A stretch of DNA of 32,000 bases from Clostridia bacterium (GTDB lineage: Bacteria; Bacillota; Clostridia; UMGS1810), in contig JAFQHQ010000199.1 of the NCBI GenBank assembly GCA_017397885.1, positions 8,603-40,602 of the forward strand, written 5' to 3'. Shown one piece after another: positions 1 to 32,000 of the stretch. A program made the position numbers and the translations under genes. How positions within the stretch are numbered: the stretch's first letter is position 1; the number at the start of each line of letters is the position of its first letter. The notes beneath the pieces are model-generated. The model had not been told where the DNA came from, searched no databases, and saw only the letters and a list, made by a program, of their open reading frames with translations.

Positions 1-525
1 GATCCTGCCGCCGCAAGACGATTGATTGAAAAAGCAAAGGCACACGGCACACCCATGTTTTCTTCAAGTGCTTTGCGTTTTTCCGAAGGACTTGCCGATT
101 TTGACAAAGAGGGAATTGTGAACCTTTCCATGCGTGGCCCCGGTCTTCTTGGTATATATTGCATACACCACATTGAGCCAATCATCATGCTTATGGGTCA
201 TGAGGCAGAAGATGTAATGTTTTTGGGAACAGAAGAATGCCCCGGTTATGTTATCCGTTTTTCTGACGGTCGCTTTGCCACAAGTCATCACCTCGACTTC
301 AAACGTCCGTTCTCGATTCACGTTAAATACAAAGACGGCAAGCCCGCAGGATATATGGATGACTGCAAAGACTTTTATCCCGGGTTTGTTACTGCACTTG
401 TTAAATTTTTCAGAACAAAAGAAATCCCCGTTGATCCCGAAGAAACCGTTGCTGTAATTGCCGTGAGAGAAGCAATTATGAAGGCAAAGGATATGCCCGG
501 AGAATGGGTTAAAGTTGTTAAGTAA
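1..525 (+). CDS. Gfo/Idh/MocA-family oxidoreductase, C-terminal part (5' end lies outside the window)
   Basis: Frame 1 is open from base 1 (DPAAARRLIEKAKAHG...), so the listed Met at 22 is internal. The segment ...GTPMFSSSALRF... and the following beta-rich region resemble the C-terminal domain of this family. The next gene starts 12 nt downstream behind an AAGGAGA RBS. Confidence 0.5.
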   Translation, partial: DPAAARRLIEKAKAHGTPMFSSSALRFSEGLADFDKEGIVNLSMRGPGLLGIYCIHHIEPIIMLMGHEAEDVMFLGTEECPGYVIRFSDGRFATSHHLDFKRPFSIHVKYKDGKPAGYMDDCKDFYPGFVTALVKFFRTKEIPVDPEETVAVIAVREAIMKAKDMPGEWVKVVK

Positions 526-537
526 AGGAGAAAGACC

Positions 538-2289
538 ATGCTTCTTCCACGTGCAAAAAAAGAAAACTATTTTGATGAAAAATATATTTTAAAAGCCTAT
601 GACAAATCCGTCGATCTGATGTATTTATACAAAAAATACAAACACGGCAATGAAGATGTGACAATTATCACAGATTCCGCATTGGGAAAAGAAGAATACA
701 AACTAACAATAAATTCCGCCGGAATAACAATAACCGCATCCTGCGACAACGGAATTTTCAGAGCAGTTTCATCACTGAGACAGCTCTTGTTTGATTACAA
801 AGATGCCTTGCCCTACTGCGAAATTGAAGACAGCCCGGTTTTTGAAAAGAGAAGCTACATGCTCGACATCAGCCGATGCAGAATGCCGAAGGTGTCCACC
901 ATTACAAGACTTATCGACCTTTTGGCGGATCTCAAATATAACGAGTTTCAGCTTTATATGGAAAGTTTCGTATACAAGTGCAAGGCATACCCAAAATATA
1001 CCGAAGATTTTGACTGCCTTACCCCTGAAGACATTGAATATCTTGTGGATTACTGCGAAGAACGCTTTATTGACCTTGTACCAAACCAGAACAGTCTCGG
1101 TCACATGAGAACCTGGCTTGACGAAGAAGAGTTCAAGCCCCTTGCTCTCACAGACGGCAACCATCGTTCAACAACAATTAATCCCCTTCTTCCCGAAACC
1201 TTTGAGTTTATGGATAATCTCTACGATTCCCTTCTTCCACACTTTAAGTCGGAATATGTAAACATCGGTCTTGACGAAGCCTATGAACTTGACAAATTCC
1301 AGCTTGAAGAAGTGTGCAAGGAAAAAGGCGTTGAAAATGTGTTTATGGACTGGCTCGGAAAACTTTCGGACCACATTGGAAAAAAGTATGGCAAAAAGGT
1401 GCAATTCTGGGCAGATATGGTCTACAAATATCCCGAAAGCTACAGCCGTGTTCCCAAAGATGCCGTTGCTCTCAACTGGGGCTATGACAGAGACATCACC
1501 GCCCAAATGGAAAAACGATGCATTGACCTTGCCTCAATGGGAACAAACTTCTACATTTGCCCCGGAAATCAGACATGGATAACCTTTACGGGAAAGCACG
1601 ACCTTTGTGCATTTAATCTCTACACCTGCGGAAAGCTTGGTGAAAAATACGGTGCCAAGGGTTATATGCTCACCGACTGGGGATGCGGCGAAGGTCACAC
1701 TCATTTCCCCGTGTGGAGCCTTATCCCTGCGGTTATGTCAGGTCAGATTTCGTGGAACGGTGCAAACGAAGACCCCCGTCACTACACACGCTATGCGGAA
1801 AAATATCTTGACGATTATGTATTCAATGCAAAAATTTCAAGCAGAATAAGAATGCTTCAGCAATATTATCTTCTTGAGCCCGAGCGAGTTCCCTCAACCA
1901 CAATGTGCGGCTACACAATTCGCTGTCCGCTAACCGAAACCAAAGCCTTTTGCTTTGACCTTAAGGTGAGCGGTGAACCAATCTTTTTTGAAAATGTAAT
2001 ATGGTATGTGAACAGATGTCTTGAAGATGTAGTTAAAACTGATTTTGACGAAAACTGGAAGAGACAAATTATCATAAACAGCAAAATGGTAATCTTAAGC
2101 GCAGAGCTTTGTCTAATCAGAATGTCACAAACCTGTGAAAGTGAAAAAATTGACGAGCTTGTAGAACTTATAGATTTTATTGCCGAAGAATATGCAATTC
2201 TTTGGGACAGAGAAAACTATTCCAAAGGCAAAGAGCATTTCCTTGAGCAGCTTGAAGGAAGAAGAAAAGAGCTTCTGGAAATGAAATGA
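538..2289 (+). CDS. GH20-like glycoside hydrolase (beta-N-acetylhexosaminidase family), cytoplasmic
   Basis: 583 aa ORF. 'EDSPVFEKRSYMLDISRCRMP...IDLLADLKYNEFQLY' matches the start of the GH20 TIM barrel (DxPRFxxRGxMLDxxR...K.N). 'VNIGLDEAYEL' carries the adjacent Asp-Glu pair expected for the GH20 catalytic dyad. No signal peptide. Confidence 0.55.
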   Translation: MLLPRAKKENYFDEKYILKAYDKSVDLMYLYKKYKHGNEDVTIITDSALGKEEYKLTINSAGITITASCDNGIFRAVSSLRQLLFDYKDALPYCEIEDSPVFEKRSYMLDISRCRMPKVSTITRLIDLLADLKYNEFQLYMESFVYKCKAYPKYTEDFDCLTPEDIEYLVDYCEERFIDLVPNQNSLGHMRTWLDEEEFKPLALTDGNHRSTTINPLLPETFEFMDNLYDSLLPHFKSEYVNIGLDEAYELDKFQLEEVCKEKGVENVFMDWLGKLSDHIGKKYGKKVQFWADMVYKYPESYSRVPKDAVALNWGYDRDITAQMEKRCIDLASMGTNFYICPGNQTWITFTGKHDLCAFNLYTCGKLGEKYGAKGYMLTDWGCGEGHTHFPVWSLIPAVMSGQISWNGANEDPRHYTRYAEKYLDDYVFNAKISSRIRMLQQYYLLEPERVPSTTMCGYTIRCPLTETKAFCFDLKVSGEPIFFENVIWYVNRCLEDVVKTDFDENWKRQIIINSKMVILSAELCLIRMSQTCESEKIDELVELIDFIAEEYAILWDRENYSKGKEHFLEQLEGRRKELLEMK

Positions 2290-2304
2290 TATAAGATATA
2301 TGTG

Positions 2305-2333
2305 TTGTTTTTTTATACCGCTTGTGTTATAAT
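2305..2333 (+). promoter_or_regulatory. sigma-A type promoter candidate for the lipoprotein gene
   Basis: TTGTTT (2305-2310), a 17 nt spacer ending in TGT, then TATAAT (2328-2333). AAGGAGG RBS at 2371-2377 and ATG at 2386. Confidence 0.45.
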
Positions 2334-2385
2334 AAACTTAACAGATAACCGTCTTTAGTTCTGTGGTTAAAAGGAGGCTTTAAAA

Positions 2386-2967
2386 ATGAAAAAATTCACA
2401 TTTATTTTCGGCTTGATTATTGCATTTAGTATTGTCGTGACCGGGTGTAGTACCAAAGACAAATCAAAAAACAAAGATGTTTCCGTTCAATCAACAACTG
2501 AAATTTCACAAATTGAAGATGACAGCAGTGCTAATCCCGATGAAGAAGCAGAATCGAATTTGGATGAACCCGCAAACAACAACGATGAAAACTCCCATTT
2601 TGATGCATCTGTTTTAGAAGGCGAATGGGAACTTGTGAGCGGCGAAACAGACGGATATGAATACAGTGCCGAAGAAGCAGGATATACAACCAAGCTTACA
2701 ATAGATGCCGCCGGTGCACACTATAGCCATACACTCTACGATGAAACAAAATCCTTTGATGCAGAGCTTAAATATCGGAATGTTCCACTCTATGAAGGTT
2801 GCGGAAACGATGAATGGAGTGTTGAATTTGTTATGATTGAAAGTGACTTTGATGCTGAGGAAGAATATTATGCAACCCTTACAAGCGATGACACTTTGCT
2901 TCTTCAATGCTTCTTCCCCTTTGACGGAACACAGGGCGTAAGCTATGAAACATACAAGAGAAAATAA
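2386..2967 (+). CDS. Hypothetical lipoprotein with an acidic low-complexity linker
   Basis: Signal peptide with lipobox (MKKFTFIFGLIIAFSIVVTG|C). It is followed by a D/E/S/N-rich linker and a roughly 120 aa beta-rich domain (EGEWELVSGETDG...). Strong RBS. Confidence 0.7.
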   Translation: MKKFTFIFGLIIAFSIVVTGCSTKDKSKNKDVSVQSTTEISQIEDDSSANPDEEAESNLDEPANNNDENSHFDASVLEGEWELVSGETDGYEYSAEEAGYTTKLTIDAAGAHYSHTLYDETKSFDAELKYRNVPLYEGCGNDEWSVEFVMIESDFDAEEEYYATLTSDDTLLLQCFFPFDGTQGVSYETYKRK

Positions 2968-3003
2968 ATTTTAGAAATTTAGTCCTCCGACGGCTGACAA
3001 CTC

Positions 3004-3039
3004 AAAAACCCACTTTCCATTTGCGGAATGTGGGTTTTT
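3004..3039. terminator. Bidirectional rho-independent terminator
   Basis: A5, then CCCACTTTCC (3009-3018), a 6 nt loop, GGAATGTGGG (3025-3034; 10 bp stem with 1 mismatch), then T5. It lies between the convergent lipoprotein (+) and MATE (-) genes. Confidence 0.7.
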
Positions 3040-3143
3040 GTTATGTTAAATGATGATTTATCAAAACACAGCAATTTTGTTATTTACACAATTATATTGC
3101 AATTATAATAACATTGTTTTCATAATCTTTAATCTCCGTATAA

Positions 3144-4511
3144 TCATTGCGACTGAAGCATTTTTGAATATGCTTTTTTGTGAACTATGAGATATGTTGT
3201 AACATGCATCAATATAACCACACACCATGAAATCGGCCAACAAAGGAAAAGGGTTTCGGGGGTGTGGTTCATCGGAAGAACAAAACTAACCCAAAGTATA
3301 CGAAAACCGCAAGCGCCAATCAATGAGTTTATGGCAGATATTGACGAATAGCCCATACCTCTCAGCGTTCCTGCCATAACTTCCATAATTCCGCATATAA
3401 AATACGGAAGGCCGGTGTAGGTTATTCTTATAATGCCATGCTCAATGGCTTCGGCAGAGTCTGTTATGTATATGCCCAAAAGCTGTTTTGCAAAAATGAC
3501 TGTAAGCATGCCCAAGACAAACCCGATAACGCTTACGCAGCCAATGGAAACAAATATTGTTTTTTTGATTCGTTTTTCATTTTTGGCACCGTAGTTTTGA
3601 CTGACAGATGTAAGCGTTGCCTGATAAACAGCATTCATTGCAGTGTAGACAAAGCCCTCAATGTTTGCCCCTGCAGCATTTCCTGCAATGGCTTCCTTGC
3701 CGAATGAATTTACCGAAGATTGAATAACAGTGTTTGCCAAGGCAAACATCATGCTCTGCAAAGCCGCAGGAATACCGATTTTAAAAATATTTGCAACTTC
3801 TTTCCTGTAGAGAGTGAGTTTAGCTAAAACCAGCTTGTATGACCCTTCCGCTCTCATGAGAGTGACAACAATCGCCGCCGCAGAAAGACAGTTCGAAACC
3901 GTTGTGGCAATTGCAACACCTGCAACACCCATGTGAAAAACAATAACAAGTATCAGGTTAAGCACAACATTGACTACACCCGATGCCGCAAGAATGTAAA
4001 GAGGTCGCTTTGTGTCGCCCACAGCCCTCAAAACAGCCGCACCGAAGTTATATATCATGCTTGCGGGAACACCTGCAAAAATAATTCGCATGTAAAGAAC
4101 CGCGCCCTCCAAAACCTCACCTTCGGGAGTAGACATCAACATGAGAAGTTTGCGTGCAAAAACAAGGCCTATCAAAGACGCAACAAAGCCCACAATAACA
4201 CTAAGCGCCATGGACGAATGAACGGCTCTGTGAACACCGCCCACATCTCTCGCACCATAGTTTCGGGACACCAGAACCGAAGCTCCGATGGAAATGCCTA
4301 TGCAACCGTTTGTAATGAGTGTGCTCAAAGAGCCCGTTGCACCAACCGATGCCATGGCAGTGCTTCCTGCAAAACGGCTGACAACAATGACATCTGCCGC
4401 ATTGTAAAAAAGCTGCAAAAGATTACCGAGAATAAGAGGAACTGCAAACAGTATGATATTTTTAAATATCGGACCGTTAACCATGTCAATTTCATAAGAT
4501 TGTCTGCTCAT
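3144..4511 (-). CDS. MATE-family (MOP superfamily) efflux transporter / possible flippase
   Basis: 12-TM-like hydrophobic profile. The N-terminus 'GPIFKNIILFAVPLILGNLLQLFYNAADVIVVSRFAG' is typical of MATE. Start moved to Met11 (ATG 4511-4509) because GGAGG (4524-4520) lies 8 nt upstream. The ORF-track start at 4541 would overlap the LRAT-like gene by 4 nt. Confidence 0.85.
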   Translation of the reverse strand: MSRQSYEIDMVNGPIFKNIILFAVPLILGNLLQLFYNAADVIVVSRFAGSTAMASVGATGSLSTLITNGCIGISIGASVLVSRNYGARDVGGVHRAVHSSMALSVIVGFVASLIGLVFARKLLMLMSTPEGEVLEGAVLYMRIIFAGVPASMIYNFGAAVLRAVGDTKRPLYILAASGVVNVVLNLILVIVFHMGVAGVAIATTVSNCLSAAAIVVTLMRAEGSYKLVLAKLTLYRKEVANIFKIGIPAALQSMMFALANTVIQSSVNSFGKEAIAGNAAGANIEGFVYTAMNAVYQATLTSVSQNYGAKNEKRIKKTIFVSIGCVSVIGFVLGMLTVIFAKQLLGIYITDSAEAIEHGIIRITYTGLPYFICGIMEVMAGTLRGMGYSSISAINSLIGACGFRILWVSFVLPMNHTPETLFLCWPISWCVVILMHVTTYLIVHKKAYSKMLQSQ

Positions 4512-4537
4512 TTTATATGCCTCCAAAAACGTATTTG

Positions 4538-4942
4538 TCAAATCTTTATGATTTTGCTTCTTATTTTCGCACGTACATCATCCAAAAAAGAACGCTTTTC
4601 GCCAAAATAGCACTGATTTGCAAAATGTTCACAGTTGTTGTTTAAAATGTTGTATCCTTTTTCACCGACATGGGAAAGAGCCGTTTCAACAATATCACGT
4701 GGACGGCGCCGCCTTTTCTTTTCGTCGCCCTCGCATTCAAGGGTTTCAACAAACTCACCGTTCGAAAAACTTTGAACATCTGCAATCATTACTGCAATAT
4801 CATCGGGCGGAGTGTCACCGTTATCGGGCATACCAAACTCTACGACGGTATTTTCATCAACATAAATTCCATAATGATAATAAAACCTTACCTTAACACG
4901 AATCATATCACCGTATTCGGGGGTTTTTTGAGTCCATTTCAT
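4538..4942 (-). CDS. LRAT/PLAAT (H-RAS-like suppressor, NlpC/P60-related) family Cys-His acyltransferase/phospholipase homologue
   Basis: 134 aa. The His box 'YYHYGIYVD' and the signature 'NCEHFANQC' (catalytic Cys of the NCEHF motif) are both present. No TM segment. The start ATG overlaps the ACP stop as ATGA (4942-4939). Confidence 0.7.
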   Translation of the reverse strand: MKWTQKTPEYGDMIRVKVRFYYHYGIYVDENTVVEFGMPDNGDTPPDDIAVMIADVQSFSNGEFVETLECEGDEKKRRRRPRDIVETALSHVGEKGYNILNNNCEHFANQCYFGEKRSFLDDVRAKIRSKIIKI

Positions 4943-5184
4943 TTTTCCCGCACCTTGCTCTCCACAACATCAATTGCATCCTGAACGGTTTTAATTTTTT
5001 CAAAATCAGAATTGTCGAACCTAATGGAATATTTTTCCTCAAGTGTCATTGCCATATACAAAAATGAGATAGAATTCATTCCTATATCTTTGCGTAAATC
5101 CGATTTTTCACTGAAAGTTGAAACATCAATATCATCACCGAGTACTGCAACAAACATTTCTTTGAGTTCTTCTACCGTTGCCAT
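4939..5184 (-). CDS. Stand-alone acyl carrier protein
   Basis: 81 aa four-helix-type sequence with a phosphopantetheine-site-like 'DIGMNSISFLY' (Ser codon at 5073-5071). Start trimmed to ATG 5184-5182 because GGGGAGGA lies 7 nt upstream. It begins 1 nt after the stop of the upstream gene. Confidence 0.8.
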   Translation of the reverse strand: MATVEELKEMFVAVLGDDIDVSTFSEKSDLRKDIGMNSISFLYMAMTLEEKYSIRFDNSDFEKIKTVQDAIDVVESKVREK

Positions 5185-5185
5185 G

Positions 5186-5851
5186 TTAATTCCTCCCCAT
5201 ATCTTCATATATTTTTCTGCATTCTGTCATTTTTTCAAACACCAAATCGGCATATTCATTTATATTTTTAATGCCTTTTATCTCCCCTGTCCCAAAAGCG
5301 TCAATGGGTTCTCCTATTACCATGCAGTTGCGTTTGTGTGTTTTTGTTTTGCGTGAAACATACACGGGAATGATGGGAACTTTCGCCTGCATTGCCATAA
5401 GAACAATACCCGACTTTATGGATTTCATTTCGTCGTCACGGTTTATGCCCCCCTGCGGAAACAAAGCAAGAACATGCCCTTCTTTAAGAATTGAAACCGT
5501 TTTTCTCATTGACTCTATGTCACAGATATTACGGTCGATTTTTATGCAACCCACACCCTTTAACAAACTGCCCACAATCTTGTTTTCCATAACAACTTCC
5601 GCCGCCAAAAAAAACATTCGTCTGTACCAGAAAAGGCTTCCAAGCAGAAGCGGGTCTTTGAAGCATGTGTGATTTGCCGCAATGATTGCCCCACCTTTGA
5701 TTTTTTGTTTGGCTTTTTCAGAAACAAAAATCTTTTTGATTCTGAAAGCAAGAGGTAACCACATGCACAGCATTCTTGCAAAATCCATCGGAAAATGCCT
5801 TATATCAAAAAGTCTCGGTTTTTTTATCTTTTTGTTGTTATTGCTTTTCAT
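5186..5851 (-). CDS. PlsC/LPLAT-family acyltransferase (copy 2)
   Basis: HX4D motif 'NHTCFKD', 'FPQGG' and 'VPIIPVYV' (LPLAT motifs I, III and IV). The start is uncertain: Met31 at 5851 gives a 14 nt overlap with the upstream LPLAT, and alternatives exist at 5881 and 5941. Confidence 0.75.
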   Translation of the reverse strand: MKSNNNKKIKKPRLFDIRHFPMDFARMLCMWLPLAFRIKKIFVSEKAKQKIKGGAIIAANHTCFKDPLLLGSLFWYRRMFFLAAEVVMENKIVGSLLKGVGCIKIDRNICDIESMRKTVSILKEGHVLALFPQGGINRDDEMKSIKSGIVLMAMQAKVPIIPVYVSRKTKTHKRNCMVIGEPIDAFGTGEIKGIKNINEYADLVFEKMTECRKIYEDMGRN

Positions 5852-6500
5852 TTTTCTTTTCCAATCTTTTTTCGAGTTCATCTTTAAGAGCATAGCTCTT
5901 ATCTTCAAGCATTTTTGTGAGGTTTTTGAGCTCATCATCACTCACATTCTCGCTCTTTACATAATCCCTTAGATAAATCGCTTCGCCAATAATAACATGC
6001 GCTCTCTTAAACAATCCGTAATTACCGTCGGTATAGACAGGAATTATGGGGGCATCGGTACGAAGAGCAATAAGGACTATACCCGGCTTGTAGGGAAAAG
6101 GTTTTCCGCCGACGGGTAGCCTGCCCTGAGGAAATACACCCACACTGCCGCCGCTGTCGAGCACATTGAGACTTTCTTCAACAAAGGAAAAATTGCAGGC
6201 ATCCCTGTCCACAAAAATTCCCCCGATTTTATATAAAAACCATGAGAAAAACTTTCCTTTTTTAAAAAGCACCTCTGCCATAAGAAAGTGGATATTTCTG
6301 AAAAAGAAAACAATCAAATATAACACAAAATCCATAAGTGAAGTGTGATTTGACATAAGAATTGCGTTCCCGGGCAAATTACGCTTTACTTTTTTGTTTT
6401 GTTTATATACCTTGGGCTTAAAAAACAGCAATCCGGGTAATACACCGGTAAGCTTTACAAAGCCCAAAACAAACGAACTCATTTTACTGGTTTTTTTCAT
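5838..6500 (-). CDS. PlsC/LPLAT-family acyltransferase (copy 1)
   Basis: HX4D motif 'NHTSLMD', 'FPQGR' and 'APIIPVY', with a hydrophobic N-terminal segment. The start is 2 nt after the stop of the AMP-ligase gene. Confidence 0.8.
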   Translation of the reverse strand: MKKTSKMSSFVLGFVKLTGVLPGLLFFKPKVYKQNKKVKRNLPGNAILMSNHTSLMDFVLYLIVFFFRNIHFLMAEVLFKKGKFFSWFLYKIGGIFVDRDACNFSFVEESLNVLDSGGSVGVFPQGRLPVGGKPFPYKPGIVLIALRTDAPIIPVYTDGNYGLFKRAHVIIGEAIYLRDYVKSENVSDDELKNLTKMLEDKSYALKDELEKRLEKKNEKQ

Positions 6501-6502
6501 AT

Positions 6503-8413
6503 CTATATATGCCTTTCAATGTATTGACAAATTTCATGAACGGTGTAACACAAAACATCTTTTTCGGATGCCGAAACAGAAAACTCCTCGGCAAGATCCG
6601 TCAAAATCGAAAAATATTGCATGCTGTCGGCTCCCATATCAAGCATAATGTGAGCATGAATATCAATTGATTCAGCATCCGTATTCAGTCTCTTTGCCAC
6701 AATGGACTTAACCTTTGCAAGAATTTCACTGTTGTAGACAGCCTCACTGCAATCCGACAAAACCGCTTTTGTAAAATCATAAATATTAACAGTTTTATCT
6801 GCCAACGCCTTGAGAACATAGGTTCTGCTGATTTTTGCCGCTCCCGGAGATGTGATATTATCTGTTGTATAATAGATTTTTGCCACCCTCGATGTCAAAG
6901 GAAGACTCTCGTTTATGGCAATGATTGTGTCAAGCAATTCATTTCTTTTTGAAACAGACATATATTTTCCGATTTGAACAATCATGGAAACGGTTTTCTT
7001 TCCTTCGTTTTCAATTCCGAGGACACAAAAGTTTTCTGCCTGAGGAAGTGCAAAACACTGTTCAACAACATCGGGGTTGATGTTCTCGCCGTTGTCTCCG
7101 ATAATCGTATCACCATTTCGGCCTTTTACATAATAGTATCCGTCATTTTGAGTTAAGATGTCACCGCTGTCAAAATAGCCATCCATTGACTGCTCCCGGC
7201 CATTTATGAGCATTTTGTCACAAAGCGAATCACCCTTAATCAAAAGAGTGCCTTTGTCACCGATTTCATAGTCAACCGACGCAAAGGGTTTTCCTATGGA
7301 ATTGAGATTTTTGTGTTTGGGACGGGTTCTCAGTTCAACCGACGTTATACCGATTTCGGTCATGCCGTAGCCGTTGTGCAAATTGTACCCTATTGCATTT
7401 ATAAGCTCCAGTGCCGAGCTTCGCACATAGCTTCCGCCGCTTATGCAAAACTTTATGCTTTTGCCAAACAGTTCATCGGTAACTTCGCTCATTATTTTTT
7501 GGGAAAGCTTCATCCCGAGATGCGGAAAAATATTTTGCAAGCCTGTGCAAAGTCTTATACCCCGTTTCAGCTTGGCAAGCTTTTTGTCGCCTGCCTCTTT
7601 TGCCTTTTTCATGACAGAATTTTCAATGGTATGCCACAAAAGCGGAACAGCAAACACATGGGTAACCTCATGTTTTTTGCAGGTTTTCAAAATGGTGTCC
7701 GATGAATAATCTTTCAAAAACACAATTGTAACTCCAAAAAACGAAAACCAAAAATACACAGCAATCAAACCAAAAATGTGATAAAAAGGCAAAAACGCAA
7801 GATTTTTAATTCTGCCATTGTGGTCTGCTGCGATTTCGGGATATTTTTTCATGAATGATTTAACATTTAATATCTGAGACGAAAACCTTTGACCGCTGTA
7901 GAAACAAATTGTCTCTTTCAAAGATGTTCCCGATGTGGAAAGAGCAATTTCGTTTTCAAACTCACCTTCAAAACCTGTCTTCCCCTCAAGTGAATCAATG
8001 TCAATAAACTCTGTATCAAGTTTTGTGTCACCTTTACCCACGGTATATTTTATGCCGAGGGTTTTGAGCGCAGAATTTGCCATTCCGGGAAGCTGCCTGC
8101 AGTTTACAAGATAGGGTTTGTTTCCGCTTCGGAGAATTGCCCAGAAAGCCACAATCCAATCAATGCAATTTTCCATTTCAAGAGCTACAAAGCCATGGGT
8201 TGCACCAATTTTTGCATACAGAGCTTCGGAAGCTGATTCTATTCGTTCTTTAATTTGTTCATATGAGTATGAGCGAATTCTGAAACCGTCCGTATCTTCC
8301 GCCAGCACGCCCGAATTCGCAAACATAACATTAAAAATTGCCTCAAAATCCATTTTGGAATTTTCAAGGACACCTATATTATTGCGAATAATACTTTTAA
8401 TTTTTTTGTTCAT
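6503..8413 (-). CDS. ANL-superfamily AMP-forming acyl ligase fused to a C-terminal carrier (ACP/PCP-like) domain
   Basis: 636 aa. Motifs are 'NGYGMTE' (A5), 'YFDSGDIL' (A7), 'GRNGDTIIGDNGENINPDVVE' (A8) and 'SPGAAKISR' (A10 Lys). Residues about 558-636 form a carrier domain with 'LDMGADSMQYF' (Ser codon at 6625-6623). Confidence 0.85.
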   Translation of the reverse strand: MNKKIKSIIRNNIGVLENSKMDFEAIFNVMFANSGVLAEDTDGFRIRSYSYEQIKERIESASEALYAKIGATHGFVALEMENCIDWIVAFWAILRSGNKPYLVNCRQLPGMANSALKTLGIKYTVGKGDTKLDTEFIDIDSLEGKTGFEGEFENEIALSTSGTSLKETICFYSGQRFSSQILNVKSFMKKYPEIAADHNGRIKNLAFLPFYHIFGLIAVYFWFSFFGVTIVFLKDYSSDTILKTCKKHEVTHVFAVPLLWHTIENSVMKKAKEAGDKKLAKLKRGIRLCTGLQNIFPHLGMKLSQKIMSEVTDELFGKSIKFCISGGSYVRSSALELINAIGYNLHNGYGMTEIGITSVELRTRPKHKNLNSIGKPFASVDYEIGDKGTLLIKGDSLCDKMLINGREQSMDGYFDSGDILTQNDGYYYVKGRNGDTIIGDNGENINPDVVEQCFALPQAENFCVLGIENEGKKTVSMIVQIGKYMSVSKRNELLDTIIAINESLPLTSRVAKIYYTTDNITSPGAAKISRTYVLKALADKTVNIYDFTKAVLSDCSEAVYNSEILAKVKSIVAKRLNTDAESIDIHAHIMLDMGADSMQYFSILTDLAEEFSVSASEKDVLCYTVHEICQYIERHI

Positions 8414-8458
8414 AATTATATCCTCTGGTGTCTGCCGTTAATCGACATATTCTATATA

Positions 8459-8487
8459 AATATAACACAAATCCAAATAAAAAGCAA
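8459..8487 (-). promoter_or_regulatory. sigma-A type promoter candidate for the six-gene acyl operon
   Basis: On the minus strand: TTGCTT (8487-8482), a 17 nt spacer ending in TGT, then TATATT (8464-8459). It lies downstream of two terminators and about 45 nt upstream of ATG 8413 (AGAGGA RBS). Confidence 0.4.
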
Positions 8488-8520
8488 TACGACAGACAGA
8501 TATTTTGAACTTGTTTGAAT

Positions 8521-8541
8521 AAAAAAGCAGGCTGAGCCTGC
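8521..8541 (-). terminator. Rho-independent terminator (second of a tandem pair)
   Basis: GCAGGC/GCCTGC stem (8527-8532 and 8536-8541) followed on the minus strand by T6 (8526-8521). Confidence 0.55.
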
Positions 8542-8611
8542 ACCCTCGTCGCGAGCATAGTTTCACATTCATCTCATCTCGCGAGCGAAATTCGACATAA
8601 ATTCCTATAAA

Positions 8612-8657
8612 ATAAAAAGGGAATGTAAATTAATTTGCTGAATTAATTTACTTTCCC
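8612..8657 (-). terminator. Rho-independent terminator immediately after the zinc-ribbon triad
   Basis: 17 bp AT-rich stem with 1 mismatch (8619-8635 / 8641-8657), a 5 nt loop, then a T5-containing tract on the minus strand (8618-8612). It starts 10 nt after the stop codon of the 8668 gene. Confidence 0.7.
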
Positions 8658-8667
8658 TTTTACTATA

Positions 8668-9273
8668 TTATACAAAGAAAAGCATTACATTGAGAAACAG
8701 TGATAACGCAAACACACCAAGCGAAATAAATGCCGTTATCTTTCCTGCCAAAGCCATACCTCTCAATCTTGAAACGGGCTTACTTGACATGACAATACCC
8801 ACAATTGTGACAGGTAACATGAAGGCTGCCACAACAAGCATTGATATGGCTATCGGAACAGCTTCATATGCATAAGAAACTGTTGAAAGAAAAGCTGCAA
8901 CATAAAGAAGATGATAACCGGAGAGAATGAGACCCAAAATGCCGAAAACCATTCCTACTATTGCTGTGGCTTTTCCGGTCGCAGGTGCCGCTGAAGATGC
9001 AGGGATGATGTGCGATGTAACCTGAGGATGGTATACCGGGGAAGCATCGCTGCAAGATTCGAATGTCTCAACAAAAGTTGCCGCAGGTGTTGAACTAACG
9101 GGAACCTCCGTTTTTTCGGGCAAAGGCTCGGGTGCAGCAAAAGCTTCTGCATTATCAACAGGGACAACAGGTTCACTTACTTCCTCCACAACTTCCGAAA
9201 GTTTTTCACCGCAATTGGGGCAAAAATTGAATTTTTCTTCGTATGTATTTTTACAGTTATCACAAATATACAT
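8668..9273 (-). CDS. Zinc-ribbon plus 3-TM membrane protein, paralogue 1 (DUF4190-like C-terminal region)
   Basis: N-terminal 'MYICDNCKNTYEEKFNFCPNCG' (CxxC...CxxC), an approximately 85 aa P/A/S/E-rich linker, then hydrophobic segments with 'ATAIVGMVFGILGLIL' and 'RLRGMALAGKITAFISLG'. GGAGG lies 7 nt upstream of the ATG. Confidence 0.8.
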   Translation of the reverse strand: MYICDNCKNTYEEKFNFCPNCGEKLSEVVEEVSEPVVPVDNAEAFAAPEPLPEKTEVPVSSTPAATFVETFESCSDASPVYHPQVTSHIIPASSAAPATGKATAIVGMVFGILGLILSGYHLLYVAAFLSTVSYAYEAVPIAISMLVVAAFMLPVTIVGIVMSSKPVSRLRGMALAGKITAFISLGVFALSLFLNVMLFFV

Positions 9274-9302
9274 TTGTATTCCTCCTATGTATCATCAAAA
9301 TC

Positions 9303-9923
9303 TTACAGTCCAAGATAAATGATGAATGCAATTGCATAAACAGCCACCGCAATGAAGCCTGTGATTTTGCCTGCAAGAGCCATGCCACGGCCGTTTTTAG
9401 CTATGAACGAAAGTATGAGTCCGATGATGAGGAAGGGAAGTATGAGGATTGAAAAAACAACCATGAAAACATTTCCGACCGTGTCTACAGCCTCATCTGC
9501 GCTCATGTTAATGTCATCATAGTCATCGTAATCGTAATCATAATCATAATCATCATAATCATGATAACCATTATAGCTGTAATCTTCATCGTAAGTTAAA
9601 GACTCCACAGTGCTTACGCTGATAGATCTCGAGTCAACCTCATCAGCAACCTCAGAGCCGATTGACGTTGCAATCATGCAAATCAACATTACAAATGCGC
9701 AAATAAGTGCCCATATGCCGAAAATCATTCCCATAATAGCAGGTGCTTTACTGCGTTTTGGTTCAAGAGTATCTGCATATACAGGCGCCGAATACGAAGG
9801 TGCACTGTATTCTTTGAATTCCGGTTCGGGAGCGGATGCATGCTCCACAACTTCGCCTCCGCACTGTGAGCAGAACTTTGCGGGAGTTGAATAAGTTTGA
9901 TTACACTTTGTACAAATATACAT
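9303..9923 (-). CDS. Zinc-ribbon plus 3-TM membrane protein, paralogue 2 (with a Asp/Tyr-repeat loop)
   Basis: Start trimmed to 'MYICTKCNQTYSTPAKFCSQCGG' (ATG 9923-9921, GGAGGA upstream). Shares 'APAIMGMIFGIWALI' and 'NGRGMALAGKITGFIA' with its neighbours. The loop between TM1 and TM2 contains YDEDYSYNGYHDYDDYDYDYDYDDYDD. Confidence 0.8.
   Translation of the reverse strand: MYICTKCNQTYSTPAKFCSQCGGEVVEHASAPEPEFKEYSAPSYSAPVYADTLEPKRSKAPAIMGMIFGIWALICAFVMLICMIATSIGSEVADEVDSRSISVSTVESLTYDEDYSYNGYHDYDDYDYDYDYDDYDDINMSADEAVDTVGNVFMVVFSILILPFLIIGLILSFIAKNGRGMALAGKITGFIAVAVYAIAFIIYLGL
9514..9598 (-). repeat. Imperfect tri/hexanucleotide coding repeat (GAT/GAC-TAT/TAC)n encoding the DY-rich loop
   Basis: The plus strand reads ...gtcatcatagtcatcgtaatcgtaatcataatcataatcatcataatcatgataacc... 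Tandem atcgta/atcata units are visible directly. Confidence 0.8.
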
Positions 9924-9951
9924 TTTTATTTCCTCCAAAAAATAATATAAA

Positions 9952-10410
9952 CTATGCTACCATAGCAATAAACCATGTTAAAAGGTTAATTCCCATAGAT
10001 ATGAAGCTTGTTATTTTGCCCGCAACAGCCATTCCACGACCGGCTTTGGCTTTTGAAGCCAAAACAATACCCATGACAATTGCCGGAACAATCAACGCCG
10101 TCACCACCATGAGAGACGGAATTGCATCCGAAAAATCATATAAATAAGAGTCTGACATGTCAACAATTGCAACAAACAAAATAAATGACAACATCACGCT
10201 TGAAATCCCCAAAATCATGCTTACGATTGCAGGGGCAACACTTCCTGTCGGAGAAGTTGACACACCATGCTGTGTACCATATACAGATGCAGAAAAATCA
10301 TTAAATGAATTTTGTGTTACAGATGACTTTTCCACTACCACCCCGCCACACTGTGCGCAAAACTTTGCAGGGGTTGAATAAGATTGATTACATTTTGTAC
10401 AAATATACAT
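9952..10410 (-). CDS. Zinc-ribbon plus 3-TM membrane protein, paralogue 3 (shortest)
   Basis: Start trimmed to 'MYICTKCNQSYSTPAKFCAQCGG' (ATG 10410-10408, AGGAGG 7 nt upstream). Shares 'APAIVSMILGISSVML' and 'AGRGMAVAGKITSFIS'. The upstream 41 codons of the ORF-track call cover the promoter region. Confidence 0.8.
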   Translation of the reverse strand: MYICTKCNQSYSTPAKFCAQCGGVVVEKSSVTQNSFNDFSASVYGTQHGVSTSPTGSVAPAIVSMILGISSVMLSFILFVAIVDMSDSYLYDFSDAIPSLMVVTALIVPAIVMGIVLASKAKAGRGMAVAGKITSFISMGINLLTWFIAMVA

Positions 10411-10445
10411 AATAAACCTCCTGTTATAAAATTTTATACACAAAA

Positions 10446-10474
10446 AGTATATCACACATTGCCAATTATGGCAA
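10446..10474 (-). promoter_or_regulatory. sigma-A type promoter candidate for the zinc-ribbon triad
   Basis: On the minus strand: TTGCCA (10474-10469), a 17 nt spacer containing TGTGA, then TATACT (10451-10446). The -35 element is one arm of the inverted repeat TTGCCA-N4-TGGCAA (10459-10474). Confidence 0.5.
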
Positions 10475-10516
10475 GGAGTTTTTGTGAAAAAATATCGGAT
10501 AATCTTAATCTCGACA

Positions 10517-11212
10517 TCAAAGGCTAACCACATGCATTATGAATTCTTCAGTTTCGCACTTAATCTTTTCAAACTCTTCCGAAAAAGCATCCACAGCAAA
10601 AAAATCGGTTATTCCTGTGCCTATACACTTAAAATATGCCTCTTTCACCGTCCATATTTCAACAAATCTGCGTGCCTCATCACAGCTTAAATCAAGAGAA
10701 AAATCTTTTTCGAAAGGTTTTTTGCCAAAAACATATTCCATTTCTTTGGGCAAGCAAACCCGCTTTGCAAGATTTGAAGGAAAGCTGCGGATTTTTTCGA
10801 TGTCTATTCCGACTCTTTTGTCCGAAACAGCAACAGCAACCGTGTCTGCACTGTGACTGATATTAAAAAACCAATGTAGATTTTGCGAAAGATGAAGCTT
10901 TCCCTTTTCGTCCGCAACAATTGTAAACTTTTCGGGATCGGACGAGGTTAATTTGCCGAGAAGCTCCCGAACCATCCATTCACCGGCAAGAGTACATTTT
11001 TTTTGAACTTCGCCTCTGAACCGTTTTACCCGTGCTTTGCGCTCATCACACATGGCAAAAAAACTTTTTTTGTATGTTTCATCGGAAAAATCCGAAATAT
11101 TCTTCACTGCATAATATATGTTGCAATCAATCTTTTCAAGATACATATGCACGGCATCACCTTTTGAGAAAACGCCTGCAACGCACTTTTTTTCATCTGC
11201 ATAATCCGACAT
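10517..11212 (-). CDS. Sfp-type 4'-phosphopantetheinyl transferase
   Basis: 'FNISHSADTVAVAV', 'VGIDIEKI' and 'WTVKEAYFKCIG' are the three PPTase signature motifs. Start trimmed to ATG 11212-11210, with AAGGAGGG 5 nt upstream. Confidence 0.85.
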   Translation of the reverse strand: MSDYADEKKCVAGVFSKGDAVHMYLEKIDCNIYYAVKNISDFSDETYKKSFFAMCDERKARVKRFRGEVQKKCTLAGEWMVRELLGKLTSSDPEKFTIVADEKGKLHLSQNLHWFFNISHSADTVAVAVSDKRVGIDIEKIRSFPSNLAKRVCLPKEMEYVFGKKPFEKDFSLDLSCDEARRFVEIWTVKEAYFKCIGTGITDFFAVDAFSEEFEKIKCETEEFIMHVVSL

Positions 11213-11272
11213 GTTTTCCCTCCTTTCGCAATATAGTATTGCAATTGACATTTTTATATGGTAAAATATATA

Positions 11273-12271
11273 TTATGTGTTTGGCTCTTTTGTGCAAAAA
11301 AATTCAACAAGAGTGTCAACATATTCTTTAAGCAGTGCATCGTTTACCGTGTACAGGCAATGCTTTGCACCACGAAATACTTTGTATTCGCACTTTAAAA
11401 GCTTTGCAAGCTTTTTTTGCGGTTTAACTTTTACGGAATTATCTTTTTCGGCACTGATTATAAGAACCTTTGCACCGATGTTTTTCATCCTGTTTTTACA
11501 TAGCAGTTTTTCAATCACGGTTATTGCTTCGTAATTCCAACGGTTTGTGCCGTATGAGTTTTGATAATTCGCATTTTTAATTCGCAAATCAAGATTATAT
11601 TTAAATCGGTTCTCACTGATGTCATTGCTTTGTTCAAGCTTTGCATTGGGGTTAAAATCCGACGTGAACTTAAATCTTGCATTCCAGCCGTTTTTCCGTG
11701 CTTCACCCTTCATAAGTTTTTTCAAAACAAATCTGGGAAATGGCGGAGTTTTCGGATAAACCATCGGCGAAGAAAGAACGGCTTTCTTAATCTTATTTTT
11801 GAAATTTGAAAGATAAAGCCCGGCAATTGCACCGCCCATGGAATGAGAATAAATATACACGGGAGCATTTTCGCAGTTTGGCTCAACAACCTGATTTATA
11901 AAACAATCCAGATCACGGGCATAATCTTCAAAGCTGTCCGCATGAGTTATTTGCGTGTTTTTGCTGTAGCGATGTGAGTTTCCGTGACAACGCACATCAT
12001 AGAGAAAAACATTGTAGCCCATGAGCATGAAATACCACGAAAGCTCATAATACTTTTTGGTAAACTCGGTGTAGCCGTGAATGACAACAATGTTGGCAAT
12101 GGGGTTTTCCACCTTAAAAAACTCATAGTACATCCGTGTTTTGTCAAAAGAAGTGAAGAAACCGCTTTGAACATAACTCTTGAGAGTTTTATTAAGTTCA
12201 TCCATTTTCTCAAAATATTCGGTTTCGTTGATGATTTCGTATTTGTATTCAGGTTTAAATAACACAGCCAA
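11273..12271 (-). CDS. Alpha/beta hydrolase, lysophospholipase / monoacylglycerol-lipase-like
   Basis: 'VVIHGYTEFTKKYYELSWYFMLMGYNVFLYDVRCHGNS' plus the nucleophile elbow 'YSHSMGG', a pattern typical of PldB/MGL-like (COG2267-type) hydrolases. The start is either TTG at 12271 or GTG at 12265, behind AAAGGAG. Confidence 0.65.
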   Translation of the reverse strand: MAVLFKPEYKYEIINETEYFEKMDELNKTLKSYVQSGFFTSFDKTRMYYEFFKVENPIANIVVIHGYTEFTKKYYELSWYFMLMGYNVFLYDVRCHGNSHRYSKNTQITHADSFEDYARDLDCFINQVVEPNCENAPVYIYSHSMGGAIAGLYLSNFKNKIKKAVLSSPMVYPKTPPFPRFVLKKLMKGEARKNGWNARFKFTSDFNPNAKLEQSNDISENRFKYNLDLRIKNANYQNSYGTNRWNYEAITVIEKLLCKNRMKNIGAKVLIISAEKDNSVKVKPQKKLAKLLKCEYKVFRGAKHCLYTVNDALLKEYVDTLVEFFCTKEPNT

Positions 12272-12312
12272 ATAGCTCCTTTAGTATAAAATTGGTAACA
12301 GAGGTGATAATA

Positions 12313-13269
12313 GTGGTATCTTCGAAGAAGAAATTGATGAAAAAGATATTAAAAGGTATTGCCATAACTATTATTATCTATATTACCCTGTCACTTGTAT
12401 CTACAAAAATAATTTATGATTCGGTTTTTCGCCACTACAGTGCAAAAGAACCCCAAAGTATTATATCCGAAAATGCACAAATGATGAAAATGCGAAAACA
12501 GTTTTCATACCCTTGTGAAAACGGCTCTCTTACAGGTCACCTTTACTATGCACCCCAATGCAAACAAGGTCTGATTGTGCTTGTGCCGGGTTTTCGTGCC
12601 GAAAGCATAGAATATGAAGGTGTGATAAACGCCCTTACAAACAAGGGCTTTGATGTTTTTGCTTTCAATCCCACCGGTCACGGCAAAGGCTCAAAGGGCA
12701 GCTCTGTGGGATATGCACAAATAATAAAAGATGTAAACTCAACGCTGAATTTTATTGACAAAAGCGAAATGTTTTTGTATGATAATATTTATCTTTTGGG
12801 TCACAGCCGCGGGGGCTACGGTATTTGCTGTGCCATGAACGGTCATGGGAGCATTGATGCCGCAGTTTGCATAAATTCGACCGACACATCAATGGATGCC
12901 ATTATGGCATATTCAACCGAATATGCAGGAAATGCCGCCTATGCCAATTATCCGTTTTTGAGCATGTATGAAAGTATTCTTTTCGGTTCGGATTTGTCTT
13001 CAAGTTCAGCAGTCAGACATATAAACAAATCGGACATTCCGATTTTTGTTATTCAAGCCCAAAATGATGAACACATCTCAAAAGACAAATATTCGCTGTA
13101 TTCAAAAATGGATGAGATAACCTCGAAAAAAGCCGAATTTTTGCTGTATAACAAAAACGGAAGCGACGGACACACATCCATCCTTTATGATAAAAACCGC
13201 ATTGCCAACCAAGACATAATTGACACCATAGTTTCATTCTACGAAAAATATTCAAACGAAAAGGAGTGA
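12313..13269 (+). CDS. Membrane-anchored alpha/beta hydrolase
   Basis: N-terminal K-rich segment and TM helix (KKILKGIAITIIIYITLSLV), nucleophile elbow 'LLGHSRGG', and a late 'NDEHI'/'DGHTS' Asp/His region. The start is uncertain: GTG 12313 lies behind AGAGGTG, ATG 12337 is also possible, and the ORF track gives TTG 12292. Confidence 0.65.
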   Translation: MVSSKKKLMKKILKGIAITIIIYITLSLVSTKIIYDSVFRHYSAKEPQSIISENAQMMKMRKQFSYPCENGSLTGHLYYAPQCKQGLIVLVPGFRAESIEYEGVINALTNKGFDVFAFNPTGHGKGSKGSSVGYAQIIKDVNSTLNFIDKSEMFLYDNIYLLGHSRGGYGICCAMNGHGSIDAAVCINSTDTSMDAIMAYSTEYAGNAAYANYPFLSMYESILFGSDLSSSSAVRHINKSDIPIFVIQAQNDEHISKDKYSLYSKMDEITSKKAEFLLYNKNGSDGHTSILYDKNRIANQDIIDTIVSFYEKYSNEKE

Positions 13270-13273
13270 TGAA

Positions 13274-14311
13274 ATGAAAAATATGGTAATTATTCCTGCA
13301 TATAAACCAAATAAAGAACTCATCACTCTTGTGGAAGAGCTTCATGGTGAGGGGGTCGGAATTGTTGTTGTAGATGACGGAAGCGGTCCGGAATATGGCA
13401 GCATTTTCGAAGCCATAACCGAAAAAGCAAAAATTGTTACCATTGTGTGCAATGCAGGGAAAGGCACCGCCCTCAAAACAGGCATGCAAACCCTCATAAA
13501 CGAATTTCCGGACTGCGAAAACTTTGTTACGGCAGACGCTGACGGTCAGCACAAAACAGCCGACATTATGCGTGTTTTCAACGAACTTGAAAGAGGTGCC
13601 GAATTTGTTTTGACAGTGCGAAAGTTCAGAGATAACATGCCTTTCAGATCGAAATTCGGAAACGCACTTTCAAGATGGATTTACACAATTTTAAACGGAC
13701 ACTATCTTGTTGACAATCAATCGGGGCTTCGCGGTTTTTTGTCAAAACACCTTAAATGGCTCGTAAAAGTGGGCGGATACAAATATGATTACGAAATGAA
13801 TGTGCTATATTATGCCGACAAGCAAGGCGTTCAGATTACCACCATACCAATTGAAGCCATATACATAGACAACAATTCGTCATCTCACTTTAATCCCGTA
13901 AAAGATACCTTCCGCATATATACACGTCTCTTTTACAGTGCAAGAATTACATTTGCCGCGTGGCTTCTCATTGAGCAGATGCTGATTTATGTTTCTGTTG
14001 TGTGGGGATATATCAATATGTACATAACCATTCCGACAATCGGCGCAACCGGGGTTGCATTCACCATAACACTAAACAAGTTTGTTGTGTTTAGAGGCTA
14101 CGCTTACAAAGATTTTTTGCGAACCATCATATACACTGTTTTAAGGTATTCGGTCTATACAATAGGATTAACCATATTCAAATTTAATCTGCCGTGGGTT
14201 CCGCTGTTTTTCTCGTTCAATCTCATTGTCATATTGATGATTCCGGCAGAATACTTCGTGCATAAGTTTTTGTATTTGTCAAAGTATAATGATATAATTA
14301 AAGATCGATGA
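13274..14311 (+). CDS. Family 2 glycosyltransferase with a C-terminal GtrA-like multi-TM region
   Basis: 'VIIPAYKPNKELITLVEEL...VVVDDGSG...TADADGQH' is a GT2 (GT-A fold, DxD) pattern. The C-terminal approximately 120 aa holds 4 hydrophobic helices including 'TLNKFVVFRG' (GtrA-like). AAGGAG RBS. The start is 4 nt after the previous gene. Confidence 0.75.
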   Translation: MKNMVIIPAYKPNKELITLVEELHGEGVGIVVVDDGSGPEYGSIFEAITEKAKIVTIVCNAGKGTALKTGMQTLINEFPDCENFVTADADGQHKTADIMRVFNELERGAEFVLTVRKFRDNMPFRSKFGNALSRWIYTILNGHYLVDNQSGLRGFLSKHLKWLVKVGGYKYDYEMNVLYYADKQGVQITTIPIEAIYIDNNSSSHFNPVKDTFRIYTRLFYSARITFAAWLLIEQMLIYVSVVWGYINMYITIPTIGATGVAFTITLNKFVVFRGYAYKDFLRTIIYTVLRYSVYTIGLTIFKFNLPWVPLFFSFNLIVILMIPAEYFVHKFLYLSKYNDIIKDR

Positions 14312-14331
14312 CAAAAAATTTATTAACTATT

Positions 14332-14355
14332 AAAGGGGCTCAAAAGCCCCTTTTT
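14332..14355. terminator. Bidirectional rho-independent terminator
   Basis: AAA, then GGGGCT, a CAAA loop, AGCCCC, then T5. It lies between the convergent GT2 (+) and plsX (-) genes. Confidence 0.7.
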
Positions 14356-14362
14356 GTTATAT

Positions 14363-15337
14363 TTAACAAAGTGCATTATGAATACGGTTGGAAAGATCGC
14401 CACTATCAAGAGTGAGTGCCAATTTTACACATTCATAAGCAGTTTTTTCATTGGCACACCCGTGCATTTTTACCACGGGTTTTTTTGCGCCCAAAAAAGT
14501 TGCACCTCCAAGATCGTTAAAGGCAAACATGGAGTGAAGAGCATTTTTCAGCTTGTCGTGAACCTCTGTTCCCGAGGCAAGCTCATCAACAATTTCGATT
14601 GCCGCCATGCCGGCAGCCTCGGTATTTTTAAGAAGCACATTTCCGGTAAATCCGTCGGTAACAACAACATCTGCCGGAGAATTCACAAGATGAGTGCCTT
14701 CGATATTTCCGATAAAATTTATGGGAAGCTTTTCGATGAGAGCATATGCCTCTTTTACAAGTGCGTTTCCCTTGTGAGGGGACTGACCTACCGACATCAA
14801 TGCCACCTTTGGTGACTCAATCCCCGCAAGACTTTGCATATAGGCATTGCCCATCAGCGCAAAATTTTTGAGGTCTTCACTTTTGCAATCGGTGTTTGCA
14901 CCGCAATCCACAAGACACACAAGTCCGTCTTTTTTACACGGAATTGCAGTTGCCAAAACAGGCGACATCAGCCCCTTAACCAATCCAAGTCTGCATATTG
15001 TACCCACAAGGAGTGCCCCTGTGTTGCCTGCGCAAATCATTGCACATGCATCAACATCATCTCTGAGCTTTTCAAGAGACATAACCATTGACGTGTCGTC
15101 TCCGCCTCTGAAAACGCAGGTGGGAAGATCGGAATCCGCAACAAAACTCTTTGTATGAAGAATCTCTATGCGGTCAAAACCAAAGCCCCGACTGCAAACA
15201 ATTTTTTCGATTTCGGATTTATCTCCCGCAAAAACAACCGAAAAATCATCCCTTTCAGCCATAGCATTCAAAACTCCGCAAACTATTGGGAAACAGCCAT
15301 TGTCCGACCCAAGAGTGTCCACAATCAACTTTTTCAT
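14363..15337 (-). CDS. plsX: Phosphate acyltransferase PlsX (acyl-ACP:phosphate transacylase)
   Basis: Collinear with canonical PlsX: 'CAGNTGAL', 'VDCGAN', 'NFIGNIEG', 'DVVVTDGFTGNVLLK' and 'KMHG'. The N-terminal motif is 'DTLGSDNG' instead of the usual 'DAMGGDxAP'. Confidence 0.85.
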   Translation of the reverse strand: MKKLIVDTLGSDNGCFPIVCGVLNAMAERDDFSVVFAGDKSEIEKIVCSRGFGFDRIEILHTKSFVADSDLPTCVFRGGDDTSMVMSLEKLRDDVDACAMICAGNTGALLVGTICRLGLVKGLMSPVLATAIPCKKDGLVCLVDCGANTDCKSEDLKNFALMGNAYMQSLAGIESPKVALMSVGQSPHKGNALVKEAYALIEKLPINFIGNIEGTHLVNSPADVVVTDGFTGNVLLKNTEAAGMAAIEIVDELASGTEVHDKLKNALHSMFAFNDLGGATFLGAKKPVVKMHGCANEKTAYECVKLALTLDSGDLSNRIHNALC

Positions 15338-15352
15338 AAAACCATCTTTCTG

Positions 15353-16990
15353 CTATTCAATAGCCATGTAATAATCATATATTTTTTGCTTTCCGGAAAC
15401 GGCACCGCACTCAAAATGAGAAAACTCATCTTCGATTGCCTCTATCAGACCGTCTGCTTCTTCGTCGCTGACATTTTCACCATAAAAAACTGTGATAACC
15501 GATTTTTCGTCAATGTCTTCAAAACTGCGAAGCAAGCCGACAACAGCACTGTTTTTATCCTCTGACACAAAACGGATTTTCCCGTCCGCAATAGCCATAT
15601 ATTCTCCTTCTTTTACGCATACTCCGTCTATTGTTGCATCACGAACAGCTTTTGTGATGCTCACCGAAACAACAGAAGAAAGAGCCATTTCCATGTCTGA
15701 AACAAAGGAATCTATGTCAGGTGCCCAGGTGTTCATCATGGAAAGTGCCGAATAGCCCTCGGCAACGGATTTTGTTTCCAGAACTCTTATGTCACATTTA
15801 TCATACATGCCGGCAGCCTGTTTTGCAGTTGCATATATGTTTGAGTTGTTTGGCAAAACAACGATATGCTCAGCAAAAAGCGAATCAAAAGCATCAAGAA
15901 AATCATGCGCCGAAGGATTGTTAGTCTGACCGCCGTCTATTATTCGGTCTGCTCCTATTTGAGCAAAATAGTCTTTTATGCCGTCGCCCATTGCAACGGT
16001 AACAATTGCATACTTAACTTTTTCGGTTTCTTTTTCAACGGAAGAAGAAACCTCACTGTGCTGAATGGACATATTTTCTATTTTAACAGATATAAATTCA
16101 CCGTAATTTCTGGCAAAAGCCAAAGCTTTTTCAGGCTTGAATGTGTGAACATGAGCCTTAACTATATCTTCATCCAAAACTGCAACAATTGAATCACCTA
16201 TGGTCTGAAGATATGAAATGAACTCTTTTATGGAAAATGCCGCTATGTTTGTTTTGGCATGCATGAGCTGAAGCACAAACTCCGTGCAATAACCATACTC
16301 CAAAACGCTGTCGGGTCCGAAACTGCTGTTTGTCAAAACATTCACATTGCTTTCACGTTCGCTTCCGACTTCAATGATTTCGCCGTCAAGATATGCACAC
16401 ATGCCCTCAATGATGTACAAAATTCCCATTCCGCCGCTATCTACAACATTTGCCTGTTTTAAAACCGGCAACAGCTCGGGAGTATGCTGAAGACTTTTGT
16501 TCATATTCATAAATATATAAGCAAAAGCATCTTTAAAATCCGAAAAATCGCCTGCGCTCTCAAGAGACTCACAGGGCTCGCGAAGAACAGTGAGCATTGT
16601 ACCCTCAACAGGATTCGGAACGGCACTGTAGGCACAGTCCACCCCTTGTCTCATCATGTCTTTAATGTCGGACACATCAATATCATCTTTTGTGCGCAGT
16701 GCATTTGCCCATCCTCGTATAAACTGTGAAAGAATGACACCCGAGTTCCCTCTGGCTGAGAGCAAAACGTTTCTCGAAAACTCCGACATCATTGAAGAAA
16801 CTGTTTCGAAATCTTCCACGCTCTTTAAAATCCCTCCGCCGAGAGTTTTCACCATATTTGTTCCGGTGTCGCCATCGGGAACGGGAAACACGTTCAAATC
16901 ATTCACCTTTGTTTCCATAAGGCACAAATTTCTGTATCCGTTGACAAGCATACCATACAAAGAATTTGCATCAAGTCTCGCTTTGTTCAT
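15353..16990 (-). CDS. fakA: DAK2-domain fatty acid kinase subunit FakA (YloV-like)
   Basis: 545 aa. The N-terminal Dak2 domain has 'LNVFPVPDGDTGTNM' and 'ARGNSGVILSQF', followed by the YloV-type middle and C-terminal domains. It sits directly downstream of two DegV genes. Confidence 0.85.
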   Translation of the reverse strand: MNKARLDANSLYGMLVNGYRNLCLMETKVNDLNVFPVPDGDTGTNMVKTLGGGILKSVEDFETVSSMMSEFSRNVLLSARGNSGVILSQFIRGWANALRTKDDIDVSDIKDMMRQGVDCAYSAVPNPVEGTMLTVLREPCESLESAGDFSDFKDAFAYIFMNMNKSLQHTPELLPVLKQANVVDSGGMGILYIIEGMCAYLDGEIIEVGSERESNVNVLTNSSFGPDSVLEYGYCTEFVLQLMHAKTNIAAFSIKEFISYLQTIGDSIVAVLDEDIVKAHVHTFKPEKALAFARNYGEFISVKIENMSIQHSEVSSSVEKETEKVKYAIVTVAMGDGIKDYFAQIGADRIIDGGQTNNPSAHDFLDAFDSLFAEHIVVLPNNSNIYATAKQAAGMYDKCDIRVLETKSVAEGYSALSMMNTWAPDIDSFVSDMEMALSSVVSVSITKAVRDATIDGVCVKEGEYMAIADGKIRFVSEDKNSAVVGLLRSFEDIDEKSVITVFYGENVSDEEADGLIEAIEDEFSHFECGAVSGKQKIYDYYMAIE

Positions 16991-16993
16991 TGT

Positions 16994-17884
16994 CTATTCA
17001 TTTCCTCCGATAGTTACCTCTTTGCCGTAGCAAAATGATATAATTGTTCCGGGACCAACACATGACCCCACAATCGGACCTATTGTTCCGATGATAACAT
17101 TTTTAAAGGAAATAAGTTTTAAAATCTCATCGCGGAGTTTATGAGCATCTTCAAGACAGTCGGCATGAGAAATAAGAAGCGTATCTTTATCATTTTCATC
17201 AACAATTTCCGCCATTTTTTCGGCAATGCGCCGTTTGGCATTTGCCGCACCCTTAACCTTTTCAACAGCAAGGTTTTGACCGGTTTTGTCGGAAATAATG
17301 ATTGGTTTTATGCCAAACATATTGCCAAAAAAAGCACTTGACGCCTTGACTCTGCCTGCCCGTTTGAGATATTTAAGGTCGTCGGTTGTACCAAACTGAT
17401 TAAAACAGAGTTTGTTTTTTTCAATGTATGAAGCAACATCATCCAAAGATTTCCCTTCTGCTCTCATCATTGAAGCACGAATAAGCATATATCCCTGCCC
17501 CAGAGAACTGCAAAGCGAATCTATGCAAACAACTTTTCTGCCGGGGAATTCGGCTTCAAGCTCTTTTGCTATGATGACGGCAAGATTTACAGATCCCGAA
17601 AGAGCAGACGAGCATGCAATGTAGAGAACATCTTCTCCTTTTTCGAGATAACTTCTGAATTTGTTTATAAATTCTTCGCGCGGGACCTGAGTTGTAAGAA
17701 TTCTCTTTCCGCCGCGCATCATGTCATAGAACTCATGGGAACCGTGATTTTCCCAGTCGAGAGAAGCGTCATATTCCGCTCCGTCGACAACATAGTTCAT
17801 GCGGACATAGTCAATTTCATATTTTTCTCTTATTTCTTTGTCCAGATCGGAAGTTGAGTCTGCAATAACAGCAAATCGGCTCAT
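16994..17884 (-). CDS. fakB: DegV-family fatty-acid-binding protein (FakB-type)
   Basis: 296 aa. 'FAVIADSTSDL' N-terminus, 'TTQVP...' and 'SSALSGS' are typical of DegV. There is a 3 nt gap to fakA. Confidence 0.8.
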   Translation of the reverse strand: MSRFAVIADSTSDLDKEIREKYEIDYVRMNYVVDGAEYDASLDWENHGSHEFYDMMRGGKRILTTQVPREEFINKFRSYLEKGEDVLYIACSSALSGSVNLAVIIAKELEAEFPGRKVVCIDSLCSSLGQGYMLIRASMMRAEGKSLDDVASYIEKNKLCFNQFGTTDDLKYLKRAGRVKASSAFFGNMFGIKPIIISDKTGQNLAVEKVKGAANAKRRIAEKMAEIVDENDKDTLLISHADCLEDAHKLRDEILKLISFKNVIIGTIGPIVGSCVGPGTIISFCYGKEVTIGGNE

Positions 17885-17886
17885 TA

Positions 17887-18837
17887 TTATCCCCTCTTTT
17901 TATTAGAATTTTTTATAATATCATTTAAAATTTCACGTTCTTTTTCTTCACCGTCGGAAATATGCTCTCCGAAATAATATGCGGCACAAAGTCCCGGACC
18001 GATTGACGCTCCGCAAGCCATTCCGACAGAAGTTATGATTACCTCTTTGGGTTTTATGGTTTCGCGAATCATTTCGGCAAGCATCTCGGCTCTTTCATCG
18101 CGATTTGAATGACCCACAAAAATTATTTGCTCCTGCGGATTTACAATGGTTTTTTCAATGTATTCCACCGTTGTTTCCAAAGCGGCTTTTTGCCCCTTAA
18201 CCTTTCCGAGAACCGAAGAAAGACCTTGATTGCTGAAATCGGCAAGAGTATTAACACCGATAAGTGTTCCGAAAAACGCCTTGAAATTTGATATACGTCC
18301 TGTTTTCACGCAGAAAAACAAATCATCGAGAGAACCCATCTGATGAATATTATTTTTTATGCTTTCAAGATACTGCGCAGTTTCCTCTATGGAAGCGCCT
18401 TCCTTTCTTTTCATATCTGCATGAACAATCAGCGGTAAGATTGCCGCAGAATAACGAAGTGAATCTATGCAGATGATTTTTCTTTCGGGATATTTTTTCA
18501 AAAGGTCATCGGCAACACCTTTAACAATTTTGTATGTTCCCGAAATACCCGACGAAAGCGATATACTGAGAATGTCTCTGCCCGATTTCAAAACCGGTTC
18601 AAAAACGTCAACAATCTCTCCCACGGAAGGAGTTGCGGTTTTGTACAGTATCTTTCTGCCCTTCATGGATTCATAATACTCTTTCGGAGTCATGGTTTCC
18701 CAGTCCACATCGGCAAAAACCTGTGTGCCGTCGGGCATATAAACAATACCGCGAATATATTCTTCAATCCCGAATCTGTCTCTGAGTGATTTTGTTACAT
18801 CACCGGACGAATCGGGAATAATTGCAAAATTATTCAT
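17887..18837 (-). CDS. fakB: DegV-family fatty-acid-binding protein (FakB-type), second paralogue with a K/E-rich C-terminal tail
   Basis: 316 aa. 'FAIIPDSSGDV', 'KTATPSVGE' and 'SSGISGTY' are DegV patterns. There is a 2 nt gap to the next DegV gene. Confidence 0.8.
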   Translation of the reverse strand: MNNFAIIPDSSGDVTKSLRDRFGIEEYIRGIVYMPDGTQVFADVDWETMTPKEYYESMKGRKILYKTATPSVGEIVDVFEPVLKSGRDILSISLSSGISGTYKIVKGVADDLLKKYPERKIICIDSLRYSAAILPLIVHADMKRKEGASIEETAQYLESIKNNIHQMGSLDDLFFCVKTGRISNFKAFFGTLIGVNTLADFSNQGLSSVLGKVKGQKAALETTVEYIEKTIVNPQEQIIFVGHSNRDERAEMLAEMIRETIKPKEVIITSVGMACGASIGPGLCAAYYFGEHISDGEEKEREILNDIIKNSNKKRG

Positions 18838-18871
18838 GTATTTAATCCCCCCTATATCTTAACATGCCTTG

Positions 18872-18900
18872 AGTATACCATAACAAGCAAAAAAATTCAA
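18872..18900 (-). promoter_or_regulatory. sigma-A type promoter candidate for the fakB-fakB-fakA-plsX operon
   Basis: On the minus strand: TTGAAT (18900-18895), a 17 nt spacer, then TATACT (18877-18872), about 35 nt upstream of ATG 18837. Confidence 0.5.
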
Positions 18901-18940
18901 CACAAAATGACAAAAAAGTAGTGCATTCTTCAACAAGATG

Positions 18941-18949
18941 TGTTATAAT
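18941..18949 (+). promoter_or_regulatory. Extended -10 promoter candidate (TGtTATAAT) for the + strand hydrolase operon
   Basis: TGTTATAAT lies about 30 nt upstream of ATG 18979 (GGAGG RBS at 18967-18971). The -35 element is poor. Confidence 0.35.
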
Positions 18950-18978
18950 AGCCTTAATTTGTTTCGGAGGTAACTTGT

Positions 18979-19962
18979 ATGTCACTTTGGATTATTATAT
19001 CAATAGTTTTATTTATTCTTTTGTCGGGAATTGTTGCCATGCTCTATGTCACCATGCCGATTGCCAAAAATGTGTATGAGCAGCAGTTGGTCAAGACATC
19101 CGACGAAAAATGGAATCGGGTGTGTTCAGCTCCCGAAAATGAGGAACAGCTCCAAATGTGGAATGATGGCGTGAAATGGGGCGAAGAAAACCGTGCATTT
19201 ATGCAGGAGGTTTCAGTTTCAAGCGACGGTCTCAAACTGTACGGAGAATATTACAACTTCGGCAGTGATAAATGTGCCATCATTTTGCCCGGAAGATGTG
19301 AATGTCTCATATATTCCTATTATTTTGCAAAGCCCTACAAAGAAGCAGGGTTAAATGTTCTGGTGATAGATTCAAGATGTCACGGAAAAAGTGACGGAAA
19401 ATATTCTACCATAGGCGTAAAAGAATCGGAAGATGTTGTAGTCTGGAAAGAATATATGAAAAAAGAGCACGGTGTAAAAAGCTTCTGGATTCACGGAATA
19501 TGCATAGGAAGCGGTGCAGGTCTTTATGCCGCATCATCTCCCGATTGCACCGATGTTTCGGGAATTGTTCTGGAGGGATGTTTTGTATCTTTCCGCGAAT
19601 CGTTTAAGCGTCACATGATTGATATTAACAAGCCCACATTCCCCGTGCTTGACCTTGTTATGTTCAACATCAGACGCTTTGCAAAGGTTAATCCCTATGC
19701 CAAAACGCCTCTTAAGGCAGTAAAAAAGATTCATCAGCCAATTTTGTTTTTGTTTGGAAAGCAGGACAAATTTTCAATTCCTCCAAAAAGTCAAAAGCTT
19801 TTCGAAGCATGCGCCTCAAAAAACAAAAAAATTGTGTGGTTCGACAAGGGCGGACATTCGCATCTCAGAATAAACAATACCGAAAAATACGATAATGCGA
19901 TTAAGGAATTTGTAAATGAACACGAAAACGAAAAATCCGGGAAAAGCCTTCTTCACAATTGA
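18979..19962 (+). CDS. Membrane-anchored alpha/beta hydrolase (COG1073-like) with Cys at the nucleophile-elbow position
   Basis: N-terminal TM helix, 'VLVIDSRCHGKSDG', elbow 'HGICIGSG' (G-x-C-x-G, Cys codon at 19501-19503), and a late 'GKQDK' / 'GGHSH' Asp/His region. Confidence 0.65.
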   Translation: MSLWIIISIVLFILLSGIVAMLYVTMPIAKNVYEQQLVKTSDEKWNRVCSAPENEEQLQMWNDGVKWGEENRAFMQEVSVSSDGLKLYGEYYNFGSDKCAIILPGRCECLIYSYYFAKPYKEAGLNVLVIDSRCHGKSDGKYSTIGVKESEDVVVWKEYMKKEHGVKSFWIHGICIGSGAGLYAASSPDCTDVSGIVLEGCFVSFRESFKRHMIDINKPTFPVLDLVMFNIRRFAKVNPYAKTPLKAVKKIHQPILFLFGKQDKFSIPPKSQKLFEACASKNKKIVWFDKGGHSHLRINNTEKYDNAIKEFVNEHENEKSGKSLLHN

Positions 19963-20791
19963 TGTTGAACGTTTTTCTGACACAGAATGCATATACAAAT
20001 CTGAAGTCCCCGTGAAACAAACCATGCTCGACGGGCTTGACCGTTATATGGAAATTCTTAACAATCACAACATCAAAGCTACGCTTTTTGTGCTGACCGA
20101 TTTTGCCGACGAAATTGCAAACGGGCTGAAAAAACATCTTGCAAACGGTCACAAAATTGCTCTGCACGGCGAGCGTCACATTCCTCCAAAGCTTCTTTCG
20201 GACAACGAATTTGAAAGTCAAATTACAAGAGCAAAGAGCAAACTTGAGGACATGCTGGGCACTCGGGTAATCGGCTATAGAGCGCCATGTTTCGGCATTG
20301 ATCGCCAAAAGCTTGATATTCTTCAAAAATCAGGGTTTTTGTATGATTCAAGCCTCATGGGTTTTTCAAAAGCTCGTCACAACACCGAAATTGACATGAG
20401 TGATTTCAAAAAAATTTCAACATCAACCTTTGAGAAAAACGGTTTTTTTGAATTTGCCATGTCAACCGAAAAAATTTTCGGATTCAATTTCCCCGTATCG
20501 GGCGGAGGATATGTAAGAATATCAAACTGGCTGTTTACAAGATTTATGCTGAAAAAACATTTCATCCGCAGTGATGACTATGTTTTTTATTCACACCCAT
20601 TTGAGTTTTCAAAAGAAAAATTACCCAAAATTAAAACCTTGAAGTCATATGACAAATATTATCTTCAGTGCGGACTTTCGTCATATGTAAAAAAACTTGA
20701 ATTCATTATAAAACAGCTTCAGAAAAACGGATATAATTTTTCCACCTTTGAAGATGAAATACAAAAATCAAACGGAGTGATATACAAATGA
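19916..20791 (+). CDS. Polysaccharide deacetylase (CE4 / NodB fold, DUF3473-type subfamily)
   Basis: 'FFTIDVERF' (the variant TxDVE motif 1 seen in this subfamily), 'ATLFVL', 'ALHGERH' (HxxxH metal motif) and 'GYRAPCF' (RxP motif). The start overlaps the upstream gene by 47 nt. A later Met would delete motif 1. Confidence 0.65.
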   Translation: MNTKTKNPGKAFFTIDVERFSDTECIYKSEVPVKQTMLDGLDRYMEILNNHNIKATLFVLTDFADEIANGLKKHLANGHKIALHGERHIPPKLLSDNEFESQITRAKSKLEDMLGTRVIGYRAPCFGIDRQKLDILQKSGFLYDSSLMGFSKARHNTEIDMSDFKKISTSTFEKNGFFEFAMSTEKIFGFNFPVSGGGYVRISNWLFTRFMLKKHFIRSDDYVFYSHPFEFSKEKLPKIKTLKSYDKYYLQCGLSSYVKKLEFIIKQLQKNGYNFSTFEDEIQKSNGVIYK

Positions 20792-21273
20792 AAATACGAA
20801 GAGCCGTCCTTTCGGATATGCCGGGAATAAACAATCTTTTAAAGCAGGTTCTTGAAGTGCACCACAAAGGCAGACCCGACATTTTTAAAGGCGGATGCAA
20901 AAAATATACAGACGAAGAGCTTTCCGAAATCATAAAAGATGACACACGCCCTATTTTTGTGGCTGCAGAAGATAACGATAAAATTGAAGGATATGCATTT
21001 TGCATTTTTCAGGAACACACAAACGATAACATTCTCACCGACATCAAAACTCTATACATTGATGACCTTTGTGTTGACGAAGCATCACGCAAAAAACACA
21101 TCGGTTCGAAGCTCTACAATTATGTTGTTGACTTTGCAAAAGAAAGCGGTTGCTACAACGTTACATTGAATGTGTGGTCATTGAACGAAGGTGCAATGAA
21201 ATTTTATGAAAAGTGCGGAATGAAACCGCAAAAAACAGGTATGGAAGTAATTTTAGGAGATGAACAAAAATGA
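20788..21273 (+). CDS. GNAT-family N-acetyltransferase
   Basis: 161 aa. 'LYIDDLCVDEASRKKHIGSKLYNYVVDFAKESG' is the acetyl-CoA-binding motif A pattern (Q/RxxGxG/A-like). There is a 4 nt overlap on both sides. Confidence 0.75.
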   Translation: MKIRRAVLSDMPGINNLLKQVLEVHHKGRPDIFKGGCKKYTDEELSEIIKDDTRPIFVAAEDNDKIEGYAFCIFQEHTNDNILTDIKTLYIDDLCVDEASRKKHIGSKLYNYVVDFAKESGCYNVTLNVWSLNEGAMKFYEKCGMKPQKTGMEVILGDEQK

Positions 21274-21941
21274 AAATAACATGGCTTGGTCAGGCGGGAC
21301 TTATGTTTGAAACATCAGGAAAAATCATCATTTGCGATCCGTATCTTTCGGACAGTTGTGCAAAAATCAATCCGAAATCCAAACGCAGGGTTCCCGTTTG
21401 CGAAAGCTTTCTCAAAATAAAACCCGACATAATTCTCCTAACCCACGATCATCTTGATCACACCGACCCCGAAACACTTAGGCATTACATAAACAGCGAC
21501 AAAAAAATGCTTATTCTCGCCTCGGGCAACGCCTGGACAAAAGCAAGAGAACTCGGCGGAGGTCACAACTATGTGGAGTTTAACCGTCACACCCGCTGGA
21601 GCGAAGGCGAAATTGTTTTTAAAGCCGTGAAAGCTCAACATTCCGACCACAGTGCCATAGGCATAATCATTGAAGCGGAGGGCAAAAAATATTACATCAC
21701 GGGAGACACTTTGTGCTGTGAAGACATTTTTGCCGATTTGCCGTCGGATATTGATGTTTGTTTTGTGCCGGTAAACGGGGTGGGCAACAACATGAATTTT
21801 TCTGATGCGGCATATTTTTGCAATCGGATAAATGCAAAGGCAGTTCCGCTTCATTGCGGACTTTTTGACGATATTGATATGAACGAGTTTCCCTATGAAA
21901 ATAAAGTTGTTCCCCAATTTTACAAAGAAATAGAGCTTTAA
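21270..21941 (+). CDS. MBL-fold metallo-hydrolase
   Basis: 'ILLTHDHLDHTD' is the HxHxDH motif. There are downstream His/Asp ligand candidates, and the size (223 aa) is typical. Confidence 0.75.
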   Translation: MKITWLGQAGLMFETSGKIIICDPYLSDSCAKINPKSKRRVPVCESFLKIKPDIILLTHDHLDHTDPETLRHYINSDKKMLILASGNAWTKARELGGGHNYVEFNRHTRWSEGEIVFKAVKAQHSDHSAIGIIIEAEGKKYYITGDTLCCEDIFADLPSDIDVCFVPVNGVGNNMNFSDAAYFCNRINAKAVPLHCGLFDDIDMNEFPYENKVVPQFYKEIEL

Positions 21942-21961
21942 AATGTTGTGCCAAAACAAAT

Positions 21962-22243
21962 TCATTCTTTGCCGAAGCTCCCGGGGAGGTTTCATATTGT
22001 GTAGCCGTACCGCAAGGAAGCAAGGGCGAATATGTAAGCATTATTCCCAAGCTTAAAGCAATTTCATTCTTTCACCACGGTGCTTATGAAAAAATACCCT
22101 AAGCACGAAAAAGACTTGTTTCCTATGCAGAAGAGAACAATATAAAGCTGACAGGCGTATTCCGTAATATTTATCTTGAAGGCCCTCCGCAGCATAAGGA
22201 TAAAAAGAAGTTTATTACACAGATTATTGCAATAGTTAAATAG
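21962..22243 (+). pseudogene. Remnant of a GyrI-like (MerR/AraC effector-binding) domain gene, N-terminally truncated with an in-frame stop
   Basis: Frame 2 reads ...FAEAPGEVSYCVAVPQGSKGEYVSIIPKLKAISFFHHGAYEKIP*ARKRLVSYAEENNIKLTGVFRNIYLEGPPQHKDKKKFITQIIAIVK*. The TAA is at 22100-22102. The pattern matches the C-terminal half of GyrI-like domains. There is no start codon or RBS, and the frame runs straight out of the MBL gene's 3' end. Confidence 0.55.
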
Positions 22244-22246
22244 AAT

Positions 22247-22287
22247 AACAAAGCCTCTAAGAATTTTCAGTTCTTAGAGGCTTTGTT
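22247..22287. terminator. Very strong hairpin / bidirectional terminator
   Basis: Perfect 17 bp stem AACAAAGCCTCTAAGAA (22247-22263) / TTCTTAGAGGCTTTGTT (22271-22287) with a 7 nt loop. It lies between the convergent + and - strand blocks. A second small hairpin ATCAGAC-ggtta-GTCTGAT sits at 22302-22320. Confidence 0.6.
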
Positions 22288-22341
22288 GGTTGATATTGCA
22301 AATCAGACGGTTAGTCTGATAACTTATTCCAAGCCAAAAGA

Positions 22342-23397
22342 TTAATACTCTATCTTTACACTATGACCTTCATCGGCAGATTTTACCACTGCCCTGCACA
22401 CCTTAACGGTTGCCATGCCCTCGTAGCCGTCTGTAGGAACAGGTTTGCCGTCCAAAATCGCTTCGACAAACGCCGTGTGTTCACCGACAACATTATGATT
22501 GTTGAGGCCAACCCGGTAGCTGAGAGTTGCATCCACGTGAGAATCTGCGTGCTTTGAGGTGTAAGCACCGCCAAGAAGCTTGCCTCCGCCGGAGAGATCA
22601 TCACCAAACACTGTGATGAGCCCATCGGTGTTGTCAACGAGAATTGTTCCTTTTGTTCCAAAAATTTCGGTTCTCATTGTGTAGGGGCGTTTTGTGCCTG
22701 AGGACGCCAGAACTCTGCCGATAACATTGCCCGGGAATTTGAAGATGGCTTCAACCGTGTCATCGGTGGGCAAATCCATGATAACCTTTTTGGTGCTGTA
22801 GGCTGTGGTTTCCGTGGGGTTTCCCGCAATCCAGCGAAGAAGGTCTATTGCATGGCATGCACCGCCAACCACAACATGACGAAGGGGATCGGCTCTCCAT
22901 GAATCTTTGTCAACAATGGGTGTGTAGTCATGAGCATAGGTGGATTCCACACAGAAAAGCTCGCCTATAACTCCTTCATCAATAAGCCTTTTGGCTTCTA
23001 TGAATCCCGGGGTCATGCGGCAAATCTGACCTATCATGAGCTTTTTGCCCGAAGCCTTTTGAGCTTTTATCATAGCTTCGCAATCTTCAATTGTGAGAGC
23101 CATGGGTTTTTCGCACAAAACATGCTTGCCTGCGGCAAAGGCTTTTTCGGCATTCTCACGGTGAGTCATGTCGGTTGATGCAATGATTACCGCATCCATT
23201 TCTACAGTTTCAAACATTTCATCAAGATTTGTAAAGCTGGGAAGATCGCAGGGATATTTTTCTTTAAGGCTTTTAAGCGCATCCTCGCTCACATCATAAA
23301 GAGCAACCGCTTCTGCTCTTTTTTGTTCTTTAAGACCGACAAGATGCTGACAACCGAACCCTCCGCATCCGATAATACCAATTTTTAAAATTTCCAT
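22342..23397 (-). CDS. Gfo/Idh/MocA-family NAD(P)-dependent oxidoreductase
   Basis: Rossmann N-terminus 'KIGIIGCGGFGCQH', 'EKPMALT' and a C-terminal alpha/beta domain. The start is 5 nt after the stop of the upstream surface-protein gene. Confidence 0.85.
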   Translation of the reverse strand: MEILKIGIIGCGGFGCQHLVGLKEQKRAEAVALYDVSEDALKSLKEKYPCDLPSFTNLDEMFETVEMDAVIIASTDMTHRENAEKAFAAGKHVLCEKPMALTIEDCEAMIKAQKASGKKLMIGQICRMTPGFIEAKRLIDEGVIGELFCVESTYAHDYTPIVDKDSWRADPLRHVVVGGACHAIDLLRWIAGNPTETTAYSTKKVIMDLPTDDTVEAIFKFPGNVIGRVLASSGTKRPYTMRTEIFGTKGTILVDNTDGLITVFGDDLSGGGKLLGGAYTSKHADSHVDATLSYRVGLNNHNVVGEHTAFVEAILDGKPVPTDGYEGMATVKVCRAVVKSADEGHSVKIEY

Positions 23398-23402
23398 TAC
23401 AA

Positions 23403-26171
23403 TTACTCCTTAGTTGTTTCAAGATAATAATTATAGGGTGTCATAAATGTTGCGCCACATTCCTTCATATAATCAACCATTTGGGTGAAGCGTGTAAACT
23501 GTTCTTCGGGTCGGGAACTGTTTATTTGCCACCAGAGACCGCCGTGCATCTGAATGAGAATATAATCATCTTCAAGCTTTGATGCAAAGTTTGCCTTAAA
23601 CTGTTCAAAGTCGCTGAAAACTCCCGTTGCCGATTCCACATTTATGCGATTTGTAAGGTGGAGGAAGTTTGGTTCAACAGTGTACTGAGGAAGATTAATT
23701 TCATCAAGAGCAGTCATAACCACCTTAACACCCGGATAATTTTCGTTAAGCATTTCAACAGTTGTATCATCGGTTGCATTAAAAGGTGCACCTAAACTTT
23801 TAACTTCTATTCCTGCTTTTTCTTTCAAAAGGTTGTAGGTCTTTGAGAAGCTGTCGAGCTGTTTTTCATAGGAAAGCTTGTATTCTCCGTATTTTGAGGT
23901 GTCACCTTCTGCCCAGATTTCACCGTTTTCGTTGAAATAGGAATGATAGTAGCCGTGATGCCACACTTCAACAAGACCGCTTTCGTCCCACTTTTTGAGA
24001 GTGTCATAATAATCCTGATCGTGAACCTCTAAGCTATTGCCGATTACGCCAAACGCCATGGGAATGTTGTTTTCAACAGCATAATCATAAATCTTGTCAA
24101 AATTATTGTATGATGTGGCATCGGATCTTCCTCTTACGTCATCAAGCTTGAGAATAACAACAGGACCGTTTCCTGTTGCAGGAAGAATATCATTTTGCAG
24201 TGGTTTCAAACCGTTCATCTCCCATAAAAAGCTCTTTATTTCACATGTGGTCTTTTGCTCTTCGCTGATTGTCATGGTAAGTGAGTGAACCGTTTTTTCG
24301 CCATTTGGCGAGAAACGTTCTGCCCTGACATCTTCAAGAGCGCCTGTATGAGTGTTGTAAAGAGCCATAAAGTGCATAAGCTCATATTTCTTGCCGCCGT
24401 TTGCCCACACTGTAACAGAAGCTGTTACGTCACCGTCGGAAACTGCTCCCAGTGCAAGCTTTTCGCCGTTGTACATTTTTGAATAGCCAAATCCCGAAAA
24501 TTCCACATCGGCAAGCTTTGTTTGAAATTCGACAAAATCACTGAGGGCTTCACCGTCAACATTTTTTACATTGTTTAATACTATGTGATAGTTTGTGCCT
24601 TCCTTGAGCTGATAGTTTACTTTTATCGTATATTTGTCGGCAAAAGTGATATCATCTGCAGTTAAAACAGCCTCGCCGTTTATGAGAATGTTTTCGGGCA
24701 AAACAGAGCTTTGGTCTATTTCGTTGGTATAGGTCACCGTGAAGCTGCCGAGGGGATCTGCCGAAAGGGATGCTGTTGAGGGAACAGAGGAAGCAATTGC
24801 CATGGGGTAATCCTTGCCTTCACCGGGAATGAAGAAAGGCGTTTTATTACAAACTGTAATATCATCCATGTAGGTTGTGGTGAGTTTGCCCGTGGTTATG
24901 GTGTTGTAGCCAAGGTCCATGTGCCATGAATTGACGGTTACAATGTCATTGTCCCAAGAGGTGTCCGCAGTCCACTCTGCATCATAGCTAAACACTATTT
25001 TACCCTCTGACCAAACTTCAAGTCTTGCACAGTTGCCCTCGGGGTTATATGTCATTTTAATGTCGTACCAAACATTGTTTGAAAGCATTTCTCCGGTATC
25101 CTGACCGCAGAAAAACACCTTGTTGTAGCCGTTCTTTATTTCAAGAAGCTTACCGTAGAGCCCCGATTTCCCCGATGAATTTGTTCCGGAAATCTGAACT
25201 CTACGCATACTGCCTGCATCACAAAGATAAAGCGAATAATCAATTCCCACGGTACCCGTCATCGAAAGTCCCGATTTTAAAATGCTGAGACCTTTTTGAG
25301 TGTTGGTTTTAAAAGCCAGGCTTTGTCCCTTTTCGGTTTTTTCGGCTTCGATGGTTGCATAATATCCGTTTTCATCAAGCTCATAGGTGTTTTGGGTTTT
25401 TATGTCGTTACCCACAACCGAAAAATCTTCAAAATCGCAAAAATCCGAGTTGTAGAATCTGTTTATTGTCTTTACGGTTACATCATCAAAATATGATGTG
25501 GCGGCATTACCGCTTGAATAGGCAAATCTGATACGTTTGATGCTGTCATAGCTTGAATCAAAAATCTTTGTGCCGCTTGTTGTGACAACATTTTTTTCGG
25601 TTTCCAAATCATAAAGATTAAAACAGAATGCTCCCGAGATGATGTTATAATCAACCGACACTCTGTACCATTTGTCTGCCTCCCATTTGGCACCGGTATT
25701 GACACCAAAAGCATTTATTGCCTGCTGACTGTTGCCGTAAAATGCAACCACTGTCTGAAATGATGACTGAGTGTTTGTCTCGGTGTCATAAAACATGAAC
25801 TGCAAAGATCTTGAGGACAGTGCAGAGTCCATCTTTGTGGAGTATTCATAGTGAACAGACGAAGTCATGGGTTCATTTGCATAGTAGTCGAGGGCTCTGT
25901 TGTAGTTTTTTCCGCCCTGGGAAATCATTACACAGGTGTTGTCACCTTCCTTGTATGAGGTGACACCGCCCCCGTCTGCAGGAGTCGGCACATAACAACC
26001 CCAAAAACCATATGTGCCTGCCGGAGGGTCTTTTCTCATCAAACCTGTTTCGTCAAGATAGTTGTTAAAATCAAAAGATTCGTCCACACCGGTGTGAGCC
26101 AGTGCGGTCAGCGACATTGTCATGGTTATCGCAAGTGCCGCAAGGATTATAAAACCAAATATCTTTTTCAT
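23403..26171 (-). CDS. Secreted multidomain protein: 2x LamG/ConA-like modules, an Ig-like domain, a beta-sandwich and a C-terminal deacetylase-like (DUF2334/NodB-like) domain
   Basis: Signal peptide MKKIFGFIILAALAITMTMSLTALA. Two modules end in '...SYFDDVTV' and '...TYMDDITV'. The Ig-like segment 'FTVTYTNEIDQSSV...GTNYHIVLNNVKNVDGEAL' is SbsA/Big-like. The C-terminal approximately 250 aa (23406-24167) carries 'VVILKLDDV' and 'VWHHGYYH', reminiscent of DUF2334-type deacetylases. Confidence 0.6.
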   Translation of the reverse strand: MKKIFGFIILAALAITMTMSLTALAHTGVDESFDFNNYLDETGLMRKDPPAGTYGFWGCYVPTPADGGGVTSYKEGDNTCVMISQGGKNYNRALDYYANEPMTSSVHYEYSTKMDSALSSRSLQFMFYDTETNTQSSFQTVVAFYGNSQQAINAFGVNTGAKWEADKWYRVSVDYNIISGAFCFNLYDLETEKNVVTTSGTKIFDSSYDSIKRIRFAYSSGNAATSYFDDVTVKTINRFYNSDFCDFEDFSVVGNDIKTQNTYELDENGYYATIEAEKTEKGQSLAFKTNTQKGLSILKSGLSMTGTVGIDYSLYLCDAGSMRRVQISGTNSSGKSGLYGKLLEIKNGYNKVFFCGQDTGEMLSNNVWYDIKMTYNPEGNCARLEVWSEGKIVFSYDAEWTADTSWDNDIVTVNSWHMDLGYNTITTGKLTTTYMDDITVCNKTPFFIPGEGKDYPMAIASSVPSTASLSADPLGSFTVTYTNEIDQSSVLPENILINGEAVLTADDITFADKYTIKVNYQLKEGTNYHIVLNNVKNVDGEALSDFVEFQTKLADVEFSGFGYSKMYNGEKLALGAVSDGDVTASVTVWANGGKKYELMHFMALYNTHTGALEDVRAERFSPNGEKTVHSLTMTISEEQKTTCEIKSFLWEMNGLKPLQNDILPATGNGPVVILKLDDVRGRSDATSYNNFDKIYDYAVENNIPMAFGVIGNSLEVHDQDYYDTLKKWDESGLVEVWHHGYYHSYFNENGEIWAEGDTSKYGEYKLSYEKQLDSFSKTYNLLKEKAGIEVKSLGAPFNATDDTTVEMLNENYPGVKVVMTALDEINLPQYTVEPNFLHLTNRINVESATGVFSDFEQFKANFASKLEDDYILIQMHGGLWWQINSSRPEEQFTRFTQMVDYMKECGATFMTPYNYYLETTKE

Positions 26172-26181
26172 ATTGTCCTCC

Positions 26182-28776
26182 TTATTTATAAATTATCATC
26201 ACACCGCCGGTGTTTCCGTATCTTGAATACATTATGACCTCAGAGCCTTCGCCGGAGCTTTTGTAGGACACAAGATCACTCACAGCTCCCTTTCTCAAAG
26301 GATTTTTTTGAGATGAATCGTACACATATTTTATGTAGGAACGGGCGTTGTGACTTTCAAGAGTCATATTTTCAGTATTTTCCGGAACTTCATTGAGAGA
26401 AACCATGATGTTGCCCGAATCTATTGAATACACCTCACCTTTGGCAACTCTGAATATATAACTCATATCGCCGGCGTTTGTATATTGCGGATATTTGAAG
26501 GTGTCTGTTTCTCTTTCATAAATAAGCTCTATTGCCGAGGCGTAGCCCTTGGAATCACGACCGAACTTGATGATGTCACCGCACTCGGGCACATGATTGT
26601 TATTTGGCTCATACAAAGACTTAACATTTTTAAGAACATTTTCGGGAACATCCACATATTCGGCTGTTTCTTTGGTGTACATGTATATTCTTGTGTAGGC
26701 ATCTCCTTCGGGAGACAAAACTGTGGAAACCTTTTCAACAACAGATATGGGATGGTCGATAGGAACTGTTGAAGAAATTCCTCCGCTTCGGGGACGAATG
26801 AATATGCAGTCTGCAAAATGTGACTGAGAATCACGTTTATAAAAATCTACACTGTAGTTTTGTCCGCCGGCAAAATAAGCCATTGAAGAAACTGCATAAT
26901 CTTCATCGTCGGCATCGGACGGACTCAGCGGTGCAACAAGCACTCTTGTTTCGCTGTCAACGGGAATAAGCCCTTCAAATATGCCTACATTTCTGTATTC
27001 AACCTCTTTCGGCGTTGCAAGAATGTTTCCCGATGCATCAAAGTTGCACAGATAATGAGCGGTAAGAGAATCGTCTGTTTCGAAGGATGTTTTTTCTAAA
27101 GTGTCTATAAAATTCACTTCGCCCTTGGAATTGGTTTTATAAAAAACAGGTCCTTGTGAAAGTGAAAGATTTGCATAATCCGAAATCTTTTCACCATCTA
27201 TTACAACGGTTTTTGCAAGGGTTGTAATAACTATTCCGCTTTCGTCATTTAAAAGCTTCAGGGTGTAGGAATCGTCAAGTCCTCTTCCCTTTTGACTTCC
27301 AATGAGAAAGCCGTAGTATTCTCTTTCGGAACCAAGTTTTTTCACTGCAACAATTTCGCCGTTTTTGTTAAATATGAAAATGCCTGAAAGTCCAACGGTA
27401 ACCTCTTCGTTTTTCTCAAAGTCTGATGATATGCCGTATCGGTTCGAGTCAATTGTAACATATGCTTTGTTGCCGCTTTTTTCAACGGAGGAAATTGTTC
27501 CAACAACTTCCTTGTTGACAAAATATGCTTTTACAATTGAGCCGTTTTTGCTTCTCATAACCGAGACAACATCCCTTTTTAAAAGCTCGGCAACATACAT
27601 TTCGGTGCCGAAATCATTGACAAAGCTGAATATCTCATAATCATCGGGATTGAGACTGACAAACTTTTTGTTGTCATAAAGATCATACACAACGGCATTG
27701 GCAGAATCAATGTCGGAAACAACATAGTCTTCGTACACATTTATAAATGCCACGTCAAACTTATTGTCACCGCTGTTTTCAACAAAGGTGACCGTTGCAC
27801 CGTCGACAGAAAAATCATTTGAGTCAAATCGCTGTGTCAGTGCGCCGTTATACACAACACGCAAAGAAGGCGAAAGAGAAATGCGGCTGTCTTTTTTGTC
27901 GGTGGCATAGGTAACCAAAGACGCACTCACATCGATGATATCCTCCGACAAAAGAGTGATAACCTTGCTTTCGGTTTCCGATATGCTTAATATTTCCGAA
28001 CTTTCGGCATCATAATAAAACTCAACGTTTTTGCCGACAAGACTTTCGCTTTTTGCACCGTCACGGTAGAGATAATCTTTTCCGTCTATAACAATACTGT
28101 CCTTTTGGGTGTTTGTTGTATCGGTTATACCAAGACCGTATATGCTCTCGGCTATGCCCTCATCCCTTTTTATGCCGTGATAGAGACTGAGCACCGTGTC
28201 ATCGGTTGTTTCGTAGCTTATGGTATCCCCCAAAGATGATATTTTTAAAATGCGGGTATTTATTGCATTGTACAGCAAAGCAAGGGCGTTGTTTCTGTCG
28301 AGAACAGAGTCTGCCCCCGCAGCAACACCTTTGTTGATACCAATTTCATTTGCAACCGAGGCAAATCCGAGAGGATATCCGCCTTTGATGTTTGCATAGT
28401 CACCGTATCCGAGAGCGGTTACAATCATTTTCAATGCTTCGTTATATTTAACCTCGGCATCAGGATTTACCCTCAGTGATGAAAAAACTCCTATTTTGTA
28501 TGCGGCACTCAGTGATTGATAATACTTATGATTGATATCTGCATCTTCAAATACCACACTGTTGTCACACAGGGATGAGCCGTTAATCATTTTGATGATT
28601 GCATCGGCAAATTCTCCCCTGGTCATTTTGTCTGATTCAACACCACCAGCGATAATGCCGAGGTCCGACAAAACCTTAAAACTTTTGGAAGATTGCGTAT
28701 CTGCCTGTGCCATACACGGAGTAATAAGTGAGCAAAATACGGATATGGATAATATAAATGCGATTATTTTTTTCAT
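26182..28776 (-). CDS. Secreted cell-wall-associated protein with N-terminal SLH-like repeats and a large beta-rich body of unknown function
   Basis: Signal peptide (…LITPCMAQA|DT). The SLH-like segments are 'LSDLGIIAGG...MTRGEFADAIIKMI', 'FEDADINHKYYQSLSAAYKIGVF...YNEALKMIVTAL' and 'FASVANEIGINKGV...RNNALALLYNAI'. I recognised no motifs in the remaining approximately 680 aa. Confidence 0.6.
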   Translation of the reverse strand: MKKIIAFILSISVFCSLITPCMAQADTQSSKSFKVLSDLGIIAGGVESDKMTRGEFADAIIKMINGSSLCDNSVVFEDADINHKYYQSLSAAYKIGVFSSLRVNPDAEVKYNEALKMIVTALGYGDYANIKGGYPLGFASVANEIGINKGVAAGADSVLDRNNALALLYNAINTRILKISSLGDTISYETTDDTVLSLYHGIKRDEGIAESIYGLGITDTTNTQKDSIVIDGKDYLYRDGAKSESLVGKNVEFYYDAESSEILSISETESKVITLLSEDIIDVSASLVTYATDKKDSRISLSPSLRVVYNGALTQRFDSNDFSVDGATVTFVENSGDNKFDVAFINVYEDYVVSDIDSANAVVYDLYDNKKFVSLNPDDYEIFSFVNDFGTEMYVAELLKRDVVSVMRSKNGSIVKAYFVNKEVVGTISSVEKSGNKAYVTIDSNRYGISSDFEKNEEVTVGLSGIFIFNKNGEIVAVKKLGSEREYYGFLIGSQKGRGLDDSYTLKLLNDESGIVITTLAKTVVIDGEKISDYANLSLSQGPVFYKTNSKGEVNFIDTLEKTSFETDDSLTAHYLCNFDASGNILATPKEVEYRNVGIFEGLIPVDSETRVLVAPLSPSDADDEDYAVSSMAYFAGGQNYSVDFYKRDSQSHFADCIFIRPRSGGISSTVPIDHPISVVEKVSTVLSPEGDAYTRIYMYTKETAEYVDVPENVLKNVKSLYEPNNNHVPECGDIIKFGRDSKGYASAIELIYERETDTFKYPQYTNAGDMSYIFRVAKGEVYSIDSGNIMVSLNEVPENTENMTLESHNARSYIKYVYDSSQKNPLRKGAVSDLVSYKSSGEGSEVIMYSRYGNTGGVMIIYK

Positions 28777-28783
28777 ATTAAAC

Positions 28784-31700
28784 TCACTCCTTTATAAGAT
28801 AATATAATATTTTTGCCGCTTCTGCCCTTGTGGCATTGCCCTTTGGAACAAAGCAGTTGTCTTCTCTGCCGTTTACAATGCCTTTGGAGCTAAGTAATGC
28901 AACTGCACCGCGTGCATAGGATGCAATTTGTGCTTCGTCTGCAAAGGAAAGAGCATCAGTCGATGAGTTTTCTCCCATTGCACGAACAGCCATTACGGCA
29001 AGATCTTCTCTGGTGATGTATTTTCCGACACCAAAAAGTTCATGGGATATTCCGTTTACAATTCCGCTTTCAAATGCCGAGGCAACATAGGGATAGTACC
29101 AGCAGTTAGTGTCTGCATCTGCAAAATCTGCCTTTGCCGAAGCGTTGTATTTTCCGAAGGCTTGAACAAGCATTTTTACAAATTCTTCTCTTGTAACCAA
29201 ATCATTCGGTGCAAAAGTTTCGTTTGACTTGCCGTTTACAATGCCTTTTTTCCAAAGACCTTCAATTGCCTCTCTTGCCCATTCCACACTCGCAAGGTCG
29301 TTGAATTGCACAGATGCTTCTACAGTTGGAGTTGAAGCGACAGGCGGCGTCACATCAAAATTCACATCGGGTCCCTGAGGTGTCCATGAGCTGCCGCCTC
29401 CCGATGAAGAACTTCCGCTTTCTTTTTTGGAATAAGAAGTTATTTCATCGTTAAAAAATTCTATGCATTCATCGGCATCGGCGAAGGGGCTCTCCTTCTT
29501 TACCGCATCGATAACCTTATCCTGCTTTGAAGCACTGAGCTTGTTGAATTTGCTCATGTCGGCTCCAAGAAGGTTTTTAAGCACATATTCGATGTCACGG
29601 TCTGCATCTGCAGTGTCAATTACCGTGAGTGCCGTTGCATCGGAAAGTGCATTTTTCAGTTCGTCCACGTTGTCAAGGCTTGTGATTTTTGCAATTTTTT
29701 GGTGAACCGAATTCTTTTCGTCATCGGAAAAATCTTTGTAGAATTCATATGCCTTGGCTTTTGTCCACATGAGCGTGGGTTCAAAGGCTTCAATAAGCTC
29801 TGCAATTTTGTCGCAATCGGTTTCACTGCAAACCGACACAAGCAAAATCTCGGCGTTGTAATTTGCTTTAAACTGAGAAAGTCCACCGTATTCGTCGCCG
29901 GGGAGCTTGCTTCGTGCCTCGCCCAAAGCCTTGCACACCTTTTCTCTGTCATCTTCGGAAAGAGCCAGATAAAAAGCTGTGTCAATTTCAAGAACAAAGG
30001 ACTTTGTAGTTATGATTGTATCATAATCGGGCTGTGAGGCGTTGAGCATTTGCAAAATCTCATTTTTCTCTCTTGTGGAGATAAATGTAAAGGCATCATC
30101 GGTATATTCCGAGTTTCCTTCTGTTTTTGCAAGCACACCGTAACGACCGCTTTCACCGTTGAAGCAAAAGCTGAAAACATCATTTGAAATGTTACCTTCA
30201 AATTCTCTTACAAACACAATGTCATCCGATGAAGCATCAATTGGTGTAACGCCGTCTTTGTATACTGCAAAAAGAAGCTTTTCTTCATCGGCACCGTATC
30301 CGTATACGGTGATATAACCGGTGTCGGGGTTGGCTTCGATTTTTTTGAAATCGGCATCACTGCCTTCTGCACCGGATATGTTTCCGACAGTTGACACGTT
30401 CACAAGATTGTTCATTTCACCGAGAGAATCCCACACAAAAGCCTGAACTATGTCACCCTCGGTATAATCTGCTTCCACGGAAAATGTCTGAAGTTCGTTT
30501 GTAATTGTAACATCATTTGTGACAAATGATTTGTATACATTGGCTGAATCGGTTATATACAGAGCAAAAATTCCGTTGTGGTCTGCTCTGTTGTTTGATT
30601 TTGCATCAAACATTGCCGTTATTTTGCCGTCTGAGTATGAAAAATCAACACTGCTTATGTCAAGCTTTTCGGGCACTGCAAATGTGTGTGAAAAATCTGC
30701 GGTGTTGCCGAAAATATCTGTTGCATCAAAGGTGACGGTGTTATTTGTTCCGTAGTCAATGCCGTCTGCACTAAAAGCTATGGTTCTGCCCTCTGCCAAG
30801 TAGTTTGTTTCCTCTCCGCCGAGCATAAAGCTTTCAATGCTATCTATGGGGTTTCTCATTTTTATGACAACATCAGCCGAAACGCTGTCCTCATAAAAGA
30901 TATATTCGCAAGAAACATTTTCGAGCCTGTGCTCATACACCGTGTTAAACGACAAATTGTCAACAAGGGTTTGTGTTGCTGTTTCGCCTCCCGAAACAGA
31001 GATTGAAAATCCGCTGATGTCTGCCCGGGTCATGTCGGCTTCAGAGGTGAATTCGTTTCCGTCTTCATCATAAATAACAGCATTTGCCTTTTTGCTTGCC
31101 GAATCGGCAATAAGTTTTACGCTGTATTTTTTGTTTTCTTCAAGCTCAAAATCGGAAGTATCCATCAAAGTATCGTTGCCGAATTTCACAAAACGTGGTG
31201 AGCTGTCCGAAAGAGTCATATCAAATGAAAGCATATATTTTCCCCAAAGCTTTGAAGAAAAATTCTTTTTGAGAGACAGCTCCGATGCTTCTCCCTCTGC
31301 CGTGTTAAGACTTAATGCCCCCTCCGATGCCCACACACCGTTTTTGTCTGCAATACCGTCCGAAAGAGTGAAGCCCTGCGGGGCTGTTTGTCCGTTTGAT
31401 GCAGAAGAAAAATCGTCAAAATCATAGTTGAATTCCTGATTTGGATACACATCCTGTGCAGGGGTGATTTCGATGTTGTCAAAATATGTATTTGATTCAT
31501 CTGCACAAGGGCTGTTGTATCCGAATAAAATTTGATGAATATTAATCAGCCCGGTGTATGAAGCATAATATCCGCTTTTGAAGTAATATTCGTCCTCACC
31601 CGCTGTTTCGGCTTCGTAGTAGCCTGAGGCAACATTGTATTTGAGACGGACATCATACCATTTTTTTGTGCTCAAATATACATTTTGATTTGAACTGTTT

Positions 31701-32000
31701 TTAAAGGAACTGCCGAAAGCGCTGAGCTGTCCGTTTTTATCCACACGCCAGAAAAGGTGCTGTTTGTTGTCGGCTCCGTCATTTTCACGAAGCTGAATGC
31801 CTCTGCCCTGAGCGGCATCATTCATATATACCGATGCTTTAATCTCAATGCCGTCTGTGACATACTGATTAAAATTGTATCTCAAAGTAAGCGCATAGCT
31901 CCTCATTTTGAGATGATTCTTTGGGATAATCATATTAATTGCAGTTCCGTGCTCTGTCTCAATGGGTGCCACACCGTAGTGAGGAGCCGTGTCGCTTTGA
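28784..32000 (-). CDS. Giant S-layer-homology (SLH) anchored surface protein; N-terminus lies outside the window
   Basis: The reading frame stays open to base 32000 (…QSDTAPHYGVAPIETEHG…) and no signal peptide falls inside the window. There are two LamG/ConA-like modules ('NTYFDNIEI', 'TLVDNLSF'), Ig-like and beta-sandwich modules, a helical region and a G/S linker. Three canonical C-terminal SLH domains (28787-29305) include 'FNDLASVEWAREAIEGLWKKGIVNG' and 'TRAEAAKILYYLI'. Confidence 0.8.
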   Translation of the reverse strand, partial: QSDTAPHYGVAPIETEHGTAINMIIPKNHLKMRSYALTLRYNFNQYVTDGIEIKASVYMNDAAQGRGIQLRENDGADNKQHLFWRVDKNGQLSAFGSSFKNSSNQNVYLSTKKWYDVRLKYNVASGYYEAETAGEDEYYFKSGYYASYTGLINIHQILFGYNSPCADESNTYFDNIEITPAQDVYPNQEFNYDFDDFSSASNGQTAPQGFTLSDGIADKNGVWASEGALSLNTAEGEASELSLKKNFSSKLWGKYMLSFDMTLSDSSPRFVKFGNDTLMDTSDFELEENKKYSVKLIADSASKKANAVIYDEDGNEFTSEADMTRADISGFSISVSGGETATQTLVDNLSFNTVYEHRLENVSCEYIFYEDSVSADVVIKMRNPIDSIESFMLGGEETNYLAEGRTIAFSADGIDYGTNNTVTFDATDIFGNTADFSHTFAVPEKLDISSVDFSYSDGKITAMFDAKSNNRADHNGIFALYITDSANVYKSFVTNDVTITNELQTFSVEADYTEGDIVQAFVWDSLGEMNNLVNVSTVGNISGAEGSDADFKKIEANPDTGYITVYGYGADEEKLLFAVYKDGVTPIDASSDDIVFVREFEGNISNDVFSFCFNGESGRYGVLAKTEGNSEYTDDAFTFISTREKNEILQMLNASQPDYDTIITTKSFVLEIDTAFYLALSEDDREKVCKALGEARSKLPGDEYGGLSQFKANYNAEILLVSVCSETDCDKIAELIEAFEPTLMWTKAKAYEFYKDFSDDEKNSVHQKIAKITSLDNVDELKNALSDATALTVIDTADADRDIEYVLKNLLGADMSKFNKLSASKQDKVIDAVKKESPFADADECIEFFNDEITSYSKKESGSSSSGGGSSWTPQGPDVNFDVTPPVASTPTVEASVQFNDLASVEWAREAIEGLWKKGIVNGKSNETFAPNDLVTREEFVKMLVQAFGKYNASAKADFADADTNCWYYPYVASAFESGIVNGISHELFGVGKYITREDLAVMAVRAMGENSSTDALSFADEAQIASYARGAVALLSSKGIVNGREDNCFVPKGNATRAEAAKILYYLIKE

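Follow-up and report, generated by a model that had tools for sequence, protein, structure and literature searches.

A run of six minus-strand genes in a Clostridia bacterium, located within the 32,000-nucleotide stretch of contig JAFQHQ010000199.1 analysed here (the window), combines an adenylating enzyme, carrier proteins, paired acyltransferases, a Cys-His enzyme and a transporter. This raises the question of which of these genes belong together and what lipid chemistry they could carry out. The reading that we favour, and to which we give about an even chance, is that five of them form a carrier-protein-dependent lipid acylation module, Aas-like or ElbD-like, which would be independent of CoA and FASII and would work together with fatty acid scavenging genes.

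Organisation and conservation of the operon

The minus-strand run is a real, tightly packed operon. Its genes encode, in order, an ANL adenylating enzyme with a C-terminal carrier domain (ligase~CP, 6503-8413, 636 aa), a PlsC/Aas-type acyltransferase (LPLAT1, 5838-6500, 220 aa), its paralogue LPLAT2 (5186-5851, 221 aa; the ORF extends to 5941 and the start used is at 5851), a free ACP (4939-5184, 81 aa; ORF to 5208, start used 5184), an LRAT/PLAAT-family Cys-His enzyme (4538-4942, 134 aa) and a MATE efflux transporter (3144-4511; ORF to 4541, start used 4511). The five junctions, read from the sequence, are a 2-nt gap between ligase~CP and LPLAT1 (TAG-AT-ATG), a 14-nt overlap in which the LPLAT2 ATG at 5851 lies within the 3' end of LPLAT1, a 1-nt gap between LPLAT2 and ACP (TAA-C-ATG), an ATGA overlap between the ACP and LRAT-like genes, and a 26-nt gap with a GGAGG Shine-Dalgarno (SD) sequence ahead of the MATE ATG. 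The initial annotation had described six minus-strand genes with these domains, motifs and junctions and had proposed tight translational coupling, and the ORFs, the Pfam results and the sequence agree with it.

A promoter candidate (TTGCTT-17 nt-TATATT with a TGt extended -10, minus strand, 8459-8487) is located just downstream of a computed intrinsic terminator (8541-8527, minus strand) that ends the upstream gene; its -35 is weak and below the reach of a consensus scan. The ligase ATG is preceded by an AGAGGA SD (8426-8421, minus strand), and a second intrinsic terminator, with a 10-bp stem (one mismatch), a 6-nt loop and a T5 run, follows MATE on the same strand (3004-3034). In the profile-HMM search, the AMP-binding, PP-binding, Acyltransferase, LRAT and MatE families all scored above their gathering scores. 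The same Pfam search found no KS, KR, DH, ER, C or TE domain in the operon proteins, as had been claimed from the sequence for chain-building and condensation domains.

The comparison covered 71 species-level genomes with evaluable loci, and 35 long loci with 9 kb or more on each side. In 65 of the 71 genomes, the genes for ligase~CP, LPLAT1, LPLAT2, ACP and the LRAT-like enzyme are all present, with their order unchanged; the LRAT gene was not detected in six of the 71 loci. Relatives of the ligase were found in 362 species, the best 80 of which all belong to uncultured gut Clostridia, and among the 80 loci kept the ligase is 46-68% identical. Fusions tie parts of the module to one another: LPLAT1 and LPLAT2 are joined in frame in about 20 genomes or species, fusions of LRAT to a 4'-phosphopantetheinyl transferase (PPTase) make up the majority among the nearest representative proteins, and one LPLAT-LRAT fusion was seen. 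Domains, intact catalytic residues, operon structure, synteny and fusions were all observed directly. No paper on this cluster was found in a literature search, consistent with the earlier remark that the combination was not recognised as a characterised pathway.

The transporter is different. The initial annotation had assigned it to a self-contained pathway of six genes, in which a MATE/MOP transporter would export or flip the product, and its position 26 nt after the LRAT gene, with its own SD and a shared terminator (3034-3004), would fit this. However, MATE was not found at loci L001-L006 or L093/L094, including relatives at 50-67% identity; it is present in only one of the 35 long loci, where it lies upstream of the core, and in no other locus examined, even at 67% identity, is it downstream. 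With 173.6 bits for MatE PF01554 and 202 bits for TIGR00797 (cut-off 147), the protein is a classical MatE efflux transporter and not a MurJ/Wzx-type flippase. We therefore regard the export model as very improbable. As MATE is co-transcribed here yet not conserved with the other genes, the natural unit is not one of six genes: the operon was correctly described and its five-gene core stands, and MATE is a local passenger outside the conserved module.

Predicted fatty acid activation and carrier proteins

The ligase~CP (AMP-binding PF00501, 112 bits; PP-binding PF00550, 34 bits) is predicted to adenylate a free fatty acid. Its A4 motif, FYHIFG, is of the acyl/aryl-acid type, with His in place of the Asp of amino-acid A domains. 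Across 12 homologues with identity down to 49%, the A5 (GYGMTE), A7 (SGD), A8 (GRNGD) and A10 (Lys527) motifs are invariant, and so is Ser597, the phosphopantetheine-attachment site in the LDMGADS motif of the carrier domain. The AF2 model resembles A-PCP didomains, MenE and AasS. The P-loop, STSGTSLKE, is non-canonical, which counts against the reading that we favour.

The free ACP (PP-binding, 36 bits) falls under every AcpP equivalog cut-off in NCBIfam; its Ser38 is invariant in 75 orthologues, in an N-S-I motif and not D-S-L. Both carriers are likely to be activated by the Sfp-type PPTase encoded at 10517-11251 on the minus strand (PF01648 + PF22624), the gene for which adjoins the core in 14 of the 35 long loci and in another lineage is fused to the LRAT-like domain. 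There is precedent for a module of this kind in E. faecalis AcpB, described as an auxiliary ACP for exogenous fatty acids (PMC6509188), and in ElbD, with its ACS-ACP-AGPAT domains (PMC9131029). L089, with two LPLATs and no free ACP, weakens the idea of one carrier per LPLAT.

These proteins could also belong to a specialised-lipid cluster making an acylated glycolipid, an acylated amino-sugar lipid or a lipoamino acid instead of bulk phospholipid. The ligase~CP is labelled NRPS-like by NCBI in some metagenome-assembled genomes, and an ACP outside the AcpP equivalogs with a dedicated, linked or fused Sfp-type PPTase would fit such a cluster.

Acyltransferases and the LRAT-like enzyme

Both LPLATs match the Acyltransferase family (PF01553, 69.5 bits for LPLAT1 and 81.7 bits for LPLAT2) and are 31% identical to each other (BLASTP E 4e-27). 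Each carries one HX4D motif (NHTSLMD and NHTCFKD, respectively). In LPLAT1, NHTSLMD, GGIFVDR, FPQGR and PIIPVY are kept in 60 orthologues, and the LPLAT2 motifs in 57, so that HX4D, the motif-II Arg (G-x-I-x-x-D-R), FPQG and PIIPVY are common to both proteins across 57-60 orthologues. The nearest solved structure of both is PlsC, for LPLAT1 that of T. maritima (5KYM, E 7e-13), although at 66 and 76 bits they lie below the PlsC domain cut-off of 103 and have Gln in motif III where PlsC has Glu. Once the generic AGPAT domain is set aside, the NCBIfam families that fit them best over the full length are the Aas-type acyl-[ACP]--phospholipid O-acyltransferases (E 6e-16 and 9e-18), with scores far under the Aas equivalog cut-offs. 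This bears out the analogy with Aas drawn earlier, and E. coli Aas is a precedent for the module as a whole. In PlsC, the motif-II Arg is associated with a phosphate-bearing glycerolipid acceptor. Its presence in both LPLATs therefore suggests that the acceptor is probably of this kind, which counts against a specialised lipid.

The Cys-His enzyme (LRAT PF04970, 71.3 bits) contains an NCEHF motif and is PLAAT-type by sequence and predicted fold, as had been proposed: it can be aligned to PLAAT3, and its AF2 model (pLDDT 90.5) retrieves PLAAT3, HRASLS2 and PLAAT4 in Foldseek at a TM of 0.8. H23, C104 and C111 do not vary among 66 orthologues, and the protein is cytoplasmic with a C-terminal amphipathic helix. 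In a specialised-lipid cluster it would be an off-loading N- or O-acyltransferase that receives its acyl chain from the carrier, with the LPLATs adding further chains, and N-acylation by a bacterial LRAT-family enzyme is known from LnsA (PMC13559823). It may equally be a deacylase or a carrier-editing enzyme as one that transfers an acyl chain to the product.

Linkage to fatty acid scavenging genes

Upstream of the core, the window contains a block identified by Pfam and NCBIfam (11273-20791), with a gene order that is constant in dozens of species. It comprises a lysophospholipase-L2-like hydrolase (11273-12271, minus), a membrane-anchored hydrolase (12292-13269, plus), a GT2 similar to polyprenyl-phosphate-sugar synthases (13274-14311, plus), PlsX (14363-15337, minus; TIGR00182, 246.2 bits against 243.4), FakA (15353-16990, minus; YloV, 522 bits against 396), two DegV/FakB proteins (16994-17884 and 17887-18837, both minus), a further hydrolase (18979-19962, plus) and a CE4 deacetylase with DUF3473 (19916-20791, plus). 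Between the core and this block, 8668-10410 on the minus strand encodes three tandem paralogous membrane proteins with weak zinc-ribbon Pfam matches. In 23 of 54 loci, and also in L087, homologues of these precede the ligase gene by no more than 2.5 kb.

The core can join the block at either of its ends and in both orientations, giving at least four arrangements, and FakA, PlsX, GT2 and the second hydrolase are within 10 kb of it in 34 of the 35 long loci; the Fak block was not seen beside the core in the DNA at hand for L074, L020 and L024. Two loci, L087 and L090, have the genes for ligase~CP, the LPLATs, a second ligase, ACP, LRAT-PPTase, a hydrolase, DegV, an MFS transporter, FakA and further hydrolases in one run on the same strand; it closes with GT2 in L087, and the L090 contig stops before that point. 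The second ligase occurs exactly where PlsX is missing. Given this linkage to FakA, PlsX, GT2 and alpha/beta hydrolases, and the lineage with a single operon, the module is not self-contained, contrary to what was first supposed.

A further explanation, which we consider improbable, is that the module is a divergent housekeeping PlsC step in fatty-acid-auxotrophic Clostridia, with the only ACP, PlsX as its loader, the LPLATs as the only PlsC and ligase~CP as a back-up activator, so that standard FakAB-PlsX-PlsC synthesis is all that takes place. The plsX gene adjoins fakA and GT2 rather than acpP in these genomes, its product is above the equivalog cut-off, and nearly all members of these lineages have the module. 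However, this leaves the LRAT-like enzyme, the ligase-linked carrier, the two paralogous LPLATs and the Sfp-type PPTase unaccounted for, and PlsX is absent altogether from L087-type operons.

The GT2, which resembles PpgS, ArnC and AglJ and shares the operon in L087, and the deacetylase, with a weak ArnD match, could make an amino-sugar acceptor for a specialised lipid. The acylation module does not account for their roles, which counts against the reading that we favour. However, the variant with one operon has no deacetylase and most of the long loci also lack it (found in 11 of 35), and a GT-C or other final transferase is absent. The distribution of the genes, which extends over 362 species and is fixed beside plsX and fakA, also resembles that of a core-genome trait more than the patchy pattern typical of secondary-metabolite clusters. 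A specialised lipid is unlikely, but it is the strongest of the alternatives.

Proposed function

For the acylation module, the whole chemistry is predicted from family membership. Membrane-anchored and soluble hydrolases would release free fatty acids from lipids of the diet or the host, and the ligase would adenylate these and transfer them to the phosphopantetheinylated carrier domain at its C-terminus. Loading of the free ACP would be a separate step, performed in genomes of the window type presumably by PlsX with acyl-phosphate from FakA/FakB, and in the other lineage by the second ligase, which is FadD-like and whose gene immediately precedes that of the ACP. The paired LPLATs, often one fused protein, could then transfer the acyl-thioesters to an acceptor built on glycerol phosphate, for instance G3P, lyso-PA or a lysophospholipid; the substrates and the pairing of carriers with LPLATs are likewise predictions, as are the two or three acyl chains on a head group that the initial annotation had proposed. 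The LRAT/PLAAT-like enzyme would form an acyl-Cys intermediate, and its putative role is either that of a phospholipase A providing the lysolipid acceptor, in a Lands-type cycle, or the unloading or editing of acyl-carrier thioesters. The outcome would be a membrane glycerolipid built or re-acylated without CoA or FASII. Most likely, the core allows these bacteria to build or remodel their membrane lipids from scavenged fatty acids.

Operon structure and transcription signals

Re-calling of the ORFs recovered the six minus-strand genes of the initial annotation (3144-8487). These encode the ligase~CP (an ANL adenylating enzyme with a C-terminal carrier domain, 6503-8413), two acyltransferases (LPLAT1 and LPLAT2), a free ACP, an LRAT-like enzyme and a MATE transporter, and the five junctions between them were also as annotated when read directly in the sequence. 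The TAG stop of the ligase~CP gene is followed by AT and then the LPLAT1 ATG (2-nt gap), the LPLAT2 ATG at 5851 lies within the final LPLAT1 codons (14-nt overlap), and the TAA of LPLAT2 is separated by a single C (1-nt gap) from the ACP ATG at 5184, whose ribosome-binding site, read at this junction, is GGGGAGGAA. The ACP and LRAT-like genes share an ATGA overlap, and a 26-nt gap with GGAGG precedes the MATE ATG at 4511 (all on the minus strand).

Upstream of the operon, the intrinsic terminator of the preceding gene (8541-8527, minus strand) is followed by the promoter candidate proposed previously, TTGCTT-17-TGtTATATT (8487-8459, minus strand), which could be read 5' of the ligase ATG; this ATG is preceded by an AGAGGA ribosome-binding site. 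A hairpin with a T-run lies 3' of the MATE gene (3034-3004, minus strand). The consensus scan did not flag the likely operon promoter because its -35 element is weak, and it returned 35 internal 'promoters', a modest excess over the 21.9 ± 4.7 in shuffled sequence. No match at gathering score was found by Rfam in the whole window, and for 8350-8720 there were chance-level matches only, with no known riboswitch or leader 5' of the operon.

About 60 nt between two terminators upstream of the operon (8545-8600, minus strand) carry a repeated GCTCGCGA motif, flanked by the terminator hairpin of a zinc-ribbon gene (~8650-8600) and the strong terminator at 8541-8527. This stretch has no Rfam match; it may represent a small RNA or what is left of a leader.

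A conserved module of five genes

A protein search with the ligase~CP gave 2193 matches at E ≤ 1e-10, of which the best 120 were full-length with at least 49% identity, except for a partial 495-aa match (P0087) covering 75% of the query. In a scan of one genome per species, ligase relatives were found in 362 species, and the best 80 were all gut Clostridia MAGs, belonging to Acutalibacteraceae, Oscillospiraceae, Faecousia, Congzhengia, Ornithomonoglobus, Avispirillum and a few Lachnospiraceae. Six-frame ORFs of these best 80 loci were searched with the window proteins. The order ligase~CP-LPLAT1-LPLAT2-ACP-LRAT was complete in 65 of the 71 loci long enough to judge, with the LRAT gene not detected in the other six, so that the LRAT-like, LPLAT and ligase~CP genes co-occur, which is what the suggested gene-neighbourhood check was to ask. 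The five-gene module is widespread in uncultured gut Clostridia.

The sixth gene does not share this conservation. Among the 35 long loci, defined by at least 9 kb on both sides of the core, the MATE gene was present in only one, upstream of the core, and in the loci examined it was absent from relatives at 50-67% identity. Due to this rarity and absence, MATE is a lineage-specific passenger in the window operon. It is a classical TIGR00797 member (202 bits against a cut-off of 147), and on this assignment and the synteny the exporter or flippase role given to it initially was rejected. The five core genes of the annotated six-gene unit therefore stand and the MATE gene does not, and a six-gene pathway ending in export, contradicted by synteny, is very improbable. 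The natural unit is the five genes with a linked island of fatty-acid genes, not six genes with an exporter.

The adenylating ligase and its carrier

All the domain calls made previously (AMP-binding plus PP-binding, two PF01553, PP-binding, LRAT PF04970 and MatE) scored above the Pfam gathering thresholds. For the ligase~CP, the scores were 112.3 bits for PF00501 (gathering 29.9) and 34 bits for PF00550 (gathering 20.8). The motifs GYGMTE (A5), FDSGD (A7) and GRNGD (A8), the A10 catalytic lysine K527 and the phosphopantetheine-attachment serine of the carrier, S597, are invariant or nearly so in 12 homologues. The A3 P-loop is atypical, reading STSGTSLKE in the window and STSATSL in the family consensus, compared to the canonical (T/S)SG(S/T)TGxPKG, but this variant is itself conserved, with Ser159, Ser161 and Thr163 invariant in the 12 homologues.

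The A4 motif, FYHIFG, is of the acyl/aryl-acid type, with His and not the Asp of amino-acid A domains. Dlt-like or NRPS-like amino-acid activation was ruled out by this His and by the lack of a C domain; in agreement with the initial annotation, Pfam found no condensation, ketosynthase or other chain-building, reductase or thioesterase domain in the six proteins or their neighbours. The AF2 model (pLDDT 77.5) matches A-PCP didomains (CAR, McyG), MenE and the acyl-ACP synthetase AasS. The ligase~CP has the same architecture as the FAAL-ACP and A-PCP loading didomains of lipopeptide and CAR-type enzymes, the A-PCP didomains of CAR and McyG being its top structural matches. Unlike in those systems, no KS, C, R or TE domain follows, and we propose that the acyl chain would pass to LPLAT-type transferases instead.

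The paired acyltransferases and the free ACP

LPLAT1 and LPLAT2 are paralogues (31% identical), each with one PF01553 domain above gathering score, and the only solved-structure relative of both is T. maritima PlsC. Four LPLAT motifs were checked (HX4D, FxxR, EGTR and the proline-rich motif IV). The HX4D motifs, reported as intact, the motif-II Arg and motif IV are kept in both proteins across 57-60 orthologues, while motif III is FPQG(R), with Gln replacing the Glu of PlsC. Both proteins are thus members of the LPLAT superfamily but of an atypical subfamily.

With 66.1 and 75.6 bits, the LPLATs fall below the PlsC cut-off (TIGR00530, 102.95); the fused two-LPLAT protein of locus L087 reaches 136 bits only because two domains are present. 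Their best full-length NCBIfam matches are Aas-type acyl-[ACP]--phospholipid O-acyltransferases, but against the Aas equivalogs NF005959 and NF006386 they scored 57.4 and 63.4 bits (cut-off 1221) and 27.3 and 25.4 bits (cut-off 886), respectively. As 57-63 bits is so far below 1221, this is not an Aas member; LPLAT and acyl-ACP synthetase are encoded by separate genes, not in one polypeptide, in the window and in all 80+ loci. By curated cut-offs the LPLATs belong to neither Aas nor PlsC. They could be a divergent form of the ordinary housekeeping PlsC step, which is improbable, as it would leave the LRAT-like enzyme, the covalent carrier and the pairing of the LPLATs unexplained.

An apparent loss of the second LPLAT in about 20 loci was explained by in-frame LPLAT1-LPLAT2 fusions of ~430 aa retaining both HX4D motifs (~20 species). 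The free ACP is above the Pfam gathering score for PP-binding and below the AcpP equivalog (NCBIfam), and its Ser38, in an N-S-I motif, is invariant.

The LRAT-like enzyme and its fusions

The annotation of a Cys-His enzyme of the LRAT/PLAAT type with an NCEHF motif was borne out by PF04970 (71.3 bits, gathering 24.3), by alignment with human PLAAT3 and by an AF2 model (pLDDT 90.5) with the fold of the PLAAT N-terminal catalytic domain. Foldseek matched this model to 7ZOM, 4FA0 and 4DPZ (E 4e-7 to 1e-6, target-normalised TM-score 0.74-0.81). H23, C104 and C111 are invariant in 66 orthologues, with H23 and C104 forming the catalytic dyad of the NCEHF context. At the third position of the triad, 64 of the 66 have Gln, and the window protein has Glu. 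No hydrophobic or transmembrane helix and no signal peptide were found in this protein, and its C-terminus is a basic amphipathic helix (residues 119-132).

In PLAAT/LRAT enzymes, the acyl chain of a phospholipid is taken up as an acyl-Cys intermediate. The permuted papain-like fold and the His/Cys dyad in NCEHF context are shared with the mammalian PLAAT/HRASLS/LRAT enzymes and with S. aureus LnsA. The protein differs from the PLAATs in having no C-terminal transmembrane anchor, from LnsA, the one characterised bacterial relative (PMC13559823), in having no signal peptide, and from both in its third triad residue, which is Gln or Glu and not His. LnsA-like lipoprotein N-acylation was ruled out by the missing signal peptide.

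A further difference from PLAAT and LnsA is the genetic setting, as the gene is translationally coupled to the ACP gene here and, in other loci, the domain occurs in fusions with a PPTase or an LPLAT. In an exhaustive profile search that used the alignment of the LRAT-like protein, most of the closest representative proteins were 335-350 aa, and Pfam identified these as LRAT plus a complete Sfp-type PPTase. One LPLAT-LRAT fusion was found; its locus (L089) also encodes a ligase~CP and another LPLAT, and a free ACP is missing there. An MBL-fold gene lies directly 3' of this fusion. In a 1125-aa database protein (P0191), 11 LRAT domains follow one another in tandem (Pfam E 1e-275). What is surprising in the module is that a PLAAT/LRAT enzyme is tied to ACP and PPTase; no link of this family to carrier-protein chemistry was described in the literature searched.

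The linked fatty-acid scavenging island

The initial annotation regarded the operon as a self-contained pathway, which is contradicted by FakA, PlsX, GT2 and membrane-anchored hydrolase genes no more than 10 kb from the core in 34 of the 35 long loci. These are part of a rigid block, which lies at 11273-20791 in the window and comprises a lysophospholipase-like hydrolase, a hydrolase, GT2, PlsX, FakA, two DegV proteins, a hydrolase and a CE4 deacetylase. PlsX (246.2 bits against 243.4), FakA/YloV (522 against 396) and the two DegV proteins (232 and 183 against 99.7) all exceed the NCBIfam cut-offs, which are those of equivalog, subfamily or domain models. The core joins the block at either end and in either orientation, giving at least four arrangements; the linkage has therefore outlived rearrangements and is not mere inherited gene order.

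An Sfp-type PPTase (10517-11251) is a frequent companion of the core. Three tandem paralogous genes (8668-10533, minus strand) encode proteins with an N-terminal zinc ribbon, a low-complexity linker and 3-4 transmembrane helices. In 23 of 54 loci their homologues lie a short distance 5' of the ligase gene, and in L087, a single-operon variant of the locus, they are divergent; they may be part of the system or simply syntenic. Clustering of the flanking ORFs left unassigned gave mostly antisense shadow ORFs and one real extra gene, found in 33 loci and with no window homologue, for a membrane protein of ~215-230 aa with a weak DUF2953 match (e.g. L021 14435-15091). This gene is flanked on one side by the LRAT or PPTase gene and on the other by the lysophospholipase gene, to which it is convergent.

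GT2 (13274-14311, plus strand) resembles the polyprenyl-phosphate sugar synthases AglJ, PpgS and ArnC, and its C-terminal part is a multi-helix membrane region. GT2 is kept in 34 of the 35 long loci and closes the L087 operon. Four translationally coupled plus-strand genes (18979-21941) encode a membrane-anchored alpha/beta hydrolase, a CE4 deacetylase carrying DUF3473, a GNAT acetyltransferase and a metallo-beta-lactamase-fold protein, with overlaps of 47 nt (deacetylase/hydrolase) and 4 nt (GNAT and metallo-beta-lactamase-fold genes). Only the hydrolase and the deacetylase are conserved with the island. GT2 and the CE4 deacetylase could produce a lipid-linked amino sugar. They are also, with the dedicated PPTase and the NRPS-like look of the ligase, the grounds for suspecting that the product is a specialised acylated lipid or glycolipid, which we consider possible but unlikely given the core-genome-like distribution of the module and the patchy occurrence of the deacetylase.

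In the 67%-identity relatives, a DgkB-like diacylglycerol kinase (DAGK_cat) and a GDSL lipase are encoded ~4-5 kb upstream of the core (L093 4559-6143); they are not conserved in other loci. At 23403-31972 (minus strand) of the window, three consecutive large genes encode proteins of 922, 864 and 1062 aa that appear to be cell-surface proteins. The first has a polysaccharide-deacetylase/DUF2334 domain at its end, and three SLH repeats at the end of the last one suggest cell-wall (S-layer-type) anchoring. These genes appear unrelated to the lipid module.

A single-operon variant

In the lineage carrying the LRAT-PPTase fusion (L087, L088, L090, L091 and L092), the genes are tightly spaced on one strand. 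They encode the ligase~CP, LPLATs, a second FadD-like ligase, ACP and LRAT-PPTase, and then a hydrolase, DegV, an MFS_2 transporter, FakA and further hydrolases, with GT2 ending the runs in L087 and L088. PlsX was not found in these five loci. The second ligase has a canonical P-loop (GGTTGKSKG in L087) and no carrier; it lies directly 5' of ACP where PlsX is absent, and the reverse is also true.

The MFS_2/GPH transporter lies between DegV and FakA (L087 12971-14332, L090 12951-14330) and has no window counterpart. MFSD2A, a mammalian lysophospholipid transporter, is related to this family, and by analogy the protein could be a lysolipid or fatty-acid importer.

Proposed mechanism

We favour, with moderate confidence, a lipid acylation module that would not need CoA or FASII and would be coupled to fatty-acid scavenging. 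The domains, intact catalytic residues, operon structure, synteny and fusions are observed, while we infer all substrates, the pairing of carriers with LPLATs and the role of the LRAT-like enzyme. Hydrolases would free fatty acids, and the ligase would charge its own carrier domain. PlsX would charge the free ACP, using acyl-phosphate made by FakAB; in the L087-type lineage the second ligase would do so. The paired LPLATs could then pass the chains to an acceptor; judging from the motif-II Arg and the resemblance to Aas and PlsC, this is probably based on glycerol-phosphate.

The LRAT-like enzyme would form an acyl-Cys intermediate, and two roles can be envisaged. It may deacylate phospholipids to provide lysolipid acceptors, which fits the LPLAT-LRAT fusion. 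Alternatively, it may unload or edit acyl-carriers, in line with the ATGA overlap with the ACP gene and the fusions to PPTase. Against this mechanism, the LPLATs score too low for PlsC and Aas, the P-loop of the ligase is atypical, no ACP is present in L089, six loci have no LRAT gene, and GT2 and the deacetylase have no place in the proposed steps.

A bolder reading, which we regard as doubtful, is that the LRAT/PLAAT enzyme acts directly on phosphopantetheinyl carriers, for example in ATP-free acyl transfer between membrane or host phospholipids and holo-ACP, which with the LPLAT pair would provide gut Clostridia with a Lands cycle built on carrier proteins. In FASII-less lineages, membrane lipids would then be assembled mainly through an island of ~15 genes (hydrolases, FakAB, PlsX or second ligase, ligase~CP, ACP, LPLATs, LRAT, PPTase and GT2).

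Relation to known systems

The favoured module would work most like Aas and ElbD, beside a bona fide FakAB-PlsX system. E. coli Aas (2-acyl-GPE acyltransferase/acyl-ACP synthetase) and the MFS-LPLAT-AAS fusions (PRK08633) also couple an LPLAT to an ANL enzyme and, as we propose here, share a carrier-protein thioester as acyl donor, in a route independent of CoA and FASII. In contrast to these single chains, the proteins here are separate, the ligase has a covalent carrier in addition to a second, free ACP, the LPLATs are a pair of paralogues, and the system also has an LRAT-like enzyme and its own dedicated PPTase.

ElbD of Myxococcus xanthus is a FAR-ACS-ACP-AGPAT multidomain ether-lipid enzyme, with ElbD-like proteins lacking FAR in anaerobes (PMC9131029). 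Likened by domain description only, it also unites a fatty-acid ligase, a carrier and an AGPAT-type acyltransferase in one pathway. However, ElbD combines these with a reductase domain in a single polypeptide and produces ether lipids, whereas here there is no reductase, and two LPLATs, an extra ACP and an LRAT-like enzyme are present.

A further comparison is with the exogenous fatty-acid pathway of Firmicutes (FakA/FakB-PlsX-PlsY/PlsC) and the auxiliary ACP AcpB of E. faecalis (PMC6509188; PMC10146087). FakA, the two DegV/FakB proteins and PlsX are bona fide here and physically linked to the core, and AcpB (PMC6509188) sets a precedent for an ACP other than AcpP being reserved for acyl chains of exogenous origin. 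An adenylating ligase, a covalent carrier, an LRAT-like enzyme and paired LPLATs are all lacking from the standard pathway.

That the gene combination matches no characterised pathway holds in part. No description of the gene set was found in the literature searched (LRAT, ACP, acyl-ACP synthetase, fatty-acid auxotrophy, Clostridia, PLAAT homologues and LplT), but the proposed kind of system, carrier-dependent glycerolipid acylation, is known from Aas and ElbD.

If the favoured reading is true, a large and nearly wholly uncultured share of the gut Clostridia, including Acutalibacteraceae, Oscillospiraceae, Faecousia and relatives of Congzhengia, would make or remodel their membranes from host and dietary fatty acids by an undescribed route, distinct from both FakAB-PlsX-PlsC and Aas. 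It would also include, within the literature searched, the first PLAAT/LRAT-family enzyme tied to acyl-carrier-protein chemistry, for which the LRAT-PPTase and LPLAT-LRAT fusions offer a concrete biochemical hypothesis. This matters for the range of dietary lipids open to these bacteria, for their resistance to cultivation through a possible fatty-acid dependence, and for the bacterial lipids shown to the host.

Follow-up and report, generated by a model that had tools for sequence, protein, structure and literature searches.

The LRAT/PLAAT family is known for acyltransferases and phospholipases that depend on phospholipids and occur in vertebrates and viruses. The present locus raises the question of what a small bacterial protein with the motifs of this family does when its gene is tied, start to stop, to the gene of an acyl carrier protein (ACP). 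The locus lies in a stretch of 32,000 nucleotides from a Clostridia bacterium, here called the window. The first-pass annotation had read the arrangement as an acyl relay between the ACP and a lipid or amine acceptor, or equally as a phospholipase A-type step supplying lysolipid to two neighbouring acyltransferases.

The annotated reading frame of 134 amino acids with both family motifs, HYGIY and NCEHF, was confirmed by inspection of the sequence and by a match to the Pfam LRAT model PF04970 (E 1.1e-19, 71.3 bits against a cut-off of 24.3), which covers residues 7-116 of the protein and positions 2-119 of the 120 in the model. His23 sits in HYGIY and Cys104 in NNCEHF. In phmmer alignments to the PLAAT3 structures 4fa0, 4dot and 7zom (E about 2e-6) these two residues coincide with the catalytic His23 (YRHWAIY) and Cys113 (NCEHF) of PLAAT3, and the catalytic order is permuted as it is there, with the histidine near the N-terminus and the nucleophilic cysteine near the C-terminus. 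Residues H23, Y97, N102, N103, C104, E105, H106, F107, and C111 are invariant in 22 aligned homologues, which show 34-70% identity (47-70% without the single most distant sequence); H23, Y97, C104, and C111 are invariant in alignment A1 and at least 90% conserved in alignment A3. Tyr97 stands seven residues ahead of Cys104 and Cys111 seven residues behind it, which is the spacing of Tyr154 and Cys168 in LRAT. Such a signature tyrosine seven residues ahead of the cysteine is described for LRAT (Tyr154) and for LnsA of Staphylococcus aureus (Tyr129), Cys168 being the second cysteine of LRAT (PMC13559823, PMC3142127). [quoted passage not shown]

The fold agrees with this assignment. An AF2 model of the protein (pLDDT 88.7) was compared with solved structures by Foldseek, and the seven top matches were structures of PLAAT3, HRASLS2 (PLAAT2), and PLAAT4, with E about 1e-6 and TM scores (target) of about 0.75; the best single match gave E 8e-7 and a TM score (target) of 0.77. 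The nearest solved relatives are thus PLAAT/HRASLS acyltransferase-phospholipases and not NlpC/P60 peptidases, so that, with Cys and His aligned as above, neither refuting condition named by the first-pass annotation applies: structures of the peptidases MepS/Spr matched poorly (E 0.46-0.84), the canonical NlpC/P60 model PF00877 was not matched in the Pfam scan, and identity with a peptidoglycan NlpC/P60 peptidase was rejected on this ranking. The model is PLAAT-like and does not have the alpha/beta-hydrolase fold with Ser-His-Asp triad of a type II thioesterase. The NCBIfam search gave no match for the protein. As had been annotated, no membrane anchor or transmembrane segment was found in it, the highest Kyte-Doolittle mean over 19 residues being 0.66, and direct reading of the N-terminus, which begins MKWTQKTPEYGD, revealed no hydrophobic stretch. 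At its C-terminal end the protein has a short basic helix (residues 119-134). This helix was considered as a membrane anchor and set aside, since in the fused relatives described below it forms a non-conserved linker to the second domain and is not conserved as an amphipathic anchor. The reading frame thus encodes a genuine soluble LRAT/PLAAT member, belonging to the permuted NlpC/P60 thiol acyl-enzymes, with its catalytic residues intact.

The annotated overlap between the LRAT start codon and the stop codon of the carrier protein frame was likewise found: the minus strand reads GAA AAA TGA, and the four shared nucleotides are the ATGA at 4942..4939. For the ACP the ATG at 5184, following a GGGGAGGA ribosome-binding site, is the more likely start and gives 81 amino acids, like its homologues; the listed frame of 89 amino acids runs further upstream, to 5208. 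NCBIfam ACP subfamily models match it below their cut-offs. The residue to which phosphopantetheine is attached, Ser38 in GMNSI, is invariant in 44 paired ACP-LRAT sequences, which were aligned (alignment A2) out of 81 paired ACP-linker-LRAT sequences assembled. Among related genome loci, 79 of 80 have an ACP gene immediately upstream of the LRAT gene, and so do 70 of 71 metagenome loci. The distance from ACP stop to LRAT start is between -4 and +10 nucleotides in 81 of 83 loci, with a four-nucleotide overlap of the ATGA/TTGA type in 34 and a one-nucleotide overlap in 18. Taken together, about 150 loci keep the two genes adjacent and coupled stop to start. The junction is kept across taxa, fused variants show the same ACP/LRAT overlap, and the coupling of the two genes is beyond chance. 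Charge complementarity between the two proteins is not evident from their isoelectric points (5.65 for the LRAT-like protein and 4.47 for the ACP).

The LRAT gene closes a conserved operon that encodes, in this order, an adenylate-forming enzyme with a carrier domain (A-T), two PlsC-type acyltransferases (a and b), the ACP, and the LRAT-like protein. The coordinates of these and the surrounding features are collected in the table.

Table. Features of the window around the LRAT-like gene, with the basis of each assignment
Feature	Position	Strand	Basis and remarks
MATE efflux transporter	3144..4541	-	co-directional; MatE E 3e-51; TIGR00797 above cut-off
LRAT/PLAAT-family protein	4538..4942	-	ATG start, 134 aa, soluble; Pfam LRAT, PLAAT3 alignment, AF2/Foldseek
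Key residues of the LRAT-like protein	His23 4876..4874; Glu35 4840..4838; Tyr97 4654..4652; Cys104 4633..4631; Cys111 4612..4610	-	
Stand-alone ACP	4939..5184	-	81 aa from ATG 5184; Pfam PP-binding E 7.5e-9; TGA stop overlaps LRAT ATG
PlsC-type acyltransferase b	5186..5851	-	about 221 aa from ATG 5851; PF01553 E 5.5e-23; HX4D motif NHTCFKD
PlsC-type acyltransferase a	5838..6500	-	220 aa; PF01553 E 3.1e-19; HX4D motif NHTSLMD
A-T: adenylate-forming enzyme with carrier (T) domain	6503..8413	-	636 aa; AMP-binding E 3e-32; PP-binding E 3.5e-8
Terminator-like hairpin with T-run	8527..8541	-	between upstream zinc-ribbon gene and A-T start; consensus scan only
Sfp-type 4'-phosphopantetheinyl transferase, separate gene	10517..11251	-	Pfam ACPS and AASDHPPT_N
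Alpha/beta hydrolase, lysophospholipase L2-like	11273..12271	-	Hydrolase_4 E 1e-35; PldB-type NCBIfam E 2.7e-31, under cut-off; conserved neighbour
Second alpha/beta hydrolase	12292-13269	+	Pfam; synteny, conserved neighbour
GT2 glycosyltransferase	13274-14311	+	Pfam; synteny, conserved neighbour
PlsX	14363-15337	-	Pfam FA_synthesis
FakA	15353-16990	-	Pfam Dak2/FakA-like
DegV/FakB-type proteins, two	16994-17884, 17887-18837	-	Pfam DegV

The A domain of the A-T enzyme is divergent, its best matches being weak ones to MenE and long-chain fatty acid ligases, and the serine of its T domain lies in GADSMQ. Acyltransferase a finds its best PDB sequence match in the PlsC of Thermotoga (5kym, E 7e-13). 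The gene of acyltransferase b overlaps the end of that of a by 14 nucleotides (its listed frame extends to 5941), and its product gives partial NCBIfam matches to AGP acyltransferase and to Aas-type acyl-ACP--phospholipid O-acyltransferase; the partial matches of the operon acyltransferases to the Aas model reach 57-63 bits against a cut-off of 1221. The terminator-like hairpin upstream suggests that the five-gene operon opens a new transcription unit at about 8413-8526, and a promoter scan of the interval between hairpin and A-T start found no promoter-like site. The MATE gene downstream, whose probable real start is the ATG at 4511 after GGAGG, was considered as a member of the system and rejected, as none follows the LRAT gene in loci L001-L083. 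The sole MATE match among these loci is weak and partial and lies 9 kb upstream in L053.

On its other side the operon is part of a larger cluster for exogenous fatty acid use and lipid acylation in gut Oscillospirales. PlsX, FakA, and the two DegV proteins (14363..18837) form an exogenous fatty acid activation module, which accompanies the operon, with its genes differently arranged, in the majority of related loci of sufficient length to reveal it. The separate phosphopantetheinyl transferase (PPTase) gene, which lies near the operon in related loci too, has local similarity to the C-terminal half of a natural LRAT-PPTase fusion (P0221); its product is the unfused counterpart of the PPTase domain joined to LRAT in most relatives. 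A GT2 glycosyltransferase, a NodB-type deacetylase, an ACP, and an N-acyltransferase co-occur at the operon, GT2 and polysaccharide deacetylase being conserved neighbours, and a Nod-factor-like logic of the cluster is a speculation drawn from this co-occurrence. Both the PPTase fusion and the wider Fak/PlsX setting go beyond what the first-pass annotation had noticed.

Most relatives carry the LRAT domain fused to an Sfp-type PPTase. A scan of the 149 closest representatives at 50% identity found the fusion in 70, and all 120 listed relatives of P0075 have it; the catalytic motifs of both domains are retained. The C-terminal domain of the fusion matches Sfp in its carrier-protein-bound form (4mrt, E 9e-12), and PPTases have carrier proteins as their only substrates. 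A model of P0221 (pLDDT 91.7) shows well folded domains, with a pTM of only 0.68 that allows no confident placement of the LRAT and PPTase domains relative to each other. The clade is large and conserved: a collection limited to a single genome for each species contains 368 matching stretches, and relatives of the fusion match 847 clusters at 90% identity. A FadD-like ligase gene precedes the ACP gene in 41 of 42 loci of the main variant, whereas the window variant has none in this place. Many relatives also have an MFS_2 transporter, and some variants start with an MFS gene or contain one. A rare, reduced version is locus L090, where just a FadD-like ligase, an ACP, and an LRAT-PPTase fusion stand amid unrelated housekeeping genes; this trio is a module to load, carry, and transfer, with LRAT as its sole transferase. 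In a rare variant (L087) PlsC is fused to LRAT, no stand-alone ACP is present, and the T domain of the A-T enzyme is kept, the A-T orthologue showing 35% identity over the full length. Rce1-like genes are located a few kilobases off in loci L086 and L088.

From these data an acyl-Cys104 enzyme that exchanges acyl groups with a carrier protein is tentatively put forward as the best reading, with a probability somewhat short of even. A ligase would place a fatty acid on the phosphopantetheine thiol of the carrier, the candidates being the A-T enzyme of the window, the FadD-like ligase of most relatives, or PlsX working from acyl-phosphate. Cys104, activated by His23, would then accept the acyl group from acyl-S-ACP by trans-thioesterification, giving the acyl-cysteine thioester typical of the family, and a lipid or glycolipid would finally receive the acyl group on a hydroxyl or amine, as a third acylation alongside the two carried out by the PlsC enzymes. 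The direct partnership with acyl-ACP, the direction of transfer, and the acceptor are all inferred. Papain-fold cysteine enzymes that draw acyl groups from carriers reportedly include the transglutaminase homologue AdmF and the NAT homologue RifF, and the ACP:aminoglycoside acyltransferase BtrH is a further papain-fold precedent (PMC10318531). The relay proposed by the first-pass annotation is thereby partly supported: the idea of a meaningful tie to the carrier gained weight from the conserved ACP adjacency, the stop/start coupling, the PPTase fusion, and the stand-alone module of ligase, ACP, and LRAT-PPTase, the part concerning donor and acceptor staying at the level of a proposal.

A serious alternative, though considered rather unlikely, is that the protein acts as a phospholipase A1/2 or transacylase within a remodelling pathway of the Lands-cycle or Aas/LplT-like kind. 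The acyl donor for Cys104 would be a (lyso)phospholipid, either of the membrane or imported, the acyl chain would be hydrolysed or relocated, and the PlsC pair would re-acylate the lysolipid with carrier-loaded fatty acids, the proximity of the ACP reflecting no more than a shared operon. Such chemistry is that of the characterised family: LRAT, PLAAT1-5, and S. aureus LnsA use a phospholipid ester and not a thioester carrier, PLAAT3 being a phospholipase A1/2 and LnsA using the sn-1 chain of phosphatidylglycerol, which also speaks against acyl-ACP as donor (PMC13559823). The partial matches of the acyltransferases to Aas-type models point the same way, as does the setting with FakA, DegV, PlsX, and lysophospholipase-like hydrolases, to which the MFS_2 transporter of many relatives adds a feature recalling LplT-Aas of Escherichia coli. 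Against carrier exchange it can further be held that two PlsC enzymes already consume acyl-carrier, so that the logic of the operon needs no third transferase, that the PlsC-LRAT fusion of L087, which fits remodelling, does without a stand-alone ACP, and that fused neighbour genes can reflect a common pathway rather than a common substrate. Remodelling leaves unexplained, however, the near-universal stop/start coupling to the ACP, the widespread PPTase fusion, and the isolated trio of L090 with no PlsC nearby, and the LRAT-like protein has neither a transmembrane or lipid anchor nor an LnsB-like partner.

The carrier-linked observations could also be accounted for by an editing thioesterase of the type II kind, a role judged distinctly unlikely. 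The Cys-His enzyme would free the ACP or T domain of acyl groups that were wrongly loaded or introduced by mis-priming, for instance acetyl-phosphopantetheine formed from acetyl-CoA by a promiscuous Sfp-type PPTase, and so keep the carriers available. PPTase fusion and ACP coupling would place the enzyme at the carrier as this demands, PLAAT enzymes are known to hydrolyse their own acyl-cysteine intermediate readily, and genes for PPTases and type II thioesterases are often found in the same carrier-dependent clusters. Such editing enzymes can usually be dispensed with, though, and are patchy in occurrence, while virtually all versions of the operon contain LRAT; several conserved alpha/beta hydrolases nearby could do the editing, and the LRAT-like residues Tyr97 and Cys111 are strictly retained. 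A relay running in reverse, from lipid ester to Cys104 to the thiol of newly made holo-ACP, would feed the PlsC enzymes without a ligase. It is improbable, even though the window lacks the FadD-like ligase that most relatives have, the PPTase fusion would couple the making of holo-ACP to its loading, and transfer from acyl-cysteine to a thiol is near isoenergetic because the acyl-cysteine is already a thioester. For LRAT itself the acyl donor is the sn-1 position of phosphatidylcholine, yet no precedent is known to us for ATP-independent loading of a carrier from a lipid ester. With a FadD-like ligase directly upstream of the ACP in most relatives a second loader would be redundant, and in the window this task could fall to the A-T enzyme or PlsX. 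A cell-wall or peptide amidase of the NlpC/P60 kind, acting on peptidoglycan or lipopeptides, or a non-catalytic scaffold is very improbable. A weak Pfam side-match to the PPPDE family Peptidase_C97 (E 0.003, below the cut-off) would suit an amidase, whereas the topology is permuted with MepS/Spr-type structures at E > 0.4, no hydrophobic N-terminus or wall-binding domain is visible, and the genomic setting is wholly lipid- and carrier-related; the invariance of all catalytic residues argues against an inactive scaffold.

In its most far-reaching form, given about even chances, the reading extends to the whole clade, whose members would be the first LRAT/PLAAT enzymes to work directly on a phosphopantetheinyl carrier, with exchange of acyl groups between Cys104 and the thiol of the ACP. 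Acyl-ACP would be unloaded in this way to a lipid or glycolipid. The opposite and more radical direction would be an ATP-independent charging of holo-ACP at the expense of a lipid ester. On this view the widespread LRAT-PPTase fusion would unite in one chain the priming of the carrier and the movement of acyl groups to or from it, as part of a lipid-acylation pathway of gut Clostridia that has not been described before. Use of acyl-ACP would mean a new donor class for the LRAT/PLAAT family and a new type of catalyst in carrier-dependent lipid biosynthesis. Nothing was found in the literature on an LRAT/ACP operon or an LRAT-PPTase fusion, and the conserved carrier-coupled LRAT system points to an undescribed bacterial lipid acylation step. 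The operon probably shapes the building or remodelling of membrane or surface lipids from host or dietary fatty acids, and such lipids would be candidate host-interacting molecules. The bacteria concerned are abundant and mostly uncultured gut Oscillospirales. As the proteins are small and soluble, the hypothesis is directly testable.

Among known systems BtrH, AdmF, and RifF offer a functional analogy only: in each an acyl group passes from acyl-S-carrier via acyl-cysteine to an amine or hydroxyl on a Cys-His catalyst of the papain superfamily. They belong to antibiotic pathways and to other papain-clan families, which are neither LRAT-like nor of the permuted NlpC/P60 type. LplT-Aas of E. 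coli combines an MFS flippase with a fusion of a PlsC-type enzyme and an acyl-ACP synthetase that uses ACP. The same activities are supplied by the window operon as separate proteins (HX4D acyltransferases, ligase, and carrier), with the differences that the operon has a dedicated T domain and ACP, its own PPTase, two acyltransferases, and an additional LRAT-family enzyme, and that only some variants have an MFS protein, which is MFS_2/GPH-like and not LplT.

The sole characterised bacterial LRAT-like acyltransferase found is S. aureus LnsA, of the lipoprotein N-acyltransferase LnsAB (PMC13559823, PMC7387801). By description it, too, is a permuted LRAT-like NlpC/P60 protein and an acyltransferase, with an essential His/Cys dyad and tyrosine and a non-essential third polar residue. 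LnsA is secreted with a cleaved signal peptide, needs the CPBP protein LnsB, and draws on the sn-1 chain of phosphatidylglycerol, whereas the window protein has no hydrophobic N-terminus and its gene stands alongside those of an ACP, a PPTase, and a ligase; a Pfam scan found no LnsB-like Rce1/CPBP gene in the window operon. The closest relatives by both sequence and structure among PDB entries are PLAAT2/3/4, which share with LRAT and the window protein the same PF04970 HMM and the permuted papain-like fold. The catalytic histidine in the second beta-strand, the cysteine in NCEHF, and the tyrosine at -7 are common to them, and a second cysteine at +7 is of the LRAT type. The window protein differs in being a bacterial, cytoplasmic protein of 134 amino acids with no LRAT-specific insertion, in having glutamate (glutamine in its homologues) in place of the PLAAT histidine at the third triad position, and in lacking a C-terminal transmembrane anchor, a feature typical of vertebrate LRAT/PLAAT that lies outside the definition of the catalytic domain. 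We know of no PLAAT or LRAT enzyme that works with carrier proteins; the clade of the window protein is set apart from them by its translational coupling to an ACP gene and its usual fusion to an Sfp-type PPTase.

The 134 amino acids protein studied here (N-terminus MKWTQKTPEYGD), called the LRAT protein in the following, is a member of the LRAT/PLAAT family. It matches nearly the whole Pfam LRAT model (PF04970; E 1.1e-19, 71.3 bits against a cut-off of 24.3), and its sole sequence matches in the PDB were PLAAT/HRASLS proteins and an HRASLS3/LRAT chimera (E 2e-6 to 2e-5). Both family signatures noticed in the first-pass annotation are present in the permuted catalytic order and align with PLAAT3, 'YYHYGIY' with 'YRHWAIY', which places His23 on the catalytic His23, and 'NNNCEHF' with 'SENCEHF', which places Cys104 on the nucleophile Cys113. 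In an alignment of 23 sequences G11, H23, Y24, G25, G37, F59, G62, E66, A88, G93, Y97, N102, N103, C104, E105, H106, F107, C111, G114, and S118 were invariant. Tyr97, seven residues ahead of Cys104, corresponds to the signature tyrosine (Tyr154 in LRAT, Tyr129 in LnsA), and Cys111, seven residues past Cys104, to the second cysteine of LRAT, Cys168 (PMC13559823; PMC3142127). Two features distinguish the protein from the vertebrate LRAT/PLAAT enzymes. The third residue of the triad is glutamate or glutamine rather than histidine: PLAAT3 His35 ('VVHLAPP') is matched by Glu35 ('VVEFGMP'), and position 35 is glutamine in at least 90% of the 23 sequences. In addition the membrane anchor is missing, as had been noted before, since the highest Kyte-Doolittle mean over 19 residues is only 0.66.

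Seventy clusters of homologues were found among 5.8 billion proteins, all with PF04970. Lengths are 133-145 amino acids except for three fragments and one outlier of 165 amino acids, and identities are 47-73% except for this outlier (36%). The few named clusters carry the label 'lecithin retinol acyltransferase family protein [Clostridia bacterium]'. The AlphaFold2 model (pLDDT 88.7, pTM 0.80) best matched the structures of PLAAT3, HRASLS2, and PLAAT4 (E 8e-7 to 5e-5, target TM 0.67-0.77), followed by picornavirus 2A H-box/NC proteins, and the peptidoglycan NlpC/P60 peptidases MepS and Spr came up only at E 0.46-0.84. Because the catalytic residues align and PLAAT structures outrank the peptidases, neither of the two objections that the first-pass annotation had raised against itself holds, namely a misaligned Cys-His pair or closer kinship to NlpC/P60 peptidases. 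An unexpected structural relative was a subunit of the respiratory supercomplex I+III2+IV of Euglena gracilis (PDB 8iuf, chain E7), which matched the LRAT-like fold (E 3e-4, query TM 0.64).

The surrounding genes are collected in the table. The operon begins with an adenylate-forming enzyme fused to a carrier domain (A-T) and is set apart from the zinc-ribbon genes upstream by a terminator-like hairpin at 8527-8541. As described earlier from the sequence, the ATG of the LRAT gene overlaps the TGA stop of the upstream PP-binding reading frame (minus strand ...GAAAAATGAAATGG). The start of this acyl carrier protein (ACP) is most likely the ATG at 5184, judged from the sequence: it yields 81 amino acids, is preceded by a GGGGAGGA site, and the homologues have 81-83 amino acids. 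For PlsC b and the MATE pump the most likely starts are 5851 and 4511.

Genes of the operon and its neighbourhood (window positions, except for locus L090)
Feature	Position	Strand	Remark
A-T	6503-8413	-	first gene of operon
PlsC-type acyltransferase a	5838-6500	-	HX4D motif 'NHTSLMD'
PlsC-type acyltransferase b	5186-5851	-	'NHTCFKD'; 14-nt overlap with PlsC a
ACP	4939-5184	-	between PlsC b and LRAT
LRAT	4538-4942	-	PF04970
MATE pump	3144-4511	-	after LRAT
Three zinc-ribbon membrane proteins	8668-9273, 9303-9938, 9952-10533	-	between PPTase and A-T
Sfp-type PPTase	10517-11251		upstream of operon
Lysophospholipase-L2-like hydrolase	11273-12271		upstream of operon
Second hydrolase and GT2	12292-14311		upstream of operon; GT2 at 13274-14311
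PlsX, FakA, two DegV/FakB proteins	14363-18837		upstream of operon
Third (alpha/beta) hydrolase and NodB-type polysaccharide deacetylase	18979-20791	+	deacetylase at 19916-20791
922-aa protein with deacetylase domain	23403-26171	-	
L090: FadD-like ligase, ACP, LRAT-PPTase	8245-11008		between upp and mutS2

With one GTDB genome per species, 368 stretches encode an LRAT relative. The best 80 of these, all from Clostridia metagenome-assembled genomes of animal and human guts (Oscillospiraceae, Acutalibacteraceae, Faecousia, Congzhengia, Ornithomonoglobus, and a few Lachnospiraceae), were compared with the window proteins by tblastn. The order A-T, PlsC, PlsC, ACP, LRAT is kept wherever the sequence suffices, with ACP immediately upstream of LRAT in 79 of 80 loci, PlsC ahead of ACP in 72/72, two PlsC genes in 66/66, and A-T in 57/57. 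The phosphopantetheinyl transferase (PPTase), two hydrolases, GT2, PlsX, FakA, and both DegV genes recur close by in several rearranged layouts. Between the stop of ACP and the start of LRAT, 81 of 83 loci have -4 to +10 nt, including a four-nucleotide overlap of ATGA/TTGA type in 34 and a one-nucleotide overlap (TAATG or TGATG) in 18; translational coupling is therefore conserved and not an accident of this genome.

The principal new finding is the fusion of LRAT to other enzymes. When 1.84 billion representatives (50% identity) were searched with a profile, 5,990 matched, 127 of them at E <= 1e-30, and most top matches were proteins of about 330 amino acids with an N-terminal LRAT and a C-terminal 4'-phosphopantetheinyl transferase (ACPS) domain. 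Among the 149 best representatives scanned, 70 contained the ACPS domain (E <= 1e-3) and about 105 had a length of 250-390 amino acids. With one such fusion (P0075) as query 847 clusters were matched; all 120 matches listed had both domains and came from metagenome-assembled genomes of Ruminococcaceae, Saccharofermentans, and other Clostridia. The fusions retain H23, Q/E35, Y98, C105, and C112 as well as the PPTase motifs GxDxE and WxxKE. In the model of another fusion, P0221 (pLDDT 91.7, pTM 0.68), the predicted N-terminal domain resembles PLAAT3 (TM 0.81) and the predicted C-terminal domain Sfp complexed with a carrier protein (4mrt, E 9e-12). In a second type of fusion, which is rare, LRAT is attached to PlsC b (P0219, P0336). 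Tandem LRAT proteins also occur, one of 1125 amino acids with 11 matched stretches (P0071) and one of 489 with four Pfam LRAT stretches (P0092, E 8e-98).

The main form of the operon is A-T, PlsC, PlsC, FadD-like ligase, ACP, LRAT-PPTase. Of 80 metagenome loci, 68 carry PPTase fusions; in this set ACP adjoins LRAT in 70/71 loci, the ligase precedes ACP in 41/42, two PlsC genes lie upstream in 31/33, and A-T in 22/23. By score the FadD-like enzyme is a long-chain fatty acid ligase, at about 225 bits and below the curated cut-off. The main form is often extended by an alpha/beta hydrolase, DegV, MFS_2, FakA, a second hydrolase, and a zinc-ribbon protein, all co-directional with tiny gaps or overlaps (as in locus L116). 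Other forms have an MFS_2 transporter in place of or after A-T, lack the ligase and keep the PPTase separate, as in the window, or consist of A-T with its T domain, PlsC, and PlsC-LRAT without a stand-alone ACP (L087). In L090 ligase, ACP, and LRAT-PPTase stand alone, with neither PlsC nor A-T gene within 8 kb, which suggests that this trio is the tightest functional unit; tgt and queA lie upstream. In two Saccharofermentans-like loci (L086, L088) the next gene after LRAT-PPTase, no more than 5 nt away, encodes a 590-aa Wzy_C (O-antigen ligase/polymerase-like) membrane protein, and the surrounding few kb contain three Rce1/CPBP-like genes; as CPBP proteins are partners of the LRAT-like LnsA of S. 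aureus, this may be a coincidence or a lead. Upstream of one further LRAT-PPTase gene (L156, 2539-4606), about 2 kb contain no reading frame of at least 70 amino acids and no detectable ACP, ligase, or PlsC; the operon may be decayed or badly assembled.

Several neighbours deserve mention. The A domain of A-T is unusually divergent: the Pfam AMP-binding match is confined to residues 201-392, and among named models the best are MenE-like (about 98 bits). Its substrate may be a carboxylic acid other than an ordinary fatty acid. The second, typical FadD-like ligase of most relatives suggests two different acyl substrates. The three tandem membrane proteins, apparently paralogous, each have a zinc ribbon at the N-terminus (MYIC.KC...CP.CG). 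As the 12-gene operon of L116 also ends in a zinc-ribbon protein (16934-17419), such proteins may belong to the system as a conserved accessory. The MATE gene (full reading frame 3144-4541), about 25 nt past LRAT and probably co-transcribed here, has no counterpart after LRAT in the related loci L001-L083 searched by tblastn; it is a lineage-specific addition, which might be a product exporter or unrelated. A deacetylase and alpha/beta hydrolase pair like that of the window lies directly beside LRAT in L001-L003; with the conserved GT2, this pair raises the possibility of a deacetylated amino-sugar as acyl acceptor. Apparently unrelated cargo occupies 26182-31972 (-), 538-2289 (+), 20788-21941 (+), and 22342-23397 (-): a 1062-aa SLH-domain surface protein, an 864-aa protein without Pfam hit, a GH20 hexosaminidase, a GNAT acetyltransferase, an MBL-fold protein, and a GFO/IDH/MocA oxidoreductase.

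The theme of the cluster is secure: activation of exogenous fatty acids by Fak, PlsX, and the ligase-carrier pair, and O-acylation of a glycerolipid-like acceptor by two PlsC-type enzymes. A carrier protein as partner of LRAT is indicated by the conserved coupling to the ACP gene, by the missing membrane anchor, and by the dominant fusion to a PPTase, an enzyme whose only substrate is a carrier protein. It is also indicated by the trio, where LRAT is the only transferase for a load-carry-transfer sequence. We tentatively prefer a mechanism in which Cys104/His23 would accept the acyl group from acyl-S-phosphopantetheinyl-ACP, an acyl-Cys thioester typical of the family would form, and the final acceptor of the acyl group would be a hydroxyl, an amine, or water.

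The first-pass observation is confirmed and its interpretation partly supported. Of the two roles proposed earlier, the acyl relay gains support as far as the link to the carrier is concerned. The other, a phospholipase A-type step that supplies lysolipid, corresponds to the main rival, which is less probable: a phospholipase A or transacylase acting on (lyso)phospholipids, with the lysolipid re-acylated by the PlsC enzymes in a Lands-cycle or LplT/Aas-like repair. It is the chemistry of every characterised LRAT relative and fits the PlsC-LRAT fusion and the context of MFS transporter and hydrolases; its agreement with the PPTase fusion and the isolated trio is poorer. A thioesterase that edits mis-primed carriers is improbable, reverse, ATP-independent loading of ACP from lipid esters slightly more so, and a peptidase or scaffold very unlikely. 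The protein is classed neither as a canonical NlpC/P60 peptidase nor as LnsA-like, the sequence having no N-terminal hydrophobic stretch and, for LnsA, the operon no CPBP partner. The function of LRAT is inferred here and can be tested with small soluble proteins.

The LRAT domain family itself is not new and has a name in existing annotation; the novelty lies in the form that is coupled to a carrier protein and fused to a PPTase, and in the conserved operon in which it is found. No paper was found on LRAT together with a phosphopantetheinyl transferase or describing the operon, and the fusion beside an ACP would surprise enzymologists of lipids or carrier proteins. At the operon level the nearest paradigm is LplT-Aas of E. 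coli, whose functions the window system spreads over individual proteins, with dedicated carriers and a PPTase in addition. The nearest functional analogues of the preferred acyl transfer from ACP would be papain-fold enzymes such as AdmF and RifF, which accept acyl groups from carrier proteins. The papain-fold enzyme BtrH does so as well (PMC10318531).

Follow-up and report, generated by a model that had tools for sequence, protein, structure and literature searches.

Three tandem genes in a 32-kb stretch of Clostridia DNA (32,000 nucleotides in all, the window) encode small membrane proteins with an N-terminal zinc ribbon. Genes of this kind lie 5' of the same acyl operon in every close relative examined, and their products are therefore probably membrane partners of the lipid pathway. 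The reading that we prefer, with a probability of about 45%, is that the triad would make abundant accessory proteins of the membrane that partner the adjacent acyl system on its cytoplasmic side.

Genes and protein family

The triad comprises g1 (9952..10410; 152 aa), g2 (9303..9923; 206 aa) and g3 (8668..9273; 201 aa), all on the minus strand and with lengths in agreement with the gene calls on the source contig. Two of the three products have “hypothetical protein” as their sole name, including that of g1, which is identical to P0001 from an NCBI metagenome-assembled genome; the product of g2 is identical to P0002, named “DUF4190 domain-containing protein” at NCBI. BLASTP aligned g1 with g2 at E=3e-35 and with g3 at E=7e-22, and pairwise identity within the triad was 41-46% over the aligned columns. 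Judged by these similarities, the three genes are paralogous far beyond chance, and the original prediction of three related genes of these lengths on the minus strand was borne out. All three proteins start with MYIC(T/D)(K/N)C...FC.(Q/N)CG and have the motif (G/L)RGMA(L/V)AGKIT.FI in common, with linkers of about 36, 36 and 77 aa between the ribbon and the membrane part. No zinc-ribbon multi-helix ORF other than those of the triad was found in the window. An exhaustive profile search retrieved 890 relatives at E<1e-3, and most of the 150 matches listed were 140-245 aa long and covered the profile from end to end; a single-sequence word-index search with g1 recovered only g1 itself.

The ribbon cysteines are C4, C7, C18 and C21, all invariant in 45-50 family members. 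A CxxC-N12-CxxC ribbon had been predicted; the ribbon is present in all three proteins, but the spacing is CxxC-N10-CxxC. AlphaFold placed short strands at ribbon residues 2-4 and 24-27, with pLDDT values of 80-87. The reference set for this domain was Pfam Zn_Ribbon_1 (PF13240), Zn_ribbon_3 (PF13248) and DZR (PF12773), with a pair of CxxC knuckles on either side of a short spacer as the defining feature. The triad proteins have this two-knuckle C4 arrangement, and zinc binding is predicted for them. Their scores against PF13240 (18.9 for g1, 21.3 for g2 and 17.0 for g3) lie below the Pfam cut-off of 25, as does the score of g3 against PF13248 (22.7, cut-off 27), and 37 of 45 family members matched PF13240 at E<0.01 (4e-8 for the best). 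At the DNA level, the 206-aa and 152-aa genes match over 89 nt at the ribbon codons, with 82% identity. This is the likeness earlier ascribed to “paralogues 2 and 3”, a numbering that holds only along the plus strand.

Membrane topology and relationship to DUF4190

Hydropathy analysis identified three hydrophobic segments in each triad protein, and the AlphaFold models of g1 and g3 (pLDDT 82.9 and 73.2, respectively) both show a ribbon joined by a disordered tether to three helices. The check on topology and structure that had been proposed for these proteins thus gave three transmembrane helices by hydropathy in g1-g3, in agreement with the models of g1 and g3. In g1, the ribbon occupies residues 1-27 and the tether residues 28-58, followed by helices at 59-87, 93-120 and 125-151; g2 has the same layout, with the addition of an acidic, Tyr-rich outer loop of about 55 aa between helices 1 and 2, and g3 has a zinc ribbon, a disordered tether of about 77 aa and helices at 101-131, 135-163 and 171-200. 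All three are small cytoplasmic-membrane proteins with a C4 ribbon, a disordered tether rich in Pro, Tyr and Ala (36-77 residues) and a three-helix bundle. By the positive-inside rule, the ribbon and the K/R-rich loop joining helices 2 and 3 would be cytoplasmic, whereas the C-terminus and the acidic, Tyr-rich loop that joins helices 1 and 2 would be extracellular.

The best conserved parts were the ribbon and, in each of the three helices, the half that lies in the inner leaflet (mean pairwise BLOSUM62 2.0-2.8), with values of only 0.4-1.1 for the outer helix halves and the outer loop. This profile, together with the family alignment, supported the expectation that the zinc ribbon and membrane core are constant and that the linker and loop diverge fast.

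The membrane part had also been described as resembling DUF4190 (PF13828). Direct scores were below the Pfam cut-off of 35 (15.8 bits for g1, or 17.7 for its membrane part alone, 11.0 for g2 and no match for g3), but hhalign aligned the close-clade membrane modules with PF13828-positive relatives, a comparison set itself recovered with the profile of the triad family, over 78 columns (97.9% probability, E 3.3e-13), with a GMA.AG motif common to both. The NCBI name of g2 points in the same direction, and by profile comparison the membrane module is a divergent relative of DUF4190. Foldseek searches against the PDB yielded nothing (best E = 3). A sequence match in the PDB to 7qhm_J, an unnamed membrane subunit of a Corynebacterium respiratory supercomplex (E 0.13), was discarded, as it was lost when the membrane module was used alone.

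Expression signals

The triad is preceded by a candidate promoter (10446..10474, minus strand) consisting of TTGCCA, a 17-nt spacer and the extended -10 element TGnTATACT. The pattern cTTGnnn-17-TGnTAtAAT was found before the first zinc-ribbon gene in nine of nine loci aligned, each of which also has an AGGAGG site. On the minus strand, the ribosome-binding sites are AGGAGG for g1 (10422-10417), GGAGG for g2 (9936-9932) and AGGAGG for g3 (9286-9281), and the intergenic gaps, calculated from the coordinates, are 28 and 29 nt. Two terminators follow g3 on the same strand: a hairpin with 21-nt arms and the T-run TTTTTATTTTAT (8607..8661), and GCAGGCTCAGCCTGC with the T-run TTTTTTATT (8518..8541). 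The promoter, strong GGAGG sites, near-equal gaps and double terminator that had been predicted for the triad can therefore all be assigned coordinates. A hairpin and T-run occupy the same gap before FAAL-ACP in eight of nine related loci examined, and a terminator lies ahead of FAAL-ACP in nine of the ten close-clade loci defined below. The near-consensus promoter, the AGGAGG site and the terminator before FAAL-ACP fit with a triad product made above the level of the enzymes. With its own promoter and terminators, the zinc-ribbon unit is not strictly co-transcribed with the acyl operon.

Between the second terminator and FAAL-ACP lies a conserved box, ATATTTATATAGAATATGTCGA (8442..8463, minus strand), with similar boxes in L002, L005 and L008. 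It may be either the promoter and transcription-start region of the acyl operon itself or an operator. No match was obtained in the window with Rfam at gathering thresholds.

Linkage to the acyl operon

The operon begins with FAAL-ACP (6503..8413, minus strand, 636 aa), in which AMP-binding and phosphopantetheine carrier domains are fused. On the same strand are two LPLAT-type acyltransferases (5838..6500, 220 aa; 5186..5851, 221 aa according to the source-contig call), a stand-alone acyl carrier protein (4939..5184, 81 aa; L001 15227-15472 converted to window coordinates) and an LRAT/PLAAT-like acyltransferase with an NNNCEHF motif (4538..4942, 134 aa). A gene for an Sfp-type phosphopantetheinyl transferase (PPTase; 10517..11212, minus strand) lies directly upstream of the triad. 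The island as a whole contains FAAL-ACP, two LPLATs, ACP and LRAT, surrounded by PPTase, FakA, DegV and hydrolases. It is widespread (284 LRAT-probe matches) and merits study as an uncharacterised unit of fatty-acid activation and acyl transfer.

In all ten close-clade loci (the window, L099, L002, L003, L005, L008, L011, L013, L028 and L101), FAAL-ACP is directly preceded on its 5' side by one to three zinc-ribbon membrane genes of the same strand. Two of these loci have three copies, one has two and seven have one (at least one for L101); these loci share ancestry, and the counts are therefore not independent events. L099 again contains the same three-gene array, so the array is conserved in a relative, a point on which the original prediction had been made to depend. 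In the eight loci measured, FAAL-ACP identity was 50-92%, versus 27-49% for the zinc-ribbon proteins. The outer neighbor of the zinc-ribbon unit varies (PPTase, a ClpB-like AAA protein, ferritin, a glycosidase or double-zinc-ribbon proteins). The description of the triad as inserted inside the lipid locus was not upheld, as it is the slot beside FAAL-ACP that is conserved and the PPTase neighbor that changes; the zinc-ribbon slot 5' of FAAL-ACP is ancestral, and the triad is not an insertion.

The placement differs in other lineages. In L011, L013, L022, L056, L060 and L076, a gene of the zinc-ribbon multi-helix type starts no more than 62 nt after LRAT, the longest reading frames overlapping LRAT in L056 and L076, and in still other lineages one to four copies in tandem follow FakA and an alpha/beta hydrolase at the far end of the island. 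A metagenome scan used an LRAT probe, which is independent of the zinc ribbon, and the best 80 of 284 matches were fetched. Within this set, operon-bearing loci contained 21 zinc-ribbon multi-helix ORFs in 462 kb, versus none in 100 kb of LRAT-only loci. No zinc-ribbon gene was within reach in six of 18 long operon-bearing loci (L023, L033, L039, L040, L044 and L091). Family members also occur in unrelated contexts: one in L012 lies by pyrimidine genes although it shares 63% identity with the operon-linked copy of L013, a tandem pair in L015 lies beside MscL, and a member in L017 is found among glycosidases. A search for related loci with a tighter family alignment retrieved one locus from the genome collection and none from the metagenome collection. 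As to whether the triad is linked to the lipid pathway or is an unrelated module, the evidence favors the link, the FAAL junction being kept in ten of ten close-clade loci; some distant operons lack the gene, and some family members are found elsewhere.

The LRAT proteins of about 340 aa encoded in distant operons were considered as candidate fusions to the zinc-ribbon or membrane module, but the extra part is an Sfp-type PPTase, and no fusion of this module to any enzyme of the acyl system was found.

Divergence and copy number

The triad had been proposed to be a locally amplified family. Copy number does vary from one to three, but g3 is closest to P0006, which occupies the last slot in the L099 triad (52% identity over the core), and the split between g1 and g2 is old, with saturated synonymous sites. 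A ratio of dN/dS in core versus loop is not meaningful with such saturation. Recent gene conversion between g1 and g2, whose ribbon codons have 84% DNA identity, was rejected: third positions at conserved residues match at only 14 of 23 sites in the ribbon and 15 of 34 in the three helix and loop regions, which points to old copies under protein-level constraint.

The outer loops and tails include hypervariable low-complexity stretches, such as a DY repeat in g2 and a Tyr-rich C-terminal tail in L011. In g2, an imperfect GAT/TAT codon repeat (9513..9560, minus strand) encodes DYDDYDYDYDYDDYDD in the outer loop, and loops rich in Tyr, Ser and Asp recur in many members, as in SYSYYYYSPSYD of L005.

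Proposed role and alternative interpretations

As an accessory partner, each triad protein would be anchored in the inner leaflet by its helix bundle, and the ribbon on its tether would capture or organise soluble carrier and acyl-transfer proteins at their lipid substrates. The partner system would comprise the Sfp-type PPTase, FAAL-ACP, the two LPLAT acyltransferases, ACP and the LRAT-like acyltransferase, and copies differing in tether and outer loop could serve different partners or conditions. A stronger version, that the triad proteins are dedicated subunits of an undescribed lipid-acylation machine of gut/rumen-type Clostridia, acting as a membrane dock or an acyl-accepting shuttle, is unlikely; if true, it would provide the first functional assignment for a common, uncharacterised class of zinc-ribbon and DUF4190 proteins. 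Small N-terminal zinc-ribbon membrane proteins are very common in Firmicutes, and no known role was found for any relative. In the literature searched, we found no description of the zinc-ribbon/DUF4190 architecture, the family, the operon type or their association, DUF4190 itself being scarcely mentioned. A subfamily fixed beside one enzyme system is a concrete and testable handle on the function of the class. If the link is one of inherited gene order only, three ordinary hypothetical membrane proteins remain.

This last possibility belongs to an interpretation that we consider somewhat improbable, in which the triad proteins are generic, abundant zinc-ribbon/DUF4190 envelope proteins involved in membrane organisation or surface decoration, their adjacency to the operon would reflect inherited order or shared regulation, and their outer loops would vary under phage or host pressure. 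The many contexts of the wider family (L012, L015 and L017), the separate promoter and terminators of the unit, the hypervariable, low-complexity outer loops and tails and the operon versions lacking a zinc-ribbon gene are all consistent with such proteins. Inherited order accounts less well for a FAAL-ACP junction kept in all ten loci, down to 50% FAAL identity and despite a changing outer neighbor, for the independent placements directly after LRAT and at the distal island edge, or for the enrichment of operon-bearing over LRAT-only loci. The conserved residues, moreover, are on the cytoplasmic side and not outside. PADLOC anti-phage defence models gave no match at E<0.01 for g1, g2 or g3.

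Two further interpretations are doubtful. DltX is reportedly a small membrane protein with a C-terminal motif that serves as a transient acyl carrier, and it has been described as an acyl shuttle and connector (PMC13653941). By analogy, Tyr or Ser residues of the outer loop, tether or tail of the triad proteins could be acylated, transiently or stably, by LPLAT or LRAT. The logic of the operon is similar (an adenylating enzyme, a carrier protein and acyltransferases, with the zinc-ribbon genes leading), the signals suggest a product exceeding the enzymes in amount, and the outer loops of many members are rich in Tyr, Ser and Asp. However, the locus has no MBOAT or other membrane-spanning acyltransferase for outward acyl transfer, no outer-loop residue is conserved, the loops of L011, L013 and L028 lack Tyr, and the proteins have no sequence relation to DltX and differ from it in helix number. 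A membrane-tethered sensor or regulator of lipid state controlling the adjacent operon is just as doubtful. The unit is immediately upstream of the operon, with the conserved box separating terminator from FAAL-ACP, and pairings of single-helix zinc-ribbon proteins with lipid-related genes have been described among the multi-component associations of Lipocone proteins (PMC12419801). Specific DNA binding would nonetheless be unlikely for a ribbon of 22 residues that lacks any other cytoplasmic domain, neither a transcription factor nor a sigma factor was found nearby, and a set of one to three strongly signalled, divergent copies is unlike a low-abundance regulator. Finally, although all Pfam and NCBIfam matches fall below curated cut-offs, the notion that g1-g3 are chance ORFs or mis-annotations is refuted by their significant paralogy, their hundreds of full-length relatives, confident structure models and the presence of a promoter, ribosome-binding sites and terminators.

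Comparison with known systems

For the neighboring operon, as distinct from the triad, the nearest match is provided by Aas-type systems (E. coli Aas; NCBIfam PRK08633 and PRK08043). Both LPLATs of the window have matches among acyl-[ACP]--phospholipid O-acyltransferase models and the ligase bears a fused carrier domain, a combination that suggests activation of free fatty acids and their transfer to lipid acceptors. The scores are, however, far below the equivalog cut-offs, and the system of the window is split into separate proteins and further includes an LRAT/PLAAT-like enzyme, an additional ACP, a PPTase of its own and the zinc-ribbon membrane proteins.

The comparison with DltX is one of mechanism and not of ancestry: DltX is a small membrane protein implicated in the Dlt machinery for D-alanylation of teichoic acids, alongside the adenylating DltA, the carrier DltC and the acyltransferase DltB. 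DltX has about 50 aa and no zinc ribbon, whereas the triad proteins have 152-206 aa and three helices; it works with the MBOAT DltB and the extracellular DltD, and no MBOAT or DltD-like gene is present at the triad locus. The features by which a DltX-like protein would be recognised (a length of about 50 aa, a conserved C-terminal acceptor motif and an MBOAT partner) are thus not those of the triad.

Among known domain families, DUF4064 (PF13273) shows weak matches over the helix region in seven of 45 family members. Within the triad, g2 scored 21.1 bits (E 3.8e-4), below the cut-off of 32.1, g1 and g3 gave no match, and the DUF4064 model contains no zinc ribbon. The likeness to proteins combining PF13240 and PF13828 extends over the whole architecture: an N-terminal CxxC...CxxC ribbon, a low-complexity tether, a helix bundle rich in Gly and small residues and a K..G(M)A.AG motif. 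Precomputed annotations of both domains are found on the more distant matches to the family profile. The triad differs from these proteins in having an expanded loop of about 5-55 aa, in place of a tight hairpin, to connect helices 1 and 2, and in that its subfamily occupies a fixed position beside the FAAL-ACP operon.

Three paralogous zinc-ribbon membrane proteins

The triad consists of three consecutive minus-strand genes, g1 (10410..9952, 152 aa), g2 (9923..9303, 206 aa) and g3 (9273..8668, 201 aa), separated by gaps of 28 and 29 nt, as near-identical as the original prediction held. A mechanical ORF list places the starts of g1 and g2 further upstream, but the MYIC starts are correct, because AGGAGG/GGAGG sites precede them, the gene calls of the source contig agree and every relative starts likewise. 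The predicted paralogy was confirmed by BLASTP (E=3e-35 for g1 vs g2, 7e-22 for g1 vs g3). All three N-termini read MYIC..C, then FC..CG, with the ribbon cysteines at positions 4, 7, 18 and 21; the spacer is therefore 10 residues long, rather than the 12 initially counted. Hydropathy identified three hydrophobic segments per protein. AlphaFold models from 50-sequence alignments were alike for g1 (pLDDT 82.9; helices 59-87, 93-120 and 125-151) and g3 (pLDDT 73.2; helices 101-131, 135-163 and 171-200): in each, a small ribbon leads through a disordered stretch into three long helices. Extreme Asp/Tyr low-complexity stretches, predicted to lie outside the membrane, were found in the g2 outer loop (DYDDYDYDYDYDDYDD, window 9513-9560) and in the C-terminal tail of a protein from a related locus, L011 (YEPNYYGSYYNDYNYYNYY, 8001-8582).

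No triad protein matched Pfam or NCBIfam above the cut-offs. The highest Pfam scores reached were 17-23 bits on zinc-ribbon models, where 25-27 are required, 15.8 on DUF4190, which requires 35, and 21.1 on DUF4064, which requires 32.1. When g1 was the query, a word-index search returned nothing but g1 itself, from a Clostridia MAG. An exhaustive search with a profile of all three paralogues identified 890 proteins at E<1e-3; among the 150 matches listed, most were 140-245 aa long and aligned to the profile over their full length. These relatives have a common layout of ribbon, Pro/Tyr/Gln/Ala-rich tether and helices, in which the first helix opens with 'SKAPAI.GM.FGI', the second closes with 'P..IVGL.MS.K' and the third opens with 'KGM.IAGKI'; the outer loop is variable and often rich in Tyr and acidic residues. 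Precomputed annotations of more distant members include PF13240 and PF13828 (DUF4190), the NCBI name for g2 is 'DUF4190 domain-containing protein', and profile-profile comparison of the membrane modules only gave a probability of 97.9% (E 3e-13). On these grounds, the triad is related, at some divergence, to the zinc-ribbon + DUF4190 class, the DUF4190 resemblance originally proposed being below the Pfam cut-off, yet recovered by profile-profile comparison. Structure and sequence comparison found no solved structure resembling the triad proteins, defence-system models gave no match to them and no Rfam family matched anywhere in the window. We know of no function for the zinc-ribbon + DUF4190 architecture, and literature searches found no paper on it or on this operon type. 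The same ribbon type (YVC.NC...Y.EP.KFC..CG) occurs in soluble proteins, in up to seven tandem copies (P0009, 432 aa); in L011, the membrane-bound protein is immediately preceded by two soluble ones with multiple ribbons (6850-7155 and 7168-7836).

A conserved slot upstream of FAAL-ACP

The triad is preceded by an Sfp-type PPTase gene and followed by FAAL-ACP (an AMP-binding and carrier domain fusion), two LPLAT acyltransferases, an 81-aa ACP, an LRAT/PLAAT-like enzyme bearing an NNNCEHF motif, and a MATE transporter. Beyond the PPTase lie two alpha/beta hydrolases, a GT2 glycosyltransferase, PlsX, FakA and two DegV (FakB-like) genes, forming a wider lipid island (11273-19962) whose gene set recurs, in changed order, around the operon in L011, L013 and L055. 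From the genomic context of family members, we found the place directly 5' of FAAL-ACP to be taken by one to three same-strand zinc-ribbon/three-helix genes in ten distinct loci, the window included: three copies in the window and in L099 (147, 178 and 206 aa), two in L002, one each in L003, L005, L008, L011, L013 and L028, and at least one in L101. The L099 FAAL-ACP is 68% identical to that of the window. Over the eight loci where identity was measured, FAAL-ACP was 50-92% and LRAT 49-90% identical, and the zinc-ribbon proteins just 27-49%. The outer neighbour varies (PPTase, ClpB-like AAA protein, ferritin, glycosidase or double-zinc-ribbon proteins), and the junction retained is that between the zinc-ribbon unit and FAAL-ACP; the triad is thus not 'inserted' into the lipid locus, as first described, but occupies a conserved slot. 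In L003, ~1.8 kb (8544-10312) comes between the zinc-ribbon gene and FAAL-ACP, comprising AT-rich non-coding sequence plus ORFs for two unrelated small membrane proteins (61 and 163 aa); this stretch may have been inserted into a junction that is otherwise tight.

LRAT was also used as a metagenome probe, to avoid selection on the zinc ribbon, and the loci of its best 80 hits, out of 284, were annotated with HMMs. Long operon-bearing loci contained at least one zinc-ribbon multi-helix ORF in 12 of 18 cases and none within reach in the other six (21 such ORFs in 462 kb of operon-bearing loci), and LRAT-only loci contained none (n=6, 100 kb), these being counts over loci of common ancestry and hence not independent events. 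Among close operon versions, the 5' gene was found again in L028. A zinc-ribbon multi-helix gene also begins no more than 62 nt after LRAT in several other lineages, namely L011 (12510-12986), L013 (9791-10189), L022 (1002-1580), L056 (581-988), L060 (1453-1907) and L076 (5817-6209), the longest reading frames overlapping the LRAT end in L056 and L076. This zinc-ribbon membrane protein is of a second kind, with an 'EEDLPEQY(K/R)PLGAW.YFGL' motif in L011 and L013; in the window, the position is occupied by the MATE transporter instead.

In a distant clade of operons, FAAL scores are lower, an adenylating enzyme is added and LRAT is fused to PPTase. No zinc-ribbon gene lies directly 5' of these operons. 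Located 4.6-8.4 kb downstream instead are DUF4190-type zinc-ribbon genes, single or in tandem arrays of up to four, that score weakly on the Pfam DUF4190 model; in L055 they come after DegV, MFS, FakA and hydrolase genes, on the outer border of the same island. The fusion ORFs (~335-350 aa; L035, L040, L044, L046, L050, L057, L062, L063, L077, L097 and others) carry the Sfp-type part C-terminally, with GVD.E and WT.KES.FK motifs. This fusion is an argument for counting the PPTase, encoded on its own immediately upstream of the triad in the window, as part of the acyl system. The extra stand-alone AMP-binding enzyme (in L055, 502 aa, 8229-9737, between the second LPLAT and ACP) suggests that a second acid is activated in the distant versions.

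Expression signals and history of the copies

As predicted, the triad has its own promoter, a near-consensus extended -10 (10474..10446, minus strand), and a double terminator 3' of g3, with hairpins and T-runs at 8661..8607 and 8541..8518 (minus strand). A promoter of this type and AGGAGG preceded the first zinc-ribbon gene in all nine loci aligned (L101 was left out, its contig beginning too near the gene), and a strong hairpin terminator separated the last zinc-ribbon gene from FAAL-ACP in nine of 10. The consistency of these signals suggests that the unit, although always adjoining the operon, is expressed separately and probably strongly. The gap from the terminator to the start of FAAL-ACP contains a conserved box, ATATTT(A/G)TA..A(A/T)TATGTCGA (8442-8463, minus strand), and similar boxes occur in this gap in L002, L005 and L008. 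The box may represent the -10 and transcription-start region of the operon itself or serve some regulator as its operator.

The g1 and g2 genes are mutual nearest relatives, the first two L099 genes likewise pair together, and the closest relative of g3 is P0006, the last gene of the L099 triad (52% over the core). These pairings point to an old split between the g3-type and the rest, followed by duplication or homogenization of the upstream copies. The 'locally amplified' of the original description holds only in part. The predicted DNA-level similarity over the ribbon codons of two paralogues was found between g2 and g1 (89 nt at 82%). Third positions of conserved g1/g2 residues matched at 14 of 23 sites in the ribbon vs 15 of 34 across three regions of helix and loop. 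Synonymous positions are thus near saturation even within the ribbon, whose similarity reflects constraint on the protein, not recent gene conversion; a dN/dS test is uninformative here.

Conservation, topology and possible function

Each of the three helices is conserved in its inner half, as is the ribbon (mean pairwise BLOSUM62 2.0-2.8; positions include K58, A61, I62, G64, M65, G68, P109, G114, S118, K120, M127 and G131), and the outer halves and outer loop are not (0.4-1.1), in agreement with the constant core and variable loop originally envisaged. Given Lys/Arg residues ahead of helix 1 and in the helix 2-3 loop, and an acidic helix 1-2 loop, the ribbon would lie in the cytoplasm, as inferred from sequence. 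FAAL-ACP, ACP and the 134-aa LRAT-like enzyme appear to be soluble and the LPLATs peripheral, so the simplest model is that the triad proteins are a membrane dock for the acyl system, to which we assign a probability of about 0.45: the helix bundle would occupy the inner leaflet, and the ribbon, on its tether, would keep a carrier or enzyme near the lipid substrate. The looser claim, that they are functionally tied to this system somehow, is somewhat more probable. The suggested lipid-pathway link is upheld by the junction kept in the window and nine loci, with a mechanism that is inferred.

A general envelope protein kept beside the operon through gene order is a less likely explanation. Family members adjoin unrelated genes in L012, L015 and L017, the L012 protein being 63% identical to an operon-linked copy. 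A sensor or regulator is improbable. An acyl shuttle or acceptor resembling DltX, the small membrane protein that carries the acyl group in the Dlt machinery, of which an adenylating enzyme, carrier protein and acyltransferase are also part (PMC13653941), can be given equally little weight: the window locus has no MBOAT, and no outer residue is conserved in the triad family.

As far as checked, the fixed association of zinc-ribbon proteins with the FAAL-ACP/LPLAT/LRAT system, their variation in copy number from one to three genes and the conservation pattern facing the cytoplasm are new. The proteins themselves are a divergent variant of the zinc-ribbon + DUF4190 architecture, set apart by a longer helix 1-2 loop.
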